Source: Candidatus Micrarchaeia archaeon
GTDB taxonomy: Archaea > Micrarchaeota > Micrarchaeia > Micrarchaeales > CABMGC01
Reading direction: 5' to 3'
DNA: 64,000 nucleotides
NCBI GenBank assembly: GCA_049966395.1
Contig: JBMFUT010000002.1
Location: 10,583 to 74,582 of the forward strand
The notes beneath the pieces are model-generated. The model did not search any database, was not told the origin of the DNA, and was given only the letters and a program-made list of their open reading frames with translations. Position numbers and translations under genes: made by a program. How positions within the stretch are numbered: position 1 is the stretch's first letter; every line of letters starts with the position of its first letter. Shown piece by piece: positions 1 to 64,000 of the stretch.

Positions 1-540
1 GCACATGCAAATTCAATCATAAGGGCAAACGAGCGCCTCAGCAAAGGCATTTCTGAAGATGACATTAAAGAAATCTCCCTCAGTGTCGCATTGTCCGCAA
101 TAAAATTCGAGTTCTTGAGGGTTTCACCAGAGAAAAAAATATTCTTCACTTGGGAGCGCGCTCTCAATTTCGAGGGCAATTCCGGGCCTTACTGTATGTA
201 CATGCACGCCAGGGCGTCAAGGATCCTCGAGAAAGCCGGAGCTTTCGACGCTTCTTCTGTAGACTATTCGCTGCTTTCAAGAGGCGCCGAGTTCGAGTTG
301 GTCAAGGCAATAGCAGATCTGCCTGAGCGCGCATCCAAGTCTTTCGCAGAGCTCAGGCCGAACATAATAACAGACTATGCCATAGAGCTCTCTTCTAAGT
401 TCAGCAAGTTCTACGAAGGAGTGCCAGTTCTCAAGGGCGGCGGCGCAAAGTCGGCAAGGCTGGCGATAGTCTATGCAGCAAGGTTTGCGCTGGCAAACGC
501 GCTTGCGCTTCTTGGCATAAGAGCAACAGAGCGCATGTAA
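1..540 (+). CDS. argS: arginyl-tRNA synthetase, C-terminal fragment (5' end lies outside the window)
   Basis: Frame 1 is open from nt 1 (AHANSIIRANERL...). The helical anticodon-binding-type C-terminus ends ...FALANALALLGIRATERM, with the terminal Met typical of class I ArgRS. Confidence 0.75.
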   Translation, partial: AHANSIIRANERLSKGISEDDIKEISLSVALSAIKFEFLRVSPEKKIFFTWERALNFEGNSGPYCMYMHARASRILEKAGAFDASSVDYSLLSRGAEFELVKAIADLPERASKSFAELRPNIITDYAIELSSKFSKFYEGVPVLKGGGAKSARLAIVYAARFALANALALLGIRATERM

Positions 541-592
541 CTCCCAGTGCGGCATAGCGCAGAAAACCAATTTGATGACAGCAGCACTTGCG

Positions 593-3091
593 CTAGCTAT
601 TGGCCTTGATGAATCCAATATTGGCGTCTATCCTTTCCAGCGTCTGCTTTACGCTTCTTTCTATGTCTGCCCTGCTGTTGCCCTTGGCAGAGAAGAAAGA
701 TGCTATATCATTCCTGGTCTTTGCTTCCGAGACAGTGCTGAGGTTGTCAACAAACCTCTGGAGCATGTGGGCGCCTTCGCTGTATTTCTTCATGAAAGAT
801 TCCCAGTTGCGCTTGGTCCATCCCCACAGTATCGACTTGCCCACAGGGTTAGAAGCCACGACAGACGGGATTGTCATCGAGTCCTGCAATTTGACGAATC
901 TGGATTTTGAGAACGCAAGCGCCTCACTAACGAGCTCCTCGCTGCCGAAGTATCCAAGCGCCCCGAGCAGCCTCACTTTCTCGTCGGGCCTTTCTTCGTT
1001 GTTGTATAATTTGACTATTTTGTCGAATGTTTTTTTGTCGCCATTGCGCGCAACTACTGCGTAAACCGCGCCCTTCAGGTCGGCGTCTATGCTTCCTATT
1101 CCGCTGCTAAACATCTTTTTTGCCGAATCAACGGCCTTCCTATCTCCAGAAATTCCGGCGGCAAGCAAAGCGGCTCCTCTTAGCTTGGAATCTGTTGTGC
1201 TTTCCCCCTTCCTCTTAGACAGGCCGAGCCTGCCAAGTATTGCGTTTGCAAAATTCCTCCTCAGCTCATTGACATCTTTGTAATATCTTTGGTTGTAGGA
1301 AAGCAGCGAAAGGAAGTTCAGTTCAGAGAGCAGCTCCGCGTTTGCTGGATAGCCTATGCCCATGCAGTACTCTGACACGAAGGTCATGTAATTGCTGAGC
1401 TTCATCCTGCCAGATCTTGTAGCAGCAAAGAGATCGCTCACGAGACTCCATGCGTCAAGCCCGTCTATCATGCCCTTCTTGACTAGCTCTCCTAGCTTTC
1501 CAACCGTCTTTTCGTCGTAGTCGCTCCTGTGGAAAGAAGACAGGCCGTAGTTGAGTTTTATCCATTCTGCGCCTGCCACTTTGGCCGACTTGCCTTTCAT
1601 GAGCATGCTCCCTTTTCCATTGTCCGTAATGTATGTTATTGGTATGGGCCATGGCTTGTCTTCTGCATAGCCTCCTATGAGGAACCTCTTTTGGTAAAGG
1701 CCTATGCTTTTGCCTGACTTCCTTTCTATTACTACAGGATATCCTTTCCTCTCTATCCATTCCTTCATGAGCCTAGAGACTCCCTTGACTGACCCGCGTG
1801 CCCTTGAAGCCTGGTCTATTGCAAGCCAAAGGTCCTGTTTCTCGGCGTTGCCGAAACTGTGTTTAGTCAAATACCTGTGCAACCCCTCCCTGAAGGCGTC
1901 CTTGCCTACGTAAGATTCGAGCATGTGAAGAATGCTGCCTCCCTTCTCGTAGCTTATATTGTCGAAGATGCTGTTTATTTCTGCAGGGGTCTTGACCTTG
2001 ACATTTATGGGATGCGTGTTCTTAAGTGCGTCTGCAGAAAGCGCAGTGCCGAAAACAGCCATGGCGTATTCAAGGCCTATGCGCCATTCCGGATAAAGCT
2101 CGTCCATCGCCTTGTAACTCATGAACGTGGCAAAACTCTCGTTGAGCCAAAGGTCGTCCCACCATTTCATTGTGACAAGATCCCCGAACCACTGGTGCGC
2201 AAGCTCGTGCATGACAACTTCGGCTACTCTCTGCTTGTTGGCAATTGGTGAGTCATCGGCAGCGAGCAGCGCAACCTCCCTGAAAGTTATGGCTCCCCAA
2301 TTCTCCATTGCGCCAGCTGCGAAGTCAGGTATTGCGATCAGGTCCACTTTGGGCAGCGGGTAGTTTATGCCGAAGTATTTCTGATAGTATGATATGGCCC
2401 TCTTTGCAAAATCAAGAGCGATGCCTCCAAGTGCCTTCTTTCCCGCAGTCGTAACTACTCTTATTGGCATGCCGCCAAGCTTGCCTTCAAGATATTCGAA
2501 TTTGCCGACGCCCATGTAGAGCAGGTAAGTCGACATGCGAGGCGTCTCCTCGAAGCGCACGGCCTTCTTGCTTCCTAATATTTCTACATTCTTTACGGGC
2601 ATGTTGGATATTGCTTCAAGCTCCTTGTCGACAACGAGGGTGAGATCAAAGATTGCTTTTGCCGAGGGTTCGTCTATGCATGGAAACGCTGCCCTTGCGT
2701 CTGCTGGCTCGAACTGCGTCGTGAGGAGGTAATTCTTCACGCCTTTGCAAGTGTAGCTGCTCCTGTAGAAGCCGTACATGCCGTCGTTGTTCTTGCCCTT
2801 GAAAGATATCATCACCTTGATCTTTCCCTCGACGGCTCTCGGAAGCGCCAGCTTCACAGTCTCCTTCTTCGCGTCATAGGATACTTTTGCATCAAAAGTC
2901 TTGCCATTTGATTCTGCGAATGCCTTTTTGATTTCGAGCTCCTTCGCATGCAGCAATAAAAAGGTGCTCTTCTTGACTCTCATCTCTATTGTCTCTTCGC
3001 CATCAAATGTGAATGCGCGCATGTCTGGCTCTATCCTCAAATCATAGCGCTCCGGTATTTCAAATCCGTATATAACTTCGGTCTTTTCCAT
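593..3091 (-). CDS. M1-family zinc aminopeptidase (tricorn-interacting factor F2/F3-like)
   Basis: 832 aa. Has the GAMEN exopeptidase motif (DFAAGAMENWG) and the zinc motif HELAHQWFGDLVTMKWWDDLWLNESFA (HEXXH-18-E). Confidence 0.9.
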   Translation of the reverse strand: MEKTEVIYGFEIPERYDLRIEPDMRAFTFDGEETIEMRVKKSTFLLLHAKELEIKKAFAESNGKTFDAKVSYDAKKETVKLALPRAVEGKIKVMISFKGKNNDGMYGFYRSSYTCKGVKNYLLTTQFEPADARAAFPCIDEPSAKAIFDLTLVVDKELEAISNMPVKNVEILGSKKAVRFEETPRMSTYLLYMGVGKFEYLEGKLGGMPIRVVTTAGKKALGGIALDFAKRAISYYQKYFGINYPLPKVDLIAIPDFAAGAMENWGAITFREVALLAADDSPIANKQRVAEVVMHELAHQWFGDLVTMKWWDDLWLNESFATFMSYKAMDELYPEWRIGLEYAMAVFGTALSADALKNTHPINVKVKTPAEINSIFDNISYEKGGSILHMLESYVGKDAFREGLHRYLTKHSFGNAEKQDLWLAIDQASRARGSVKGVSRLMKEWIERKGYPVVIERKSGKSIGLYQKRFLIGGYAEDKPWPIPITYITDNGKGSMLMKGKSAKVAGAEWIKLNYGLSSFHRSDYDEKTVGKLGELVKKGMIDGLDAWSLVSDLFAATRSGRMKLSNYMTFVSEYCMGIGYPANAELLSELNFLSLLSYNQRYYKDVNELRRNFANAILGRLGLSKRKGESTTDSKLRGAALLAAGISGDRKAVDSAKKMFSSGIGSIDADLKGAVYAVVARNGDKKTFDKIVKLYNNEERPDEKVRLLGALGYFGSEELVSEALAFSKSRFVKLQDSMTIPSVVASNPVGKSILWGWTKRNWESFMKKYSEGAHMLQRFVDNLSTVSEAKTRNDIASFFSAKGNSRADIERSVKQTLERIDANIGFIKANS

Positions 3092-3184
3092 TCGCTCGCC
3101 ATTTTCATTTCACTATTCATCACAAAAATGATAAATAGCAAACTGAATGCCTTGTGTAGGCAGATAAAAAAGCGCATTGAGTAG

Positions 3185-3872
3185 TCAGCGCATTGCCCCT
3201 TCGGCAAGCTCCTTGTTGGCTTCCTCCATGTCCTTGAGCGAGTCTATCGACCTCCAGTAAGAATCCGCGAATTCTGTAGCGTTTATCATCCCTTTAGGTG
3301 CGAGCTTCTCGAAAACATCCTTCTCGAGGCTCCCGTTCCTAGGCGCGAATTCGAACACCTTCCTGTCCATGAGGTATATTCCTGCATTTATCATGTGCTG
3401 CCTGAGCAGCGGCTTTTCCTCGAAGCCGAGAACCTTGCCCTGCTTTGCGACTACTATACCAAAAGGGCTCCTAAGTGGAACGAGGGCAATTGCAGCGATG
3501 GCACCATCTACAGAAAGCCTGCCTATGTCTATGTTTGTGAGGATGTCGCCATTTAGAGCATAGAATTTGCTGCCCTTCACAAGCCTTTCAGTGTTCTTCA
3601 GCGCGCCCCCAGTGCCAAGAGGCTCGCTTTCCTCCGCATATTTGAAATCAATACCAAAATCCTTAACCTTTCTTTTCAATATATTCAATAATCTGCTCCT
3701 TTTTGTAGCCCACTGTTATTACTGCCGTATCTACTCCTGCCCTAGCAAGCCATTCGCATTGCCATCCAATTATCGGCTTGCCCGCAATAGGTATCATGGG
3801 CTTTGGCATCTCTTCAGTTATAGGTCTAAGCCTTTTTCCGAAGCCGCCAGCAAGTATAACCGCTTCCATCAA
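3185..3872 (-). pseudogene. NDP-sugar pyrophosphorylase (glucose/mannose-1-phosphate nucleotidyltransferase family) interrupted by a 1-nt frameshift
   Basis: The N-terminal ORF (3663..3872) carries the nucleotidyltransferase signature [30 protein letters not shown]. The C-terminal ORF (3185..3688) continues with ...SEPLGTGGAL.... The two overlap by 26 nt in different frames at GAAAAGAAAGGTTAAGG. Confidence 0.7.
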
Positions 3873-3928
3873 AGCACCGTATAATATTCCAAAGTTATCT
3901 TTATAATGTTTGCATATTCAGCGCATGC

Positions 3929-5029
3929 CTATCTCAGGCTTTCGCAAAGCGTCTTAAATTTCTCCCTTATCCTTTTTTCAGAGAATTCCCTCAGTATGGA
4001 AGGTATGTTCTTCTGCAGCCTTGCAACAAGCTCAGGATTTTCGTCAAGCTCCCTTATGCGCTTTGCATATTTAGTTGGATCATCCTCTATTATAGCGTTG
4101 AAACCATTCCTGGCAGCGAAGCCCTGGAAGGCCACGCTGGTTCCAATCACTGGCTTGCCAGCGATAAGATAGTCAAGCACCTTTGACTTGAAGCCTGTTC
4201 CATGCATAAGCGGGGCAATGCAGAGGTCGGCTTCGCCAAGCCTCTTTTGCAGCTCTTCGTCAGTTATTTCGCCAAGGCATGAGAAGTTTCCGTGAGACCT
4301 TGCTGTGCATCCCCTTCCTACAACGTAGAATGTTTTGTTCGGCACCGCAGGTGCTATCTCTTCCTCTATTATGCGCGCCGCCTCAGCATTGGGCGGGTAG
4401 TCGCACGCGCCAACGAAAAGTATTTTCCTTATCCTTCTTATGGTCCTTGGCTTTCTCATTTTGCCCACCGGCAGCAGCTGCATGACGTAGCTCTTTTCCT
4501 TTGCCGAAGGTATTTCCTCAACGAGGCGCTTTCTGTCTTCTTCTGTAGGCAGTATGATGTGCGTTGAAACGCCTATCATTTTTTTGTAGATGTGCATCTG
4601 TCGCCACAGGTAAATTTTCTTCAGTATTGCCTTAACTGGCGCAGGCGCCCCGACACTGTCGACGCGAAGCGCGAAATTGTATATGACGTCAGGTGAATCC
4701 GTCAACACAACAATGCTGCATTTGTCTCCGTGCAGCCTGTTATACGCAGCTGCGACAGCGGCAAGCTCTCTGTCGAAAACTATGACAACCTTCGGATCGA
4801 ATTCGGCCAGTTCTTCAAGCATTCTCCTTCTTCCAGCAATGCCTGAAGATCCGAGCACGTGCTCCGTCATTCCTTGGACTCTTCTTGTGCTAAAACCCCT
4901 GCCAAGCGAAAATATCTCTTCTTTCGCGCTGCATATTTCGGCAAACAGTCGGGCAAGCCTCATAAGTGCCTTGTCATGCCCCGCAAGCGTCCCTAATGGC
5001 GCTTTTCTTATCAGGGCTACGCGCATCAT
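3929..5029 (-). CDS. glycosyltransferase, GT4/group-1 family
   Basis: 366 aa. The C-terminal half has the GT-B signature (...LGEADLCIAPLMHGTGFKSKVLDYLIAGKPVIGTSVAFQGF...). Confidence 0.7.
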   Translation of the reverse strand: MMRVALIRKAPLGTLAGHDKALMRLARLFAEICSAKEEIFSLGRGFSTRRVQGMTEHVLGSSGIAGRRRMLEELAEFDPKVVIVFDRELAAVAAAYNRLHGDKCSIVVLTDSPDVIYNFALRVDSVGAPAPVKAILKKIYLWRQMHIYKKMIGVSTHIILPTEEDRKRLVEEIPSAKEKSYVMQLLPVGKMRKPRTIRRIRKILFVGACDYPPNAEAARIIEEEIAPAVPNKTFYVVGRGCTARSHGNFSCLGEITDEELQKRLGEADLCIAPLMHGTGFKSKVLDYLIAGKPVIGTSVAFQGFAARNGFNAIIEDDPTKYAKRIRELDENPELVARLQKNIPSILREFSEKRIREKFKTLCESLR

Positions 5030-5166
5030 TGAATCGTATTAAGAATCAATTCAAACAATAAAAGCCTTTTGACCATATAGCATATGCAAGCGCAATCAAA
5101 TGCGTCTCTCAATGCACTCTGCCAAAAGGTTTTTAAGCATAGCGCAAAAGCGATATAAATAAGAAA

Positions 5167-6486
5167 ATGCTTAAAATTATCATGCGTGAAGCAACAATCT
5201 CCTCATCATCAGACGAGGCGCGGCTTAACAACGATTTCTACTCCAACAACTCTGAGCTATGCTTCAAGACAAGGGCCATGGGCGAGGACTACCAGAAAGC
5301 ATTCGCAGAATACCTGTACAAATACCTAGCCATTTCAGGCATCGAAAAACCGAGAATACTCGAGGTTGGAGCCAACAATATCAGGTTCGAGAGCGGAATC
5401 TACAAGAGGATAATGGAACTGGATGCGCGCAACCGCACCGATTTCGCGGAAGCAGCAACTTATACCATAATGGACATATCAAAAGCTGCCATAACGGAAG
5501 CGAAAGAAAGTCTAACTAGTACTGAGACCTTCAAGACATTGCTTAGGATAGGCGACGTCACAAAGGGAATATACGGCAATTACGACGTCATAATAGCAAA
5601 CGAGCTCTTCGACGACCTCGGCCACGAGGTTGTTGCAAAGATCGGGGGCAAAGCCTATTTTGTAAACTATGCTGTCAGGGTTTCATACACTTCCGATCCG
5701 CTTTTTGAGCCACTCTGGCCGGTTGTAATAGAGGTTTCAGGCCACGGCGAGGTTGACGATGCGACATATGCTAGGTACGGCGACTTGATTGGCATGATGG
5801 AAAACGGCAGGGTGTGGTCTTTCTCAGAAAACGTCGACAGGGCAATATCAAACATGGCGGAAGCGCTGAACAGCGGAGGCATGCTATGGATGCACGACTA
5901 CGGTTTGCTTTACCCTGCGCCAAAGGCTTATTCAAACGGCATAAGGCGCCTCTTCGCTCCAAGCGTAGAATCGGCTATGCTGAGCATAGAGAACGGCGAC
6001 CACCTTGGCTACCAGGTAACTACAGATGTAAACTTCATGCAAGTGGCAATGAGCGTTTCTGCGTCAGGCATGAGCATAGCAAAGATGGAAGACCACGAGC
6101 TTTTCGTCGGAAGGAAGGACGGCAGACTAAACATAAGCTCAATAGCCATTGCCGCTGCTCTTGACAATATGCCGGATTGGAAGCTTGAGCTCATAGAGTC
6201 GATGCTAGGCATAAGGGACATAGGAGGGCCCAGGCTCAGCATCGTTTCATTCCTGAATTCGCGCTTCTCCAACGCGCTCCTGCTTTCCGAAGGGCGTATA
6301 CTGCCGAGGAGCGAGTCGATATTAGATCTGTCAAAGCTCGGCTCCGCCGCAGAAAATCTTTACAATGAGATTAGTGCATCATTCTATTCAAAAGGAATAA
6401 AGAGAACTGTCAACGCATCGCCACTGGTAGATATAGCGGCGATAAAGGAGGGCAATGCCGATCTCACTGAATTGCTGAGGGCGTAG
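5167..6486 (+). CDS. hypothetical protein, weak class I SAM-methyltransferase / MidA(DUF185)-like features
   Basis: 439-aa ORF. Only weak motifs support the function (ILEVGAN..., VIIANELFDDLGHEVV). Coding status is good, function uncertain. Confidence 0.3.
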   Translation: MLKIIMREATISSSSDEARLNNDFYSNNSELCFKTRAMGEDYQKAFAEYLYKYLAISGIEKPRILEVGANNIRFESGIYKRIMELDARNRTDFAEAATYTIMDISKAAITEAKESLTSTETFKTLLRIGDVTKGIYGNYDVIIANELFDDLGHEVVAKIGGKAYFVNYAVRVSYTSDPLFEPLWPVVIEVSGHGEVDDATYARYGDLIGMMENGRVWSFSENVDRAISNMAEALNSGGMLWMHDYGLLYPAPKAYSNGIRRLFAPSVESAMLSIENGDHLGYQVTTDVNFMQVAMSVSASGMSIAKMEDHELFVGRKDGRLNISSIAIAAALDNMPDWKLELIESMLGIRDIGGPRLSIVSFLNSRFSNALLLSEGRILPRSESILDLSKLGSAAENLYNEISASFYSKGIKRTVNASPLVDIAAIKEGNADLTELLRA

Positions 6487-6772
6487 CATGTGTGCAGGCA
6501 ATTATACTGCCAAGCCGATATTATAATAGTATTATAATAATGCCGGAGCGGCAAAGGAAGCGAACAAATATAAGCTTTGCATGCGAAGTATTACCTGCAA
6601 GGCAACAGATGGAATGCACGCAACGCCAAATAATCAACGGCATTGCCGTTTTGGCCATGCAAAATTGAAAAATAGCATTTCGTCGAAGGCATTCGTCTAT
6701 AGCAGAAGTATGGTATAACAATCGTCGATTATCGGCGAATGTCATATAAAAAAAATGTTAAACATATGAGCA

Positions 6773-6784
6773 GTATTTAAATAC
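6773..6784 (+). promoter_or_regulatory. TATA box (GTATTTAAATAC) upstream of the S-layer-like gene
   Basis: Palindromic TTTAAATA-type element about 45-55 nt upstream of the ATG at 6829, inside a 340-bp AT-rich intergenic region. Confidence 0.4.
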
Positions 6785-6828
6785 TTTGCTTTTGAATAAC
6801 ATCTCAACAAAAATGTTTAAGTGATAGC

Positions 6829-9800
6829 ATGAAAAGTATAAACGCGAAGAGAATAGCCGCTATCGCGGCAAGCTTGATAGTAGGTCTTGCATTCGCAGGA
6901 CCAGTCTCTTTCCAGAACGTGCCCATAATAAACAACGCAGGCCAGCCAGTAGTGCAGATAGTCGTAGGTTCAACAGCAATGCCTAGCGACGGCGTAGTGG
7001 CTGCAAACATAGCTGCGGTAATAGGCAATCTGGCGTACACATCCACACCAATAACAGCGACAGTGAATGGCAAGGGCGCAGTGAGCTGCGCAGTAACAAC
7101 GCCAACATGCACGCTGAGCAACCAGCAAGTCTGGCTTGGCGAAAAAGGAGTGGTAGTGCCTACAGGCAGCTATAAGATAAGTACATTAATAGGATCAATA
7201 ATGAACAGCGGAGTGCTGAACTACAACACGCTCTCAAGCACAAAGACATTGGACACCTCAGGCACATACTCATATCCAGAAGGATCTTCAGCGCCATATG
7301 CAATATCTACTTCACCAACCCAGAGCGTCTTCACGGGCATAACATCATACAACCCAATACCAGTAAACCAGAGCGCATTGGCAGGAACTAACGGCGGAGG
7401 CATGAGCTTCTCGCAGTTCTCTTCATACTTTAACGGAAACTACTCCGACAACATAGTGCAGCTGACAAACGCGCAGGTTCCAGGTCTGATGTCAAGCAGC
7501 GGACCAAACTCTGAGTCAGAATACCTATGGCTCATGGGCTTCCCTGTATACGACCAGGCGCTGAACAACTTCGCTTTGCTTGACGCAAACGGAGCTTATC
7601 AAGTGACATTCGGCACACCAGTGCCACTCTACTCTGGCACTACAAGCGCGTACAAGTCAATAACATTCCTAGGAGAAAACTGGACAATATATGGCGGAAC
7701 TCCGCCATCAGTATCCACACTTCCATCATCAAGCGAGTACGTAGTCGGAGGAAAGCTTGAACTTGCACAGTCAATAACTCCAGTGCAGACAGTCTACGTC
7801 GGCCACAACATAACATCAGGACCAATAGAAGTGGTACTGCAAGACTTGTCATACCCTAACAGCTCAGGAGGCAGCAAGGCAGCAATCGCGGTATACAACC
7901 ACGGCGTGCTGACAAACGAGACGGCAATACCTCCATACACAGTCTATCCTGTAAACAGCAGCGGCACAACGCTATACATAGGCGTAGGGCAGACATTCCC
8001 AGGCCTTTATGCATACCAGAAGTGGGCAAAGATACAGCTCTTCAGCAACGTCTTCAACATAACATCAGGAAAGAACTTCAACTCTAACAACAACGACTGG
8101 CTTGCAGCGATAAGGTGGACAACGAACCAGTCAACAGCACCAAGCGCATGGGGCAACTACGCCGAGCTTCAGGGCATAATACTCTACAGCAACTCTTCTA
8201 AATCACAGACAATGGTGCCAGGATCGTCATTCACATTCATACAAAACCCAGCAGTATGGAAGTTCAACTTCCTGGGCGACTCTTTGGGTGCGCCTGGAAG
8301 CGGCAACTCAAACTACGACCCTCTGACATTCTCAACAGCAACAAGCACAGCAGGCACGACATACCAGAACCCAAGTGGTCAATCTGGTCAAGCGCCGCAA
8401 GCAAATACATATAAATGGACCAATGCTGGCAGCTTTACAGCAGTAACTGGTAGTTCAATAATAATGGCATACGGCAACACAACAGCAATAACAGAGCCAA
8501 CAAGCCAGTTCACAGTGTCAAGCTCTGTGCCTACAGCATTCACAATAAAGCCTCCGGCAGGAACGCCAGCACCATCTTCAAGCCTTGGCAGCGTTACATA
8601 CAACCTTGACACATACGAACTAACGCAGTCCAATGTAGTCGAATCGAACTCGCTCACTGCAGCAAATGGAGCCGCAAACCCGGGATTGATAGTAGTTCTA
8701 AGTCTAAACTCAGGACTTGATCCCAACTACATAACAAGCTCCAATCCACTAACAGTCAAGATATCAGGCTACAAGGGAGGAACACCGACATCTGGAGGAA
8801 CAGTGCAGTTCACCTCAGGCACCTCAGGCTTGACACAAACAACATCACAGGTACTAGACAACATAACAAACATACAACTCAGCTATCCACTTCCAGCACC
8901 AGGCGTAAGTATATCTGTATACGAAACCGCCAACACACTAAATCCGGCTTCTGCCAATGTGCCCTTGGCAACACTATCATACTATGGCCCGACAGTAATG
9001 TACTCAGTGCCTAACTACAACTACGAAATCTCTGCACCAGCAAGCACAACAACGGTAGACTACGGCGAGGAGAGCGGTGCGCAAGTGCCTTTCACACTGA
9101 CTGCAAATGTGCCAACCACCACACAAACAGCGCCATACCAATACTTCACATACAACATGCCTGAAATAACACTGCCTTCAACAACAACGCCAAACGCATA
9201 TGTCTATCTCGGCTTGATGAACCAGTCAAGCGTGGCAGATCCAACACCACTCTACTGGCTCAACCAGACAAACAGCGACAACAACGCAATGACCTACACA
9301 AGCTCGCAGGGCCACACAGTAAAGGCCGTGCAGGGCTTCAGGACAGAGCGCGGCAGCGAAGTGGCTGCAATATCGCCAACATCAGTGACATACGACATGG
9401 CGAAGGCGGTAGACGCACTGGAATTTGTGGTAGGGCCATACTCTTCGGCAGTCAGCTCAACAACAAAGACATACGGGCCATACGGAGTAGGGCAGGCAAC
9501 TAACATACCAAACGTAACAATAGCGCAGGTGAACGCCTCATGCAGCTTCTCTTCAACAAGCTGCAGCGTAACAGGGCTGAGCAACCTGACAGCAACGCCT
9601 TCAGTGACAAGCGCCACAACGCCTGTAACACTGAACACAGCAACAACGCCACTCGCAGTGCTCGACAGCAACGCAAACCAGGCTGCAACATTGATAGTCG
9701 TGGGCAGCAAGTACGTGAACAGCGTAGCATCGCAGATATTCGCGCAGAACCCAAGCCTCGACAGCAGCTTCGGCCCAGGATCAGTGATAGTGCAGGCATT

Positions 9801-9900
9801 CGGCACAAACCGCATACTGGTCGCAGGATACACGGCAAACCAGACAGTGACTGCAGGAAACGAGTTCATACAGGACCTGCTCACAGCGGCTGGACAGTAA
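6829..9900 (+). CDS. large secreted surface (S-layer-like) glycoprotein
   Basis: 1023 aa. Sec-type signal peptide (MKSINAKRIAAIAASLIVGLAFAGP). Composition is very Thr/Ser/Asn/Gly/Pro-rich with almost no charged residues, and there are numerous N-X-S/T sequons. The C-terminal ...LIVVGSKYVNSVA...ILVAGYTANQT... segment resembles a cell-surface anchoring module. A strong promoter and terminator flank the gene. Confidence 0.6.
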   Translation: MKSINAKRIAAIAASLIVGLAFAGPVSFQNVPIINNAGQPVVQIVVGSTAMPSDGVVAANIAAVIGNLAYTSTPITATVNGKGAVSCAVTTPTCTLSNQQVWLGEKGVVVPTGSYKISTLIGSIMNSGVLNYNTLSSTKTLDTSGTYSYPEGSSAPYAISTSPTQSVFTGITSYNPIPVNQSALAGTNGGGMSFSQFSSYFNGNYSDNIVQLTNAQVPGLMSSSGPNSESEYLWLMGFPVYDQALNNFALLDANGAYQVTFGTPVPLYSGTTSAYKSITFLGENWTIYGGTPPSVSTLPSSSEYVVGGKLELAQSITPVQTVYVGHNITSGPIEVVLQDLSYPNSSGGSKAAIAVYNHGVLTNETAIPPYTVYPVNSSGTTLYIGVGQTFPGLYAYQKWAKIQLFSNVFNITSGKNFNSNNNDWLAAIRWTTNQSTAPSAWGNYAELQGIILYSNSSKSQTMVPGSSFTFIQNPAVWKFNFLGDSLGAPGSGNSNYDPLTFSTATSTAGTTYQNPSGQSGQAPQANTYKWTNAGSFTAVTGSSIIMAYGNTTAITEPTSQFTVSSSVPTAFTIKPPAGTPAPSSSLGSVTYNLDTYELTQSNVVESNSLTAANGAANPGLIVVLSLNSGLDPNYITSSNPLTVKISGYKGGTPTSGGTVQFTSGTSGLTQTTSQVLDNITNIQLSYPLPAPGVSISVYETANTLNPASANVPLATLSYYGPTVMYSVPNYNYEISAPASTTTVDYGEESGAQVPFTLTANVPTTTQTAPYQYFTYNMPEITLPSTTTPNAYVYLGLMNQSSVADPTPLYWLNQTNSDNNAMTYTSSQGHTVKAVQGFRTERGSEVAAISPTSVTYDMAKAVDALEFVVGPYSSAVSSTTKTYGPYGVGQATNIPNVTIAQVNASCSFSSTSCSVTGLSNLTATPSVTSATTPVTLNTATTPLAVLDSNANQAATLIVVGSKYVNSVASQIFAQNPSLDSSFGPGSVIVQAFGTNRILVAGYTANQTVTAGNEFIQDLLTAAGQ

Positions 9901-9923
9901 TCCCGATACAAATAGCAAGTTGA

Positions 9924-9958
9924 GAAGCCCATTTTGGGCTTCCTTTTTCTTTTTATTT
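9924..9958 (+). terminator. hairpin plus oligo-T terminator after the S-layer-like gene
   Basis: GAAGCCC-ATTTT-GGGCTTC hairpin followed by CTTTTTCTTTTTATTT. Confidence 0.55.
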
Positions 9959-10130
9959 AAGCCCTTTAGCGTCAGCCATGCGCGGCTTCTTCAAATTGGC
10001 AATATTCAAGCATTTCAAAATAGGTATTGGCATTGGGCAATGACCGCAGTGCCTAATGGCTATTGCATTCAAAGCGAATTCTTGCGCAATCTTCCGTCAG
10101 CGTTGTTCCGGCTCATGCATTCAAGAAACC

Positions 10131-10143
10131 TTTAAAAATATTT
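10131..10143 (+). promoter_or_regulatory. TATA box (TTTAAAAATATTT)
   Basis: Lies 24-36 nt upstream of the ATG at 10167, which suggests a leaderless transcript. Confidence 0.45.
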
Positions 10144-10166
10144 ACTGCAATATTATTGTGACCTTT

Positions 10167-12224
10167 ATGCGCAACACCCAGAGAACCCTATTGCTAGCTT
10201 TTTCATTCTCTATTGCAGCTGCCATGCTTTTCGGCGGAGCTTTCGCCGCTTCCTTCGCTTCCGTGCTGCAGGACTACAACGTGCCCAACTCCCTCATATC
10301 GTCGCTTTCGCAGCATAACATAACATATGACGGCATGTCATATGCTGCTTTCTACAACGGTACGCACCTGTATTTCCTTATAAACAGCACTGACGACGCC
10401 CTCGTGACCAACGCCACCCAGATATTTGTTATAATACGCAACTACACTCTGCAGAGCAGCATAAGCGCGGCCAACTTTCCAGAGATAGCGCAGATGATGC
10501 ACAGCTACGAGAATTCTTCAGCGCCTTCGCTCAACGACTGCCTTGTCGAGACTGGGCTAAACAGGTTCAATTGCACGCTTTCCAACTACTGCTTCTCCTG
10601 TCAAGCGGTGCCTAACTGCGACAGGGTGATGTACCAGACCGACGGTCCAAGCGGATCGTTTGGCCTCGGAATAATAAAATTTGAAAACCAGTACGGCTGG
10701 CTGAACAGGAGCTACAATGCATTCTACTCAAGCATTCAAAGCATAAACATCTCCAACGCGCAGCAGAGGCTGCGCGCCATAGACTCATCGTTCTCAAACA
10801 TATCAAACCTGACGAGGAGCATATACCAGAATCCAATATTCCCTCCGACTGCAAACATAACCAATTCGCAGCTTCAGTCGTGCATCTACTACCACACTCC
10901 GGCAACCTCCCCATGGTATTGCGTTGCGCTCGGCTACTGCGGCTTCCTCACATACAACTACTCACAGCTCAACGGCATCGTTGCAAGAATGTTGCAGATA
11001 AACATGCTGCCTATCACTGATCAGCAGATTGTGAGCATTGCAAACAACGCAAGCAACATAGAATCATACTACATAACCCCGGTGCTCTACAAGAGGCAGA
11101 CTTCGGCGCTCATGCGCATACTAAACACTACGCTGGCCAACTACTCGTCGCTTGTATCAGGGTCGATGATGCTGCTGAGCCACGTGGACAACATTACGCT
11201 TTCGTCAGAGCTTTCGACGCTAAACCAGAGCTACAACAAGCTTCTCAGCGGCTATGTTGGAATGAACCTTACATCTGAGAACGCTACGCTTGCAAAAGAG
11301 GTTGCCGCGCTCTCAGGCACATACTCAAAGCTCAATGCGACATACAGCAAGGTGCTTGCCATGGCGAGCGCCAACACAGCGCTGCTGCTTAAGAAACAGC
11401 TAGATTCAATGGCGCCGTCTGCGCAGCTCCAGAGCCTTGCGCTGGAGGAGGCAGGTCTAAATGGAATGGCTACTGGAAAGACGAGCAACATGTCGTACCT
11501 TGAATCGAGCCTTTCTTCAGTGTATTCCAAGGCTTCTGCGATATACACATATCCTTCGGGGCTGACTGAGCTCGCAAGATCAATAGACACGCCTTTTGTA
11601 AGGAGCATGCTTTTCAGCATGAAGCTGCCTTACTTCAGCGGGGTTGCGCTTGCGCCAGCAATAGCATCGATTCTCTCTATATTGATAAGCGTAATTGTCT
11701 TTGCGCTGCTGCTGTTCTATTACCAGAGGCTCAGGATGAAGCGCAAGCTCAGGTTAAACAGGAGGACAGAGAGGAACTGGCATATGCTTTTCGCAATATT
11801 GGGCGTAATATTGATAGCATACATAATAGTCGGCTACGCATATGCCGCTGCGGCAAACTCTTTCGCGCCTTACAGCGCGTTCAAAAACGCAGTAGCGAAT
11901 TCTAAGAGCGTAGTAATAGCAATCAACGGCACGCCGACGGTTGCAAGCTACCAGTGCGCCAGCATGATAAGCAGGTCGCTTCTTGCAGAGAACAAGACGC
12001 CGGTGATCATATCCATTATTAACAACACGTGCGTTTCAGGGGCGGGCACTGCAAGCATAAGCGACTGCATGAACTTCTACGCAACGTCTAACATACCTGT
12101 AATAATACTTACAAACAGCAGCTCCGACAGCATAAATATTTATTCCTTCTACGGCACAAAAATGATTGCAAGCGGGGATTCTGCATACATGGCAGCATGC
12201 TACCCGTCGCTTTTGGTGAAGTGA
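10167..12224 (+). CDS. membrane-anchored surface glycoprotein (signal peptide, Cys-rich and coiled-coil ectodomain, TM hairpin, C-terminal ectodomain)
   Basis: The start is moved to the ATG at 10167 (MRNTQRTLLLAFSFSIAAAMLFGGAFA signal peptide). I counted about 26 N-X-S/T sequons by hand. Two TM helices flank the basic loop QRLRMKRKLRLNRRTERNW. The last ~120 aa are paralogous to the next gene. Confidence 0.55.
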   Translation: MRNTQRTLLLAFSFSIAAAMLFGGAFAASFASVLQDYNVPNSLISSLSQHNITYDGMSYAAFYNGTHLYFLINSTDDALVTNATQIFVIIRNYTLQSSISAANFPEIAQMMHSYENSSAPSLNDCLVETGLNRFNCTLSNYCFSCQAVPNCDRVMYQTDGPSGSFGLGIIKFENQYGWLNRSYNAFYSSIQSINISNAQQRLRAIDSSFSNISNLTRSIYQNPIFPPTANITNSQLQSCIYYHTPATSPWYCVALGYCGFLTYNYSQLNGIVARMLQINMLPITDQQIVSIANNASNIESYYITPVLYKRQTSALMRILNTTLANYSSLVSGSMMLLSHVDNITLSSELSTLNQSYNKLLSGYVGMNLTSENATLAKEVAALSGTYSKLNATYSKVLAMASANTALLLKKQLDSMAPSAQLQSLALEEAGLNGMATGKTSNMSYLESSLSSVYSKASAIYTYPSGLTELARSIDTPFVRSMLFSMKLPYFSGVALAPAIASILSILISVIVFALLLFYYQRLRMKRKLRLNRRTERNWHMLFAILGVILIAYIIVGYAYAAAANSFAPYSAFKNAVANSKSVVIAINGTPTVASYQCASMISRSLLAENKTPVIISIINNTCVSGAGTASISDCMNFYATSNIPVIILTNSSSDSINIYSFYGTKMIASGDSAYMAACYPSLLVK

Positions 12225-12228
12225 TTTT

Positions 12229-12819
12229 TTGGCAAATGTGCAAAAGGCAAAGACCGAGGGCAGGCGCAATCCTGCAAAGCAGGAGCAGCAGCAGAAGGAG
12301 CGCCAGCAGAAGGAGCAGCAGCAAAGGGAGCAGCGCCGGAACAACGAAACTCTCGGATACATAGCCGCTATAGCAGCTATTGCAATAATAGTCTTCCTTG
12401 TGTATTTCGTCTTTTCAAACTACCTTACTACTTCATTCTCTGCTTTCAAGGGCAATTTCGACTCTGCGCCGAGGGTTGCGATAGCTGTAACATACAGCAA
12501 CACGACGCAGCTTCCATACCTTATAAACTGTCTTGAAAAGACTGCCTACATGCTTGCGCTGCATGGAAGAAAGGCCACGACAATGGACGTTTTCATCCTT
12601 AATTCCACGAGCTGCACTTATTCTATAACAGGCATAGGCGGACCGGCAAACATAACCACAACCCAGGCTTCCAAATGCCTAGCGGTGGCAAGGTCTGAGC
12701 CAAGCATATTCCTAAACTACAGCGTCACCAACAGCACAGAGATAACGCCGTACCACATGTACGTATATGGCAACAACGCTTATATGCAAGCTTGCGGCGT
12801 AGCTTCGGAGTTCTCGTAG
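12229..12819 (+). CDS. single-pass membrane protein with Q/K/E/R-rich cytoplasmic N-terminus and an ectodomain paralogous to the C-terminus of the preceding protein
   Basis: No ATG is present. The start is TTG (12229) or GTG (12238), 5 nt after the upstream stop. The N-terminus is KQEQQQKERQQKEQQQREQRR, followed by a TM helix. The shared motifs are SAFK, V.IA, four conserved Cys, and G(D/N)xAYMxAC. Confidence 0.5.
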   Translation: MANVQKAKTEGRRNPAKQEQQQKERQQKEQQQREQRRNNETLGYIAAIAAIAIIVFLVYFVFSNYLTTSFSAFKGNFDSAPRVAIAVTYSNTTQLPYLINCLEKTAYMLALHGRKATTMDVFILNSTSCTYSITGIGGPANITTTQASKCLAVARSEPSIFLNYSVTNSTEITPYHMYVYGNNAYMQACGVASEFS

Positions 12820-12857
12820 CATTAGCATGCACGGATTTCTGCCGCCAAAATACTGAT

Positions 12858-14177
12858 TTACTTGTAGCGCAGCATTGCTCCTATTCCCCCAAAGCCAATG
12901 AGAAACTCCTTGCCGTAAGAGCTCTCACTAGAAACGAAGACTGTCTGTATCCCGTTGGCGTCTGCCATGCCTATGAGCTCTTCCAGAGCGTCCTTGTTCT
13001 CGCTTACGCTCCGTCCGGTTTCAATGTCCGCGATTATTCGCTCCTTGTCTGCAGGCGAAGCAGACCTGTCTTTGGAAAGCCTGCTTGCTTCTTCCACAAG
13101 CGCCATGAACTGCGGATCAGGCGCCTCGCTGAGTATTTCAACATGCACTATCTGCCTTGAGCTTTTCTCGCTCTTGTAGACAAGCATTACCTCCATGCCC
13201 TGTTGGCTAGAAACCTTTTCGGAATAAAGCTCAAGGTCGTCGTTTATTATGAGCATCGATGCCTGCTTCTTTTCAATCTTTTCCTTGACGTTGGCATAGC
13301 CGTACACCGCAAGGCCGCCAGACGAAAGCTCCCTCATGAACCTCTCGAGCACCTGCCTTTCCTGCGAAGCCTCCTGCTCCTTCAGAAGCTCCTGCGCCTT
13401 CTCGACAAGCTCGTTGAGCCCAGTTTCGTCTGTATATCCTGTGTCATACATGCCCAATACCTTTATCTGGTAGTTGAGCGCGTTCTGCTTTATGAAATTT
13501 TCCTTAGAGGGTCCAGGCCCTCCTACAATGAGCCCCTTGAACTTTGTGCCTGTCTGCAGGCCTTGCTCAAATATGTCATTTATGCTAGAGGCTATTCTCT
13601 TGTAGTAATCTTCGGTGCTTTCCTGTATTGCCCTCTCGTACCTGTTCGCGCTCTGCCCTCCTTTCCTGACCTTTGCATGCGCTGTGGAGTTGAGCCTCTT
13701 CAGCACTCTTATGTAAGGGCCCTTGAGCGTGGCTATTGTGGCCTCCCTTCCGTCAAGCACAACAAGTAGGAAAGTGTCCTTTGCCTCTACAATATCCTCT
13801 ATAGGATCCAAAAGGAATGTCGAATCGCACCTGTATATGTTAACCTTGAGAGGCGCCGGTGGCTCCATGGAAAAGAGCTCTATGTCTGTCTTTCCGGGAT
13901 TGTCGGAGATGTTGCCGCAGAATATTGCAAGGCCGTTCTTTGGCGTCTCCTTGAAAAGCCTGAGATACTGTATTATCTTGTCTATTGCGCTTATGACATT
14001 GGTCCTCGTGGTCTTGGACTTTATGTTTGAAGATGTGCTTCGCTCCTCCCTCAGCTTGTTTGTCTCTTCGCTTATCTGGAAGCCAGCGGGTATGTATATG
14101 CTTATGAGCTCGGTGCCGTTGCCCCTGATCGACTTTAGCCTCTTTATCTCCCTGTGCATATTGTACTCTTCCTTCAT
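12858..14177 (-). CDS. prf1: peptide chain release factor aRF1
   Basis: Has the NIKS (SSNIKSKTTR), YxCxxxF (YRCDSTF) and GGQ (VRKGGQSANRYER) motifs and the C-terminal ...GFGGIGAMLRYK. Confidence 0.92.
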   Translation of the reverse strand: MKEEYNMHREIKRLKSIRGNGTELISIYIPAGFQISEETNKLREERSTSSNIKSKTTRTNVISAIDKIIQYLRLFKETPKNGLAIFCGNISDNPGKTDIELFSMEPPAPLKVNIYRCDSTFLLDPIEDIVEAKDTFLLVVLDGREATIATLKGPYIRVLKRLNSTAHAKVRKGGQSANRYERAIQESTEDYYKRIASSINDIFEQGLQTGTKFKGLIVGGPGPSKENFIKQNALNYQIKVLGMYDTGYTDETGLNELVEKAQELLKEQEASQERQVLERFMRELSSGGLAVYGYANVKEKIEKKQASMLIINDDLELYSEKVSSQQGMEVMLVYKSEKSSRQIVHVEILSEAPDPQFMALVEEASRLSKDRSASPADKERIIADIETGRSVSENKDALEELIGMADANGIQTVFVSSESSYGKEFLIGFGGIGAMLRYK

Positions 14178-14326
14178 TGAATTACCTGGCTATCCTTTCA
14201 GTTGTTGCCTGTCTGTAGCATCTGCAACGGAATCTGCGCTGCTGCCATTCTAATTTCGCTTGTGCATTATATATATTTTTGCGCGAACCTGAAAAGGCGC
14301 AAAAACCAAATAGCCACGTCGCTGCG

Positions 14327-15643
14327 CTAATTTGAATTTGGTTTGCCAATTTTGTCCTTGCCCATATACGGCACTAGCACTTCTGGCACGGTTATTGTGC
14401 CGTCGCCATTAGCGTAATTCTCTACAATAGCGACTATGGTCCTGTTTGTTGCTATGGCTGTGGAGTTTAGAGTGTGCACATATTTCCTTTCGTTGCCCTC
14501 GTCATACTTTATGTCTAGCCTGAGCGACTGCCAGTCTGTGCAATTTGAGCAGGAAACTTCTTCCCTGTATGCGCCCTGCGCAGGCATGTACGCTTCAATG
14601 TCGTACTTCTTTGCGGCAACAGTGCCTATGTCCCCTGTGCATACGTTTACAACCCTGTACGGTATTTTCATCTTCTGGAAAAGCGATTCGGCATTCGCAA
14701 GCAGCTCTTCATGCAGCTTCCAAGAATCCTCTTGCTTAGAGAATATGAACTGCTCCACCTTGTAGAAGTGGTGGACCCTGAATATGCCTTTTGTGTCCTT
14801 GCCATGGGCTCCTGCTTCCCTCCTGAAGCAAGGGCTCACCCCGACGAATTTCTTCGGCAGCTCGTTTGCAGACAGCACCTTGCCAGCGTACATTGCGGCC
14901 ATCGGGTGCTCAGAAGTGGCTATCATGAAAAGCTCGTCGTTTACGTGCTCTATGTCTTTGTCTGCCTCAGCTTCCTTCGGATCTGCCGCCTTGTAGAGCA
15001 TCTCCTCGAAATCACCGAAGGCAGTGACTCCCTTGTAGTACTCCTTCTTCATCATGAGCGGCGGAGCTATGAGCATGTAACCTTTCTTAATGAGCTCGTC
15101 TATGGCAAACCTTATGAGAGACTGCTCAAGAAGCGCTATATCACCCTTAAGGTAGAAGAACCTGGCTCCGGCAACTTTCGCGGCTTGCTCGAGCTCTATG
15201 AGTCCCATTCTTTCCAGAATGTCTGCATGGCTCTCCCCGCCCTTCTTCTCTATGCTCCCCCATCTTTTCACTTCTTTGTTCTCGCTGTCGTCCTTTCCAT
15301 ATGGCACCGACTCATGCAGCACGTTCGGCATGTTCCAGAGTATCTTGTCTATCTCAGCCTCCTCTTCCGCAATTTTCGCTTCTCCATCTTCTATTCTCTT
15401 TTTTGTCTCGGAAAGCCTCTTTATTATCGCGTCTGCCTCTTCGTTCTTGCCCTCCTTCTTGAGCCTTGAAATTTCCATGCTAAGCTTGTTCCTTTCGGCC
15501 TGCAACGCCTGGGTGGCCGTCTTGAGGCTTCGCCACTCCTTGTCAAGCTCCAGCAGCCTGTCCAGCGGGTAATCGCTGTGCCTTCTTGCCAAGGAATCCC
15601 TTATAGCTTCCAAGTTGTCTCTTACATATTTTGTCGTAAGCAT
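14327..15643 (-). CDS. serS: seryl-tRNA synthetase
   Basis: 438 aa. N-terminal coiled-coil arm (MLTTKYVRDNLEAIRDSLARR...). Class II core with ...FRREAGAHGKDTKGIFRVHHF... and ...HTLNSTAIATNRTIVAIVENY.... Confidence 0.92.
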   Translation of the reverse strand: MLTTKYVRDNLEAIRDSLARRHSDYPLDRLLELDKEWRSLKTATQALQAERNKLSMEISRLKKEGKNEEADAIIKRLSETKKRIEDGEAKIAEEEAEIDKILWNMPNVLHESVPYGKDDSENKEVKRWGSIEKKGGESHADILERMGLIELEQAAKVAGARFFYLKGDIALLEQSLIRFAIDELIKKGYMLIAPPLMMKKEYYKGVTAFGDFEEMLYKAADPKEAEADKDIEHVNDELFMIATSEHPMAAMYAGKVLSANELPKKFVGVSPCFRREAGAHGKDTKGIFRVHHFYKVEQFIFSKQEDSWKLHEELLANAESLFQKMKIPYRVVNVCTGDIGTVAAKKYDIEAYMPAQGAYREEVSCSNCTDWQSLRLDIKYDEGNERKYVHTLNSTAIATNRTIVAIVENYANGDGTITVPEVLVPYMGKDKIGKPNSN

Positions 15644-15680
15644 CTATGCACCGCTGATGAGTTATATACGAATAAAATCT

Positions 15681-15690
15681 ATAAATATAT
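15681..15690 (+). promoter_or_regulatory. TATA box (ATAAATATAT) for tRNA-Leu
   Basis: Centred about 27 nt upstream of the tRNA 5' end at 15712. Confidence 0.5.
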
Positions 15691-15711
15691 CCTGCTAAAG
15701 AGATATTGCCT

Positions 15712-15797
15712 GCGGGGGTGGCAGAGCCTGGTCAAATGCGACGGGCTTAGGACCCGCTTGCTTAGCGCATGCGAGAGTTCAAATCTCTCCCCCCGCA
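15712..15797 (+). tRNA. tRNA-Leu (anticodon UAG), long variable arm, no encoded CCA
   Basis: Manual fold: acceptor GCGGGGG/CCCCCGC with A73, anticodon loop CUUAGGA, T arm GAGAG-UUCAAAU-CUCUC, and a 15-nt variable region. There is one A27-C43 mismatch at the top of the anticodon stem. Confidence 0.85.
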
Positions 15798-15810
15798 AAC
15801 GGTAGATTAA

Positions 15811-16512
15811 ATGCCTGAGATAAGCATTATAATACCATCATACAACGAAGAAGCGTACATTGGGGAGACGCTGGAAAGCATAAGGCGCCAGCCTTTCAAG
15901 GACTACGAGATAATAGTGGTTGACAAGAACAGCGAAGATAATACAGAAAAAATAGCGAGGAAATATGCGAAGGTCATAAAAGAATCAAAGCCGGGAATAG
16001 CACTTGCTAGGAACGTTGGGGCAAAGCATGCCAAGGGAAAAATACTCCTTTACATAGACGCCGACACTAGCGTGAGCAGGAGCACCCTGGCATCATACAG
16101 CGCGGCCATGAAGGACAAACAGATTATAGCCGCCACAGGCCCAATATACCCAAGGGAGAAGGTGAGCTGGTTCGTGAATCTAGGCTACAAGGTGGTTTCT
16201 GTGCTTTTCGTCAGGCTATCCATAATTTTCGGCAGGCCTTCTCTTGTGGGGTCTAACTTTGCAATAAGGAAAGACATTTTCGAGAAAGCTGGAGGATTCA
16301 ATGAAAAGTTCATGACTTACGAGGACTGGGATCTTTCTCACAGGATCAAGAAATTCGGTAAGATATCATATCTAAGCGATGCCGTAGTATACACAAGCGC
16401 AAGGAGAATACACGAGTGGGGCATAACGGGGTTTTTTGTGTTCCACTTCGGCAACATGATACGTTACAACATATTAAAGAAGCCAAAGGAGGAATACAAG
16501 CCAATAAGGTAG
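15811..16512 (+). CDS. glycosyltransferase family 2
   Basis: IIIPSYNEEAYIGETLESIRRQPFKDYEIIVVDKNSEDNT and a DAD motif (LYIDADT). Confidence 0.8.
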   Translation: MPEISIIIPSYNEEAYIGETLESIRRQPFKDYEIIVVDKNSEDNTEKIARKYAKVIKESKPGIALARNVGAKHAKGKILLYIDADTSVSRSTLASYSAAMKDKQIIAATGPIYPREKVSWFVNLGYKVVSVLFVRLSIIFGRPSLVGSNFAIRKDIFEKAGGFNEKFMTYEDWDLSHRIKKFGKISYLSDAVVYTSARRIHEWGITGFFVFHFGNMIRYNILKKPKEEYKPIR

Positions 16513-16564
16513 CGCCTGCGAATCCTTACAAAAGGTATATATATCTCAAATCAGATTAAAATTC

Positions 16565-17569
16565 GTGGCGCAAGAAGGGACAGTCAACAAAGTTTCGGCA
16601 GATGTTCCTCTAGGGGATCTTCGCACTGCAATGCGCAAGACAGCATCCGACATATATTCAGAGCTCTGCTCCTCCATGAAGTCTTCAGAGAGATACAAAA
16701 CAATAGTGGCGCAGAATCCCGCACTGTCAACAGTAATAGGCGCCTTTGAAAACATCGACTTGATTTCTTCGTTTCTGGATCTTGACATGCAAAGGGCGAT
16801 AGAGAACAGGCAGGATCCTTCAAATATGTTTTACAATCACCCTCCAGAAATAGCGCTGATAAAAGTAATTTCCAATGCTCTTTCAAGCAAATCTGCGGAA
16901 ATGCTCAGCGCGCTGAACAGGACAATGAACCCCGGTGGAAATCCTGCCCTGAAGGAAAAATTTACAGAGACGGAAGCGGCTTTGGACACTATCTCTTTTG
17001 ACATAGACCTCATGCTGTACAAAGACGACAAGGATTTCGCCAGCAACTCGATGCTTTCTATACTTAGCGCAGCGGCGTGGATGTCAAGCTACGTAGACAC
17101 TGCAAGGAGCATAAAGATGAAATTTTCATTGGACATAGCTAGCGCTGCAGCTGCCAGCATTTCTTCATATAACCTATTTTCGCTCACAGAGTCAGAGGCG
17201 AGGAAGCTTTTCGATTTTGTAAATTCAAAGTTGTTCGCTGGTGCGCTCAACAGCTTGGATGCTCTGGAAAGCACAACAGGGGCATCCTTCACTGCAACGA
17301 TAAATAGTTCCCTCAGCCAGGAGGAATTGCTGGCCGGCGCCAATTTCGAGACCCTCGCTGTCTTCTCAATAGTCGCGATGATTCAATATGCAATGCCAAA
17401 TGCGTATGCTGTCACAGAATCTATAGTAAACGACATGACTTCCACAAACAATATCAACGAGGCTATCGTTTCAAAAGTGATAGGTCTTGCAAAGGATCTT
17501 TATTTAGATGCGTCAAAAGGAAGAAGGGAAATAAAATCTGACAAATCTTGGGATAACGCTTACATGTAA
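16565..17569 (+). CDS. hypothetical all-helical protein (GTG start)
   Basis: 334-aa ORF with no recognisable motif. It forms a pair with the next gene. Confidence 0.45.
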   Translation: MAQEGTVNKVSADVPLGDLRTAMRKTASDIYSELCSSMKSSERYKTIVAQNPALSTVIGAFENIDLISSFLDLDMQRAIENRQDPSNMFYNHPPEIALIKVISNALSSKSAEMLSALNRTMNPGGNPALKEKFTETEAALDTISFDIDLMLYKDDKDFASNSMLSILSAAAWMSSYVDTARSIKMKFSLDIASAAAASISSYNLFSLTESEARKLFDFVNSKLFAGALNSLDALESTTGASFTATINSSLSQEELLAGANFETLAVFSIVAMIQYAMPNAYAVTESIVNDMTSTNNINEAIVSKVIGLAKDLYLDASKGRREIKSDKSWDNAYM

Positions 17570-17582
17570 TAAAGTGATGTGA

Positions 17583-18740
17583 ATGGCCGAAAAGGTCAAT
17601 GAATTAAAATCTAAGGCGTCTTTGATAAATGCAAAGCGCGGCGAAGCGAATACTGAACAGACTGTTGAAGAAAAGATAAATGCCGTGCTCTACGACGCAC
17701 TCAAGGAAGTAAAAAATTACGTAAGCGAGCAGATGGCAGACAAGGAAAGTGCAATAAGGGCCACTGTGAAAGAAATGCGGGCAATTAAAAAATCGCTCGG
17801 CATAAGCCGCGTGCCTCTATACGAAATTCCTATGAATGCAAACGAGCTCAGCAGGCTTTCAGGTACAAATGTTGTCGAGAAAATATCAGCGCAAATGCCA
17901 GGACCATACAGCCTAGAAGTGCTGGTCATGCGCAGTTTTATCGACTCGGTAATCTTGCGTATGAGGGAAATCGCAGCATCTTTGAATGATTTTGGCACAG
18001 ATATAAACTACGGCGAACTGGTATCTGGTATTTACATTGTCAAGCACAATGTGGAAAGACTAAACAAGGTAAGCGCAGAGGACTGGTACAACGTTGGAAA
18101 CAGGTATGCAATTTCGATTTTGGCGCTGCTATCAATAGATGCAAATGGCAGTGCAAATGGCAAGGATGAAGTCGCCAAGCCAGAAATTAGCATGCCAAAG
18201 ATGGAAGACGCCATAAACTACAAGCTCTCTAAGCTGCAGGGCTTGGGTTTTGTGCTTGACGACAAGACCCTATCCTCAGCATGGCAGCGCCTTGTAGAGA
18301 AGTACTCTTTGCAAAAGTATTCCAAACTTCTGGCTTCGCTAGACGGCTTTTCAAGGCTTCTTTACAGCAGCGAAGTGCCGTCTTATGCCGAAGTGGTAAG
18401 GAGGGCATACGGCCAGACAAGCGAAACAGAAAACGGCGAATATGCAGGAACTTCATACGAAACGGGCAATGCCGACAAAAGCATGCGCCTGGACGTTTTC
18501 ATCCTTTCTACTGCTGCACAAATGGCATTGTCGAAGTTTATCGCTGTTTTTTTGGTGGAGGGAGAGATGGCCACCATAGCAAACAAAGAAATCAACCTAG
18601 CAATAGCAATTGACAGGATAATGGCCAAAAACGAAATAGACGTAAATTTTCTGAAATTATTTGGGGAAGTCGTAAACCTGCTTTACGAACCCCCGAAGCC
18701 AATAATCAACAAGGCGTCGCAGGATTCAATGTACGGCTAG
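17583..18740 (+). CDS. hypothetical helical protein
   Basis: 385-aa ORF starting 14 nt after the previous gene. A GTGATGTGA purine-rich stretch precedes the ATG. No recognisable motif. Confidence 0.5.
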   Translation: MAEKVNELKSKASLINAKRGEANTEQTVEEKINAVLYDALKEVKNYVSEQMADKESAIRATVKEMRAIKKSLGISRVPLYEIPMNANELSRLSGTNVVEKISAQMPGPYSLEVLVMRSFIDSVILRMREIAASLNDFGTDINYGELVSGIYIVKHNVERLNKVSAEDWYNVGNRYAISILALLSIDANGSANGKDEVAKPEISMPKMEDAINYKLSKLQGLGFVLDDKTLSSAWQRLVEKYSLQKYSKLLASLDGFSRLLYSSEVPSYAEVVRRAYGQTSETENGEYAGTSYETGNADKSMRLDVFILSTAAQMALSKFIAVFLVEGEMATIANKEINLAIAIDRIMAKNEIDVNFLKLFGEVVNLLYEPPKPIINKASQDSMYG

Positions 18741-18796
18741 CCTCTGGAAAAGTATAAAATATTTAGCTAAACAATATTGAATACCCTAGTGGTTGC

Positions 18797-18964
18797 ATGG
18801 AATATACTAAATACGAGAAAGCAAGGATAATAGGCGCAAGGGCTCTGCAGCTTGCATATGGCGCTCCGCCGCTTGTCGAGGTGCCAAAGGGCACTACGGA
18901 TCCTATAAAACTGGCGGAGCTGGAGTTCAACGCCGGCGTAATTCCGATAGTAATATTGAGGTAG
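18797..18964 (+). CDS. rpoK: DNA-directed RNA polymerase subunit K (Rpo6/RpoK)
   Basis: 55-aa ORF below the ORF-track cutoff: MEYTKYEKARIIGARALQLAYGAPPLVEVPKGTTDPIKLAELEFNAGVIPIVILR. This matches the conserved Rpb6/RpoK core (ARxxGxRAxQ...GAP...DPxxxAxxE...xIP). The annotated 18763..18972 minus ORF is its antisense shadow. Confidence 0.8.
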   Translation: MEYTKYEKARIIGARALQLAYGAPPLVEVPKGTTDPIKLAELEFNAGVIPIVILR

Positions 18965-18970
18965 CTTTGC

Positions 18971-20404
18971 ATGGACGATTATGACATCATAGTTGCAGGG
19001 GCAGGCGTTGCAGGCTCCATAGCTGCCGCCGCAGCGGCAAAAGGCGGCGCAAAGGTACTACTCCTGGACAGAAACAAGGCTGAAGAACCTGGAAAAAAGA
19101 CTAACTGGGGCTGGGTGTGCGGCGATGCCGTAGCAAAAACCCACATAGACCTGATTTCAAAGGAGCTTGGCGTTAGCTTTTCCGAGCCCGAGCTCAATCT
19201 AAAGGTAGACGGCGTGTACGTGATAAGCCCTGACATGAAAACAAAAGTAATGTTCGAGGGTGTGGGATACAGCCTTGACAGGCCAAGGTTCGCAAAGAAG
19301 CTTCTAGACATTGCAATCAAGAACGGCGCAGAATTCAGGCCTGAATACGAAGTCGAAGGCCCAATAATAGAGGATAACCGAGTTGTTGGAGTATACGGAA
19401 AGGATGACAAGAAGAAGGACTACAGGATAAGGTCAAAGCTGGTAATAGACGCGCTTGGCATAGCGAGCACGCTCAGGAGGAAGCTTCCGGAAAACGAGTA
19501 CGTCGAAAGGAACATAAGCACTGACGACATAGAAGCCACCGGACGCTACATAATGAATTTTGACCAGGTCGCTGAAGACGAAACGTACTACGACCCTAAG
19601 AACGCCATAATACATCTGAACCAGGATTTCGCTCCAGGAGGCTACGGTTGGGTTTTTCCGAAGAAGGGCAAAGTAGTCAACATAGGCATAGGTGTGGAAA
19701 ACAAGAGCCTTTCTGCAAGGAACGCCGCAATGGGGAAGAAGGACACGCTCCACAGCCTTATAGACGAGTATGTGGCGTGGAACAAGGCGATAAAGAAGAG
19801 CAGTCTTGTAGAAGAATACAATAACGGCAAGGGCTATTGGTCTGTAAGCGTAAGGAGGCAGCTTGACAGCCTGGTTTACAACGGTTACCTTGGCGCTGGC
19901 GACAGCATGGCGATGCCAAATCCAATAAGTGCAGGAGGAATAGGTCCCGCAATGACAGGAGGGCTTTTGGCAGGGCAGACGGCAGCGGAAGCGGTATCAG
20001 AGGGCAACACTAGCATGGAATTCACGTGGCGCTACAACGTCAAGTACAACCAGATCTATGGCAACAAGACTGCTGGCCTAGAGGCGTTCAGAATATACCT
20101 GCAATCTCTTAACAACGACTTGATAAACTACGGCATATCAAACTTCCTTACAAAGGAAGAAGAAGTGCAGATATCGTATGGCATAATACCAGAGATGACT
20201 CTCAAGAGCAAGTTGTCCAAGGCAATAAGCGGGCTCTCTAACATAAGTGCCTTCAAGAATCTCCTCTTTACCGTTTCAGAGATGAAGAAGCTGGACGCGC
20301 TCTACAAGAGGTATCCGAAGAGTCCCAGCGAATTCAAGGAGTGGCACACCGCTGTTAGCGCGGAAATAGCCAAAGTGAACAAGAGGTTCAAGAAGGTTGC
20401 TTGA
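18971..20404 (+). CDS. geranylgeranyl reductase family flavoprotein (lipid saturation)
   Basis: FAD dinucleotide fold YDIIVAGAGVAGSIAAAAAAKGGAKVLLLDR, plus ...GYGWVFPK... and GAGDSMAMPNPISAGGI motifs. At 477 aa it has a C-terminal extension. Confidence 0.8.
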   Translation: MDDYDIIVAGAGVAGSIAAAAAAKGGAKVLLLDRNKAEEPGKKTNWGWVCGDAVAKTHIDLISKELGVSFSEPELNLKVDGVYVISPDMKTKVMFEGVGYSLDRPRFAKKLLDIAIKNGAEFRPEYEVEGPIIEDNRVVGVYGKDDKKKDYRIRSKLVIDALGIASTLRRKLPENEYVERNISTDDIEATGRYIMNFDQVAEDETYYDPKNAIIHLNQDFAPGGYGWVFPKKGKVVNIGIGVENKSLSARNAAMGKKDTLHSLIDEYVAWNKAIKKSSLVEEYNNGKGYWSVSVRRQLDSLVYNGYLGAGDSMAMPNPISAGGIGPAMTGGLLAGQTAAEAVSEGNTSMEFTWRYNVKYNQIYGNKTAGLEAFRIYLQSLNNDLINYGISNFLTKEEEVQISYGIIPEMTLKSKLSKAISGLSNISAFKNLLFTVSEMKKLDALYKRYPKSPSEFKEWHTAVSAEIAKVNKRFKKVA

Positions 20405-21177
20405 AAGGTGGCTTGTTGCTAGAGCTGATGCTAAGCGCAGACGGTATTTCTCTCAGCTACTTCCACGAGAAGGCATCCCTTAAAGTTATAGACCGCATTT
20501 CATTCAAGGTCTACTCAGGCGAGTTTCTCTCAATAGTGGGCCCCTCTGGTTGCGGCAAGTCCTCAATGATAAGGATAATGGCGGGGTTGATGGAGCCAAC
20601 GGCAGGTCGCGTATTTTACAAAGGCAAGGAGGTCCACAGCCCCCCAGAAGGCATAGCACTCGTATTCCAAAACTTCGCGCTTCTACCTTGGAAGAACGCA
20701 CTCGACAACGTCAAGCTGGCACTAGACAATTTTCCTATTTCAGACAAGGAGAAAACGGAGAAAGCCATGAAGGCGCTGAATGACGTAAACCTAGGCGGTT
20801 TCGAGAGCGCATATCCTAGCGAGCTCAGCGGAGGAATGAAACAAAGGGTGGGTTTTGCAAGAGCTCTTGCCGAAGATCCGGATCTGCTGCTCATGGACGA
20901 GCCATTCAGCTCTCTCGACGATCTCACTGCCTCGCAGCTGCGCGGAGAGGTTCACCACATACTGAAGGACAAGTCGCTCCCTGTCAAATCGGTTGTGATG
21001 GTAAGCCATAACGTTGACGAAGTCGTTGAGCTTTCCGATAGGATACTGGTTTTTTCAAAGGCGCCGTCGCACATAGTCGACTCCATACCGGTTAGGATGA
21101 AGTACCCTAGGGAAAAGCAGAGCAGCGAATTTCAGTCTATAGTAAACAGGATATACAAGGATCTATACTCAGACTAG
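20401..21177 (+). CDS. ABC transporter ATP-binding protein, NitT/TauT (nitrate/sulfonate/bicarbonate) family
   Basis: Walker A GPSGCGKSS, signature LSGGMKQRVGFARAL, Walker B LLLMDEPFSSLD. The start may instead be the ATG at 20428. No permease or binding protein is adjacent. Confidence 0.85.
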   Translation: MKGGLLLELMLSADGISLSYFHEKASLKVIDRISFKVYSGEFLSIVGPSGCGKSSMIRIMAGLMEPTAGRVFYKGKEVHSPPEGIALVFQNFALLPWKNALDNVKLALDNFPISDKEKTEKAMKALNDVNLGGFESAYPSELSGGMKQRVGFARALAEDPDLLLMDEPFSSLDDLTASQLRGEVHHILKDKSLPVKSVVMVSHNVDEVVELSDRILVFSKAPSHIVDSIPVRMKYPREKQSSEFQSIVNRIYKDLYSD

Positions 21178-21665
21178 TCCTCCTTCATCCACAGCCTCTG
21201 CTTGCCATCGTAGTCTATTATGTTGAAGTAAATGGCCCACTGGAAAAGTAGCACGCTTATTGCTGCAGCATTCTCAGAAGGGTTTGCCATGTATATTATA
21301 CCATTGTTCATGAGCGTTTCTGAAAGGTCTTCTGTGCTGAATTTACCTTTCTCCACAGAAAGCCTGTATGCGGTTTTGAATGGCTCCACAGACTTCAGCC
21401 TTTTGCCAACCTCAGCTATCGCTTTATCGCTGTTGGCGTGCATCTCCTTCCCGAGCTTTGTGAGCTCTACATTTTCATCGCTTATTTTAACAAGACCTAA
21501 GAAGTCAGCCGCGTTGATCTGCGGCCAAAGAAGGTCCACATTGCTTTTTGTCACTTTTGCAATTTCAGCAATGCTCATCTTGGAATTGTTATGAAAAAGC
21601 GTCCTTATGAGCCCGTTGACCCTGTTTAGCCTGGCATCGGCAGGAAACAGTTCAGTATCGCCCAT
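21174..21665 (-). CDS. stand-alone AAA-associated C-terminal domain protein (the domain normally fused to NitT/TauT ABC ATPases)
   Basis: 163 aa. The pattern ...VNGLIRTLF...MSIAEIA...LWPQINAADFLGLVKISDENVELTKLGK...WAIYFNIIDYDGKQRLW matches my recollection of that domain family. It is convergent with the ABC gene and shares a CTAG double stop with it. Confidence 0.5.
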   Translation of the reverse strand: MGDTELFPADARLNRVNGLIRTLFHNNSKMSIAEIAKVTKSNVDLLWPQINAADFLGLVKISDENVELTKLGKEMHANSDKAIAEVGKRLKSVEPFKTAYRLSVEKGKFSTEDLSETLMNNGIIYMANPSENAAAISVLLFQWAIYFNIIDYDGKQRLWMKED

Positions 21666-21764
21666 CTAATCCATATTTAATTTACCGCAAAAATATTAAA
21701 GAGTAATGCCTTAAGGCAAGCCGCATAAAATTTATAGTTTTGCAGTGCAATTCATAAATGCGCG

Positions 21765-21881
21765 GCGGGGTAGCTCAGGTGGTTAGAGCGCTAGACTCAT
21801 ATGCTAAGCATGATGAGTGATGAGCAATTTGCTATGACTAAGAAATCTAGAGGTCGCGTGTTCGAGTCCCGCCCCCGCCAT
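21765..21881 (+). tRNA. tRNA with anticodon CAU (elongator Met, or Ile2 if C34 is modified) containing a 43-nt intron after position 37
   Basis: Manual fold: acceptor GGCGGGG/CCCCGCC with A73, D arm GCUC-AGGUGGUUA-GAGC, anticodon stem CUAGA/UCUAG, loop CUCAUA|A, and T arm GCGUG-UUCGAGU-CCCGC with one U-C mismatch. It is not an initiator: it has G1-C72 and no GGG/CCC anticodon stem. Confidence 0.8.
21803..21845 (+). other. tRNA intron (canonical 37/38 position)
   Basis: UGCUAAGCAUGAUGAGUGAUGAGCAAUUUGCUAUGACUAAGAA. Intron UAUGA (21834-21838) can pair with UCAUA, which spans the anticodon. The boundary is ambiguous by 1 nt. Confidence 0.7.
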
Positions 21882-21892
21882 AAGGCGTATGC

Positions 21893-22294
21893 ATGGATTT
21901 CAGGATAAGAGAAACCGTAAGGCTATACGACACTGATGCTCAGGGCGTGATGCACTACGCAAGCTACTACAGGCTATTCACCGACGCCATAGACGAATTC
22001 AGGAAGAAGGTGCTGCCCGGGTACTCTCTAACTTCTGCCAGCGTTTCCTTTGTCACTGTAGAATCCCACGCAGAATACCTCAAGCCAGCAATGCTCGGCG
22101 ATGCTCTTTATGTGAATCTCTCTCCTAAGCTAATTTCTAGGAAGGCATTGAGGTTCGACATCAGCGTCTACAAAGGCGCAACATTGATATGCAAGGGGCA
22201 TACTGTGCAGCTGGCAATAGACGCAAGTAGATGGAAATCAGTCGAAATTCCATCGGAAATCATTAGCAAGATGGGTCTTCAGAAAAGGCATTAG
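21893..22294 (+). CDS. hotdog-fold acyl-CoA thioesterase (4HBT/YbgC-like)
   Basis: 133 aa. N-terminal VRLYDTDAQGVMHYASYYRLFTDA is the typical 4HBT catalytic-Asp segment. Confidence 0.7.
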   Translation: MDFRIRETVRLYDTDAQGVMHYASYYRLFTDAIDEFRKKVLPGYSLTSASVSFVTVESHAEYLKPAMLGDALYVNLSPKLISRKALRFDISVYKGATLICKGHTVQLAIDASRWKSVEIPSEIISKMGLQKRH

Positions 22295-22302
22295 TAGAAT
22301 TG

Positions 22303-22534
22303 TGGTGCGCCGTAGCCCTCCTTCTGTTTTAGGTGGCATTTGACTAAGCGGCTTGAGCCTTGCACGCTCACAGCCTGCGCATCGGTCGTTTCACCCGCAC
22401 CCGCGCGCTCGTCTTGTCATAGCCTAATGCGCGGCAGCGGTGCCGTTTCTGTGCCGAATTATGCTTTACGCAATGCAGGCTCTGCGTGGGAGGAGCTTCC
22501 TCCGTTGTGAAACGGTAAGCCACCCGCGCACCAC
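22303..22534 (-). ncRNA. rnpB: RNase P RNA, unusually compact (~232 nt)
   Basis: GC-rich island with no ORF. On the minus strand:
- P1 is GUGGUGCGC/GCGCACCAC.
- P2 is GGUGGC/GCCACC.
- P3 is a hairpin, CCGUU-UCAC-AACGG.
- CR-I-like GGAGGAAGCUCC; CR-V-like ACAGAAGGAGGGCUAC.
- P4 is AGC(U)CCUCC/GGAGGGCU with the conserved bulged U.
- CR-II/III/IV-like GGGUGAAAC, GCAAGGCUCAA and UAGUCAAAUG. Confidence 0.7.
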
Positions 22535-22556
22535 GATAACGATTATCCAGTTCAGG

Positions 22557-22564
22557 TATATAAA
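22557..22564 (-). promoter_or_regulatory. TATA box (TTTATATA on the minus strand) for the RNase P RNA
   Basis: Lies 23-30 nt upstream of the predicted RNA 5' end at 22534. Confidence 0.45.
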
Positions 22565-22640
22565 TTTTCTTTAGGCGCCAGATTTAGACATCGCAAAAGT
22601 ATAAATAATTAGCATTCCAAATTCCATCGGTGGCCTCTAA

Positions 22641-23033
22641 ATGGATGTCAAATACGCAATGCTTATGATTGCTGTCCTTTCAACTACGGTTTTCGCATCT
22701 AACAGCACAGCCACTTTGGTCACGAACAGCTACACTCCTCCAAAATACCTATCTGCAGTAATAGGCATACTGCTCATATTGGCAGTAATATTTATAGGCT
22801 TCGTTTTCATAAAGGACATAATAAAGACCATAGCTGTATTGATAATACTGATAATAGTCGCATCTGTGGCCTACAGCTTCCTCACAACAGGAAGCCTAAC
22901 TCTTGCTGGTTCCGCAGGGCTTATAAACAGCATAATAAGCGTTATCGGGGACATAGCCAAGCTTGCGCATCCGGTTTCATCTGTAATAAACAGCACAGCC
23001 GCGCCTGTCAGTACTGCGGCAAATGTCACGTGA
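22641..23033 (+). CDS. small secreted/membrane protein, hypothetical
   Basis: 130 aa with a signal peptide (MDVKYAMLMIAVLSTTVFA) and two further hydrophobic helices. Confidence 0.45.
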   Translation: MDVKYAMLMIAVLSTTVFASNSTATLVTNSYTPPKYLSAVIGILLILAVIFIGFVFIKDIIKTIAVLIILIIVASVAYSFLTTGSLTLAGSAGLINSIISVIGDIAKLAHPVSSVINSTAAPVSTAANVT

Positions 23034-23035
23034 AG

Positions 23036-23233
23036 CTACGCTTCCGCAAGCTTTATATCTTCTTTTTCGACTGTTTTCCTCTTTGCGTGGGCCGCGAGCT
23101 TGACCGCCTTCTTGGCGATGCTGTAGGCAAATATGTTGAGTGCCTCTGCGAAATAAGATATGGCATCGTCGCTTATCCTTGTGGCGCCCGCATCCTTTAA
23201 TATCTTTTTAGCAGCAAGCCTTGAAATCGCCAT
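23036..23233 (-). CDS. archaeal histone (HMf family)
   Basis: The start is trimmed to the ATG at 23233 ([65 protein letters not shown]). It aligns with HMfB at IKDAGAERVSDDA...KLARHAGRKTIKAEDIELA. An AT-rich divergent promoter lies upstream. Confidence 0.85.
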
Positions 23234-23270
23234 GGAAAACATAGTTATTAATAAAAGAACATTTAAAAAG

Positions 23271-23759
23271 ATGCTCATGGAAATAAGGCGAATCGAAGCC
23301 GGTGATGAGGCTGGAATAACGAAGCTTGTGCTAGAAATCTACAAGGAAGCCAGCTTCGCCACGACATTTGAAAAAGAGCCCAACCCTGAGGACATAACTT
23401 CTATTGTCAAGGAGAAGCTTTGGATGGTGGCATCAGGCGCCGCCGCCGACTACGTCGCAGTTGAAAGCGGGGAATTGATAGGCGAGTGCGAGGCTATAAA
23501 GGACGGATCAACAGGCAAGGTCGGCATACTTGTTGCAAAAGGTCACAGGAAGAAAGGCATAGGCTCAACGCTGCTGCGCAAATGCGAGGAAGATGCGCGC
23601 AAGATAGGAATAACGAAGCTTGTTGCCGAGATTGCCAGCATAAACAGCGCAGCGATATCGTTTTTCGTAGGCTCCGGTTTTGCTATAAAAGGCGAGGGAT
23701 ACCCGAAAGCCGGCGCCATTAATGTGGTGCGTGCAGAAAAGGAAATAGCAAAAGGCTAG
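23271..23759 (+). CDS. GNAT-family N-acetyltransferase
   Basis: The start is trimmed to the ATG at 23271. Acetyl-CoA binding motif: [26 protein letters not shown]. Confidence 0.8.
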
Positions 23760-24379
23760 CGTGCTACAGTGTAATTAAGGAGCAGCTTGCCTCCTACCTG
23801 TGATATCAGTACATACTCGGAATAGTTTGAGTTTGTCGCAGAGTAGTTGACAAGCCACACGCGAGTGTAATTTTCACCCATTATCGAAGTGGCATTGTAG
23901 AACTTTGCGTGCACGAACATGTTCGCATAGCCGTATTTGCCTATGAAGTTCTTTATGCTCTTCAATCCTATGTCGTAAGAAGCGGTAATTGCGGCAGGGT
24001 AAGATGCAAGAATGTAACTTTTGTTCTGCAGCATGCCGTATACTGTGCAATTGCTCGTGTATATGTTGTCAACCCTGTTTATGAAACCGTATTTGGGGTA
24101 GTCGAAAGACCAGACGTAGTAAGAAGGGCAAGGCTTCGTGCTGTTGAAAATCACGGACGCTACTATGTGCCAGCTTCCGGGAAACGCGGAAGGAGTCACG
24201 TTTGTTATGTTGGCGTAAGCAGTAGGATACGCGTCGCTTATGTCGCTTTCTACCGCGGCAATTGCCTGCTGCTCAGTTACGGGCGGCGCAGCAGAGATGC
24301 GCGGTATCAAAAAATACGCGCTCACCAACAATATGGCTATGACCACAGCCGAAATCACTGTTTTGACAAGCAAGTCCAC
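23756..24379 (-). CDS. membrane-anchored extracytoplasmic protein with N-glycosylation sequons, hypothetical
   Basis: The likely start is the GTG at 24379, about 20-30 nt downstream of TATTTAAATTTTTATA. It has an N-terminal anchor (LLVKTVISAVVIAILLVSAYFLIP) and several N-X-S/T sites. Confidence 0.45.
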   Translation of the reverse strand: MDLLVKTVISAVVIAILLVSAYFLIPRISAAPPVTEQQAIAAVESDISDAYPTAYANITNVTPSAFPGSWHIVASVIFNSTKPCPSYYVWSFDYPKYGFINRVDNIYTSNCTVYGMLQNKSYILASYPAAITASYDIGLKSIKNFIGKYGYANMFVHAKFYNATSIMGENYTRVWLVNYSATNSNYSEYVLISQVGGKLLLNYTVAR

Positions 24380-24470
24380 ATTATACCTTCTGTATAAAAA
24401 TTTAAATACATTGACTGATAACAACAAATATGGTCTATGCGTCTTTTTTGGCGCTCCAAGCGATAATTGG

Positions 24471-25238
24471 ATGGATGTCCTTGACAAGATCAGGAAGATA
24501 ATACTAGGCTACGAGGAAATAGGCTCGGTTTCAGAGAATAGCAAGCGCATAGTTGCATACATGGAGAGCGACGGCTCCAAGCTTCTTACTTACGACGGCG
24601 TCACTTATTCTAGGATAGTGCCTGGGCTGTACACGCATTCATACTGGGACTACTTCATACCTTTGGCATACATATACGAAAAACCCAGAGTGCTGCTCAT
24701 AGGGCTCGGCGGCGGAACCACTCCGACGCAGCTTGAAACTTTGCTAGGAAGCGACCTGAATCTTGATGTTGTCGAGATAAGCAGAGGCATGGTAGCGCTA
24801 TACAAAAAGATGAATCCGGATTCGAAGGCCAACATAATAATAGCAGACGGGGCCAAATTCGTATCAAGCGTCGAGCCATCCTCTTACAATCTTATAATAC
24901 TGGATGCCTACAACGGTTCGAAGATACCAGAGCAGTTTCTGAATGAAGATTTTGTAAATTCGGCATACAGGGCGCTTCTTCCAAACGGGATCCTTGCAAT
25001 CAACTTTGTGCTTGACACAAAGAACATATTGCTATACCACAGTTACATAATGGCACTTGCAAAACACTTCAGCACTTTTACGCTTAGATACAAAGCTTCA
25101 TCACTCAACGAGATAATAGTGGCTGCAAAAGGGCTGAGTAAAGATCAGATACTAGAAGGCATTAGGAAGATGCCCACAGGCAGCGAGAACAGGTTCCTGA
25201 TAGAAGACTATAAGAGAATGGATCAGAAGCGCTTCTGA
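24471..25238 (+). CDS. spermidine synthase-like aminopropyl/methyltransferase-fold protein
   Basis: The start is trimmed to the ATG at 24471. Motifs: VLLIGLGGGTTP, DVVEISRGMV, IIADGAKFV, LIILDAYNG, LLPNGILAINF. Confidence 0.65.
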   Translation: MDVLDKIRKIILGYEEIGSVSENSKRIVAYMESDGSKLLTYDGVTYSRIVPGLYTHSYWDYFIPLAYIYEKPRVLLIGLGGGTTPTQLETLLGSDLNLDVVEISRGMVALYKKMNPDSKANIIIADGAKFVSSVEPSSYNLIILDAYNGSKIPEQFLNEDFVNSAYRALLPNGILAINFVLDTKNILLYHSYIMALAKHFSTFTLRYKASSLNEIIVAAKGLSKDQILEGIRKMPTGSENRFLIEDYKRMDQKRF

Positions 25239-25309
25239 TATTCGCCAATTGCCAGACTCTAACCAAAGCATATAAGCAAGTGCGTTTCAATCATTTCCTC
25301 GGCATTTGC

Positions 25310-26359
25310 ATGGCTGTAGAAACAAAATCCCCCGCAGTAATCAAGCTCTATGGAGAGCATGCGGTCGTATACGGAAAGTCAGCAATAGCCGCGGCAATAA
25401 GCATGTTTGCAAGCTCTTATGTTGACGAAAGCCCAGATGGCAAGCTGCACGTGATCCTCAGCGACCTCAATAGGCATTTCGAGATCAGCGCAGACCAGCT
25501 TTCAAAATTGTACGAGCAATATTCGAATAGGGTTGACATGCAATCTTATGCAGCATCTGCTTCCAAAATAGCGCCAAAGGAAGTACTTCCGTTCGCCACT
25601 ATAGCCTCTATAATCTCAAGTGCATACAATGCGGAGCTCGGCATGAGTGTCAAAGTGCGCTCTGAAATACCGATGCAGAGAGGACTGGCAAGTTCAGCTG
25701 CATGCTCGACGGCTTTCGCGCTCTCGTTGCTTAAGTCTTCAGGAATAAGGCTGAGCGACAGCGATGCGATAGAGATTGCCAGGGTGGGGGAGAAAGTGAG
25801 CCACATGAGCGAGGGCGCAGGGAAGATAGACGTAAACACTTCATACTATGGCGGATATGTAAGCAGCATCTCCGGAAGCTTCAAGGTTGAGGATGTTGCG
25901 AGCGGAACAGAAGTCGTGATAATCGACACAGGGCCCAAGAAGAGCACAGCAGAAACTGTCGGCAGGGTGCGGCAGCTCTACAATGAAAACAAGGTAGTTG
26001 CAGAGGAATACTTCGACAGGATAGACCACATTGCGACAGAGGGACTTTTGGCGCTCAAGTCTGGCAACCTGCGCAGGGCAGGACAGCTTATGACTGAGAA
26101 CCACGAACTTCTTGGAAAGCTCGGCGTTTCCTCTGAAGCTCTTGATTCTGCAGTGTCTATCGCGGTGCGTGACGGCGCATACGGCGCCAAGCTCAGCGGC
26201 GGCGGAGGCGGCGGGATAGCAATAGCCCTTGCTGAAAACCCCGACACGTTTGTCATGCGCATGCGGAGCGATGGCATTGCAGCCTACAAGGTACGTATAA
26301 CCAGCAGAGGCGCAAAGAGGTACTACAATTCAAGATTGCTGACATCATCCCACGAATAA
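25310..26359 (+). CDS. mvk: mevalonate kinase (GHMP family)
   Basis: AVIKLYGEHAVVYGKSAIAAAI at the N-terminus, GHMP motif PMQRGLASSAACSTAF, and a C-terminal GAKLSGGGGGGIAIAL. Confidence 0.85.
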   Translation: MAVETKSPAVIKLYGEHAVVYGKSAIAAAISMFASSYVDESPDGKLHVILSDLNRHFEISADQLSKLYEQYSNRVDMQSYAASASKIAPKEVLPFATIASIISSAYNAELGMSVKVRSEIPMQRGLASSAACSTAFALSLLKSSGIRLSDSDAIEIARVGEKVSHMSEGAGKIDVNTSYYGGYVSSISGSFKVEDVASGTEVVIIDTGPKKSTAETVGRVRQLYNENKVVAEEYFDRIDHIATEGLLALKSGNLRRAGQLMTENHELLGKLGVSSEALDSAVSIAVRDGAYGAKLSGGGGGGIAIALAENPDTFVMRMRSDGIAAYKVRITSRGAKRYYNSRLLTSSHE

Positions 26360-26376
26360 ATTCGTGGGCTTTCTGC
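26349..26376 (+). terminator. hairpin overlapping the mvk stop codon followed by a T-rich tract
   Basis: CCCACGAAT-AA-ATTCGTGGG followed by CTTTCTGC. Confidence 0.3.
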
Positions 26377-26457
26377 TAATCATCTTGTAAATTCTTTCTA
26401 GTATCGCTGCGCAAGCAATAATAACTTTTATTTGGGATATTCCTTTGATGATGCATA

Positions 26458-28854
26458 ATGCCAGCGGCAGAATTCAAGGGCATGAAAGTTGAAGAAGCGA
26501 TGAAAAAGCTTTCATGTACCGCGGAGGGACTCAAAAGCGAAGAGGCTCAGAAGAGGCTCGCGTCATATGGTGCAAACGAAATACCCTCTAAGAAGAAGAG
26601 CATGGTCCTTCTTTTTCTGAGCAAGTTCTATGGCCCTATACCAATAATGCTCTGGCTCATAATAGTGATATCATACCTGCTGGGCCACATGGTAGACTTT
26701 TATGTTGTGCTTGCGCTGCTCTTTTTCAATTCTATAGTCTCTTTTGCGGAGGAATACAAGGCAGACTCTTCGATAGAAATGCTCAAGAAGAGGCTAGTTG
26801 TCAAGGCAAGGGTCCTGCGCTCAGGATCTTGGATAGAGATAGACGCTAAATACGTCGTTCCGGGAGACATAATGAGGGTGCGGCTAGGCGACATCGTAGC
26901 CGCCGATGCGAAGGTAATAGAGCCTGAAGGACTCGAGGCAAATGAAGCTGCGCTTACCGGAGAATCAATGCCTGTTGCAAAGTCAAAGTCTGATATGCTT
27001 TATACGGGCTCTTCAATAACCCATGGCGAGGGAACGTGCGTAGTTGTTGCAACTGGGATAAACACTTACTATGGCAAGACGGCGAAGCTTGTAGAGGAGG
27101 CAAGGCCGAGGTCGCACCTTGAGGATACGATAATGTCTATAGTAAAGTACCTGGTAGCGGCAGACCTGGCAATAGTGCTCCTGATGTTCGCATATGGAGT
27201 AATTGTGCTGCATTCCGAGATAGCGATACTGCTTCCATTTTCTCTAGTGGTGATACTCGCTTCAGTTCCGGTGGCGCTGCCTGCCGCATTCACTGTAGCT
27301 ATGGCGCTCGGGACAGAGAGGCTTGCCAATAGGCATGTGCTCATAACAAAACTAGAGGCGCTTGAGGAAACTTCCAACATGAATGTGCTGTGCCTTGACA
27401 AGACAGGCACAATAACCGAAAACAAGATTTTCGTCGAGCAAATGAGTGCGACGGGCTGCGGCGAGGAAGAGCTTGCAAGGTTTGCCGCCGAAGCCTCGAG
27501 GGCGGAAGATAAAGACCCCATAGACGCCGCAATGCTGGAAAAGGCAAAGGCGATGGGAGTAGAGCAGGGCAAGCAGATAAAATTCGTGCCTTTCGATCCT
27601 AGCTCAAAGAGAACAGAAGCCGAAATATCATTTGGCAAAGCTATCTATCGCGTTTCAAAAGGCGCGCCGCAGGTAATCGCGCAGCTTTGCAAACTAGGCA
27701 CCTCTGAGCTTAAGAAATTGAATTCGATAGTAGAGAAGTATTCTTCTTCTGGCTTCAGGAGCATAGCTGTTGCAAAGCAGTCAAATGGCAAGTGGCGCCT
27801 CATGGGTGTTGTTGCGCTTTCAGACAGGATAAAGCCCGACTCCCAAAAGTTTATAAGGGAACTAATATCTCTGGGCATAAGGCCGAAGATGCTTACAGGC
27901 GACAACATTGCGGTGGCTGAGCAGGTTGCGTCTGAGCTGAATCTTGGCAAGAATGTTCTCGATGCATCATCATTCGATAGGCTCACCGAAAAGGAAATGG
28001 CGATTGCTGCTGAAAACACCGACGTCTTTGCAGGCATATATCCGTCAGACAAGTACAAAATAGTGAAGGCGCTGCAACAGCGCAAGTACCTTGTTGGAAT
28101 GACAGGAGACGGAATAAATGATGCGCCAGCCATAAAGCAGGCGGAGGTAGGCATCGCGGTGGAGAATGCCACAGACGTGGCAAAAAGCACGGCCGACCTG
28201 GTGCTCACAAGGAACGGCATCGACGTCATTGTCGAGGCAATAAAGGAAAGCAGGAGGATATTCGAGAGAATGCTTACCTATACTATGGTAAAAATAGCAA
28301 GAGTGATACAGATAGTAGGGTTCATAGCCATAATCTACCTTGCCTTAGGATTTCTGCCAGTACTCTCGCTGCAGCTTATACTGCTCATATTTACCAATGA
28401 CCTCATAAACATATCTATAGCGACAGACAATGTAAGCTTCTCAAAGAGACCTACCGAATGGGACGTCAAGCAGATAACCTACGCCTCTTCGATTTTCGGC
28501 GTGCTGCTCGTGTTAGGCGCGCTCTCGCTTTCATATATTGACATCGCTATCCTGCACCTGAGTACGGCAGAATTCCAAACTACAATATTCCTGATGTTCG
28601 TGGTGACAGACAAGCTCGTGCTCTTCAACATAAGAACAAGGGACGCTCTGGCGTGGCGCATAAGGCCAAGCTCCACTCTCACAATAGCTGCTTTGGTAGG
28701 GATAACTGCGGGTATAGTACTTTCTTACTTTGGAATACTGATGGCAAGAATAAGCGCATTGGCCCTTGCGGCGGTACTACTGGTGTCTCTTGCGTTTTTC
28801 GTCATTACAGAATACGCCAAGCCAGCGATTTTCAAGAAGTTTGGTATATTATGA
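26458..28854 (+). CDS. P-type ATPase, plasma-membrane H+-ATPase-like (type III) cation pump
   Basis: 798 aa. Motifs: LTGESMPV, phosphorylation site CLDKTGTITENK, KGAPQVI, MLTGDNIAVA and GMTGDGINDAPAIKQAEVGIAV. The ion specificity is inferred only. Confidence 0.85.
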   Translation: MPAAEFKGMKVEEAMKKLSCTAEGLKSEEAQKRLASYGANEIPSKKKSMVLLFLSKFYGPIPIMLWLIIVISYLLGHMVDFYVVLALLFFNSIVSFAEEYKADSSIEMLKKRLVVKARVLRSGSWIEIDAKYVVPGDIMRVRLGDIVAADAKVIEPEGLEANEAALTGESMPVAKSKSDMLYTGSSITHGEGTCVVVATGINTYYGKTAKLVEEARPRSHLEDTIMSIVKYLVAADLAIVLLMFAYGVIVLHSEIAILLPFSLVVILASVPVALPAAFTVAMALGTERLANRHVLITKLEALEETSNMNVLCLDKTGTITENKIFVEQMSATGCGEEELARFAAEASRAEDKDPIDAAMLEKAKAMGVEQGKQIKFVPFDPSSKRTEAEISFGKAIYRVSKGAPQVIAQLCKLGTSELKKLNSIVEKYSSSGFRSIAVAKQSNGKWRLMGVVALSDRIKPDSQKFIRELISLGIRPKMLTGDNIAVAEQVASELNLGKNVLDASSFDRLTEKEMAIAAENTDVFAGIYPSDKYKIVKALQQRKYLVGMTGDGINDAPAIKQAEVGIAVENATDVAKSTADLVLTRNGIDVIVEAIKESRRIFERMLTYTMVKIARVIQIVGFIAIIYLALGFLPVLSLQLILLIFTNDLINISIATDNVSFSKRPTEWDVKQITYASSIFGVLLVLGALSLSYIDIAILHLSTAEFQTTIFLMFVVTDKLVLFNIRTRDALAWRIRPSSTLTIAALVGITAGIVLSYFGILMARISALALAAVLLVSLAFFVITEYAKPAIFKKFGIL

Positions 28855-29751
28855 GCTGGGTCTGTTTACCTTCTTCTCTATCTCTATGAGGAGGTCTATT
28901 ATGAACCCCGCTATTATAGACAATATGCCTATCACTACAAGCATGAAAGCCATGAGCGCCCTGCCTATCCAGGTGAAAGTGCCCGTAGCAAGGAAATTCA
29001 GTATGACCATACTTCCTAGCGCCACTCCAGCAATTATCAGCGCAAGCCCTAATCCCCCGAAAACCAGCAGCGGATTGTAGTCTCTCGCTAGCCTTATTAT
29101 GTGAGAAGCCACATTGACACCATAAAGCAGTTTGGATCTTGTAAGCTTAGATTCTCCGTAATTCCTTGGATAGTAACTGATTGGTATATCAACTATTTTA
29201 AATCCTCTCTTTGCGAGTTCTATAGAGAAGAAAGCATGACCCGCCCTGTAGGCGTCAATGTCCCTTATCGCATCAAGGGCTTTCCTGTTCATCACAAATA
29301 ACCCAACTAGAAAGTCGCCCACGTTAGTCTTGTATACCGCGTTGAAAAGCCGCGACAGGGCCTTGTTGCCGAATATCTGGTAGCGCTTCATGGATCCCTT
29401 TGTCAAGCCCCCGAGCCTGTTGCCGAGCACCAAATCCGCCTTGCCCGACTCTACTATCTTGACTCCTTCTAAAATTCCCCTCGGATCGTGGGTGCCATCT
29501 CCGTCTATGCTTGCCACTATGTCTCCATGGGTGTGCCTGAGCCCCAGCAGCACAGCTCTTTCCACTCCGCTGTCTTTCTGCCTTATTACTCTGGCTCCAG
29601 TGCTTTTTAGTCTTTCGTAATAGCTTCTGCTGCTTTTGTCCACTATTATTATTTCTACATTGCTACCGAGGAGTTTCCTTATCCTTTCCACAAGGCCGAA
29701 CACCGCCTCCTCTTCTATGGTCGGTATGACAACGCTTATCCTGCTTTTCAC
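28849..29751 (-). CDS. GT2 polyprenyl/dolichyl-phosphate glycosyltransferase (Dpm1-like) with C-terminal TM helices
   Basis: VVIPTIEEEAV...EIIIVDKSS...IDGDGTHDP, and two C-terminal hydrophobic helices. Confidence 0.8.
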   Translation of the reverse strand: MKSRISVVIPTIEEEAVFGLVERIRKLLGSNVEIIIVDKSSRSYYERLKSTGARVIRQKDSGVERAVLLGLRHTHGDIVASIDGDGTHDPRGILEGVKIVESGKADLVLGNRLGGLTKGSMKRYQIFGNKALSRLFNAVYKTNVGDFLVGLFVMNRKALDAIRDIDAYRAGHAFFSIELAKRGFKIVDIPISYYPRNYGESKLTRSKLLYGVNVASHIIRLARDYNPLLVFGGLGLALIIAGVALGSMVILNFLATGTFTWIGRALMAFMLVVIGILSIIAGFIIDLLIEIEKKVNRPSS

Positions 29752-30085
29752 AAAAGCACCACGGCAATCTGCAGCAAATGCCTCAATCTACTTCCAATTG
29801 AAAAATATAAATATGTGAATAAATATGCATATTATAGCGAATTGGCGGCTCTCCGCAAAGCATTATTGGTTTGCATATTACAATTCTAAACTTTCTATAG
29901 AACGGTGCTATGCCAATCCCAACTTAACGCATGCCTTAACAATGTGAGCGAGAAATCCCACACTCTTTAGCGGTGGTAAAATAATTCAACATAAGGGTGA
30001 AATTCCTGGTGCCGAATACCTGCACAAATACGGTATAAATCCCTTAGAGGCAAAGAGCATAATAGGCAACATTATAAAGGAAGAA

Positions 30086-30808
30086 ATGGAAATCGAAATA
30101 TCAGGCGTCGAGGAAAAAGTGATGGAAGATGCAAACCTCTACGCCATATTTAACGTCAAAATCATCGCAAATGGCGTGTCATATCCTATAAAACTCGCAT
30201 TTTCGATTACTGGCAACGGCAATATCGAAAAACTCAATGATTATTTCTCTGCGGTTATCTCGTCAATTGAAGAGATCTTGTCGCCAACGCTTGGCAAAGA
30301 GATTGTGAAGCCATTTGTCGCAGATCTAAAGGAAAGCACTGCCAAATTTTTGAGCGGGTATGGCAACCAGCCAGTAGGGTGGTACATAGAAGCAGGTAAC
30401 AACATATACTACAGCAGGTACACCTACATATCAATAGCAGATAAAGACGTTGTAAACAGTCTCATGTCTATACTAAAGTCTTCCACAGGCAACGCGTCAA
30501 GTGCACTTAAAGATGGCAGCATATTTACAGAGCTTATACCAACCGGTTCGACTTTGCAAGCAATTAGCATATGCAAGAATATGCATGTTAACTTGCCTTC
30601 GCACGCAATAAGAATAGATGCAAGGTCCAGGCTTGCTGATGAGGCAAAAGTTTTTACAAGCCTTCTTTTGGCATTGGATGTGATAGCAGCTGTTGATCTT
30701 TCACAGCGCAATATTGAATACACCACAGGCATAATGCACAACGCGTATCGGCAGTTCCAAGACGCAATGAAAAAGTCAAAAAGGGAAGACCTGCCAGGGT
30801 ATCAATAG
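30086..30808 (+). CDS. hypothetical protein
   Basis: 240-aa ORF with no recognisable motif. The in-frame open region upstream (from 29948) has no start codon. Confidence 0.4.
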   Translation: MEIEISGVEEKVMEDANLYAIFNVKIIANGVSYPIKLAFSITGNGNIEKLNDYFSAVISSIEEILSPTLGKEIVKPFVADLKESTAKFLSGYGNQPVGWYIEAGNNIYYSRYTYISIADKDVVNSLMSILKSSTGNASSALKDGSIFTELIPTGSTLQAISICKNMHVNLPSHAIRIDARSRLADEAKVFTSLLLALDVIAAVDLSQRNIEYTTGIMHNAYRQFQDAMKKSKREDLPGYQ

Positions 30809-30814
30809 TTTAAG

Positions 30815-30887
30815 TGCGACCGCCGGGATTCGAACCCGGGTCTTTGCCTTGGAGGGGCAAAGTCCTACCAGGCTAGACTACGATCGC
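30815..30887 (-). tRNA. tRNA-Gly (anticodon UCC) with C instead of U at position 33
   Basis: Manual fold of the minus strand: acceptor GCGAUCG/CGGUCGC with A73, D arm GUCU-AGCCUGGUA-GGAC, anticodon stem UUGCC/GGCAA, loop CCUCCAA, and T arm CCGGG-UUCGAAU-CCCGG. Length 73 nt. Confidence 0.8.
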
Positions 30888-31282
30888 GCAGATAATATAT
30901 ATTTCAAAAAGTTTATAATCCATTACAAGAAAACTGTGGCCTTCAGGCCGCTGATAAATTGTCCATTGCAGGTTAAGTTAATGGAGATAAATATATAAAT
31001 ATAGACTGCAATCCAATATTTTAGATGCATAAGGGCTTCGAGGCCACAAAATGCAAAGGAACGCCTCGCAACCTGTTCGCCGATACCGCGTATGACAGCT
31101 AGAAAAGGCAGACTGCAAAGTATATAAATACTTCTGCTCATAATACTTCCTTATATATGCAGTTAAAGAAGGATGTGCTTTACGGCAGGGCTTGACTGCA
31201 TTCGCCCAACGAGGGCGCTAAGCAGGCTCAAAAATCCAAATACTTTAGCTGTGATAGGCACTGGAAATTGCTAGATGATCTT

Positions 31283-31582
31283 ATGGCTGACCTTGGCAGA
31301 GACATAAGGCTTGCTGTGGACACCGGTAAGGTGGCCATAGGCGCAAAAGAAGCCGCTAAAGCTATAAACGCCGATTCGGCAAAGCTTGTGATCGTGGCTT
31401 CGAGAGGGATGAAGGAAGCCGTAGCAGACATGCTTCACACATGCAAGGTCGCAGGCGTGAAAGTAATAAAGTTCGAAGGCAGTGCCATGGAATTGGGAGC
31501 AACGTGCGGCAAGCCGTACTCAATAAACGCAATGGCAGTGCTGGAGCCTGGCAACTCAAACATACTTAGCGAAAACTATTAA
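31283..31582 (+). CDS. rpl30e: ribosomal protein L30e (eL30)
   Basis: MADLGRDIRLAVDTGKVAIGAKEAAKAINADSAKLVIVAS...GATCGKPYSINAMAVLEPGNSNIL. An alternative TTG start lies at 31268. Confidence 0.85.
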   Translation: MADLGRDIRLAVDTGKVAIGAKEAAKAINADSAKLVIVASRGMKEAVADMLHTCKVAGVKVIKFEGSAMELGATCGKPYSINAMAVLEPGNSNILSENY

Positions 31583-31595
31583 CAAAAGTGATTTA

Positions 31596-32024
31596 TTGGC
31601 GAAGGGAGAATTTGCTGCGAAGGTGCTCTCTAAGAAGAGGAAAGAGCAGCGTATGCTTAAAAAATGGTGGAAGAGGAAGCATTTCAAGCTGAAGCAGAAA
31701 TACGATCCTGTTGGCACAGTGCCTATGGCAAGGGCAATAGTGCTGCAGAAGTTCGCTTTGCAGCAGAAGCAGCCGCACAGCGGCCAGATAAAAGCCGTGA
31801 GGGTGCAGCTGATAAAGAACGGAAAAGTTGTAGGTGCCTACGTGCCTTACGATGGTGCAATAAGCTTCATAGACGAGCACGACGAGGTTACAATACAGGG
31901 CCTTGGAGGCTCGCAAAGAGGCCAGATGGGTTCGATACCAGGGCTCAAGTACAGAGTTATAGCAGTCAACGGTGCTGACCTTTTCGAAGTGGTCAAAGGC
32001 AAAAAGGAGAAGCCTAAGAGATGA
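31596..32024 (+). CDS. rps12: ribosomal protein S12 (uS12), TTG start, divergent decoding loop
   Basis: ...VRVQLIKNGKVVGAYVPYDGAISFIDEHDEVTIQGLGG...IPGLKYRVIAVNG...GKKEKPKR. The TTG start is supported by the conserved N-terminal GEFAAKVLSKKRK. Confidence 0.9.
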   Translation: MAKGEFAAKVLSKKRKEQRMLKKWWKRKHFKLKQKYDPVGTVPMARAIVLQKFALQQKQPHSGQIKAVRVQLIKNGKVVGAYVPYDGAISFIDEHDEVTIQGLGGSQRGQMGSIPGLKYRVIAVNGADLFEVVKGKKEKPKR

Positions 32025-32797
32025 TGATTATGGATCAAGCAGAGAGCAACAACGCAAAAGCTGCAGAAGCGGCACAGGCGCCAGCGCCTGAAGCAGCAGC
32101 CCCCGCAGCACCAAAGAAGAGACAGAGGAAGCAGGCTGCGGCAAAGGAAGTGCCTTCTGAAAAGGCGGAGAAGCCGCAGAAGGCAAAAGTGCAGAGCATT
32201 CTGCTTTTCGACAAGTACAGCTTCGACGATATAGTTGTTGAGGACAGGAGCCTCGCGGAATACATGAACATGAGTGTGAGAAGATACCCTAACATATACG
32301 GCAGGAGGAAAAATCACGCCTATTACACATCCCACATAAACATCGTCGAAAGGCTTGTAAACAAGCTGATGAGGGGAGGCACAGGGCGCAAAGTTGGCGG
32401 CAAGGTCATAAGAACTGAAGGAAGGCTGCAGGGCAAGAAAATAAAGACAATGCACATAGTTGAGGATGCATTCGACATAATAAACAGCAAGACTGGAAAG
32501 AATCCTCTCCAGAAGTTCATAGAGGCGCTGGAGCACGCCGCACCTATAGAAGACACTACAAGAGTAAGATACGGAGGCATAACTTATAATGTTGCCGTGG
32601 ACATAAGCTCAAAAAGGAGGGTCGACGTCGCGCTGAAGAACATAGCCCTGGCGGCAATAACCGGCGGCTTCAACAGCAGGAAGAGCATTTCTGAGGCTCT
32701 GGCAGACGAGATAATACTCGCAGCTAATGGAGATCCAAACAGCTATGCAATAAAGAAGCGCACTGACGCGGAAAGGATGGCAAGAAGCGCAAGATAA
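32021..32797 (+). CDS. rps7: ribosomal protein S7 (uS7) with a ~58-aa low-complexity N-terminal extension
   Basis: Core motifs IVERLVNKLMR, TGKNPLQKFIEALEHAAPIEDTTRVRYGGITYNVAVDISSKRRVDVALKNI and the terminal ERMARSAR. The start overlaps the S12 stop (ATGATGA). Confidence 0.9.
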   Translation: MMIMDQAESNNAKAAEAAQAPAPEAAAPAAPKKRQRKQAAAKEVPSEKAEKPQKAKVQSILLFDKYSFDDIVVEDRSLAEYMNMSVRRYPNIYGRRKNHAYYTSHINIVERLVNKLMRGGTGRKVGGKVIRTEGRLQGKKIKTMHIVEDAFDIINSKTGKNPLQKFIEALEHAAPIEDTTRVRYGGITYNVAVDISSKRRVDVALKNIALAAITGGFNSRKSISEALADEIILAANGDPNSYAIKKRTDAERMARSAR

Positions 32798-32811
32798 AGA
32801 TAGTGGTTCTT

Positions 32812-35004
32812 ATGGTAAGAAAAGAGTTTGTGGCTGAAGAGGCAGCTCACATAATGAGAAACATAAGCAAGATCAGGAACGTAGCCATAATAGCGCACGT
32901 CCACCACGGAAAGACGACGCTGACAGACTCTCTGCTGGCAAAGGCGGGCATAATAGCAAAGACTGTTGCAGGGGAAGTGCTGTATACTAATTACGACGTC
33001 ATAGAGAAGGACAGGCGCATGACAATAAAATCCGCAAACATATCACTTGCCTTTTCTTACAACAATGAAGATTACATAATAAACCTGATAGACACGCCGG
33101 GTCACGTTGATTTCGGAGGCCACGTCACAAGGTCGATGAGGGCTGTGGATGGAGTAGTGCTTGTTGTAGACCCAGTGGAAGGCATAATGCCTCAGACAGA
33201 AACAGTGCTGAGGCAGGCGCTGAAGGAGCGCGCCAAGCCAGTGCTTTTCATAAACAAGGTGGACAGGCTTCTTAACGAGCTGAGGCTGAACCAGGACCAG
33301 GTTTACGAAAGGCTTCTTGCGCTTATAAACGAGGTAAATTCTCTGATAGACAGGTATGTGCCAGACGAATTTGCTGGAAAGTGGCACGTAAGCGTCGAGA
33401 ACGGAAGCGTGTGCATAGGATCTGCCTACAAGAAGTGGGCATTGTCAATAAAGATGATGCAGCGCTACAAGGTAACTTTCAAGGACATTTACGAATACAC
33501 TGCAAAGAACGACGAGGAAAAGCTCCAGGAGGTTGCGCCTATAGAAGAGGCGGTTCTCTCGATGATAATAGAGCACCTGCCACCGCCAAGCGAGGCGCAG
33601 CGCTACAGGATACCGCAAATATGGCATGGAGACATAAACAGCGACATAGGCAAGGCGATGGTAAATGTAGATGCCAACGCCCCAGCTTGCATTGCAATAT
33701 TCGGCATAGTCTACGACCAGCACAGCGGAGAGGTTGCTATAGGAAGGGTCTTCAGCGGCACTGTCAAAAAGGGTACAGAGTTATACGTTTCGGGGAAGCC
33801 AGATCCACAGCGCGTCCAGCTTGTCGGAATATTCATGGGCCCTGATAGGGTCACAGTGGACAGCATATCTGCCGGCAACATAGCCGCGATAGTAGGCATA
33901 AAAGATGTTTCAATAGGCGACACTGCAAGCGAGGTAGTAATTGAGCCATTCGAGCAAATAAAGCACTATTCGCCTCCTGTGGTTACCAAAGCCATAGAGG
34001 CAAAGGATACAAAGGACACCATGAAGCTCATAGAGGCTTTGAGAGAGCTTTCTAAATCTGACCCCACGCTGGTAGTGGAAATAGACCAGGAGACAGGCGA
34101 GCACAAAATAAGCGGAATGGGCGAGCTTCATCTTGACGTTATAGAGACAAAAATACGCGACGCATATGGAATTCCGATAGTGACGAGCGAGCCTATTGTG
34201 GTTTATAGGGAAACAATTGAGAAGGAAGTAAAAGACATAGAAGGCAAAGCGCCTAACAAGCATTCCAGATTCTATGTAAACGTAGCACCTCTTGAGCAGG
34301 GAGTTATAGACCTTATAGAAAACGGCACCCTAAAGGAGGGCAGGCCAAAGGGAAAGCAGTATGTCGACGCTCTCATAGAAGCAGGGCTGTCAAGGGAAGA
34401 GGCAAAGGGAGTGGAGGACATATCAAACAGGAGCATGCTCATAGACGCAACGCACGGAGTGCAATACATGAACGAAGTCATGGAGCTGCTTATAGAAGGT
34501 TTCGAAGAGGCAATGAACGACGGGCCTCTCGCAAGGGAAAAATGTTCTGGTATAAAGGTCTCAATAACAGATGCCACGATACACGAAGATCCGGTGCACA
34601 GAGGTCCGGCGCAGATTATACCTGCAATGAGAAGGCCCATATACGCCGGAATGCTAACTGCGGGGGTTGTGCTTCTCGAGCCAAAGCAAAAATTCACTAT
34701 TAACGCTCCTCAAGAATACATGTCCGACATAATAGGCATGCTTCAGAGCAAGAGGGGGCAGATAATCGATATACAGCAGGAAAAAGAGCAGGTGACAATA
34801 GTAGCAAAGATGCCCGTGGCAGAAGTGATAAAGGGCTTCTCAGACGAAATGAGGAGTATAACTAAGGGCAGGGCAATATGGTACCCAGAATATGCCGGCT
34901 ACGAAAAGATGCCGAAAGATTTGCAGGAGCAGGTAGTAAGGGAAATAAGGAAGAGGAAGGGACAGCCGCCGGAGCCTCCGGTGCCGAGCCAGTTCCTCGA
35001 CTGA
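32812..35004 (+). CDS. fusA: translation elongation factor 2 (aEF-2)
   Basis: G1 motif AHVHHGKTTLTDSLL, DTPGHVDF, NKVDR, and the diphthamide site HEDPVHRGPAQI. The start is taken at the ATG at 32812. Confidence 0.93.
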   Translation: MVRKEFVAEEAAHIMRNISKIRNVAIIAHVHHGKTTLTDSLLAKAGIIAKTVAGEVLYTNYDVIEKDRRMTIKSANISLAFSYNNEDYIINLIDTPGHVDFGGHVTRSMRAVDGVVLVVDPVEGIMPQTETVLRQALKERAKPVLFINKVDRLLNELRLNQDQVYERLLALINEVNSLIDRYVPDEFAGKWHVSVENGSVCIGSAYKKWALSIKMMQRYKVTFKDIYEYTAKNDEEKLQEVAPIEEAVLSMIIEHLPPPSEAQRYRIPQIWHGDINSDIGKAMVNVDANAPACIAIFGIVYDQHSGEVAIGRVFSGTVKKGTELYVSGKPDPQRVQLVGIFMGPDRVTVDSISAGNIAAIVGIKDVSIGDTASEVVIEPFEQIKHYSPPVVTKAIEAKDTKDTMKLIEALRELSKSDPTLVVEIDQETGEHKISGMGELHLDVIETKIRDAYGIPIVTSEPIVVYRETIEKEVKDIEGKAPNKHSRFYVNVAPLEQGVIDLIENGTLKEGRPKGKQYVDALIEAGLSREEAKGVEDISNRSMLIDATHGVQYMNEVMELLIEGFEEAMNDGPLAREKCSGIKVSITDATIHEDPVHRGPAQIIPAMRRPIYAGMLTAGVVLLEPKQKFTINAPQEYMSDIIGMLQSKRGQIIDIQQEKEQVTIVAKMPVAEVIKGFSDEMRSITKGRAIWYPEYAGYEKMPKDLQEQVVREIRKRKGQPPEPPVPSQFLD

Positions 35005-35090
35005 AACAAAATGCGAAGCAATAAGTATTTATATATACTCATTCAAATAGGAAACCACTGATTGTTCCACCAATGAGACGAGGTGCTGTA

Positions 35091-35552
35091 ATGGCAAAAT
35101 CATACGTGAAATTCGAAGTATCTAAAGAAGTGGCCGACAAGGCCTACGAGGCAGTGAGAGCAGCAAAGCAGAACGGGACAGTGAAGAAAGGGATGAACGA
35201 GACGACAAAGAGCATAGAACGCGGCCTTGCGAGCCTAGTTGTAATTGCCGAAGACGTCGAGCCAGAGGAAGTGGTAATGCACTTGCCAATGCTTTGCGAG
35301 CAGAAGAAGATTCCATTTGTTTATGTCCCTGCCAAGCTCAACCTGGGCAAGGCAATAGGACTAAACGTGGGCTGTGCTGCAGTTGCAATAGAAAAGATGG
35401 GCGCCGCCGAGCCTATGGTAAAAGAAATAGTCGCCAAGGTGACAGGAAAGCCTGCAACTTCGCAATCAAAGCCAGTTGGAGAAGAAGCTCCGAAGCAGGA
35501 GCAGAAGCCCAAGCAGCAAAAGCAGAAGCAAGAGCAAAAACCAGAAGCGTAA
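35091..35552 (+). CDS. rpl7ae: ribosomal protein L7Ae (K-turn binding) with a K/Q/E-rich C-terminal tail
   Basis: [64 protein letters not shown] lies 7 nt upstream of the ATG at 35091. The tail is ...[23 protein letters not shown]. Confidence 0.9.
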
Positions 35553-35571
35553 ATTTGCAAGTGTGTTTTGA

Positions 35572-35802
35572 ATGGCTGAAGAGCAACAAAAATTTGCGGG
35601 ATACCTGGCAGAAGTAGTGGAAGTGCTCAAGGTAAGGACCGGCATATACGGCGAAATAAAGCAAATAATGTGCAAGATTCTCGAGGGCGACCGCGACAAG
35701 GGAAGGGTCATAAGGAGGAACGTGGTTGGCAAGGTGAAGGCAGGAGACATAATAAGGCTGCCTGACACTAGCAGAGAAGCGAGGGAGATAAAGGCAAGGT
35801 AG
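35572..35802 (+). CDS. rps28e: ribosomal protein S28e (eS28)
   Basis: [27 protein letters not shown]...[30 protein letters not shown]. Confidence 0.9.
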
Positions 35803-35810
35803 GTGTGCTC

Positions 35811-35981
35811 ATGAGATGCTCATACTGCCAGAAGGAAATAGAAAAGGGCACTGGCATAATGTTCGTGCGTAAGAACGGCTCTGTAAGGTACTATTGCTCT
35901 AATCGCTGTTTCAAGCGCGACAGGATGAGGATGAAGATAAACAAGAAGGAGATAGAGGAGAACCTAAAGCAAACGGCATAG
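35811..35981 (+). CDS. rpl24e: ribosomal protein L24e (eL24)
   Basis: 56-aa ORF below the ORF-track cutoff: [56 protein letters not shown]. It has the C-x2-C...C-x3-C zinc ribbon and GxGxxFVRxDG pattern of eL24, and it completes the conserved L7Ae-S28e-L24e operon. Confidence 0.85.
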
Positions 35982-36011
35982 CGTTTGCCTAATCTCCTTA
36001 GGAGTGCTTCG

Positions 36012-37160
36012 ATGGAAAAAGTAATGCTTGTCCATTTTGGCGAGCTGTGGCTTAGGGGCAAGAACAGGCCTAATTATGTCAATCTCCTGAAAAATGACAT
36101 AAGCTACAAGCTCAGCGGAATCGGCTACAAGCTCTACGACAGGCGCGACAGGCTTGTCATAAAAGCCCAAGAGGGCGCAATGCAAGAAATATCCTCAAGG
36201 CTGTCTAAGGTTTTCGGCATAAGCAACTATGCCGTTGCAACTGTAGCAGAGCCTTTACTGCACTCAATATCATTGGCAGCGTTGCCATATCTCAAGGAGC
36301 TGAAGGAGCGAGGCGCAAAAAGCATAAGGATAAACGCGCACAGGTCTTACAAGGAGCTGAGCTTCGATTCTAACGACATTGTTAAGGAAGTTTCAAAGCT
36401 CATAGCCTCGGAAGGCATGCAGCCTGCATTGAAGGGCGCGGACGGCAGCATTTTCATCAACGTGACGAAAGAAAGCTCGTACATATACTCAGAGGTGTCT
36501 AAGGGCGCCGGAGGCCTTCCAGCATTCAGCAGCGGAAAGGCTGTAATACTGCTTTCTGGAGGCATAGACTCGCCAGTAGCCGCATGGTTCGCCATGAAAC
36601 GCGGAATGCAGCCAATATATTTGCACATACACGGCTTCAGGAGCAATGCCGAAGTCTCGCAAACAAAAATACCTCGAATAATAAAAGTCCTGGACAGTTA
36701 TGCAAAATCTAAGTTTTACTTTGTGCCTGCATACAAGTTCCAGATAGCGGCAATGAGGGCTAGCAGCAGATACGAGGCCGTACTCTTCAAGGCTTTTGCA
36801 CTGAGGATCGCGGAGAAGATTGCTATGAGAGAACACGCATACGCAATATATACTGGAGAAAGCATGGGCCAGGTTGCATCGCAAACCCCTATGAACATAA
36901 TGGCATCGCAACTCGGAATAAAGATCCCAGTAATGAGGCCTCTAGTAGGCATGGACAAGGAGGAAATAATAGCCATTGCCAGGAGGATAGGGACATTCGA
37001 AATTTCAATAGAGCCGTACAAGGATGTCTGCTCGATAAACGCCAGGAATCCTGTGACAAAGGCGGATCCAAAAATAGTTAAGGAAATAGCATCCAAAATA
37101 AAGCTCGGAAGCGTTGTCTCAGGATCAGTGAAGCTCGCCGGTGCATGCGAAGCTACTTGA
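36012..37160 (+). CDS. thiI: tRNA 4-thiouridine synthase ThiI (THUMP + PP-loop ATPase)
   Basis: PP-loop AVILLSGGIDSPVAAWFAMKRG and an N-terminal ...HFGELWLRGKNR... THUMP-type region. Confidence 0.85.
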   Translation: MEKVMLVHFGELWLRGKNRPNYVNLLKNDISYKLSGIGYKLYDRRDRLVIKAQEGAMQEISSRLSKVFGISNYAVATVAEPLLHSISLAALPYLKELKERGAKSIRINAHRSYKELSFDSNDIVKEVSKLIASEGMQPALKGADGSIFINVTKESSYIYSEVSKGAGGLPAFSSGKAVILLSGGIDSPVAAWFAMKRGMQPIYLHIHGFRSNAEVSQTKIPRIIKVLDSYAKSKFYFVPAYKFQIAAMRASSRYEAVLFKAFALRIAEKIAMREHAYAIYTGESMGQVASQTPMNIMASQLGIKIPVMRPLVGMDKEEIIAIARRIGTFEISIEPYKDVCSINARNPVTKADPKIVKEIASKIKLGSVVSGSVKLAGACEAT

Positions 37161-38232
37161 GTATGAAGAGCAGCTCTACAAATATCTCTACCACAATCAG
37201 CAATATGACTATTATTTCCAGAACGTCCATCCTGTGGCTCCTGGCGGCCTCTATTATGGTATCCCTCCTTTTTTCTATAACTTCTAGCCCGTCATTAAGC
37301 AGCGATTGCCATTCACCAAGCTTGAATACGTCGAAGAAAAGATCATAGAGCCTTGAGAGGTACCATTCCCCAAACCCTGATATGGCTGACCTTGCGGCAT
37401 TTGACATTTCGCTTATCTTGTCGTAGGAGCTGTTGAGCCTCATGCTCGCCATGCTGAGCTCCTTGCCCCCGAAAGGCTCGCTGCTCAGCACCTTCCTGAT
37501 TATCCCTTCTGTCTCGCGTATCTCTTCAGAAAGCATCTTGCTGTATATCTGCATTTCTAGGAGCTGCACGTTGGCTATCTCGCTCACGATAAGCTCGTAC
37601 TCGAAAGAGTCTGTATTGTCTATCATGAAGGCGCTCTCCCATCCCACGAATAGCGCGTCGCCGCTGCTGTAGGTTATGCTTTTGCTTAGCACTTCCCCTA
37701 TGTAATGTTCATCAAGGCTCTCTGCATCAGGCTCGTCTATGAGCAGCCCCGCAATGAGCTTCCTGTACTGAGCCAGCGCCTTTTCCCTGTCAGCCTTGAG
37801 GTAATAGAAAGCGTAGCCCTCCTTGTAAGAAGAAACATGCACCTCTTTTATCTTTGCTAAGTTTTTTTCGACTTTTGCAAGCGCCCTGCCGGCAACTGCA
37901 GCTATGCCCTCCTTGGCATTCTTGTCGAACGCAAGCTTTCTAAGCTGCTGTTCAGTAAGATTTTCCCTAAGCCTCACTCTTATTGACACGCTGCCAGTGT
38001 TGTATATTGCGGCCTGGACCTTCAGCTTGTATTGCTTGTCGTCAATCGAAAGCACCTCGTCCTTGAGATTGAATACAGAGGGAAGGCTGAAAGTAGATAT
38101 TTCCTCTGGCGTAGGCCTTGCATATTCATATTTAGAGAAGTCCTCGGGGTTCTTAAGCAGGCCCTTGAGCTCCTCTGCGCTGAACTTGCTCCCAACGTTG
38201 TATATGTATAGAAAAGAGGCTTCCGCATCCAT
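37153..38232 (-). CDS. RMD1/DUF155 (COG1723)-like protein with a C-terminal TM helix
   Basis: The C-terminal pattern ...YDLFFDVFKLGEWQSLLNDGLEVIEKRRDTIIEAARSHRMDVLEIIVILLIVVEIFVELL resembles the DUF155 family end. The start is ambiguous (38232, 38256 or 38277). Confidence 0.4.
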   Translation of the reverse strand: MDAEASFLYIYNVGSKFSAEELKGLLKNPEDFSKYEYARPTPEEISTFSLPSVFNLKDEVLSIDDKQYKLKVQAAIYNTGSVSIRVRLRENLTEQQLRKLAFDKNAKEGIAAVAGRALAKVEKNLAKIKEVHVSSYKEGYAFYYLKADREKALAQYRKLIAGLLIDEPDAESLDEHYIGEVLSKSITYSSGDALFVGWESAFMIDNTDSFEYELIVSEIANVQLLEMQIYSKMLSEEIRETEGIIRKVLSSEPFGGKELSMASMRLNSSYDKISEMSNAARSAISGFGEWYLSRLYDLFFDVFKLGEWQSLLNDGLEVIEKRRDTIIEAARSHRMDVLEIIVILLIVVEIFVELLFILK

Positions 38233-38328
38233 GATATTAAATCTGCTGCAAAGCATAAATACATTGGCGCAACGCACGCCATTTGGTAAAGTCTAAAAAT
38301 CTTGCTTTCAAAGCTTATACTAGATTGC

Positions 38329-39348
38329 ATGATATTCGTTGACGATTTCTTGGATGGGATAAACCTGATGCTGCATCCTAGTGCCGCCACTTCGAAGAAG
38401 ATGGACATAGGCAAGGCATTTTCATACTACTACAAAATGACCATAGTCCCTCTGGTGATCTCAGAGGTGCTTGCAATACTGTTTGCGGTCTTCATGCTAT
38501 CTATAATCAAGAGCAGCTTAGTCTTTACGAGCATCCTCGGAGGATTCGGCGCGCTTGACTTTATCGCATTGCCGTTGCTGATACTCTGGATTTTAATCCC
38601 AATCAGCATTTTCATCAGCGCAGGGCTCTATCACATATTCGGCAAGCTCTTCAGGCAGTTCAAAAACAGCTACAGCGCCACTGTCACAGCAGTAGTCTAT
38701 AGCGTTGTGCCGACTGTACTGTTCTACTGGGCTATAATAATACCAGTACTTGGCGGCATAATAAGTTTTGTCATGGGTATATGGGGCTTCATAGTGCTAG
38801 TGATAGCTCTTTCAAAGCAGCAGAAAATAAGCACGGGCGCCGCATTCGGCATAGCGATACTTGTACCAATAATAATAGGTATAATAGTCGTTATAATTGT
38901 CGCGCTTTTCGCCATTGGCGTTTTCCTTCCTATATTAATGTCGCACAATTTCACTAGTGCGCAAGTGCCGTATTCCGGCGCAGCAGGCTACAATTACAAT
39001 TACACAGTAGCGCCCCAAGTGCAGAACCCGTCTGTTTCATCGTCCAACTACTCTTCATGCAACGGTTTCACGCTGTCGTCTAATTCGTGGGGTTCAACAA
39101 TAAGAGGCGTATGCAGCTGGACAGGAGGCAAGCTTTACGTTTATGCCGGCGGGGGAACCTCCGGGTGGGAGGCAGTTAAAATAACAGGCGCAGACAACGT
39201 CACATACCTGAGCCAGTCTTCATCCACTTGGCATATGTCAAAATACGGCGCAGTGTACCTTCCTTCGCAAGACTACTTCATCACGCTCGCCACTGGTCAA
39301 GGCGGAGGGGCTTATGGAAACGCCGCTGTAGAACTTAAAGCATCCTAG
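38329..39348 (+). CDS. multi-pass membrane protein (Yip1-like N-terminal region) with a C-terminal extracytoplasmic beta-rich domain
   Basis: Five or more hydrophobic helices, then a Ser/Gly/Tyr-rich ~130-aa tail with two Cys. The function call is weak. Confidence 0.35.
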   Translation: MIFVDDFLDGINLMLHPSAATSKKMDIGKAFSYYYKMTIVPLVISEVLAILFAVFMLSIIKSSLVFTSILGGFGALDFIALPLLILWILIPISIFISAGLYHIFGKLFRQFKNSYSATVTAVVYSVVPTVLFYWAIIIPVLGGIISFVMGIWGFIVLVIALSKQQKISTGAAFGIAILVPIIIGIIVVIIVALFAIGVFLPILMSHNFTSAQVPYSGAAGYNYNYTVAPQVQNPSVSSSNYSSCNGFTLSSNSWGSTIRGVCSWTGGKLYVYAGGGTSGWEAVKITGADNVTYLSQSSSTWHMSKYGAVYLPSQDYFITLATGQGGGAYGNAAVELKAS

Positions 39349-40307
39349 TAATTCTTGTTAATCATGACGTCAATTGCATGGAGCAGCGCGTCGTCAGATC
39401 TTGCATATTTCAGCTTTATTCCCATGCTTTTCATTTTTTTATTGCTGAGAAGTGTATTCGCTATGTCTCCGGGCCATCCCTTGCTGGTGCCGGTATAGCG
39501 TATCCTGGCCGTGCTTCCAAGCTTTTCCAAAAGTTTTTTTGCTATGAAAGATACGCTTGTCTGCCCATCCGTTGCAAGGTTAAGCAAAATATTCTTTCCA
39601 GTCTTGTGCGATGCGAACATTGCCTCAACGCAATCCCCTACGTCTATGTAAGATTTCTTCTGCTTTCCATTGCCAAGCACCTCAAGCTCTTTGCTGTTGT
39701 TCCTGAGCTTTTCTATGAAATCTACTAGCACACCGTGGCCCTGCTTGTTGCCTACTACGTTGGCAAACCTGTATATGGCATAGCTGAAGCCGAAAAGTTC
39801 GCCATACGCGCTTATGAGCCCTTCTGCAGCAAGCTTCGCAGCGCCGTACATGCTTATCGGAAGCAGAGGTCCATAGTCTTCAGGAGTCGGCTTCACTTTT
39901 GCATTGCCATAAACGACGCTAGACGAAGAGAACATTATGTCTGTGCAACCCGCCTTTCTCATCGCCTCAAGCAGGTTGTGCGTTGCAACAATGCCATTGT
40001 TGACGTCTATGCGCGTGTTCTTTATGCCTGCCCTTACGTCCGCATTTGCGGCCAGATGAACAACAGTGTCAAATCTGCCTTCCTTCAGCACTTTTTCTAC
40101 CATTTTGCTGTCAAGGAGGTCGCCCTTTACTAAGGCAAAATTCTTTTTCCCAATTACGCCATTCAGGTTGCTGATTTTGCCTGAACTCAGGTTGTCATAC
40201 GCGACCACGTAATTGCCTTCATCGACAAGTTTTTGCACTACGTTGCTCCCTATGAAGCCTGCGCCTCCTGTAACAAGAAATCTCATAGCATCGCTTATTG
40301 ATGGCAT
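39345..40307 (-). CDS. NAD-dependent nucleotide-sugar epimerase/dehydratase (SDR family)
   Basis: FLVTGGAGFIGSNVVQKL Rossmann motif and the catalytic YGAAK (SMYGAAKLAAE). Confidence 0.85.
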   Translation of the reverse strand: MPSISDAMRFLVTGGAGFIGSNVVQKLVDEGNYVVAYDNLSSGKISNLNGVIGKKNFALVKGDLLDSKMVEKVLKEGRFDTVVHLAANADVRAGIKNTRIDVNNGIVATHNLLEAMRKAGCTDIMFSSSSVVYGNAKVKPTPEDYGPLLPISMYGAAKLAAEGLISAYGELFGFSYAIYRFANVVGNKQGHGVLVDFIEKLRNNSKELEVLGNGKQKKSYIDVGDCVEAMFASHKTGKNILLNLATDGQTSVSFIAKKLLEKLGSTARIRYTGTSKGWPGDIANTLLSNKKMKSMGIKLKYARSDDALLHAIDVMINKNY

Positions 40308-40342
40308 TTGAATTTATTAATTGTTACCATCGGCAAAGGTTA

Positions 40343-40354
40343 CCTTTAAATATC
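40343..40354 (+). promoter_or_regulatory. TATA box (CCTTTAAATATC)
   Basis: Lies 22-33 nt upstream of the ATG at 40376, which suggests a leaderless transcript. Confidence 0.45.
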
Positions 40355-40375
40355 ACGAAATACATAAAATAAACC

Positions 40376-41185
40376 ATGGAAAAGACGGGCGAAATCAGAA
40401 TCGAGTTTGAAGTGAAACTGCCGGTAAAAAATCTTGAGCAGCGTACAAATTTGGAGTGCGGCCCTACAGTAGTGCGAGCGATGATAGAAGGCTATACAGG
40501 CAAAAGCATAAACGTGGACGAATGGGAGCGCGACCACCTTTATCAATTCGTGGAGCACGGTGCTGACGCATATCAGCTTGCAGAGCTCATCCAAAAAATA
40601 AACAAAAGCAATGGAATATCAAGGAGAATCGATGTTTATGCAGACTACAATCTCATATCTCAAGCGAATATTGAAGAAAACAAAGCAAGGCCTGAGAATC
40701 AGAAAATAGAGAGCACACCACATACGTCTTACAAGGTCGCGGGCAGGGAGCATTTGAGCGAAGTAGAAATGCATCCAGGGATGAAACTAAAAGCAGAAGA
40801 CATATACAGAAAGGTTTCAGAGGGCAATTACGTTATGCTTGAGTCTGGAGGGCATTGGGTGCTGGCATACGGGATAGTCAACTTCTATTTTGGAAATGCA
40901 AAAGAGAGGCTTCTTCTTATAATGGATCCTGCGGATTCGGTAAGCAGAATGGCGGAAATAGGCGACGACAAATTAAAATTATATCAGTATACGAAACTGC
41001 TCAACGACAAATATATTAATGTCAAAGATCTAGTGGATTTGGACAAAATAACAAGCAAGAACATAAATTCTATTTCAGCAGAAGACTTTAAGGAAAAGCC
41101 CGCTGAATTCGACTGCGTGACTGTGGCTCCTGAAAATGTAAAGAATCTAATAAAACATTACGGCCAGCATGCGCCTAAACCTTAA
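40376..41185 (+). CDS. putative papain-fold cysteine peptidase (C39-like)
   Basis: Candidate catalytic Cys in QRTNLECGPTVVRAMIEGYTG and candidate His in SGGHWVLAYGI. The spacing and context resemble C39/BtrH-type peptidases. Confidence 0.4.
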   Translation: MEKTGEIRIEFEVKLPVKNLEQRTNLECGPTVVRAMIEGYTGKSINVDEWERDHLYQFVEHGADAYQLAELIQKINKSNGISRRIDVYADYNLISQANIEENKARPENQKIESTPHTSYKVAGREHLSEVEMHPGMKLKAEDIYRKVSEGNYVMLESGGHWVLAYGIVNFYFGNAKERLLLIMDPADSVSRMAEIGDDKLKLYQYTKLLNDKYINVKDLVDLDKITSKNINSISAEDFKEKPAEFDCVTVAPENVKNLIKHYGQHAPKP

Positions 41186-41232
41186 AGGCAATACTCATAT
41201 ACTATACGCTCTGTTCAACTTCAAGTGTTTTT

Positions 41233-41805
41233 ATGAAGGCTATAGGAATAGATCTTGACGATACAATTGCCGACTTTACTCCGGTGTGGCTCAGGGTAAT
41301 CGAAGATACCACTGGCGTCAAGATAAACTACAGCGACATAAAGATGTGGCATGTCGAGAATCAGTTCAAGTTCCTTGACAAAAATGCCATAATCAGTGCC
41401 CTCAAGGTTGCATGGGATGAGAGGCACAGTGAGATAGAAATTATTGACAGGCACATACCCTCGATAATCGACAACATCAGCCAATTCTACAAGATATATA
41501 TCACTACAGCTTCGCTTGCTTCCGACAGCACAATCAAAGAATGGCTTTCGCTCAACGGGATAAGGTACAACAGGCTGGTGCATGTTGCGCACCATTCTGA
41601 AAAAATGATGGAAGAGGTTTACGCATACGTTGACGACAATCCCATGATGGCCGAAGAGTTCACATCGGCAGGCAAGAAAGTGGTGCTAATCAGGAGGCCT
41701 TGGAACGAGGGCACCAAGGAGAAAGAGAACTTGCTAATTGCAGACAATTGGGACGAGGTAGAGCATCTTCTTGTAAATCTAGCAGATAGGCGCCCTGATG
41801 AATGA
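41233..41805 (+). CDS. HAD-superfamily phosphatase, 5'(3')-deoxyribonucleotidase (NT5C)-like
   Basis: N-terminal DxDxT motif (IGIDLDDTIADF) and the late acidic motif YVDDNP. Confidence 0.55.
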   Translation: MKAIGIDLDDTIADFTPVWLRVIEDTTGVKINYSDIKMWHVENQFKFLDKNAIISALKVAWDERHSEIEIIDRHIPSIIDNISQFYKIYITTASLASDSTIKEWLSLNGIRYNRLVHVAHHSEKMMEEVYAYVDDNPMMAEEFTSAGKKVVLIRRPWNEGTKEKENLLIADNWDEVEHLLVNLADRRPDE

Positions 41806-41811
41806 CTGCGC

Positions 41812-42087
41812 TCATCCTGTCCTTTTTATTACGTGGTAGCCGAATTGCGTTTTGACTATATCAGAAACCTGGCCCACTTCCAATTTGAACGCGGCGTCTT
41901 CAAATGGCTTTACCATCTGCCCCCTTGAGAAGTAGCCAAGGTCGCCCCCGCGCTTCCTGGATCCGTCTATGGAATACTGCTCTGCCAGCTTGGCGAAGCT
42001 CTCGCCCTTCTTAAGCCTCTCAATCACTTCCTGCGCAGTGCTCATCTTCTCAACAAGTATGTGCGAGCATCTTATCTTGTCGGACAT
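41812..42087 (-). CDS. parvulin-type peptidyl-prolyl cis-trans isomerase
   Basis: IRCSHILV...[37 protein letters not shown]...[18 protein letters not shown]. The start is taken at the ATG at 42087. Confidence 0.8.
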
Positions 42088-42158
42088 GACATCACAATAG
42101 CCTTTAGTAGGGAAATATTTTAAATAATGCATGCAATATACTCCTATTCGGTGCTACA

Positions 42159-43298
42159 ATGGGAGAAAAAATGGTCGTCACGCCATGGGAAGTCAGCGGT
42201 AGCATAGACTACGACAGGCTTATCAAGATGTTCGGCGTGTCTAGGATACCCCAGTCTGTTAAGGACGAAGTGCAGAATATCTCAGGCGAGAGGAGCTTCT
42301 TTTTGAGCAGGGACATCTACTTTGCCCACAGGGACTTCGACCTCGCGCTTCAAGAATACAAAAAAGGTGAGGGCTTTTATCTCTACATGGGGAGAGGCCC
42401 GTCAGGACCCATGCACATAGGCCACCTCATGCCTTTCATATTCACAAAGTGGCTTCAGGAAAAGTTCAACGTCAACCTCTACATACAGGTAACTGACGAC
42501 GAGAAGTTCATGTTCAAGAGCAGCGCCGAAATGAGCAGCATAGACAAGTTCGCAGACGACAACATACTTGACCTCGCCGCTGTGGGATTCGATCCGGACA
42601 AGACTTTCATATTCAAGGACACCGAGTACATAGGCAACGTCTACCGCATGGCAATAAAAATAGCCAAGAAGACGACATTCTCCACAGTAAAGGCGGTTTT
42701 CGGCTTCACGCCATCCACAAACACAGGCATGATATTCTTCCCCGCAATAGAGATAGTGCCTACAATGTTCGAGAAGTCCCGCTGCGTTATACCTTCGCCG
42801 ATAGACCAGGATCCTTACTGGAGAGTGGCAAGAGACATAGTAGATGGCATGGGCTATAAAAAGCCGGCGCAAATATACTGCAAGTTTCTCCCTCCACTTG
42901 CAGGCACTGAGGGAAAGATGAGCGCCTCAATACCTGAAAGTGCAATATACCTTACAGACACTCCTGAGGAGGTAAAGCACAAGGTTAACAAATACGCTTT
43001 TTCTGGAGGAAGGGACACCGTAGAGCTCCACAGGAAGCTCGGAGGCAACCCAGACATAGACGTATCTTTCATATGGCTGCGCTACCTTCTAGAGCCGGAT
43101 GACAACGAGCTCAAGCGTATAGAGGAAGAATACCGTTCTGGAAAGATGCTCACTGGCGAGCTCAAGGCTATAGCAATAGAAAAGATAAACAGCTTCCTTG
43201 CAGAGCACAGGAAGAGAAGAGAAAATGCAGATAAAGCGGCCGAAAAGTACATGCGCACCGGAAAACTGGCAAGGAAAATGTGGGAGACTTTCTACTGA
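42159..43298 (+). CDS. trpS: tryptophanyl-tRNA synthetase (archaeal/eukaryotic type)
   Basis: HIGH-type motif GPMHIGHLMPF and KMSKS-type motif GKMSASIPES. Confidence 0.9.
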   Translation: MGEKMVVTPWEVSGSIDYDRLIKMFGVSRIPQSVKDEVQNISGERSFFLSRDIYFAHRDFDLALQEYKKGEGFYLYMGRGPSGPMHIGHLMPFIFTKWLQEKFNVNLYIQVTDDEKFMFKSSAEMSSIDKFADDNILDLAAVGFDPDKTFIFKDTEYIGNVYRMAIKIAKKTTFSTVKAVFGFTPSTNTGMIFFPAIEIVPTMFEKSRCVIPSPIDQDPYWRVARDIVDGMGYKKPAQIYCKFLPPLAGTEGKMSASIPESAIYLTDTPEEVKHKVNKYAFSGGRDTVELHRKLGGNPDIDVSFIWLRYLLEPDDNELKRIEEEYRSGKMLTGELKAIAIEKINSFLAEHRKRRENADKAAEKYMRTGKLARKMWETFY

Positions 43299-43348
43299 CA
43301 ATTCCTGTAAAATATATAGATGTATCAGAACAAATATGAAGTGTTTCT

Positions 43349-44812
43349 ATGGCTAACGAAGGCAACGCTTCAGACATAATTTCAAGGAGGGGCATCTACT
43401 ACCCGGCCTTCGGCATATACAACGAGGTCGCGGGCTTCTACGACTACGGCCCTATAGGGCTCAGGATAAAGCGCAACATAGAGGCGCTCTGGCGCAGCAC
43501 TTTCGTTGATCAGCTTGGCGCGCTAGAGATAGAGACTACAAGCATACTGCCAGAAATAGTCCTCAAAGCCAGCGGCCATCTTGCTTCATTCACAGACCCT
43601 ATAGTAAAGTGCAAAGTCTGCGGCACGCCCTACAGGGCTGACAAGCTGCTTGAGGAATTCTACAATTCCAAGGGCGACGAGAAGTCAGCGAGCGAGGTAA
43701 GCAAGCTTCGCATGGAAGATATAGAAAGGAGGCTCAAGGAGCACAACATAAAGTGCGCAAAGTGCGGCGGCGAGCTCTCAAATGTAGAATCCTTCAACCT
43801 GCTTTTCAAGGCGCCGATAGGCCCCCTTGGCAGCGAAACAGGATATCTTAGGCCTGAAACCGCGCAGGGCATGTTCCTGGATTTCAAGGCGCTCTTCAAG
43901 ACATACGGAATGAAGTTGCCCTCTTGCATAGCGCAGGTCGGCAAGGCATATCGCAACGAGATTTCGCCTAGGCAGCAGCTCATCAGAATGAGGGAATTCA
44001 GTCAGATGGAAATTGAGATGTTCTTCGACCCCTCTGAAGAGCTGCACGGCATCGGCACCATAGACATTGAAGCGGCGCTCAAGACAAGAATAAACTTCTA
44101 CAGTGCAGAGAAGAAAACCGAGGAAAAAACGCTTGGAGAACTTCTAGAGTCAGGCAAGTTGCCAAACAGGCACTTTGCTGTGTTGCTATACCTGGAGCAG
44201 TCTATCGTAAGGGCGATGGGCTTTGACAACAGCATAACGAGGTTTGCCGAAATACCTAAGGAGGAAGCTCCACACTATTCGAAGGGCAATGTCGATCTAG
44301 AGATAAAGACGTCATACGGCTTTATAGAAGTTGCTGGCACCGCATACAGGACAGACTACGACCTCAGTGCCCATTCTAAGGAGTCTGGAAGCGAGATATC
44401 AGTTGTCAGCGGAGAAAAGAAAATAATTCCTCACGTGGTAGAAGCAAGTATGGGCCTAGACAGGCTGCTCTTTGCGCTTCTGGACAACAGCGTAGCTGAT
44501 GACAACCGCGGCTGGAAATGGCTCAGGCTACCAGAGCGCATTGCGCCATACGAGTATGCGGTATTCCCGCTCCAAAAGGACGAGAAGCTCATGGCAAAGG
44601 CACGCGAGATAGTAAGGCTGCTAGGCGAGAAGAGGGTGAGCTGCTACTACTCTGATTCAGGGAGCATAGGTAAGAGATATGCGAAGGCGGACGAGATAGG
44701 CGTGCCGCGCTGCATAACAGTTGACTTCCAGAGCATTGAGGACGACACTTTCACAATCAGGGATCGCGACACAGCAAAGCAGGTAAGGAAGCAGCTTGGA
44801 GAGATCATATGA
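43349..44812 (+). CDS. glyS: glycyl-tRNA synthetase (alpha2 archaeal/eukaryotic type)
   Basis: RRGIYYPAFGIYNEVAGFYDYGPIGLRIKRNI, class II motif 2 ...GKAYRNEISPRQQLIRMREFSQMEIEMF, and a C-terminal anticodon-binding domain. Confidence 0.9.
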   Translation: MANEGNASDIISRRGIYYPAFGIYNEVAGFYDYGPIGLRIKRNIEALWRSTFVDQLGALEIETTSILPEIVLKASGHLASFTDPIVKCKVCGTPYRADKLLEEFYNSKGDEKSASEVSKLRMEDIERRLKEHNIKCAKCGGELSNVESFNLLFKAPIGPLGSETGYLRPETAQGMFLDFKALFKTYGMKLPSCIAQVGKAYRNEISPRQQLIRMREFSQMEIEMFFDPSEELHGIGTIDIEAALKTRINFYSAEKKTEEKTLGELLESGKLPNRHFAVLLYLEQSIVRAMGFDNSITRFAEIPKEEAPHYSKGNVDLEIKTSYGFIEVAGTAYRTDYDLSAHSKESGSEISVVSGEKKIIPHVVEASMGLDRLLFALLDNSVADDNRGWKWLRLPERIAPYEYAVFPLQKDEKLMAKAREIVRLLGEKRVSCYYSDSGSIGKRYAKADEIGVPRCITVDFQSIEDDTFTIRDRDTAKQVRKQLGEII

Positions 44813-45669
44813 TAGCTAAAGACTTCAGCATGCGCTATACTATAGAAAGCGCGCAGCCCTTGACATTCTGCGCAGACTACTCTTTTTCTGGAAGCTCCGG
44901 AAGCGTAGTTTATGCAACGCGCAAGGGCGTTTTCAGGGTAAGGGCTTATCAGCATGGGAAAGATGCAGAACTGTCATACGAATACTCTGGCAAATATTCT
45001 GCGGCAGGGGCAAGAAGCGAAATAACACGGAGATTCAGTCTGGATCACGACATCAAGGAAATATACAAGCGCATAAGCACTGACAGCAACATAAAGAACG
45101 CAATAAGCCGCTATTACGGCTTGAGGGTCACGCTTAATGACCCTTGGGAGGCTGCTTTATCCTTTGTAGTGTCTCAATTCAACAACGTGAAGAGGATAAG
45201 GCGCATAATGAAGGCACTTATCGAGAATTACGGCGAAGAGGCAGACTCATCTCTTGGAATTGGCAGGCTCTTCCCAGAGCCGGAAGCAATAGCCGCAGCG
45301 ACAGTGAAGGAACTCATGGCATGCGGCACAGGCTTTAGGGCGAAGTACATAAAGGAGCTTGCCGAGGAGTGGAATAGCATAGAAAGGAAAAATCTTGCCT
45401 CGAAGGGCTATCAAGAGGCCAAGGCGGAGCTGATGGAAATGAACGGGATAGGGGACAAGGTTGCGGACTGCATACTTCTCATGGGCTACGGAAAGCTAGA
45501 GGCGTTCCCTATAGATACTTGGATAAAGAGAGTGATGGAGCGCGAATACCTTAAAAAGCGGAGCAGCATCAAAGAGATACACAATTTCGCGGAGAAGAAG
45601 TGGGGAAGTTATGCAGGTTACGCTCAGCAGTACATTTTCTGGCATGGGAGGAGTGCCGGGAGGAAATGA
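44809..45669 (+). CDS. ogg: 8-oxoguanine DNA glycosylase/AP lyase (HhH-GPD, OGG1-like)
   Basis: HhH-GPD motif MNGIGDKVADCILLMGYGKLEAFPIDTWIKRV, with the catalytic Lys (GDKVADC) and Asp (PID). An N-terminal OGG_N-like domain is present. Confidence 0.8.
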   Translation: MIAKDFSMRYTIESAQPLTFCADYSFSGSSGSVVYATRKGVFRVRAYQHGKDAELSYEYSGKYSAAGARSEITRRFSLDHDIKEIYKRISTDSNIKNAISRYYGLRVTLNDPWEAALSFVVSQFNNVKRIRRIMKALIENYGEEADSSLGIGRLFPEPEAIAAATVKELMACGTGFRAKYIKELAEEWNSIERKNLASKGYQEAKAELMEMNGIGDKVADCILLMGYGKLEAFPIDTWIKRVMEREYLKKRSSIKEIHNFAEKKWGSYAGYAQQYIFWHGRSAGRK

Positions 45670-45678
45670 GGTGTTTTG

Positions 45679-46275
45679 ATGATACCAAATATAGACGAAA
45701 TAACCAAGGAGCTCTCTGCGCTTCAGAAGAGGCAGGACAGGGTGATGGATCTTTCAAGATCCATAATAAGACTGACAGGCTATGCGATAACAGCAATACA
45801 CAACCGGGACTTCAAGTCCTCTTCGGCTTCTATGAAGGAACTGCAAGCGCTCATGAAGGAGCTCTCAGTCGCAGAAAAAGGCTTCGAATACTACTCCCAG
45901 CAAGCTCATCAGGAGTTCACAGAGCTCATGGTATTCATGTCTGTAATCAAGGATGGTAAAATACCATCAATGAAAGAAATAGGCGAGACGGCAGTGCCCT
46001 ATCTGCTTGGCATCATGGACGTCGTCGGCGAGCTTAAAAGGGAGGCCTACGAGGCGCTCAGGAAGGGCGATGCCGCTGAAGCAGAGTCATACTACGAGAA
46101 GATGCAGGGAATATACGATGCAACGAGGCACATAAGGTTTGCGGAGTCTCTCATGCCGGGCTTCAGGAAGAAGCAGGATGTTGCCAGGATACTGATAGAA
46201 GGCACAGGCAGCGATCTTCTTGGAGTGGCGCAAAGTAAGCACAGACACTCTTCACCAGGAAAACGCAACAAATAA
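45679..46275 (+). CDS. translin-family protein
   Basis: All-helical ~198 aa. ...AVPYLLGIMDVVGELKREAYEALRKGD... matches the translin YLxGxxDxxGELxR motif. Confidence 0.55.
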   Translation: MIPNIDEITKELSALQKRQDRVMDLSRSIIRLTGYAITAIHNRDFKSSSASMKELQALMKELSVAEKGFEYYSQQAHQEFTELMVFMSVIKDGKIPSMKEIGETAVPYLLGIMDVVGELKREAYEALRKGDAAEAESYYEKMQGIYDATRHIRFAESLMPGFRKKQDVARILIEGTGSDLLGVAQSKHRHSSPGKRNK

Positions 46276-46321
46276 AAGGTTTAGACAGCTAATTTGCGGT
46301 ATTACAAATAAAGTGGTTAGT

Positions 46322-46900
46322 ATGAGAACCTTAAAAGCGCAAAGCGCAATGGAATACCTAATGACATACGGTTGGGCTATACTTATAATAGCCGTAGTGC
46401 TAGGGGCATTGTTCTCTTTGGGGGTGTTCAGCACCGCCTCTTTAGTTGGCACAACTTGCGTTGCAAGCTCTGGATACCTTTGCAGCAATCCCATATTGCA
46501 CGGTGGCTATTTCAACGTTACCATAGGCCAGGCTACCGGCACAGGCTGGTATAGTGCAATTGTATGCTTTGCGCCAGCCAACAGCACTGCCTCATTCTCA
46601 TCGATGTCGGCGCCAAGTGGCAATACTATTTCATTTTCTTCGATTCAGCTTTCTACTACTACAACTACCACTACCATCCCGCCACAGTTAAGTACGGTGA
46701 GCTGCCCGAGCGGTACGATAGCAGGCTTTGCAGCCCCACAGGCAATTGCGAGCGGGCAGCAGGTAAGCGCGTCTTTCAACGGCCTGCCAAGCACCGTAGG
46801 GGCAACAACATCAGGGGCGATATGGGCGGTATACCAAACTACAAGCTCAAGCCCTGTGTATGCAACTCAGATAGCAGTAGTTACACTCAAGGCGGTGTAA
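46322..46900 (+). CDS. class III signal peptide (type IV pilin-like) protein 1, with poly-Thr linker
   Basis: MRTLKAQSAMEYLMTYGWAILIIAVVLGALF: a basic leader, a KA|Q prepilin-peptidase-type site, Glu at +5, and a hydrophobic helix. There is an internal STTTTTTTIPP tract. Confidence 0.8.
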   Translation: MRTLKAQSAMEYLMTYGWAILIIAVVLGALFSLGVFSTASLVGTTCVASSGYLCSNPILHGGYFNVTIGQATGTGWYSAIVCFAPANSTASFSSMSAPSGNTISFSSIQLSTTTTTTTIPPQLSTVSCPSGTIAGFAAPQAIASGQQVSASFNGLPSTVGATTSGAIWAVYQTTSSSPVYATQIAVVTLKAV

Positions 46901-46944
46901 ATTCTTTTTCGTTTTTTGATCATTACTTATGTACATTCTGCCCA

Positions 46945-47171
46945 CAAAGTGCAATGGCAAGGTTTAAATAGGTTTTATTTGCAGTATTACCAGGAAAGTG
47001 GTTAGTATGAGAACCTTAAAAGCGCAAAGCGCAATGGAATACCTAATGACATACGGTTGGGCTATACTTATAATAGCCGTAGTGCTAGGGGCATTGTTCA
47101 GCCTCGGCGTCTTCAGCGGTGCTTCACTGTTGGGAACAACATGCATCGCTAGCAGCGGATACCTGTGCAGC
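46945..47171 (+). repeat. 227-bp direct repeat copy A (promoter plus the first 55 codons of pilin gene 2)
   Basis: Identical to 47587..47813 except for a 3-nt patch (GGC vs AGT at 46955-46957), by manual alignment at a constant offset of 642 nt. Confidence 0.85.
46961..46972 (+). promoter_or_regulatory. TATA box (GGTTTAAATAGG) of pilin gene 2; identical copy at 47603..47614 for gene 3
   Basis: Lies 35-46 nt upstream of the ATG and is conserved within the repeat. Confidence 0.5.
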
Positions 47172-47501
47172 GGGCTTATATGGTCGCACACAAATGGATT
47201 GCAGTTCACATTCGGCCAGAGCACTGGCGTGAACTGGGCAGGAGCCAATATTTTCTATGTACCTTCGGGCACCGCCGCGCCAAGTTCAGTACCAAGCACT
47301 TGCGTTCAGTCACTTGGAAGCTTTAACAGTGGTCAGTCAACTCCAGTAACTCTAACAGGCAGTTGCTATGGCACTACTGTATCTGGATTATCTTCAGTAG
47401 GTGCAACAACGGCAGGTGCATTGTGGGCAGAGTACCAGACAGCGGCCGGCGGAACACAATACTTTACCCAAGTCGCAACCCTAACTGCAAAAGCAAGCTA
47501 A
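47007..47501 (+). CDS. class III signal peptide (type IV pilin-like) protein 2
   Basis: Same N-terminal 55 aa as gene 3. The C-terminal end ...TAKAS is shared with gene 3. Confidence 0.8.
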   Translation: MRTLKAQSAMEYLMTYGWAILIIAVVLGALFSLGVFSGASLLGTTCIASSGYLCSGLIWSHTNGLQFTFGQSTGVNWAGANIFYVPSGTAAPSSVPSTCVQSLGSFNSGQSTPVTLTGSCYGTTVSGLSSVGATTAGALWAEYQTAAGGTQYFTQVATLTAKAS

Positions 47502-47510
47502 TCTGCTGAA

Positions 47511-47550
47511 TTTCTTTTATTTTTTCTTTCTATTTTTCTGTTTTTTTGGT
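47511..47550 (+). terminator. oligo-T termination tract after pilin gene 2
   Basis: TTTCTTTTATTTTTTCTTTCTATTTTTCTGTTTTTTT. Archaeal RNAP terminates at oligo-T runs. Confidence 0.45.
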
Positions 47551-47586
47551 GTTTAGCATCAACTTTATTACTGTATATTTGCTTTG

Positions 47587-47813
47587 CAAAGTGCAATAGT
47601 AAGGTTTAAATAGGTTTTATTTGCAGTATTACCAGGAAAGTGGTTAGTATGAGAACCTTAAAAGCGCAAAGCGCAATGGAATACCTAATGACATACGGTT
47701 GGGCTATACTTATAATAGCCGTAGTGCTAGGGGCATTGTTCAGCCTCGGCGTCTTCAGCGGTGCTTCACTGTTGGGAACAACATGCATCGCTAGCAGCGG
47801 ATACCTGTGCAGC
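47587..47813 (+). repeat. 227-bp direct repeat copy B (promoter plus the first 55 codons of pilin gene 3)
   Basis: See copy A. Confidence 0.85.
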
Positions 47814-48152
47814 AGCCCTATATTACACGGTGGTACTCTAACTGCAACAGTAGGTCAAGCAACTGGAGCCACATGGAGTGCAGCTACTCTCTGCTTGGTA
47901 GGCAGTGGTGTGGTACCGACAACATCATGCACAAATGTTCCTGGCGCAAATGTCATAGTTAGCGGAGGACTAGTGTCAGGGCAGACAGCAACACCTCAAT
48001 TTACTGCATATGTAAATTCTGCTGGTGGAGCAACTTCTCTGCCTAGCTCTGTAGGCTCCACATTCTCAGGCTACATATACGCAGTCTACACAGTCGGTAG
48101 TCAAAGCGGCCTTATGACACAGATAGCAACTATCACTGCAAAAGCAAGCTAA
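47649..48152 (+). CDS. class III signal peptide (type IV pilin-like) protein 3
   Basis: Same leader as genes 1 and 2. The central segment SSPILHGGTLTATVGQATGATW resembles gene 1 (SNPILHGGYFNVTIGQATGTGW). Confidence 0.8.
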   Translation: MRTLKAQSAMEYLMTYGWAILIIAVVLGALFSLGVFSGASLLGTTCIASSGYLCSSPILHGGTLTATVGQATGATWSAATLCLVGSGVVPTTSCTNVPGANVIVSGGLVSGQTATPQFTAYVNSAGGATSLPSSVGSTFSGYIYAVYTVGSQSGLMTQIATITAKAS

Positions 48153-48160
48153 TCTGCTGA

Positions 48161-48197
48161 ATTTCTTTTATTTTTATTCTATTTTTCTGTTTTTGTT
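48161..48197 (+). terminator. oligo-T termination tract after pilin gene 3
   Basis: ATTTCTTTTATTTTTATTCTATTTTTCTGTTTTTGTT. Confidence 0.45.
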
Positions 48198-48201
48198 AGG
48201 A

Positions 48202-49134
48202 TTAGCCTTCGCTCTTCTTTGCCTCTTCAATCATCTCCAGCGCTTCAATAAGCTCGTTGGCGCTTAGAAGCGGTTTCCTGAGCCTTTCATCGTCATCAGT
48301 GACCAGCCTGGGACAAGCAGTGTTGACGAAGGCATCGATTTCCATCATGTTGTTCAAGGAGTCGAAGTCGAAAGTGTTCGAAACCAGCAAGGCCGCCCGG
48401 AGCCCAGCCTTTTCTATCCTTTCCTTTATGATCTTGGCAAGCGCCATGTTGTACTGGCCGTTCTTCGTGCTAACCAATATTCCGAAACTCTTTGCATACA
48501 TCGCGCTCAATATTCTGCCTTTTGACCTCTTTTTGTAGGCCTCTCTATAGCTATCTATAAACTCTACCTTTTTCGCAAATGGCTCTACGACAAGGAAAGG
48601 CTTGGTGGTTGCGAGAAGCGCGCCCATTGGATGGAAGAGCCCTCCGCCAAAGTAGACGAAAGCGTCAACATCTCCATCTATTCTAGCCGCGCTGCCTACG
48701 TCGCATCCGAGTATCTGGCCTTCGTGCCTCGCGAAGCCATAAGGCTTCCCTATTAAAACCTTCTTTCCGTGCTCCTCGTAGAAGCGCTTTATTTCCGGAA
48801 GCTGCTGTACATGTTGGACAGTCGTCACTACTCCTATGGTATCGTGGCCCTCGAGCATTTTCAGCGATTCGGGAAGCAGCTCGAGGCTTGCGTCTATCCT
48901 GTATTCAACATATTCTACGTTGAAATCGACGCGCATGAATTCAGCATGGCCGAAATGCACTAGCTTGTCCGCGCCTATGCGCCTTGCCTCGTCCAATGCC
49001 AGGTCGCACGCTCCGAAAGTCGGCGATGCCGATATCGCAACCTCGTTGCCCTCTGCTTCGAGTTTTCTTGCGTACTCAAGAGCGTGCTGCTTTAGCCCTT
49101 CAGGAAACTGCAAAAGTATCTTCATTGCCATCAC
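48202..49134 (-). CDS. dph2: diphthamide synthesis radical-SAM enzyme Dph2 (2-(3-amino-3-carboxypropyl)histidine synthase)
   Basis: ILLQFPEGLKQHALEYARKLEAEGNEVAISASPTFGACDLALDEARRIGADKLVHFGHA, and conserved Cys residues (GACD, GCDV, NTACPR). Confidence 0.85.
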   Translation of the reverse strand: MMAMKILLQFPEGLKQHALEYARKLEAEGNEVAISASPTFGACDLALDEARRIGADKLVHFGHAEFMRVDFNVEYVEYRIDASLELLPESLKMLEGHDTIGVVTTVQHVQQLPEIKRFYEEHGKKVLIGKPYGFARHEGQILGCDVGSAARIDGDVDAFVYFGGGLFHPMGALLATTKPFLVVEPFAKKVEFIDSYREAYKKRSKGRILSAMYAKSFGILVSTKNGQYNMALAKIIKERIEKAGLRAALLVSNTFDFDSLNNMMEIDAFVNTACPRLVTDDDERLRKPLLSANELIEALEMIEEAKKSEG

Positions 49135-50087
49135 TTGAGATTCTCGTATTTAGTTGCCCTGTTCCACAGCTCGTTGAACCTTCTCTCAGCCTCGGTGTGG
49201 TTTATCCCTACAATATGCTCACTCTTTCTGTTTATTATGTTGAGCGGCGGTATCTTGTAGGCTATTGCCGAATCCATTATCATCCTCTCGTGCTGCCCCA
49301 CGGCATCGGCATCATCCATGATCCGCAATTCGAAGGCAGTGCCGCTGTTTTCGAGCTCCTTCTTGAAATCGTAATAGGCTTCAGAGAGCTCCTTGTTAAG
49401 CCTATCTCTTTTTGTAAGCACAGAAATGCTGCTGTAGTTGTTTGCATGGCCCCTCGAGATCCTGGAAAGATTTTTGAGCCCAGTGGCATCGAAGTGCGTG
49501 TCCAGTATCTTTATATCGCCATTGAGCTTTGACATGATCCTGTTTGAAAGCACTTCTATATTTGTGTAAGGTGTCTCGGGATTGACTTCAAAGTCCTTTG
49601 CAACCTTCTTTGGAGCTTTCCTCTCAGAAGTGGCAATGACGTAAATGCCCGCGACCACGCCTATGGCCGCGCCTACATAAGAGGATTCGAATATGTTTGC
49701 GGGCTCACTGAAGCTCAGGCTGAATTCAAGTATTGCCACAAGCACAGCTGCGACTATTGCAGAGAGCATAACTACTGCGGCTACAGCCCTTATATATGTG
49801 CGCGCAAATAGCCAGAGCGCGCCTGCAGCGAGGATTATTACAGCAAATGGAATTATGGCATAAGCGACATACATGGCTATGCTGAGCGATTGCATGCCTG
49901 CTATCGCAGCTATAGTGGAATTTGAAGCCTTTATACCGTATGCACTTATCGCACCGCTCAGCCCTCCGGCAAAGCCGATGGAGTATGATATCCTGGTTAT
50001 GAGAAAGAGCGCCCTGAAGGACAGCATCACACCGGATATCAGTGCAAGTATAGCACCTATGTACAGGCTCCTTTGCGTTGGCATCAA
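49131..50087 (-). CDS. membrane protein (about five N-terminal TM helices) with a C-terminal cytoplasmic domain of unknown function, possibly a degenerate PLD/Nuc-like fold
   Basis: 318 aa, overlapping the dph2 start by 4 nt. The C-terminal ...GQHERMIMDSAIAYKIPPLNIINRKSEHIVGI...RRFNELW is loosely reminiscent of HxK(x)4D...N.E...F..W. Confidence 0.35.
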   Translation of the reverse strand: MMPTQRSLYIGAILALISGVMLSFRALFLITRISYSIGFAGGLSGAISAYGIKASNSTIAAIAGMQSLSIAMYVAYAIIPFAVIILAAGALWLFARTYIRAVAAVVMLSAIVAAVLVAILEFSLSFSEPANIFESSYVGAAIGVVAGIYVIATSERKAPKKVAKDFEVNPETPYTNIEVLSNRIMSKLNGDIKILDTHFDATGLKNLSRISRGHANNYSSISVLTKRDRLNKELSEAYYDFKKELENSGTAFELRIMDDADAVGQHERMIMDSAIAYKIPPLNIINRKSEHIVGINHTEAERRFNELWNRATKYENLK

Positions 50088-50119
50088 ATCCTAAATAATA
50101 ATGCAAGAAAAAGTATAAA

Positions 50120-50689
50120 TTAGGCGGCTTCGACAGCAGCAGCGCCCTGAGCTTTGGCGCTTGCATTGCCAAGATCCTGCCTAATTATCTTGTATAATCC
50201 TGAAAGCTTTGATTTTGACCTCCTCAGCGCTTCGTAGCCTATTTCTTTCTTTTCTGAAGGTATCTTCACTTCAAACAGCGCCTGGCCCCTGCTGACTCTT
50301 GCCGCTACAGCCGTAGGCTTTCCGAATGCGAGGGTCATTCCCTGCGAAATTCTGTCTGCACCGGCCCCGGTAGCCATTCTCTTTTCCCTAAGCACGTTGT
50401 GAGGATATGTGAGCACTCTGAAGAAGTAATTGCCAGGAATCTCCCTTTCCAAATACTTGTTGGCTGCCTGTCTTGCGGCTTCTATAGCATTGCTCCTGAG
50501 CTGCACGTCGTTTTCAGCCTCAAGTATAAGCTTCATGCCGTAATCTGGCTTGTCAACACCCATCTTGAATATAAGCAGGCTAGTGTGTGGCAGCGCTTTT
50601 ATGTAGTTCTTCCTGGGCTTCCTAAGCGAGTACCTCGCCCATGCCTGGCTGTTTATCTTTCTAGTAGCTCTTGCAGGTCTAAGTCTCAT
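50120..50689 (-). CDS. rpl10e: ribosomal protein L10e (uL16)
   Basis: MRLRPARATRKINSQAWARYS...MATGAGADRISQGMTLAFGKPTAVAARV. Confidence 0.9.
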   Translation of the reverse strand: MRLRPARATRKINSQAWARYSLRKPRKNYIKALPHTSLLIFKMGVDKPDYGMKLILEAENDVQLRSNAIEAARQAANKYLEREIPGNYFFRVLTYPHNVLREKRMATGAGADRISQGMTLAFGKPTAVAARVSRGQALFEVKIPSEKKEIGYEALRRSKSKLSGLYKIIRQDLGNASAKAQGAAAVEAA

Positions 50690-50838
50690 TTAAACACCGT
50701 AAGATGCAAGCACAGCTGACCTGTGCAAGCACTCTATTATTGGGTGCAAAAGCTATATAATGATTTCTATTAAGCGCGCATTTTTCTTCTCTCTTCAGTC
50801 GCAGGGCTCGCCGTCATTGTCAATCCGTTTGCGAAAGC

Positions 50839-50856
50839 TTTAAATATTTATTATAG
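50839..50856 (+). promoter_or_regulatory. TATA region (TTTAAATATTTATTATAG) upstream of the 50.9-57.9 kb operon
   Basis: AT-rich element 35-52 nt upstream of the ATG at 50891. Confidence 0.4.
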
Positions 50857-50890
50857 TAAATATAATTTAGCAAAGTAAAAAGATGAGTAT

Positions 50891-51271
50891 ATGAATATAC
50901 AAAAAGGCAAGGTATTTCTGGGTTTCGCGAGGAGCATATACCCAAAGCTCATAATACTGGTGCTCTTTGTGCTTGGCGGCGAGTACAAGGCGTCTGTGTT
51001 CTCCCTTGACATAATAGGCACGCTCAACTACGTTCAGGCGCTGCTCATGCACATAGGTCCTATGCTGAGCGCAGTGCTTTTCATAGTGGCAGGCATATTC
51101 TACGCGCTTGGCCAGATGCTGCCTCCGGACAAGAAGGCAAACTTCCACACCGCTTCCATAAACATAATAATAGGCGCAGTTATAGTCGCTGTACTCTCTG
51201 TAGCTTCAAATGGGCTTGCAATAGCCTCAACGCACCTGCTTTCGAATCTCACCATAAACATGACAAAGTGA
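50891..51271 (+). CDS. small membrane protein with VirB2/TrbC/CedA1-like architecture (candidate conjugative-type pilin)
   Basis: 126 aa. Signal-peptide-like N-terminus (…LIILVLFVLGGEYKA), then two hydrophobic helices joined by the basic loop PPDKKANFH. The assignment is from architecture only. Confidence 0.4.
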   Translation: MNIQKGKVFLGFARSIYPKLIILVLFVLGGEYKASVFSLDIIGTLNYVQALLMHIGPMLSAVLFIVAGIFYALGQMLPPDKKANFHTASINIIIGAVIVAVLSVASNGLAIASTHLLSNLTINMTK

Positions 51272-51275
51272 ATAG

Positions 51276-52340
51276 ATGGATTACCAGCAGTTGCCCTTTG
51301 GCATTTACGGCTTCGGCATGGCAACTCTAATTATAGCCATAATGCTTTCAATAAGCGGGATAGTACTAGGTATAGGCTACGCCTTAGATGACAAGCGGCT
51401 CAAGGAATTTGGGAGAAGCGAGATATACCAGTCGATAATAAACGCCGCAATGGTAGGCGGTCTCTTGGCGCTTTTCGCCAGCAACGGTATAATTACATCA
51501 TTTATGAACAACATAACATACTCATCAAGCAGCAGCTTCTCATGCCCCGAGTTCATGTCGAACAACGCTGCGCTGTGTTTTGCGTATAATTACCTTGCTG
51601 GAAGCTCCCCTTACACTTTCATGGGATCGCAGCACTCGTCGCTTCTTTCTACTATCTCGGGCATGCTTTTCGCGCTGATAGGCCTTGCAATAGTGCTTGG
51701 CATAATAGCAGGCATAAGAATAGACCTTCTTGTGGCTTCATTTTCGTTCAGCAATGTGCTGAACCCTTTCCTTTCCGAACTGCAGCACATAATAACAATC
51801 ACTGCCGCAGCGTTTGTCGGAATATCAGTCCAAGCATCTGTGCTCTCGTTCGTGGCGCTTACTGCGACGACCGTTATACTTCCTACTGGGCTAATATTGA
51901 GAAGCTTTTATCTCACTAGGCGAGTAGGAGGCTTCTTCATATCTTTGGCAATAGGGCTTTACGTGGTATTGCCTTTGTCATATTTACTCAATGCCTTTCT
52001 TATGAACAGCTATTCCACAAGTATCAACCAGACAAGCATAGAAAGCGTAACCAGCACAGCAAGTTCATTCAGCGGAAGCCTAGACGGCATATCTAGCTAC
52101 AACTCTACCAACGAAACTTCAAATGGCGGTATTGTTGGCATGATAACTGGGGGAATAAGCTCTGTAGCAAACTCTGTCAGCGGCATTTTCAGTTCGCTGC
52201 TTGCCTTTGTCTCTGGCTTGGTAATGCAGGTTTTCATACTGCCTGCATTTAGCCTGGCAATAACATACATATCCATAAGGGAGCTTGCCAGAGCGTTAGG
52301 CTCAGAGGCGGCGTTTGGCGGTCTTATAAAGATGGTATGA
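51276..52340 (+). CDS. polytopic membrane protein (VirB6/TrbL/CedA-like by topology)
   Basis: 354 aa, about 6-7 hydrophobic helices, and a Ser/Thr/Asn-rich loop (…SYSTSINQTSIESVTSTASSFSGSLDGISSYNSTNETSNGG…). It starts 4 nt after the previous stop. Confidence 0.35.
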   Translation: MDYQQLPFGIYGFGMATLIIAIMLSISGIVLGIGYALDDKRLKEFGRSEIYQSIINAAMVGGLLALFASNGIITSFMNNITYSSSSSFSCPEFMSNNAALCFAYNYLAGSSPYTFMGSQHSSLLSTISGMLFALIGLAIVLGIIAGIRIDLLVASFSFSNVLNPFLSELQHIITITAAAFVGISVQASVLSFVALTATTVILPTGLILRSFYLTRRVGGFFISLAIGLYVVLPLSYLLNAFLMNSYSTSINQTSIESVTSTASSFSGSLDGISSYNSTNETSNGGIVGMITGGISSVANSVSGIFSSLLAFVSGLVMQVFILPAFSLAITYISIRELARALGSEAAFGGLIKMV

Positions 52341-53056
52341 TGGAATTGAACGACACAAACATTTACGCGTACGCCATATACGCTTTTGCAGTGCTTTCGC
52401 TAATTTCCGCAGCGCTTTTCGGCAGCGCAACCCTGCTCCTACTGGCGCTTGTCCTTTCAGCGGCATCAGTTATTTACATGCATTCGGGCAGAATAATAAA
52501 TGGCTTAATACTCAGTAGGTCCAGAGTAATAGAACTTTCAGGCGGCTATTCCTTGGATGGCAGCATGACCTCGGCAGTCAAAAGGGAAGGCGGTTCATAC
52601 AAAAGCGTTTCTATAGCCGAACTTAAAATGGACAAACCCCTGCAATACAAAAGCGAGCAGTTTGCCGAAATAATAGAGAAGGCAGGAGTGCCTTTCGAAT
52701 TTACCATAGGAATAAGAAAAATAAATACAAAGGCATTTACCGAGGCCCTGGAAACAAGGCGGAGGATGAAGGAAATAGCCATTTCTAACACTCCTTCTTC
52801 ATCATACGAAAGGATCAGCAGGCTCAAAAGAGAGCTGTCAATGATAGAAAACGAGATAAAAAGCGTGGAAGATGGAAGCAAGCCTGTAGAAGCCTTTGCT
52901 TACTTGCGCTCCTTCGCAACAGGCAGTGCCGCTGGCATAGCGGCGAGGGAATCCCAAGAGCAGCTTGCGCAAGTGGCCGAAATATTCAGGGCGGCGCTCG
53001 GAATAGGCTACAGCGTGTGCAAAGGCGAGGACCTTTTGCGAATAGTGGGGGATTGA
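52337..53056 (+). CDS. VirB3-like TM hairpin fused to a VirB4 N-terminal-domain-like region; ends at an in-frame TGA directly abutting the ATPase ORF
   Basis: 239 aa with two N-terminal helices (YAIYAFAVLSLISAALFGSATLLLLALVLSAASVIYM) and a soluble alpha/beta region. It overlaps the upstream gene with ATGA. Confidence 0.4.
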   Translation: MMELNDTNIYAYAIYAFAVLSLISAALFGSATLLLLALVLSAASVIYMHSGRIINGLILSRSRVIELSGGYSLDGSMTSAVKREGGSYKSVSIAELKMDKPLQYKSEQFAEIIEKAGVPFEFTIGIRKINTKAFTEALETRRRMKEIAISNTPSSSYERISRLKRELSMIENEIKSVEDGSKPVEAFAYLRSFATGSAAGIAARESQEQLAQVAEIFRAALGIGYSVCKGEDLLRIVGD

Positions 53057-54142
53057 GTGCGCACATTCAGGCAGAGCTCGCGGTCTGTAAGTAATCTTTT
53101 TTTCCTTATCGGAAGCACCGAGCCATCCAAGGCAGAAGCCGCAAAAGCATCTGACAGTTGCATATATCTTGGCAGAAGCTACATTCGTAGCATGCCGTCC
53201 TTCCTAGATCTAAGCGCGTCAATGAACCCTCACATATTCATATTTGGAATGACTGGCAGCGGGAAAAGCTACCTTATGAAGAGCCTGATAATGATGCTCT
53301 CTGTGGTTTCAGATGCGCTTGTCCTGGTAATAGATATAACTGGGGAGTACGCCGAATTTGGGGATTTTGCCGTGAATGTGGAATCTACAGCGCAGCTGCC
53401 TGAAGCGCTTCGCGGATGCAATGGGGGAATCATATATATGGATCTTCACTCCCTCATGCCAGAGGAAAATAAGATAGCAACTGCAGATTCTGCTCTTGTT
53501 GAGGCAACAAATTACATGAGGACTGGAGGAAGGAGAATGCACATAGCGATAGACGAGGCCTGGAAGCTTCTTTCGCACAGCAACACTCTCGAAATACTAC
53601 TGAGGGAAGGCAGAAAATACGGCTGCGGGCTTATAGTGGCGTCGCAAGCAGTAGAAGACGTGGCAGCGCCTCTTCTTGAAAATGTTGCAAACGTCTTCAT
53701 ATTCAGGCTCCAGGACAGGCAGAGCATAGAAGTGCTTTCTAAGAACTACAACATTTTGCCGTCTGAAATGGCTGAAATACAACGACTTGGAATAGGCAGC
53801 TGCATGCTGATACAGCTGCATGGCAAAGAATCAAGGAGTGCTTTTTTCATAAGGCGCATAGAAGGAGCCAAAGCTGACAAAATTCTAAAAATCGGAGCAG
53901 GTGACAATATGGAAGTCAGAATAGGCAGACAGGAGCTTGAGAAATTTATTGCAGATGTCGCAGGCAGCGACGCGGCAGTGATAGACGATGGGGATTATGT
54001 AGACCTGGCAGGGATGATAGCAGGGCTTTTGCACAGGGGAGCCGACAGGCACGCCATTCTTTTAGGCCTGTCCAAAATGGGCTTGAGCGACTTCGCAATA
54101 GCGGACGCGTTTTCAAAAGCAATAGACGAACCAAGGAAGTGA
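53057..54142 (+). CDS. VirB4/HerA-FtsK-superfamily P-loop ATPase (C-terminal ATPase module)
   Basis: Walker A GMTGSGKS (53246-53269), Walker B MHIAIDEAW, and REGRKYGCGLIVASQ. The conserved pre-Walker-A segment IYLGRS...LDL...NPHIFIFG lies upstream of the first ATG (53192). The start is therefore the GTG at 53057, or the ORF is read through from the upstream ORF. Confidence 0.6.
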   Translation: MRTFRQSSRSVSNLFFLIGSTEPSKAEAAKASDSCIYLGRSYIRSMPSFLDLSASMNPHIFIFGMTGSGKSYLMKSLIMMLSVVSDALVLVIDITGEYAEFGDFAVNVESTAQLPEALRGCNGGIIYMDLHSLMPEENKIATADSALVEATNYMRTGGRRMHIAIDEAWKLLSHSNTLEILLREGRKYGCGLIVASQAVEDVAAPLLENVANVFIFRLQDRQSIEVLSKNYNILPSEMAEIQRLGIGSCMLIQLHGKESRSAFFIRRIEGAKADKILKIGAGDNMEVRIGRQELEKFIADVAGSDAAVIDDGDYVDLAGMIAGLLHRGADRHAILLGLSKMGLSDFAIADAFSKAIDEPRK

Positions 54143-54146
54143 GCAG

Positions 54147-54818
54147 ATGAGGCAGAATGGCAAGAGATACCTGAATTCAGCAATAATAGTCAGGGCGGAG
54201 GCAAAGTGCAGGCTCAGCACAATAGAAAAGGCTATGGAAGGGTATCCCTCTGCCAAGGCTATTCGCCGCGGAACTTCACTGCTTTATTCCATAGAAGAAG
54301 ATAGCGACCGTTATTACGAAATAGAACTTTCGCAGAACTACATGCGCTTAGGCGTATTCTCTGAATCATCGCCCCTTTATTTCATGAGGGATGCCATGCT
54401 GAAATTGCTGAGCATTTGTTCATTCCTTCAGGGCAAGTATTCTGTAGACATTTCAAGCATATTTCCATACCTTGTAGAGTTGCTTGCAGACGGACAGATT
54501 GGCCATTATCGCGAGGTCTCAGCTGGTATACAATACACGCAAAGCGACTCCTACATCGTTTTAGCAAAGCGGATAAATTTCTTGCGAGCTGAAAAATCGG
54601 CATTGGAAGCAAAGCTGAAAAGTGCAACTGCCGAGGCCGATAGCCTTTTGGAAGGCATTCTGGTGTCGGAAGCAGTAAAGACCCCCTCTTCTATAGATGC
54701 GCTTTCAGAAAAATACAAGGTAAGCGCTAGAAGCTTTTCTTTGGCGCTTGAAAACCTGAAAAAAAAGGGATGGAAAGTGATAAACAACGGAAATCTTTTT
54801 ACTCTGGTGAACATATGA
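54147..54818 (+). CDS. hypothetical soluble protein of the operon
   Basis: 223-aa ORF starting 4 nt after the ATPase stop. It has a central coiled-coil (…LRAEKSALEAKLKSATAEADSLLEG…). Confidence 0.5.
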   Translation: MRQNGKRYLNSAIIVRAEAKCRLSTIEKAMEGYPSAKAIRRGTSLLYSIEEDSDRYYEIELSQNYMRLGVFSESSPLYFMRDAMLKLLSICSFLQGKYSVDISSIFPYLVELLADGQIGHYREVSAGIQYTQSDSYIVLAKRINFLRAEKSALEAKLKSATAEADSLLEGILVSEAVKTPSSIDALSEKYKVSARSFSLALENLKKKGWKVINNGNLFTLVNI

Positions 54819-55285
54819 ACAGCAGCATAGTGAATCTTCTGTTTCAGCTCTTGCCAATAGCGCTCGGCGTTGCTATTCTTGTTTCATTGAGGTCAATGAA
54901 TTTTGTCAAGCGCTATGCGATTCTGCACTTTCAAGATGAGCCAGGCAGCCCAGGAAGCAGCGCCTCAGAGCTGCCAGAGGCAAACGGCTTCAAGGAATTC
55001 GCATATGGCGAACTTATAATCAACGGAATATTCGAGGGCAGAAAAAACAGCATTGAGCATCGCGCCATGTCAGAACTATTGCTGGTAAGCGCATTGTCGT
55101 TGCACAGGCTGTCCGGAGCCTTCAATCCTCGCAATCACGACATCCTGAAGGTTGCCGTAAGCTCGTACGATGATGCGGCTAGCACTGTCTGCGCAGCGTG
55201 CAGCTATAGCAAGGCGGGAGGAATACTGCTTTCATACATGATAAATTACAAGCTTGACATAGAGGTCATTACACGAACATTATAG
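54815..55285 (+). CDS. hypothetical single-pass membrane protein of the operon
   Basis: The ATG at 54815 overlaps the upstream stop (ATGA). N-terminal helix: IVNLLFQLLPIALGVAILVSL. Confidence 0.5.
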   Translation: MNSSIVNLLFQLLPIALGVAILVSLRSMNFVKRYAILHFQDEPGSPGSSASELPEANGFKEFAYGELIINGIFEGRKNSIEHRAMSELLLVSALSLHRLSGAFNPRNHDILKVAVSSYDDAASTVCAACSYSKAGGILLSYMINYKLDIEVITRTL

Positions 55286-55323
55286 TTAGTCTGATATTCT
55301 CGCTTGCAAAGCTTACAGGCATC

Positions 55324-55467
55324 TTGGCAAGCCTTGCGCTTAGCACGCTCATACTTGCAGGCGCATTCGCCCCAGAGGGAAAGGTAAAAAGCGTAGAATA
55401 TTCTATCGGGGCAGCGATGGCCCTTACATTTGCTGTTGCAATTGCTGCATATCTGGTGTTTTCGTGA
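55324..55467 (+). CDS. small hydrophobic hairpin protein not in the ORF track (TTG start; the open frame extends up to 55258)
   Basis: The frame encodes (IIVSLIFSLAKLTGIL)ASLALSTLILAGAFAPEGKVKSVEYSIGAAMALTFAVAIAAYLVFS. Its TGA overlaps the GTG of the next ORF (GTGA). Confidence 0.4.
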   Translation: MASLALSTLILAGAFAPEGKVKSVEYSIGAAMALTFAVAIAAYLVFS

Positions 55468-55748
55468 TAAAAATTAAAAAAATTTACAAGGAAACAAGTC
55501 TTGTGCGTTTGTATGCGTCTGCAATTCTGGCAGGGGCGGGTGTGGGGTCTACAGCTTCAATTGTATTGTCATATGTTGACCAAATAAAATTAGGGCCTCT
55601 CTGCATGGTTTTTGCTTCGGGGCTGTTTGTAATGGTATCGTGGCTCAGGCACGGGCATCCACCTGGGCTGCTGCTTTCCAAAAAAATACTCGCCATAGCG
55701 GTGCTCAATATTGCGATCGCTGTGCTTTACGTTGTGGTGCTTTCTTGA
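55464..55748 (+). CDS. small three-helix membrane protein of the operon (GTG start)
   Basis: 94 aa with hydrophobic segments LYASAILAGAGVGSTASIVL, LCMVFASGLFVMVSWL and ILAIAVLNIAIAVLYVVVL. Confidence 0.5.
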   Translation: MIKIKKIYKETSLVRLYASAILAGAGVGSTASIVLSYVDQIKLGPLCMVFASGLFVMVSWLRHGHPPGLLLSKKILAIAVLNIAIAVLYVVVLS

Positions 55749-55750
55749 GC

Positions 55751-57928
55751 GTGAAATTATTCAATGTATCTTCAATTCCGGATCCGATGCGGCATATCAA
55801 CATGGTCAAAGCGCCATTGGGAAAGCCTTTCATGATAATACACAACCTTGCGTCATCATCAACGCTTGTGGCAGTTTCTGATAGCCGCGTAATCAAAGAC
55901 ATGCAAAATGCAGTTCTTGGCATGGAGTTTTCAGAACCTGGCGGAATAGTGGAACCCAACAATCCGATGATTATCACATTCTTCTCCCTACATGGCAAAA
56001 TGCAAATTCTTGAAGGCATTTACGCTGCGTTGAGGGGCTATGATGCTAGGGTTATAGTATCATTCATGCCTGCGGAGATGGCATATGTAGAGAACATGCG
56101 CAAGCGCCTCGAAAGCGCAATGAGTACGGAGGGCACTAGGTTCACCAGAAGCCTCAAAGGTAGATTCGGTTACGAGCAGGCAGGATCGCTCCAGATGGAC
56201 CTTTATTACGGCTCAGTCGAAAAGAGGATCGCTGAAGCCATGTTAGAAACTCTGAACGAATCCATTTTAGCAAATGGTATGGCATACAAGCTCGCCATAG
56301 CCATAGATGCAAAAGATCCGGAATGCGCCGAGCGAGCCAGGAGGTTTGTCATGTCACGAGTGCTTGTGCTTGATGAAAAAAGAGCACGCATCTCAGGCTT
56401 TGAAAGGCTTTTCGATTATCTCAAGTCAGCAGAAGCGGTCCCGTTCAGCATGCGCCTTGCTTCCCAGGCAGTTTCGTTTTCAGATAGGATACTTAGAGTA
56501 GTGCCGGTTGCCACCGCAAAGCCGATGCCTTTCCAAGGTGAAATCACGATAGGCTACTTTGTAGAGGATGCTGTTTCTCCAACCGGAGAAAAGATAACAA
56601 CAAGCAAATCTTCTTTCAACCTTGGCACTATAATAACTGGTTTGCCAGGCTATGGCAAGACAAGAGCTGCAATGTCGCTAGTAAGCCAGCTCGTAGGGAA
56701 TAACATGCCCTCTGTAATAATCTCTCCCACTGACGAATGGAATGCTTTTGCAGAATCGCATGGGATGCGCGTGATAAAATTTTACAACCAAGAAATACCA
56801 ATAAACTTTTTCTCGTGCCCAACAGGCACTAATGTCGAGCGCTTCTACGAAAACCTCGCAATGTTGATGGCCGCTGCATCAAATGCTGGCCCATACAAAA
56901 ACTCGCTGGAAAAGTGCCTGCTTTCGGCATTCCAAAAGGCTTACGCGAGCTCTGCCGATCCGGACCCTGTATCTACATACGATTACATAGAGGAAGCAAT
57001 AATAGAGCAACACGGGAAGCGCAGCAACGTCGGAGTAAAATATACAAAACACGGCGAAAACATAAAAGCAGCTTTGGAGAACCTTAGGCTGATGCTATCG
57101 AGACCAGAGTTTGCTACAAAAAACAGCGCGAATTTCAGGGAGCTCGTGGATAACGGCGTCCTTTTCGACCTCTCTGCAGTTAGCAACGAGATGAAACCCT
57201 TCTTCTACGCCCTAATACTAAACCAGGTTTACGCCATTGCAGATTCTTTCGATTCCTATGGGGAGCATGACTTAAGGATGCTTGTATGCATAGAAGAAGC
57301 GCAGCTGGCTTTCGGGGAGCAGCAGTCAGCGGCATCTTCTGATCTAAAGCAGCGCATACAAGACTTCAGGAAGCGCGGAATAGCCTTGATACTGATCGCT
57401 CACAGCGTGACTGAGATAGATGTAGGCATAAGGAGGCTATGCCAGACAAAGCTTTACTTCAGGCAGAGTTCAGATGTCGTTAAACTGGCGTCGCTTGACA
57501 TTGGAATGGAGGACAACGAGCAGATAATGGCAAGTTTGAGATCTCTCGGCCAGAGGAGATGCGCCTTAAGCTACGTAAGCTACGACAGGGGCAACAGAAG
57601 GCCTTCTGGTGCAGTCTTTGCCGAAATACCTGAGGGAGAGATTTACGGAAGCGTTGCCGCATCGCACGAAAGAAGCCAACCAGCGATCCCAAAGATGATA
57701 GACTGCAATATTTCTATAGGCGGTGCAGAAAGTCGCACTGGAATGCGCGTAGATCTTCACTATTTGGGAGAGAGGAGAGCGTCAGCGCTGCTCAGCAGTT
57801 CAGGCAACGTAATTTTCAAAGGACTGATAGAAGGAGCACAATACACACTGTTGTTGCGCGGCGAAAAGGCTAAGGACAGCATATCATTAAAATTCAGCGC
57901 TTCCGATCACGTCACATTGAAGCTGTAG
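55751..57928 (+). CDS. large HerA/VirB4-superfamily P-loop ATPase with a C-terminal beta-rich (carboxypeptidase-regulatory-like) tail
   Basis: Walker A GLPGYGKT (56639-56662), Walker B MLVCIEEAQ, and RKRGIALILIAHS...CQTKLYFRQS. The start is uncertain: GTG 55751, ATG 55787 or ATG 55802. The first 37 codons of the track ORF overlap the previous gene. Confidence 0.6.
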   Translation: MKLFNVSSIPDPMRHINMVKAPLGKPFMIIHNLASSSTLVAVSDSRVIKDMQNAVLGMEFSEPGGIVEPNNPMIITFFSLHGKMQILEGIYAALRGYDARVIVSFMPAEMAYVENMRKRLESAMSTEGTRFTRSLKGRFGYEQAGSLQMDLYYGSVEKRIAEAMLETLNESILANGMAYKLAIAIDAKDPECAERARRFVMSRVLVLDEKRARISGFERLFDYLKSAEAVPFSMRLASQAVSFSDRILRVVPVATAKPMPFQGEITIGYFVEDAVSPTGEKITTSKSSFNLGTIITGLPGYGKTRAAMSLVSQLVGNNMPSVIISPTDEWNAFAESHGMRVIKFYNQEIPINFFSCPTGTNVERFYENLAMLMAAASNAGPYKNSLEKCLLSAFQKAYASSADPDPVSTYDYIEEAIIEQHGKRSNVGVKYTKHGENIKAALENLRLMLSRPEFATKNSANFRELVDNGVLFDLSAVSNEMKPFFYALILNQVYAIADSFDSYGEHDLRMLVCIEEAQLAFGEQQSAASSDLKQRIQDFRKRGIALILIAHSVTEIDVGIRRLCQTKLYFRQSSDVVKLASLDIGMEDNEQIMASLRSLGQRRCALSYVSYDRGNRRPSGAVFAEIPEGEIYGSVAASHERSQPAIPKMIDCNISIGGAESRTGMRVDLHYLGERRASALLSSSGNVIFKGLIEGAQYTLLLRGEKAKDSISLKFSASDHVTLKL

Positions 57929-59127
57929 CCAATTCCAAGCCTGCGCTGGCTGTACAGGTTTGTAAGCACCTTGCTATTCTGCAGCCATATCCTGAATTTT
58001 ATCATCATTTTTGCGTCCACGTGCCTTGCCACCTCGCTCATGTCGTCAAAAACAATTGGCTTGTTTCTCAGCGCCGCCCTTACGTGCTCCCTGACATTCC
58101 ACACTCCCACCGGCATGGTGTAACCTTCGTGCGCTTCCCTCATTATTACCACAGCCGCCTGCCTTCCTATCTTTTCAAGAAATTCGCTTACTGCAAGCCT
58201 CGCTGCATAGTAGCAGCCGCCTATTTCAGCGTAATCTTTCCTCCCCTCGAAAAACTCGTGCGAAGAGTATATAGCAACTTTCTCTCCCGCCACGTTCCAT
58301 ACTGTCTTGGGGTACCATGCCTCTATGAGCTCGTAGTTCCAAGCCATCGGAAGCATCAGCACAATCCATCTGTTGTCCAAGGCCTCGTTCTCATACACCC
58401 TTATGGAGTCTATATAGCCGTAGCTCTTGACATTTGCGAGGTTAGCCTTTGATACTGTGTCATCAACCGCAGTGATGCTCCATCGAGTAGGCACGTACTT
58501 GCGCCTTTTACCCAAGCCAAGCGTACCTGCTGACAGTGCTTTCTGTATTTTTGAAACAAGAACCCCTTTCTTGTAGAGCTCTAGAATGCTTTCGGTTGCT
58601 GTAGCATCGGTGTCATGGTAAGCATTTTCTATATCCTTGTTTGCATGAGCGCTGCCTATAGAGAAGCTTTCAATAGGTGCGCTAGGCCCGAAAGGCTGCG
58701 TTACGTCGTCAAAAACGGGCTTCATTATTGGTGGGCGCGAAAACTTGGCATCGGCATAAACATACTTATCAGATATTGCAAGTTCAGTAAGCATCTCCTC
58801 TATTTTACCTCTGTCTGGGTTGAAAACGTTGGTTCTGTGCATTCCCCTTACCAGCAGGGACCTGAATTTTACTATTTCTTCCATATCCTTGCCTGGCCAC
58901 GATTCGGGAGTGCCCAAAATGGTGGTATCTCCATATTGTGGCGGGACCAGCGGCCCAACGAAAACGTTCGGGTAACCGTAGCTCCCTACAAAAAGATCAG
59001 GAGGTGTTGAGCCCTCTATTTCGTTGCCTTTTATCATAGAAAGCGTTTTCATCCTATAATACGCCCTGATAAAAGAAGGGCTGCGCATGTTCTTATATAC
59101 CTGGTCTGTCCTCTCTATCTCAAGCAT
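57907..59127 (-). CDS. Nre-family (DUF650/DUF651, COG1602) putative DNA repair protein
   Basis: 406 aa. TPPDLFVGSYGYPNVFVGPLVPP and ...VPTRWSITAVDD... match my recollection of archaeal NreA/NreB. Confidence 0.55.
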   Translation of the reverse strand: MLEIERTDQVYKNMRSPSFIRAYYRMKTLSMIKGNEIEGSTPPDLFVGSYGYPNVFVGPLVPPQYGDTTILGTPESWPGKDMEEIVKFRSLLVRGMHRTNVFNPDRGKIEEMLTELAISDKYVYADAKFSRPPIMKPVFDDVTQPFGPSAPIESFSIGSAHANKDIENAYHDTDATATESILELYKKGVLVSKIQKALSAGTLGLGKRRKYVPTRWSITAVDDTVSKANLANVKSYGYIDSIRVYENEALDNRWIVLMLPMAWNYELIEAWYPKTVWNVAGEKVAIYSSHEFFEGRKDYAEIGGCYYAARLAVSEFLEKIGRQAAVVIMREAHEGYTMPVGVWNVREHVRAALRNKPIVFDDMSEVARHVDAKMMIKFRIWLQNSKVLTNLYSQRRLGIGYSFNVT

Positions 59128-59138
59128 TCATACACAGT

Positions 59139-59696
59139 CTATATTGGGGCGCCAACGCCTAAATCCTTTACCTTTCTTACATTTTCATAAAGCTCAAGGC
59201 TTCTTATTATCTGCTCATTCGCATCTTTTATCTCTTTTATTATAGCGAAGGCAGCATCCAAGTTCTTTTCTGAAGATCTTATTACAGTAACATAAGGCAC
59301 CAGGACAAAAGGTGTCATGATATCACTGCCTGCAGTTGCAGCTATCCTTTCAACATCAAACCTGTCAATTCCTATATCTATTTTGTAAACCTTCTTTATC
59401 CTCTCGCAAGTGGTGCTTATGCTTGGCAAAATATTCATATACTCTATTGCCGCATGCCTGTTCTGCCCTTCTATAATCATTTCAAGCTTCTTGTCGATTT
59501 TTTTGCGCGCGTCAATTTCTTTAATTTTGGCTTTGGCCGCTGACTCATCTGAAATTCCAAATGACATCAGATGTGAGAAAAAATTTGCCCTCTGCGCACT
59601 GAGTACCTTTTTTTCAAGTTTCAGTATGCTTATACTGATCTCGAAGTTCTCATGCGGATTGTTTTTAATTTCTGCAATTTCCCCCATGGAACCCAC
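59139..59696 (-). CDS. hypothetical protein
   Basis: 185-aa ORF with no recognisable motif, upstream of and co-oriented with the Nre-like gene. Confidence 0.4.
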   Translation of the reverse strand: MGSMGEIAEIKNNPHENFEISISILKLEKKVLSAQRANFFSHLMSFGISDESAAKAKIKEIDARKKIDKKLEMIIEGQNRHAAIEYMNILPSISTTCERIKKVYKIDIGIDRFDVERIAATAGSDIMTPFVLVPYVTVIRSSEKNLDAAFAIIKEIKDANEQIIRSLELYENVRKVKDLGVGAPI

Positions 59697-59977
59697 AATC
59701 TTATGATTTTGTTATCATATAAAAACTTTTGCATAGGCTTACGGATTGTCTAATTTTCTAATGGTGCCATAATCAGCGCTTTTCGGGATTATTTTATGTC
59801 GATTACATTAAGTATACTTATTTATACAAAATGAAATATTTAAATACTTTAAGTGTTAATTAAAAATTAAGAGTAGCGCTGCCTTGCGCTTTATAAGAAG
59901 GCTTTTCTGGGTTTTTAATTGCTGTGCGCTGTGGCTAGCGTCAGCGTGCTAATTTGTCAAATTGTATCCTGGGTGTT

Positions 59978-61678
59978 ATGATGAGTATAAGGTATAAGAT
60001 AACGAAGATGTTTAATTTTGGAAAAAAAGATCCCAGCGGCATAAAGATAACATTGGGCAAGTCAAGATACCTGCTTTCAAGGCCAATAAAACTTGAAAAT
60101 ATCCATGGGACTTTTACGTTTGTGCGGCGTTTTGCATGGAAGAAGCATGGCGGCACGTTATCGATAAGCCCCTCTAACGAGGCAAACCCACACATGCTGA
60201 TATTTGGTATGAGCGGACAAGGCAAGAGCTCATTGCTGCGGAGCATGATGGCAGATATAAGGGAATCGGGTGCAGGCGTGATAGTCTTCGACGCCCACAA
60301 CGAGCATGAAAAAACGGTTAGTAGCATAGGAGGCACAGTGGTGAATGCAGCAAATTCTGGCATAAACATATTCGCGTTAGAAGGAAGCACTGTTGGGGAG
60401 CGCATATCTGAGCTTTCCTCGATTTTCAGGCAGGTATACTCCCTTGGTTACCTTCAGGCAATAAAGCTTGAAGAATGCATGTGGTATGCCTACAGAAAAT
60501 GCGGAGCTTCAAGCAGAAGCGACACGCGACTGCTCAGGGAGCCTGTGCTACGTGACATAATGGCAGAGCTAAGCATATTCATAAAAATGTCAAAAAGCTC
60601 GTCAGAGCAAAACAGCCTTATGCACATAAGGAGCAGGCTTTCGCAGCTCTACAGCAGCTTTGGAAACACAGGCAGCATGGATTTGGGCAAAATGGAAAGC
60701 GGCATAACTTCTTTTTCGCTTGCGGGTCTAAGGAATGAAGAATCGCAGCTAATATACATAAACGAGCTTCTCAGAAGGCTGTACGCAAGGATGAAATCTA
60801 GAGAGAAGGAGAAGGGAGTTGGAATGTATATAATAATAGACGAGGCGCAGCAAATAATAAACGATTCCGATTCCCAAATAATAAAGAAAATAACAGAAGA
60901 AGGGCGCAAGTACGGCATAGGGGTAATAATAGCAACGCACATGGCTAGCAGATTGCCAAGGGAAATAGTTGCAAACGCTTCAACATTCATAACTTTCTAT
61001 TCAAGAGAGCCTCAGGAGGTCAATTACGTAGCCAACGTGATGTCAGAAGGAATGGCAGAGAAGGCATATGAAGTAAAGAAAATGCTTCAGAAGCTAAGAC
61101 AGAATGAAGCCATGGTCCTGAGTTGCGCGGTTCGAGAGCCCTGTGTTGTCGAAACGCCACGGGCAATTTTCAGTCCTGTGCCAGAAGCTGTCCAGGCTTC
61201 TGCAAGAAAGCCTGTGCTGGTTAGCTCCTCGGAGCTGATAGAAGGCATGCAAAACATGTACTTAAAATCTGGTGACAAAACAGAGCACTGGGTGATGGAC
61301 AAAAACGCCTCGACCAGCATAGAGCACGAGGTAAGCGTAAAGAAGATAGCAGAAGCACTGTATAGTCTAAGCATAAAGGCATCAATAATCAACAACTCAA
61401 ACGGCCCTGACCTAGTGGCTTACCACGATGGCAAAAAGATAGCAATAGAATATGAAACAGGCAGGAAAAAATTCAGCGACACTGCAAGGATGATTGCAGC
61501 AAGAAAGAAAGATTACGACGCAGTAATAATAGTAGTCAACGATGCTGCCTACAAGTTCTACAAGAACTATTTCGAAGACGACAGCGTGTGCGTAATCCCA
61601 TCGTCGTCTTCTACTCTTTTGGACAGCCTACGAAATGCAATAAAATTCGCTGCAACTGTGAAATGCGAGGGCTCCTGA
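59978..61678 (+). CDS. HerA/DUF87-type P-loop ATPase fused to a C-terminal restriction-endonuclease-like (Mrr/PD-(D/E)xK-like) domain
   Basis: ITLGKS...NPHMLIFGMSGQGKSSLL (Walker A 60206-60229), Walker B MYIIIDEAQ, and EEGRKYGIGVIIATH. The C-terminal ~110 aa are ...EHEVSVKKIAEALYSL...GPDLVAYHDGKKIAIEYETGRKK.... Confidence 0.55.
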   Translation: MMSIRYKITKMFNFGKKDPSGIKITLGKSRYLLSRPIKLENIHGTFTFVRRFAWKKHGGTLSISPSNEANPHMLIFGMSGQGKSSLLRSMMADIRESGAGVIVFDAHNEHEKTVSSIGGTVVNAANSGINIFALEGSTVGERISELSSIFRQVYSLGYLQAIKLEECMWYAYRKCGASSRSDTRLLREPVLRDIMAELSIFIKMSKSSSEQNSLMHIRSRLSQLYSSFGNTGSMDLGKMESGITSFSLAGLRNEESQLIYINELLRRLYARMKSREKEKGVGMYIIIDEAQQIINDSDSQIIKKITEEGRKYGIGVIIATHMASRLPREIVANASTFITFYSREPQEVNYVANVMSEGMAEKAYEVKKMLQKLRQNEAMVLSCAVREPCVVETPRAIFSPVPEAVQASARKPVLVSSSELIEGMQNMYLKSGDKTEHWVMDKNASTSIEHEVSVKKIAEALYSLSIKASIINNSNGPDLVAYHDGKKIAIEYETGRKKFSDTARMIAARKKDYDAVIIVVNDAAYKFYKNYFEDDSVCVIPSSSSTLLDSLRNAIKFAATVKCEGS

Positions 61679-61755
61679 CGGCACTGCTAATATGAGTGAC
61701 GTCATGCCAGACCGCAAGCATTTTATATGAAAAAGTGCATATTAAGATTGTTGAA

Positions 61756-61962
61756 ATGCGTGCCTATACTATAGCTGGAAAGAAGAGGAGCAAAGAGGAA
61801 ATAAAAAGCAGTATATCTTCTGGCTACCGCATCGGAGATCCACATTACGAGATTTACGGAAAGGAGTATCATGAAGTGAATTTTTCAGAGCAACGTTGCC
61901 CAGTGTGCGGAAGCAAGATAGACGAGCATGGCATGTGCGCTTGCGGCGCAGGCGGCGCATAA
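61756..61962 (+). CDS. small zinc-ribbon protein, hypothetical
   Basis: 68 aa from the ATG at 61756, with a C-terminal CPVCGSKIDEHGMCAC four-Cys motif. Confidence 0.35.
   Translation: MRAYTIAGKKRSKEEIKSSISSGYRIGDPHYEIYGKEYHEVNFSEQRCPVCGSKIDEHGMCACGAGGA

Positions 61963-64000
<2,038 letters not shown>

Follow-up and report, generated by a model that had tools for sequence, protein, structure and literature searches.

A compact RNase P RNA gene with a type M-like layout in a Micrarchaeota (DPANN) genome

The locus described here raises the question of whether a GC-rich island in the genome of a Candidatus Micrarchaeia archaeon encodes the RNA subunit of the tRNA 5'-end trimming enzyme RNase P, and, if it does, which of the known archaeal types this RNA resembles and how far it has been reduced. 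The island lies within a stretch of 64,000 nucleotides (64 kb; hereafter the window), and its GC content is 59% against approximately 40-45% in the flanks, in line with the original prediction, which had proposed a bona fide but strongly miniaturised RNase P RNA of about 232 nt on the minus strand at 22303-22534. The whole window was compared with Rfam 15, and the archaeal RNase P family RF00373, which belongs to clan CL00002, was matched on the minus strand with 105.3 bits (gathering score 84, E = 2.1e-28), the alignment spanning model positions 1-288 of 288 and window positions 22302-22534. The RNA is 233 nt long, one base longer than had been proposed, and RNA position p corresponds to window position 22535 - p. 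The locus is a genuine RNase P RNA gene of Micrarchaeota (DPANN), the host being a small-genome archaeon as supposed, and it is of an already-known kind, with a type M-like layout.

A single copy was found in the window, both in the Rfam scan and with our own covariance model (R1, described below), which scored the RNA at 262 bits and had no other match in the window. A rescan of the locus at E up to 10 gave no second Rfam family; one lower-scoring match of the same clan was left unnamed and unlisted. The gene is flanked on one side by a thioesterase gene at 21893-22294 (Pfam 4HBT_2; its protein gave no hit in an exact-match index), as had been read from the sequence, and on the other by an ORF of 130 amino acids for which no family match was found. 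The description of the region as free of ORFs was nearly right, since three mechanical ORFs of 44-56 amino acids overlap the RNA, and these are not credible as genes. Rfam also detected an intron-containing tRNA in the window, in agreement with ARAGORN when introns were allowed. The elements that had been listed on the minus strand, namely a 9-bp inverted repeat, GGUGGC/GCCACC, a short hairpin, GGAGGAAGCUCC and ACAGAAGGAGGGCUAC, are all present. An essential housekeeping RNA gene is now correctly annotated, and any Rfam-based pipeline would detect the same gene; apart from a few details particular to its lineage, there is nothing out of the ordinary about it. Its identity, structure, conservation, promoter motif and architecture were observed as follows.

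Homologues were collected by BLASTN and by a pattern search. Among the matches listed by BLASTN there were about 35 homologues (34 of them close), with 71-83% identity and nearly all full-length; the closest came from metagenome-assembled genomes labelled Micrarchaeota or Micrarchaeaceae, with a few labelled 'archaeon' and one 'Marsarchaeota', and none of the matches listed was from a genome of the same species. In the NCBI taxonomy the phylum Micrarchaeota is now Microcaldota, of the kingdom Nanobdellati (DPANN). An origin from Archaeoglobus, suggested at first by a GC content of roughly 46% and by the type M layout, was rejected in view of these Micrarchaeota matches. Core Micrarchaeota RNAs that lie wholly within their contigs measure 229-241 nt, and a search with model R1 recovered only this same form of RNA from each related genome locus. 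The pattern, aimed at RNase P RNAs with a short P15, consisted of GCAAG, a gap of 4-24, CR-IV, a gap of 6-12 and ACAGAAGG, and was run over GTDB with one genome per species; at least 120 archaeal species matched in this single scan, and capped-P15 RNase P RNAs were thereby found in lineages that include Micrarchaeota, Aenigmatarchaeota, Iainarchaeum, Altiarchaeota, ANME-1, Methanobrevibacter and Thermoplasmata, among others. In the window, the 44-nt CR-IV/CR-V pattern has one match, and none was found in 100 shuffles of the window; with the Rfam E-value, this puts the identification well outside what chance would give.

The structure was derived from an alignment of the window RNA with 19 homologues (20 sequences), for which the Rfam alignment served as the starting point and was mended at P7 and P11, where it was out of register. 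The Rfam register was rejected there, as it marked non-pairs in both helices; in the comparative alignment P7 has six unbroken base pairs, GCCUGC/GCAGGC. A covariance model, R1, was then built from the 20-sequence alignment with P4 left out, and 54 RNAs from Micrarchaeota and other lineages were aligned to it. Of 1253 cells in the 20-sequence alignment, 96.9% are standard pairs, compared with 29-44% in slid controls in which the 3' partners were shifted by 1-3 columns; 31 of the 63 pairs have changed on both sides, and a covariation score as high as the observed one was reached in none of 500 shuffles. Compensatory change is seen in every helix that varies (P1, P2, P3, P4, P5, P7, P9, P11 and P12). 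Comparative analysis and a search with the archaeal Rfam model had both been suggested as checks on the prediction. A minimum free energy fold of the single sequence (z = -2.2) gives P1 and P12 and not the pseudoknotted core; such partial recovery is usual for pseudoknotted RNA, and the fold was dropped as a source of structure in favour of the comparative analysis.

The catalytic core is complete. P1 is formed by the 9-bp terminal inverted repeat GUGGUGCGC/GCGCACCAC, its 5' strand (RNA 1-10, window 22525-22534) pairing with RNA 223-233 (22302-22312); all of its cells are paired and three of its pairs have changes on both sides. P2 joins GGUGGC (RNA 11-16, 22519-22524) to GCCACC (RNA 198-203, 22332-22337), with 97.5% of cells paired and three of six pairs compensatory, and is followed by the P3 hairpin CCGUU-UCAC-AACGG (RNA 20-33, 22502-22515), where four of five pairs are compensatory. 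CR-I, GAGGAAGCUCC (RNA 33-43), overlaps the 5' strand of P4, AGC[U]CCUCC (RNA 38-46), the two together occupying 22489-22502, and CR-V, ACAGAAGGAGGGCUA (RNA 208-222, 22313-22327), includes the P4 3' strand GGAGGGCU (RNA 214-221). The pairing AGC[U]CCUCC/GGAGGGCU, which had been proposed as P4 with its bulged U, holds in 100% of 421 cells over 54 sequences, with four of eight pairs compensatory, and this support is independent because P4 was absent from the model that built the alignment. The sets of pairs seen around the bulge are AAG[U]CC/GGCUU, AGU[U]CC/GGACU, AAU[U]CU/AGAUU, AGG[U]CU/AGCCU and AGC[U]CU/AGGCU, and the bulged U41 itself is invariant in 34 of 34 core sequences. The pairs that flank the bulged U are G-C and C-G in the window RNA and A-U and G-C in the Rfam consensus, a compensatory difference. 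P5 (RNA 47-50 with 169-172, within 22363-22488) encloses the whole specificity domain and is paired in all cells, with two of four pairs compensatory. CR-IV, GCUUAGUCAAAUGC (RNA 186-199, 22336-22349), was placed by both Rfam and the 20-sequence alignment. CR-I to CR-V stand in canonical order and are almost wholly invariant across the 20 homologues, with few positions that vary. The CR-II/III/IV-like motifs listed beforehand were partly correctly assigned: GGGUGAAAC is CR-III and UAGUCAAAUG is CR-IV, whereas GCAAGGCUCAA corresponds to J5/15 and the P15 hairpin, and the true CR-II, ACAGAAACG (RNA 83-91), was missing from the list.

The specificity domain had been described as reduced, and this is true of P8, which is lost, and of P12, which is lost in part; the domain is trimmed yet intact in its core, with CR-II, CR-III, P7, P9, P10/P11 and P12 kept. 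P7 pairs GCCUGC (RNA 55-60) with GCAGGC (RNA 157-162; 22373-22480 overall), four of its six pairs being compensatory. Only 13 nt (RNA 61-73) separate P7 from P10, and they hold the sole hairpin of this interval, UGC-GUAAA-GCA (RNA 63-73, 22462-22472), which Rfam aligns to P9 while deleting the P8 columns. Since these 13 nt form one 3-bp hairpin abutting P10, the hairpin is P9 and P8 is absent; the cells of P9 are 100% paired, with two of three pairs compensatory. P11 has 4 bp in the window RNA, where two bulged nucleotides (A76, U77) separate it from P10; the two pairs of P10 are formed in 13-14 of the 20 homologues and are weakly supported, and two homologues (L030 and L033) have a continuous P10/P11 stem of 6-7 bp. 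CR-II, ACAGAAACG (22444-22452), matches the Rfam consensus and is invariant from C84 to G91 in 20 of 20 sequences, A83 being variable. P12 (RNA 95-140, about 46 nt, 22395-22440) consists of two stems, of 4 bp and 6 bp, on either side of a 2x2 internal loop, with eight of ten pairs compensatory, and abuts CR-III, GUGAAACG (RNA 141-148, 22387-22394), in which positions 142-148 are invariant and G141 varies.

The largest deletion is found in the catalytic domain, distal to P15, and not in the specificity domain. GCAAG and CR-IV are separated by GGC-UCAA-GCC alone (RNA 176-185, 22350-22359), a capped P15 hairpin with an invariant GGC/GCC stem, and the 37-nt insert of the Rfam model is cut to 2 nt, from which it follows that L15, P16, P17 and P6 are absent.

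The gene appears to have a promoter of its own. A TATA box, TTTATATA, is located at 22557-22564 on the minus strand, exactly at -30 to -23 relative to G1 as the original prediction had it, and is preceded by a purine-rich, BRE-like AAAGAAAA. This is the spacing expected of an archaeal TATA box. A match to TTTATATA with at most two mismatches, ending at -21 to -28 and mostly at -23 or -24, is found in 16 of the 20 homologues, the promoter flanks of which are otherwise unrelated in sequence. The position of the box supports a transcription start that would lie at G1, with which P1 begins, or close to it.

We then compared the RNA with the known archaeal types. Type A, as represented by Pyrococcus furiosus, Methanothermobacter and the 288-position RF00373 consensus, belongs to the same family and clan and shares CR-I to CR-V, P1-P5, P7, P9-P12 and the archaeal type of promoter with the window RNA, but it also has P8, the L15 internal loop, P16/P17 with the K-turn KT1 and the P6 pseudoknot. 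As the window RNA has none of these, a type A assignment was rejected. Type M is defined by the loss of P8 and by the lack of L15, P16, P17 and P6 (PMC3579882, PMC1874661, PMC2475606), with an elongated, uninterrupted P10/P11 as a third feature (PMC1874661, citing Harris 2001). The window RNA shares with type M the core with its bulged-U P4, the absence of P8, a capped P15 without L15, P16, P17 and P6, an L7Ae-type K-turn on P12 and a size class of about 230-250 nt. It differs from type M in that its P10/P11 is not clearly elongated and continuous, its P12 has one K-turn or K-loop and not the double K-turn (KT2/KT3), it has an additional conserved K-turn-like motif at P5/P7, and it belongs to Micrarchaeota (DPANN), which are not among the lineages from which type M was described. 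Type M has been described only in Methanococcales and Archaeoglobus (PMC3579882), and none was found in metagenomes in 2007 (PMC1874661); in the library that we searched, no paper connects DPANN or Micrarchaeota to type M RNase P RNA, and nothing relevant came up on RNase P in Micrarchaeota or Micrarchaeum.

With regard to size, the RNA had been called strongly miniaturised; it is compact but not exceptional, and its layout has already been published. Lengths as defined by Rfam are 230 nt for a 'Marsarchaeota'-labelled, Micrarchaeota-like RNA, 231 nt for Iainarchaeum, 236 nt for an uncultured Archaeoglobaceae, 241 nt for Methanobacteriota SZUA-1452, 246 nt for Nanobdellati, 249 nt for Anstonellaceae and 251 nt for Altiarchaeota, then 261-274 nt for Thermoplasmata, 264 nt for Methanolliviera, 286 nt for Methanobrevibacter, 296 nt for ANME-1, 307 nt for Methanomethylicus and 481 nt for Haloarcula; the RNAs of Aenigmatarchaeota measure 236-258 nt. 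A length of 233 nt is normal for the type M layout, because the Archaeoglobaceae RNA of 236 nt, from the lineage that gave the first description of type M, has the same deletions. Several DPANN RNAs of 229-251 nt likewise have the elements distal to P15 deleted. In Iainarchaeum, Aenigmatarchaeota and Nanobdellati P8 is absent and P15 short and capped, as in the window RNA, whereas the Altiarchaeota RNA, also compact and with a short capped P15, keeps P8. These other DPANN RNAs have low sequence identity to the window RNA. One Micrarchaeota RNA (L102) is shorter still, at 208 nt, with P12 likewise almost entirely gone. The reductions by which type M was defined occur far more widely than in its two original lineages.

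The known sites of K-turns in RNase P RNA are P12 and P16-17, and L7Ae binds the P12 K-turns in type M RNAs (PMC5499556, PMC9371926). In M. jannaschii, M. maripaludis and P. furiosus a double K-turn in P12 binds two copies of L7Ae (PMC5499556, PMC9371926), and the double K-turn (KT2/KT3) is described as conserved in Methanococcales (PMC5499556). It is a trait of the Methanococcales lineage and lies outside the original definition of type M. In the window RNA, the tip of P12 reads GC|UAU|GA-CAAGAC-GA|GC (RNA 112-128, 22407-22423). In a K-turn, a 3-nt bulge with U as its last base lies between a canonical stem and tandem G.A and A.G pairs. The P12 tip fits this rule and is closed by a short 6-nt loop, making it a K-turn or K-loop, and G112, C113, U116, G117, A118, C124, G125, A126, G127 and C128 are invariant in 34 of 34 core sequences. 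A double K-turn was rejected for this P12: only one pattern GC|NNU|GA...GA|GC is found, the distal P12b stem is absent, and the register supported by covariation leaves no room for a second set of G.A pairs. By analogy with the studied RNAs, L7Ae most likely binds this invariant tip.

A candidate K-turn was also seen at the junction of P5 and P7, where a bulged strand UGU-GA-G (RNA 163-168, 22367-22372) faces CAGA (RNA 51-54, 22481-22484). Read as a K-turn, it would have P7 as the canonical helix, U163-U165 as the bulge, and G166.A54 and A167.G53 as sheared pairs. Each of C51, A52, G53, A54, U165, G166, A167 and G168 is conserved in 31-34 of the 34 core Micrarchaeota sequences, and the flanking P5 and P7 covary. 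The Micrarchaeota motif has one extra nucleotide (C51 or A52) relative to the K-turn consensus, and the same site has a canonical K-turn pattern in four of four Aenigmatarchaeota, CAU-C-GA-[stem] / [stem]-NAU-GA-G-AUG, the canonical stem of which covaries; one of the four (L047) has an A.A mismatch at the first position of the stem. The Aenigmatarchaeota RNAs have both the P12-tip K-loop and the P5/P7 pattern in common with the window RNA. The motif is not present in the Archaeoglobaceae RNA examined, and no K-turn at P5/P7 of RNase P RNA was described in the literature that we searched. The sequence pattern and its invariance suggest a putative K-turn at this site, and any function that it may have would be read from the same evidence. 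Should the P5/P7 motif truly bind L7Ae, it would be a further case of a protein replacing lost RNA structure in a minimal RNP, and would offer a testable model for the folding of RNase P in small-genome archaea.

Taken together, these data indicate that this Micrarchaeota (DPANN) locus very probably encodes, in a single copy, the catalytic RNA of an RNase P made of RNA and protein, with its own TATA/BRE promoter and a type M layout. Two other readings would deny the RNA either its function or its specificity domain. The gene could be a decaying, non-functional copy, with the working RNase P RNA encoded elsewhere in the genome; the view here extends over 64 kb of that genome, and the Rfam score of 105 bits is modest in comparison with 145-215 bits for many other archaea. 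The lower score is, however, due to the deletion of P8 and P16/17 and the shorter P12, and all helices are kept by compensatory change across about 35 species, the universally conserved regions are intact, the position of the promoter is conserved, and the same form is the sole one recovered from each related genome locus, which makes decay extremely improbable. A minimal RNA resembling type T, without a functional specificity domain, was suggested by the shortness of the RNA and by the comparison drawn in the original prediction. Type T RNAs, found in Thermoproteaceae (Rfam RNaseP-T), lack most of the specificity domain and escape RF00373 (PMC3579882); they resemble the window RNA in being shortened archaeal RNase P RNAs, whereas the window RNA is detected by RF00373 and keeps the specificity-domain core, its CR-II, CR-III, P7, P9, P10/P11 and P12 being present and covarying. 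No type T family was among the matches listed at E up to 10, where the one lower-scoring clan match was unnamed and unlisted. The conserved specificity-domain core refutes the type T reading, to which we give hardly any weight.

It could also be argued that the RNA represents a new structural class, a DPANN-specific minimal form apart from A, M and T, the likeness of which to type M would be convergent and in which RNA and proteins would be arranged differently, with an extra L7Ae on a K-turn at the P5/P7 hinge. The narrow published range of type M and the phylogenetic distance of Micrarchaeota from Methanococcales and Archaeoglobus are consistent with this, as are the single K-loop of P12 in place of the double K-turn (PMC5499556), the apparent interruption of P10/P11, and the CAGA / NNUGAG motif at P5/P7, conserved in core Micrarchaeota, canonical in the Aenigmatarchaeota and absent from Archaeoglobaceae. 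However, the RNA is covered over its full length by the standard archaeal Rfam model, with a score above the gathering threshold; it lacks P8 as well as L15, P16, P17 and P6, the two main hallmarks of type M; and it is as large as the type M RNA of Archaeoglobaceae. The K-turn reading draws on sequence pattern and invariance only, and the Micrarchaeota motif departs from the consensus by its extra nucleotide. We regard a separate class as very unlikely. A related proposal takes the type M-like layout as the normal one across several DPANN lineages, and not as something peculiar to Methanococcales and Archaeoglobus, and adds the P5/P7 K-turn in Micrarchaeota and Aenigmatarchaeota, where an extra L7Ae would fix the angle between the two domains and replace the RNA-RNA struts that went with P8 and P16/P17; we regard this as a tentative idea, possible but rather doubtful.

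For the preferred reading, a type M-like RNase P RNA working with proteins, the expected mechanism can be outlined. Transcription would proceed from the TATA/BRE promoter and start at or near G1, the ends of the transcript being predicted from the promoter and the helices. The RNA folds into the universal core, with P1-P4, the P4 pseudoknot with its bulged U, CR-I, CR-IV and CR-V, and, in view of its family and by analogy with the type M enzymes that have been studied, would act as the catalytic subunit in the Mg2+-dependent removal of the 5' leader of pre-tRNA. Without proteins, type M RNAs show no activity in trans, owing to the loss of P8 and L15 (PMC2475606). As this RNA, too, has neither P8 to bind the T-loop of the tRNA nor L15 to bind its 3' end, it would probably depend on proteins for substrate binding and folding, with Pop5-Rpp30 needed at the catalytic domain and Rpp21-Rpp29-L7Ae at the specificity domain, where the P12 K-loop would be the anchor of L7Ae. 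The RNP form of RNase P is universal in Archaea, and HARP is absent from all DPANN genomes examined (PMC6380272).

A set of 38 ORFs from the 64-kb window was compared with Pfam, 10 of the ORFs a second time with the E-value limit raised to 5, and Pop5, Rpp30, Rpp21, Rpp29 and PIN_5/HARP were not found among them. The one expected protein subunit of five that was found there is L7Ae, the K-turn-binding protein known as the fifth subunit of archaeal RNase P; its gene lies at 35073-35552 on the plus strand (Pfam Ribosomal_L7Ae, 94.9 bits) and adjoins the gene for S28e at 35572-35802. A gene for L30e is also present in the window, upstream of the S12 and S7 genes.

A pattern scan of genome contigs turned up RNase P RNAs whose P15 is short and capped, leaving no room for L15, P16 or P17, in at least 120 species of archaea (L001-L120). 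The set includes Methanobrevibacter (~286 nt) and ANME-1/Methanophagales (~296 nt), as well as Thermoplasmata, Methanomassiliicoccales, Methanolliviera and several phyla of DPANN. The P15-distal module has been lost far beyond the classical type M lineages, Methanococcales and Archaeoglobus. One match, L065, comes from a bin labelled Acidobacteriia, a label that is probably the result of mis-binning. The RNase P RNA of one Micrarchaeota MAG (isolate MAG 297; L102:2767-2974, plus strand) is only 208 nt long, with a few nucleotides (UUCG) in place of almost the whole of P12, K-loop included, and its reduction clearly goes beyond that of the window RNA.

At the P5/P7 junction, the window RNase P RNA carries a CAGA / NNUGAG motif (22481-22484 and 22367-22372, minus strand) that is conserved among Micrarchaeota RNase P RNAs and, judged from its sequence, fits a K-turn with one extra nucleotide. 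In the four Aenigmatarchaeota RNase P RNAs that we compared (L095, L047, L049 and L029), this site follows the canonical K-turn pattern, whereas neither the Archaeoglobaceae RNA nor the Rfam consensus has the motif; in its place, the consensus shows a bulge of 8 nt on the 5' side.

Some 420 nt away from the gene for the RNase P RNA is a tRNA gene with an intron (21764-21880, plus strand; mature tRNA of 74 nt, intron of 43 nt). It was detected by the Rfam tRNA model with 53 bits but was not called by ARAGORN at default settings; with introns enabled, ARAGORN assigned it as Ser(CGA) with the intron at 35/36, although the long variable arm is absent, in contrast with this assignment. Placing the intron at the canonical 37/38 position would make the anticodon CAU, for Met or Ile2. 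Within the intron are the K-turn-like strings AUGAUGA, GUGAUGAGC and GCUAUGAC, the last of which is also found in the P12 K-loop of the RNase P RNA.

A divergent 130-aa ORF (22641-23033, plus strand), which runs away from the promoter region of the RNase P RNA, has no match in Pfam. Many further ORFs in the window are without a family match, among them 30086-30808, 46220-46900, 47640-48152, 54147-54818 and 54770-55285, as is typical for DPANN genomes.

The window also holds a cluster of ribosomal and translation genes on the plus strand (31268-35802), comprising L30e (31268-31582), S12 (31596-32024), S7 (32021-32797), a 733-aa ORF (32803-35004) that probably encodes EF-2, L7Ae, identified by its Pfam domain (35073-35552), and S28e (35572-35802). 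Since the Pfam domain begins only at residue 22 of the 159-aa L7Ae ORF, the real start codon may lie downstream of the listed one.

Follow-up and report, generated by a model that had tools for sequence, protein, structure and literature searches.

Three neighbouring genes on a Candidatus Micrarchaeia MAG contig most likely encode surface-filament subunits of a tiny symbiotic archaeon (Micrarchaeota). We consider it probable that they form a tandem array of separately promoted type IV pilin-like genes, whose 5′ ends have been homogenised by gene conversion. Pilin paralogs with a common N-terminus and the concerted evolution of tandem genes are already known; here, both are encountered in an unannotated pilin family.

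Three prepilin-like genes and their products

The array is encoded on the forward strand of the window, i.e., the whole 64 kb stretch of DNA analysed here. Gene 1 (46322–46900, 192 aa), gene 2 (47007–47501, 164 aa) and gene 3 (47649–48152, 167 aa) share the start MRTLKAQSAMEYLMTYGWAILIIAVVLGALF, as the first-pass annotation had pointed out, and each has its own TATA-like box, SD-like motif, ATG, full ORF and oligo-T tail. The TATA-like sequence TTTAAATA is located at 46963 for gene 2 and at 47605 for gene 3, while gene 1 has a degenerate form, TTTAGACA (46280–46287), at the same distance from the ATG. The position of these boxes and their conservation upstream of pilin genes in the related loci L083, L081 and L085 suggest that they serve as promoters. 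Transcription would end at the oligo-T stretches of the 3′ flanks, as is generally the case in archaea. No hairpin terminators were found in a scan with bacterial-type promoter and terminator models, which are not suited to an archaeon, and an Rfam scan of the region was empty.

All three products carry a class III signal of the form MRTLKA/QSAMEYLMTYGWAILIIAVVLGALF (the slash marks the cleavage site), in which a charged leader precedes the site KA/Q, Glu follows at position +5 (MRTLKA/QSAME) and about 25 hydrophobic residues come after the site; in gene 1, the mature N-terminus reads QSAMEYL. Class III signals are defined by a short charged leader with K, R, D or E at −2 and G, A or S at −1, and the cleavage site lies before, rather than after, a hydrophobic segment at least about 20 residues long (PMC4371748). 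The Epd pilins of Methanococcus maripaludis have KG/Q and RA/Q sites (PMC4371748, Table 1), in agreement with the KA/Q site found here.

In the AF2 model of gene 3, a predicted helix (residues 9–32) is followed by ten strands that form a β-sandwich (pLDDT 90; 94 for the globular domain alone). This Ig-like domain comprises 110–135 residues and is Ser/Thr-rich, almost uncharged and disulfide-containing. The best structural match in the PDB is the type IV pilus subunit of Pyrobaculum calidifontis (8fk7_A, E 2.4e-3, probability 1.0), which likewise has an N-terminal helix followed by a β-sandwich. This is weak evidence for the fold, with a sequence identity of 10–14%, TM-scores of 0.37–0.44 and E-values of 2e-3 to 3e-2 between 8fk7 and the window protein. 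When the domain alone was searched, generic Ig-like structures were retrieved with 8fk7_A at rank 3 (E 3e-2, TM 0.44), and the sandwich fits such generic domains about as well as it fits 8fk7. Neither the three proteins nor the N-terminus by itself gave a relevant match in Pfam or NCBIfam (E ≤ 1–10), and PDB sequence searches with a profile and with the N-terminus found nothing. No Pfam or NCBIfam match to archaellin was obtained and arl genes are absent from the window; the micrarchaeote Mia14 is likewise reported to have no archaellum genes (PMC5498576).

The proteins belong to a large family (7208 cluster representatives), whose members are all annotated as hypothetical. Q+1, E+5 and the 25-residue helix are invariant over thousands of family proteins, and about one third of the best 150 representatives carry adhesin-type C-terminal domains (DUF2341, LamG, β-propellers, PKD, InlB-repeat). 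A homologue search with gene 3 returned 1720 matches, all of them Micrarchaeota proteins without names. The class III signal with Glu+5, the hydrophobic helix, the β-domain and the linkage of relatives to a T2SSE ATPase gene (see below) uphold the earlier description of the genes as type IV pilin-like.

Gene 1 differs from its neighbours by the poly-Thr stretch STTTTTTTIPP (residues 111–121; 46652–46684, + strand), which had correctly been assigned to this gene alone among the three. The stretch is held by a lineage-specific loop insertion of about 30 aa (relative to P0045) in an Ig-like domain of the 'KAV' subtype, and might be glycosylated.

Homogenised 5′ ends and old head domains

An exact run of 105 nt occurs in all three genes (46310–46414, 46995–47099 and 47637–47741). 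It consists of 12 nt of leader and codons 1–31 and thus, in the first copy, covers the SD-like GTGGTTAGT, the start codon, the signal leader and the cleavage site; the first-pass annotation had not described it at the nucleotide level. In genes 2 and 3, this run is part of a 227-nt block (46945–47171 and 47587–47813, + strand) that spans the TATA-like box, the 5′ leader and codons 1–55. The two blocks are identical at 225 of 227 nt, with mismatches only at 46956 and 46958, i.e., within the 3-nt patch noted before, so that the longest exact run extends over 213 nt from 46959 to 47171. The previously reported common 3′ end of genes 2 and 3 was also recovered, as an exact 41-nt block ACTGCAAAAGCAAGCTAATCTGCTGAATTTCTTTTATTTTT at 47484–47524 and 48135–48175. 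It is embedded in longer 3′ blocks (47466–47549 and 48117–48200, + strand) that contain the last codons (TAKAS and the stop codon) and an oligo-T-rich 3′ flank, and beyond the exact block the similarity is about 80–92% up to approximately 47549/48200, where the gene 3 copy directly adjoins the convergent Dph2 gene, whose stop codon is at 48202.

Divergence along the genes is thus far from uniform: identity falls from 100% in the tracts to about 45% in nucleotides (38–40% in amino acids) outside them. When the aligned columns were shuffled 10,000 times, no identical run was longer than 39 nt, compared with the observed runs of 105 and 213 nt, which places the pattern far beyond chance. Codon usage follows the same boundaries. 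Codons 1–31 are identical at 27 of 27 comparable positions in all three genes, and codons 32–55 at 24 of 24 positions between genes 2 and 3. Between genes 1 and 2, 21 of 24 amino acids are kept in codons 32–55, yet only 9 of these 21 are encoded by the same codon. Elsewhere in the genes, 14–19 of 41–42 codons are identical, corresponding to 34–46% outside the tracts.

Comparison with other genomes indicates that the 5′ ends of the tandem genes were homogenised by recurrent, proximity-dependent gene conversion. Within one array, the N-terminal 75 nt of paralogs are 99–100% identical (the window, L001, L002, L004 and L005), whereas genomes that encode the same amino acids are only 79–83% identical to each other over this stretch; pooled across loci, identical codons account for 75% within loci versus 37.5% between loci. 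Paralogs are closer than orthologs within the tract, orthologs are closer outside it, and the boundaries are sharp. The earlier attribution of the near-identical blocks to gene conversion therefore holds, on a phylogenetic basis, as does the proposal that the N-terminus evolves in concert next to cores that stay divergent (C-domains at 38–40%). If the blocks were merely ancestral, genes 2 and 3 would have to have duplicated after the split from L001 and L083, which contradicts the relationships of the C-domains. Many Micrarchaeota arrays have independently undergone partial homogenisation of this kind, but not all arrays are homogenised (67–93% identity in L018, L020, L023 and L029); homogenisation fades with genomic distance and accompanies the gain and loss of array members.

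The cores have a different history. Each globular domain has closer relatives in other genomes than within its own array: the C-domain of gene 1 is 41–47% identical to P0045, P0110 and P0111 compared with 38–40% to genes 2 and 3, that of gene 2 (subtype '...FTFGQSTGVNW...YFTQVATLTAKAS') is 63% identical to P0020 and P0019, and that of gene 3 is 73% identical to P0002, with which, together with L001b and L002b, gene 3 is orthologous. Sequence comparison therefore shows three distinct subtypes of old origin that have orthologs outside this genome, and the idea that the cores diversified recently has to be abandoned. L001a was rejected as an ortholog of gene 2, as the C-domains are only 39% identical. 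The first-pass annotation had further noted that the centre of gene 3 resembles gene 1 rather than gene 2. At the protein level this resemblance is real (residues 56–77, which fit the family consensus SNPxLHxGxxTxTxGQATGTSW), but it carries no recombination signal: only 38 of 63 nt are identical and synonymous sites differ in nearly every codon, for which reason we rejected a recombination tract between genes 1 and 3. Rather, both genes retain the family consensus, which was lost in the gene 2 subtype.

The orthologs P0020 and P0002 also suggest a direction of conversion. P0020 has the same GASLLGTTCIASSGYLC segment as gene 2, and the ortholog of gene 3 has GTSFMGTVCIPSSGFVC and a terminal ...NAKAT at the positions where gene 3 bears gene 2 sequence. 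Hence, gene 2 was probably the donor and gene 3 the recipient at both ends. The 5′ module was recently overwritten through conversion among tandem neighbours, with the 105-nt tract present in all three genes and a 227-nt tract plus a 3′ tract of 41–84 nt probably passing from gene 2 into gene 3. The first-pass annotation had regarded the conserved flanks as dedicated recombination modules. This finds no support. The N-terminal amino acid sequence is invariant across the phylum without needing conversion, so that conversion is more simply explained as a by-product of this invariance and of tandem proximity, and we read it as a passive consequence of both and not as a dedicated diversification device.

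Three other explanations of the identical tracts have to be weighed against gene conversion of this kind. Neisseria varies its pilin through silent, promoterless pilS cassettes, which donate variable sequence to the single expression locus pilE. The window array shares with pilE/pilS non-reciprocal recombination between pilin paralogs and conserved segments around variable regions, and a programmed antigenic or phase variation, with the conserved blocks as sites for cassette swapping, would fit both the divergent core between the conserved blocks of genes 2 and 3 and the varying array composition among related genomes. However, every gene is complete and has its own expression signals, tblastn and blastn searches with the three genes revealed no silent, promoterless or partial copies in the window, the 3′ block is limited to genes 2 and 3, and it is the conserved ends that were converted, not the variable cores, which are old subtypes with orthologs elsewhere. 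We thus regard programmed variation as very unlikely. An assembly artefact, in which strain variants of a single-copy gene were stitched in tandem or repeats were collapsed or copied, deserves attention because the source is a MAG contig, the 213-nt exact repeats exceed typical k-mer sizes and the close relative L083 has a single gene at the site. It is nevertheless highly improbable: the junction between genes 2 and 3 (~47550–47586) is unique and could not be supplied by allelic variants, a collapse would not yield nested tracts of unequal length (105 and 227 nt), and the same pattern is seen in numerous assemblies that different projects produced independently, among them contigs of chromosome scale (0.6–0.9 Mb; L004/L080, L005, L081 and L082). 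The chance that selection on DNA or RNA maintains the nucleotide identity (through codon bias, or through an mRNA structure needed in translation or SRP targeting) appears close to negligible. While the tract spans the ribosome-binding region and signal-anchor codons, where mRNA-level constraints are generally known, and expression of the genes is probably high, other genomes differ at 17–21% of the nucleotides while encoding the same amino acids, and dispersed paralogs of one genome that encode the same residues are only 81–97% identical over the same 75 nt (72–88% in other genomes), which also eliminates codon bias as the source of the 99–100% identity in homogenised tandem arrays. The divergent codons 32–55 of genes 1 and 2 and the empty Rfam scan point in the same direction.

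Concerted evolution over long periods has been described for prokaryotic paralogs such as tuf, mtrA and bacterial flagellin, often subunits of homopolymers; the list of 26 genes reported contains neither pilins nor DPANN (PMC6053082). As in the window array, paralogs within a genome resemble each other more than their orthologs in other genomes, and this recurs across lineages. Unlike those cases, only a sub-gene module of 105–230 nt is homogenised here, beside cores that escaped conversion.

Genomic position and assembly machinery

The array is followed by a convergent gene for the diphthamide synthase Dph2 (48202–49134, − strand; Pfam PF01866, E 6e-72). Short family members adjoin Dph2 and L10e in the 41 loci compared here, with 1–4 copies each. 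The distance from Dph2 to the last short pilin gene is 53–406 nt in 39 of these loci, and the remaining two have gaps of 848 and 1630 nt. The Dph2–L10e side is therefore a phylum-conserved array position, with the array just upstream of convergent genes. Copy number varies between close relatives: L083, a syntenic relative with about 75% nucleotide identity, has one gene at the site, which is of the gene 2 subtype, and another relative has two. A T4SS-like cluster downstream of the array was considered as a functional partner and dismissed, since it is missing at L080, L081, L082 and L030, where Dph2–L10e remains.

A Pfam scan of 48 ORFs from the window, each 126 aa or longer, detected no T2SSE, T2SSF or Peptidase_A24 domain, in line with the earlier statement that assembly genes are absent, and the window ORFs without annotation include no likely candidate for a multi-TM prepilin peptidase. 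This is unremarkable given that archaeal pilin genes often stand alone and that Micrarchaeota are reported to possess a FlaK-like peptidase in addition to two type IV pilus systems (PMC5498576). At L030, two LamG-bearing family members are encoded directly upstream of a T2SSE ATPase gene (E 1e-32), and this group is located 1.5 kb from the Dph2-adjacent short pilin; at L081, the distance from the array to a T2SSE gene is about 7 kb. No platform or peptidase gene was seen beside any of the arrays.

Two archaeal pilus systems invite comparison. Haloferax volcanii PilA1–PilA6 are, in the account given in PMC4371748 (with Esquivel et al., 2013, as cited there), paralogous pilins that have the hydrophobic N-terminal domain almost completely in common but diverge in their globular parts, encoded away from pilB/pilC like the window genes. 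Each PilA paralog can form a pilus and adhesive behaviour differs among them, according to the same account. On the other hand, the Haloferax proteins show no detectable sequence homology to the window proteins and their sites are of the RA/V and DA/V type instead of KA/Q (PMC4371748). The literature searched contains no description of a tandem array or of nucleotide homogenisation for the Haloferax pilA genes; tract structure and conversion are features of the window genes. The second system, Epd of M. maripaludis (TFF 'system 1'), shares the [KR][GA]/Q motif with the window proteins (PMC4371748, Table 1) and, like Micrarchaeota, has many pilin paralogs in standalone genes away from the machinery locus (bioRxiv 10.64898/2026.04.22.720090). 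Methanogens and DPANN are reported to possess system 1 (bioRxiv 10.64898/2026.04.22.720090), and one of the two pilus systems of Mia14 belongs to the Methanococci group (PMC5498576). We follow as a lead that the window proteins might belong to TFF system 1. In contrast to Epd-type pilins (DUF361/Class_IIIsignal motif, EppA-type peptidase), they match neither Pfam Class_IIIsignal nor another curated model, and the major Epd pilin is said to have no globular domain, whereas the window proteins have an Ig-like one.

Possible working and significance

If the proteins assemble, each precursor would be inserted by Sec, and a prepilin peptidase of the FlaK/EppA type, encoded at another place in the genome, would cut between Ala6 and Gln7. 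A PilB/PilC-type machine would then polymerise the cleaved subunits such that the invariant hydrophobic helix forms the filament core and the Ig-like domain faces outward. As the helix is identical in all three proteins, one machine can handle all heads, either alone or mixed.

Alternatively, the proteins might be class III-anchored surface proteins that do not build a filament (bindosome-like, pseudopilus-like or S-layer-associated), and the tandem paralogs would represent alternative receptors. The lack of a match to any curated pilin family and the weak likeness to solved pilins leave room for this, and the many long relatives with lectin or propeller domains are possible anchored adhesins; in Haloferax, pilins that are associated with the membrane and not assembled still contribute somewhat to adhesion (PMC4371748). 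Yet the invariant Q+1, E+5 and 25-residue helix are typical of subunits that pack against each other, relatives are linked to a T2SSE ATPase gene, and size and architecture are those of an archaeal pilin. We consider anchored receptors unlikely and favour filament subunits.

As members of the DPANN, Micrarchaeota require direct contact with their Thermoplasmatales hosts. Fibres resembling pili have been observed between such cells (PMC4110969), and genomes of Micrarchaeota have been noted to contain genes for pilus machinery (PMC5498576), while the literature searched holds no description of Micrarchaeota filament subunits. The present family, with its fixed address at Dph2–L10e, variable copy number and adhesin-bearing long forms, is a large candidate pilin family and offers concrete targets for proteomics and cryo-EM in existing co-cultures. 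Recognition of a host or partner by the variable heads is plausible. One may go further and speculate, with considerable doubt, that a single universal N-terminal module, kept by gene conversion, feeds changeable heads into one filament and that the array acts as a determinant of DPANN host range. The heads would then comprise the Dph2-adjacent short pilins and long pilin-adhesin fusions (LamG, β-propeller, DUF2341, HINT), and their gain, loss and exchange at a hot-spot locus would decide to which Thermoplasmatales hosts a symbiont can attach. In addition, the locus provides a neat natural case of sub-gene, proximity-dependent gene conversion in a reduced-genome archaeon.

An exact scan of metagenome contigs with a window-specific 42-nt block gave no matches and hence no second assembly of the strain; NCBI lists a 'Candidatus Micrarchaeia archaeon' protein with exactly the sequence of the gene 3 product. 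The base composition of the array is unremarkable compared with its flanks.

Pilin-like genes with identical ends

The array of three pilin-like genes is a real feature and by now largely explained. It represents sub-gene concerted evolution of the assembly module in a very large, unannotated family of Micrarchaeota pilin-like proteins. Both ingredients are already known, namely conversion between tandem paralogs and archaeal pilin paralogs with a common N-terminal domain, the latter exemplified by Haloferax PilA1-6, which resemble the window array in this respect. The main value of the locus lies in concrete candidates for filament subunits and adhesins for work on DPANN symbiosis.

All three genes are on the + strand (gene 1, 46322-46900, 192 aa; gene 2, 47007-47501, 164 aa; gene 3, 47649-48152, 167 aa), flanked by a translin-like gene (45676-46275) on one side and the convergent Dph2 gene (48202-49134) on the other, and their proteins start alike with MRTLKAQSAMEYLMTYGWAILIIAVVLGALF. 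An exact 105-nt run is common to the three (46310-46414, 46995-47099 and 47637-47741); it contains codons 1-31, ATG included, and an SD-like GTGGTTAGT. A longer block of 227 nt (46945-47171 and 47587-47813) links genes 2 and 3; its two copies differ at two positions (46956, 46958) and include a TATA-like TTTAAATA, whose counterpart in gene 1 is degenerate. A second block shared by genes 2 and 3, exact over 41 nt, is at the 3' end (47484-47524 and 48135-48175); it covers the last codons and an oligo-T-rich flank, and for ~40 nt beyond it the two stay 80-92% similar. Outside the blocks, the genes have ~45% nt identity and their C-terminal domains 38-40% aa identity. When the aligned columns were shuffled 10,000 times, no identical run exceeded 39 nt, so the divergence profile is far from uniform. 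What the first-pass annotation stated about the sequence holds. Its reading of the resemblance between the gene 3 centre and gene 1 as mosaicism did not survive: the 63 nt concerned have 60% identity, most codons carrying synonymous changes, and the centres of genes 1 and 3 both conform to the family consensus SNPxLHxGxxTxTxGQATGTSW, whereas the gene 2 subtype deviates from it. A poly-Thr stretch (46652-46684) is found in gene 1 only, within an insertion of ~30 residues relative to its nearest relatives.

We read the three products as type IV pilin-like subunits, in agreement with the original call. Their N-terminus conforms to the rules by which archaeal class III signals are defined: the leader is short and charged, and positions -2 and -1 are K and A. 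The predicted cleavage site, with Gln at +1 and Glu at +5, precedes ~25 hydrophobic residues and fits the site [KR][GA]|Q of the Epd pilins of Methanococcus maripaludis (PMC4371748, Table 1). An AlphaFold2 model (72 homologs, pLDDT 90) predicts a helix (residues 9-32) and, after it, an Ig-like sandwich. The top PDB structure match is a subunit of the Pyrobaculum calidifontis archaeal type IV pilus (8fk7_A). Since its score is marginal (E 2.4e-3) and generic Ig-like folds match about as well when the globular domain is searched alone, the predicted fold is compatible with a pilin but no proof of one. The mature proteins contain 2-3 charged residues and four cysteines, C46 and C54 being invariant in the family, and the C-terminal domain consists of 29-31% Ser+Thr.

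As had been noted, assembly machinery is absent from the 64-kb window: T2SSE, T2SSF and Peptidase_A24 genes were searched for there and none was found. Standalone pilin genes are frequent in archaea (PMC4371748; bioRxiv 10.64898/2026.04.22.720090). In a related locus (L030), two LamG-bearing family members lie directly 5' of a gene for a T2SSE ATPase (PF00437, E 1e-32), at a distance of 1.5 kb from the Dph2-adjacent short pilin. In another (L081), the array is ~7 kb from a T2SSE gene. The micrarchaeote Mia14 is reported to have two type IV pilus systems, one FlaK-like peptidase and no archaellum genes, and to have LamG proteins linked to pilus loci (PMC5498576). Furthermore, pili-like fibres have been imaged between ARMAN cells and Thermoplasmatales (PMC4110969).

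Gene conversion within the array

The identical blocks are gene-conversion tracts, as first proposed. The mature N-terminus, QSAMEYLMTYGWAILIIAVVLGALF, has the same amino acids in all genomes compared. Its 75 nt are 99-100% identical between paralogs of one array (window, L001, L002, L004, L005) versus 79-83% between genomes. With all loci compared and pooled, conserved residues use the same codon in 75% of cases within a locus and in 37.5% between loci. In the window, codon agreement at conserved residues follows the tracts: it is 27/27 for every gene pair over codons 1-31; over codons 32-55 it is 24/24 for genes 2 and 3 and 9/21 for gene 1 against gene 2 or 3; past codon 55 the three pairs give 14/41, 17/42 and 19/41. 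The C-terminal domains have closer relatives in other genomes than in their own, with 73% identity of gene 3 to P0002/L001b, 63% of gene 2 to P0020 and P0019, and 41-47% of gene 1 to P0045, P0110 and P0111. Hence, the paralogs arose before these genomes diverged, and their 5' identity is necessarily secondary.

The direction of transfer can be inferred from the sequences of the orthologs. The gene 2 ortholog P0020 carries GASLLGTTCIASSGYLC and the C-terminal end TAKAS, both of which are also present in genes 2 and 3, whereas P0002, orthologous to gene 3, differs at both places, with GTSFMGTVCIPSSGFVC and a terminal NAKAT. Gene 2 thus appears to have been the donor that overwrote both ends of gene 3. 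The three-way 105-nt tract implies at least one additional conversion event involving gene 1. The long tract stops exactly where family-wide conservation ends, after GYLC-S, which would fit recombination limited by sequence similarity. Similar tracts of 75-250 nt beside cores of 37-60% aa identity occur in eight loci of relatives (L001, L004, L005, L010, L019, L033, L081, L082), and they are weak or absent in L018, L020, L023 and L029.

Codon bias or selection at the mRNA level might produce such identity, but a control within one genome excludes this: over the same residues, dispersed paralogs have 81-97% nt identity (mean 90%), and those of other genomes 72-88%, compared with 99-100% for homogenised tandem neighbours. 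Mis-assembly is argued against by the gene 2/gene 3 junction (~47550-47586), a unique sequence that allelic variants could not supply, by the nested tracts of unequal length, and by the like architecture of many independent assemblies, some with contigs of 0.6-0.9 Mb. An analogy to pilE/pilS fails because the window contains no silent cassettes and each of the three genes has its own expression signals. The proposed gene conversion stands, as does the concerted evolution of the N-terminus. Conversion is not needed to keep the N-terminus assembly-competent, since this part of the protein does not vary within the phylum, with or without conversion. We accordingly regard conversion as a by-product.

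The locus and the protein family across Micrarchaeota

In 41 of the loci compared, a short family member has the convergent Dph2 gene close downstream and L10e after that, and in 39 of these the gap between pilin and Dph2 is 53-406 nt. One to four short-pilin copies (1, 2, 3 or 4) are found next to Dph2. L083 is fully syntenic with the window, with flanking genes ~75% identical, and contains one pilin gene only, which is of the gene 2 type; L001 and L002 (~68% identical) have two genes, one of another subtype and one of the gene 3 type; L082 has four. Given these differences in copy number and subtype, the arrays evolve by gene gain and loss with partial conversion superimposed. The last two genes of L082 (10695-11955) are identical throughout and over 200 nt upstream, with 561 nt exact after the Gln codon. 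Unlike the partial tracts of other arrays, this pair is a very recent tandem duplication of the whole unit.

The gene 3 product has an identical counterpart among the hypothetical proteins of a MAG entered at NCBI as "Candidatus Micrarchaeia archaeon"; there, on a 76-kb contig, the adjacent ACP5K9_00800 and ACP5K9_00805 correspond to genes 1 and 2. All 1720 word-index matches are proteins without a name; those with a stated organism come from Micrarchaeota or from bins labelled Marsarchaeota. With an exhaustive search by profile, 7208 cluster representatives were obtained at E <= 1e-3, of which 2997 remain at E <= 1e-10, and the family has no match in Pfam, NCBIfam or PDB sequence searches with lax thresholds. 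About one third of the top 150 representatives are long members (260-866 aa), in which a complete pilin domain and a Ser/Thr linker are followed by adhesin-type domains (DUF2341, LamG (Laminin_G_3), beta-propellers, PKD, InlB-repeat, Kelch, HINT (PT-HINT)).

Such modular pilins are seen at L008 5980-7638, L030 1331-3110, L046, L064 and L072, and among proteins P0122-P0262. The L008 version, from the cultured Ca. Micrarchaeum sp. A_DKE, is a 552-aa DUF2341 protein encoded alone between amino-acid permease and NFACT genes. A Micrarchaeota pilin gene adjoining Dph2 in a bin labelled Candidatus Acidiferrales bacterium (DATLRT01; L040, L059) probably reflects bin contamination.

Surroundings of the array

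The pilin-Dph2-L10e address (window 48202-50689, 41 loci) is fixed in widely divergent Micrarchaeota, and its outer surroundings vary: some genomes have FtsZ-SMC there, others a T4SS-like cluster. Dph2 is called as two pieces of 66 and 294 aa in L083 (6582-7617), perhaps owing to a frameshift, a sequencing error or pseudogenisation. A 318-aa protein without a Pfam match (49131-50087) combines five TM segments predicted in its N-terminal part with a soluble C-terminal domain. Its place between Dph2 and L10e is conserved in L083, and not in L001 or L080.

Elsewhere in the window (6829-9900 and 10056-12819 for this gene group), a 1023-aa protein matching S_layer_C (PF05124, E 3e-16) is probably the S-layer protein. 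The next two gene products, a membrane protein of 722 aa with very abundant Asn-x-Ser/Thr and a protein of 196 aa, have no family match.

Downstream of the array, at a distance of 2.7 kb, is a conjugation/Ced-like (type IV secretion-like) cluster (50891-57928 and 59954-61678). Its first part is syntenic in L083 and L001 and missing beside the arrays of L080, L081, L082 and L030. The cluster encodes a 126-aa two-helix protein that matches T4SS_pilin (PF18895) at E 8.8e-5, below the Pfam cut-off, membrane proteins with eight (354 aa) and two (239 aa) TM segments, and three DUF87/HerA/TraG/TrwB-like ATPases of 361, 762 and 574 aa.
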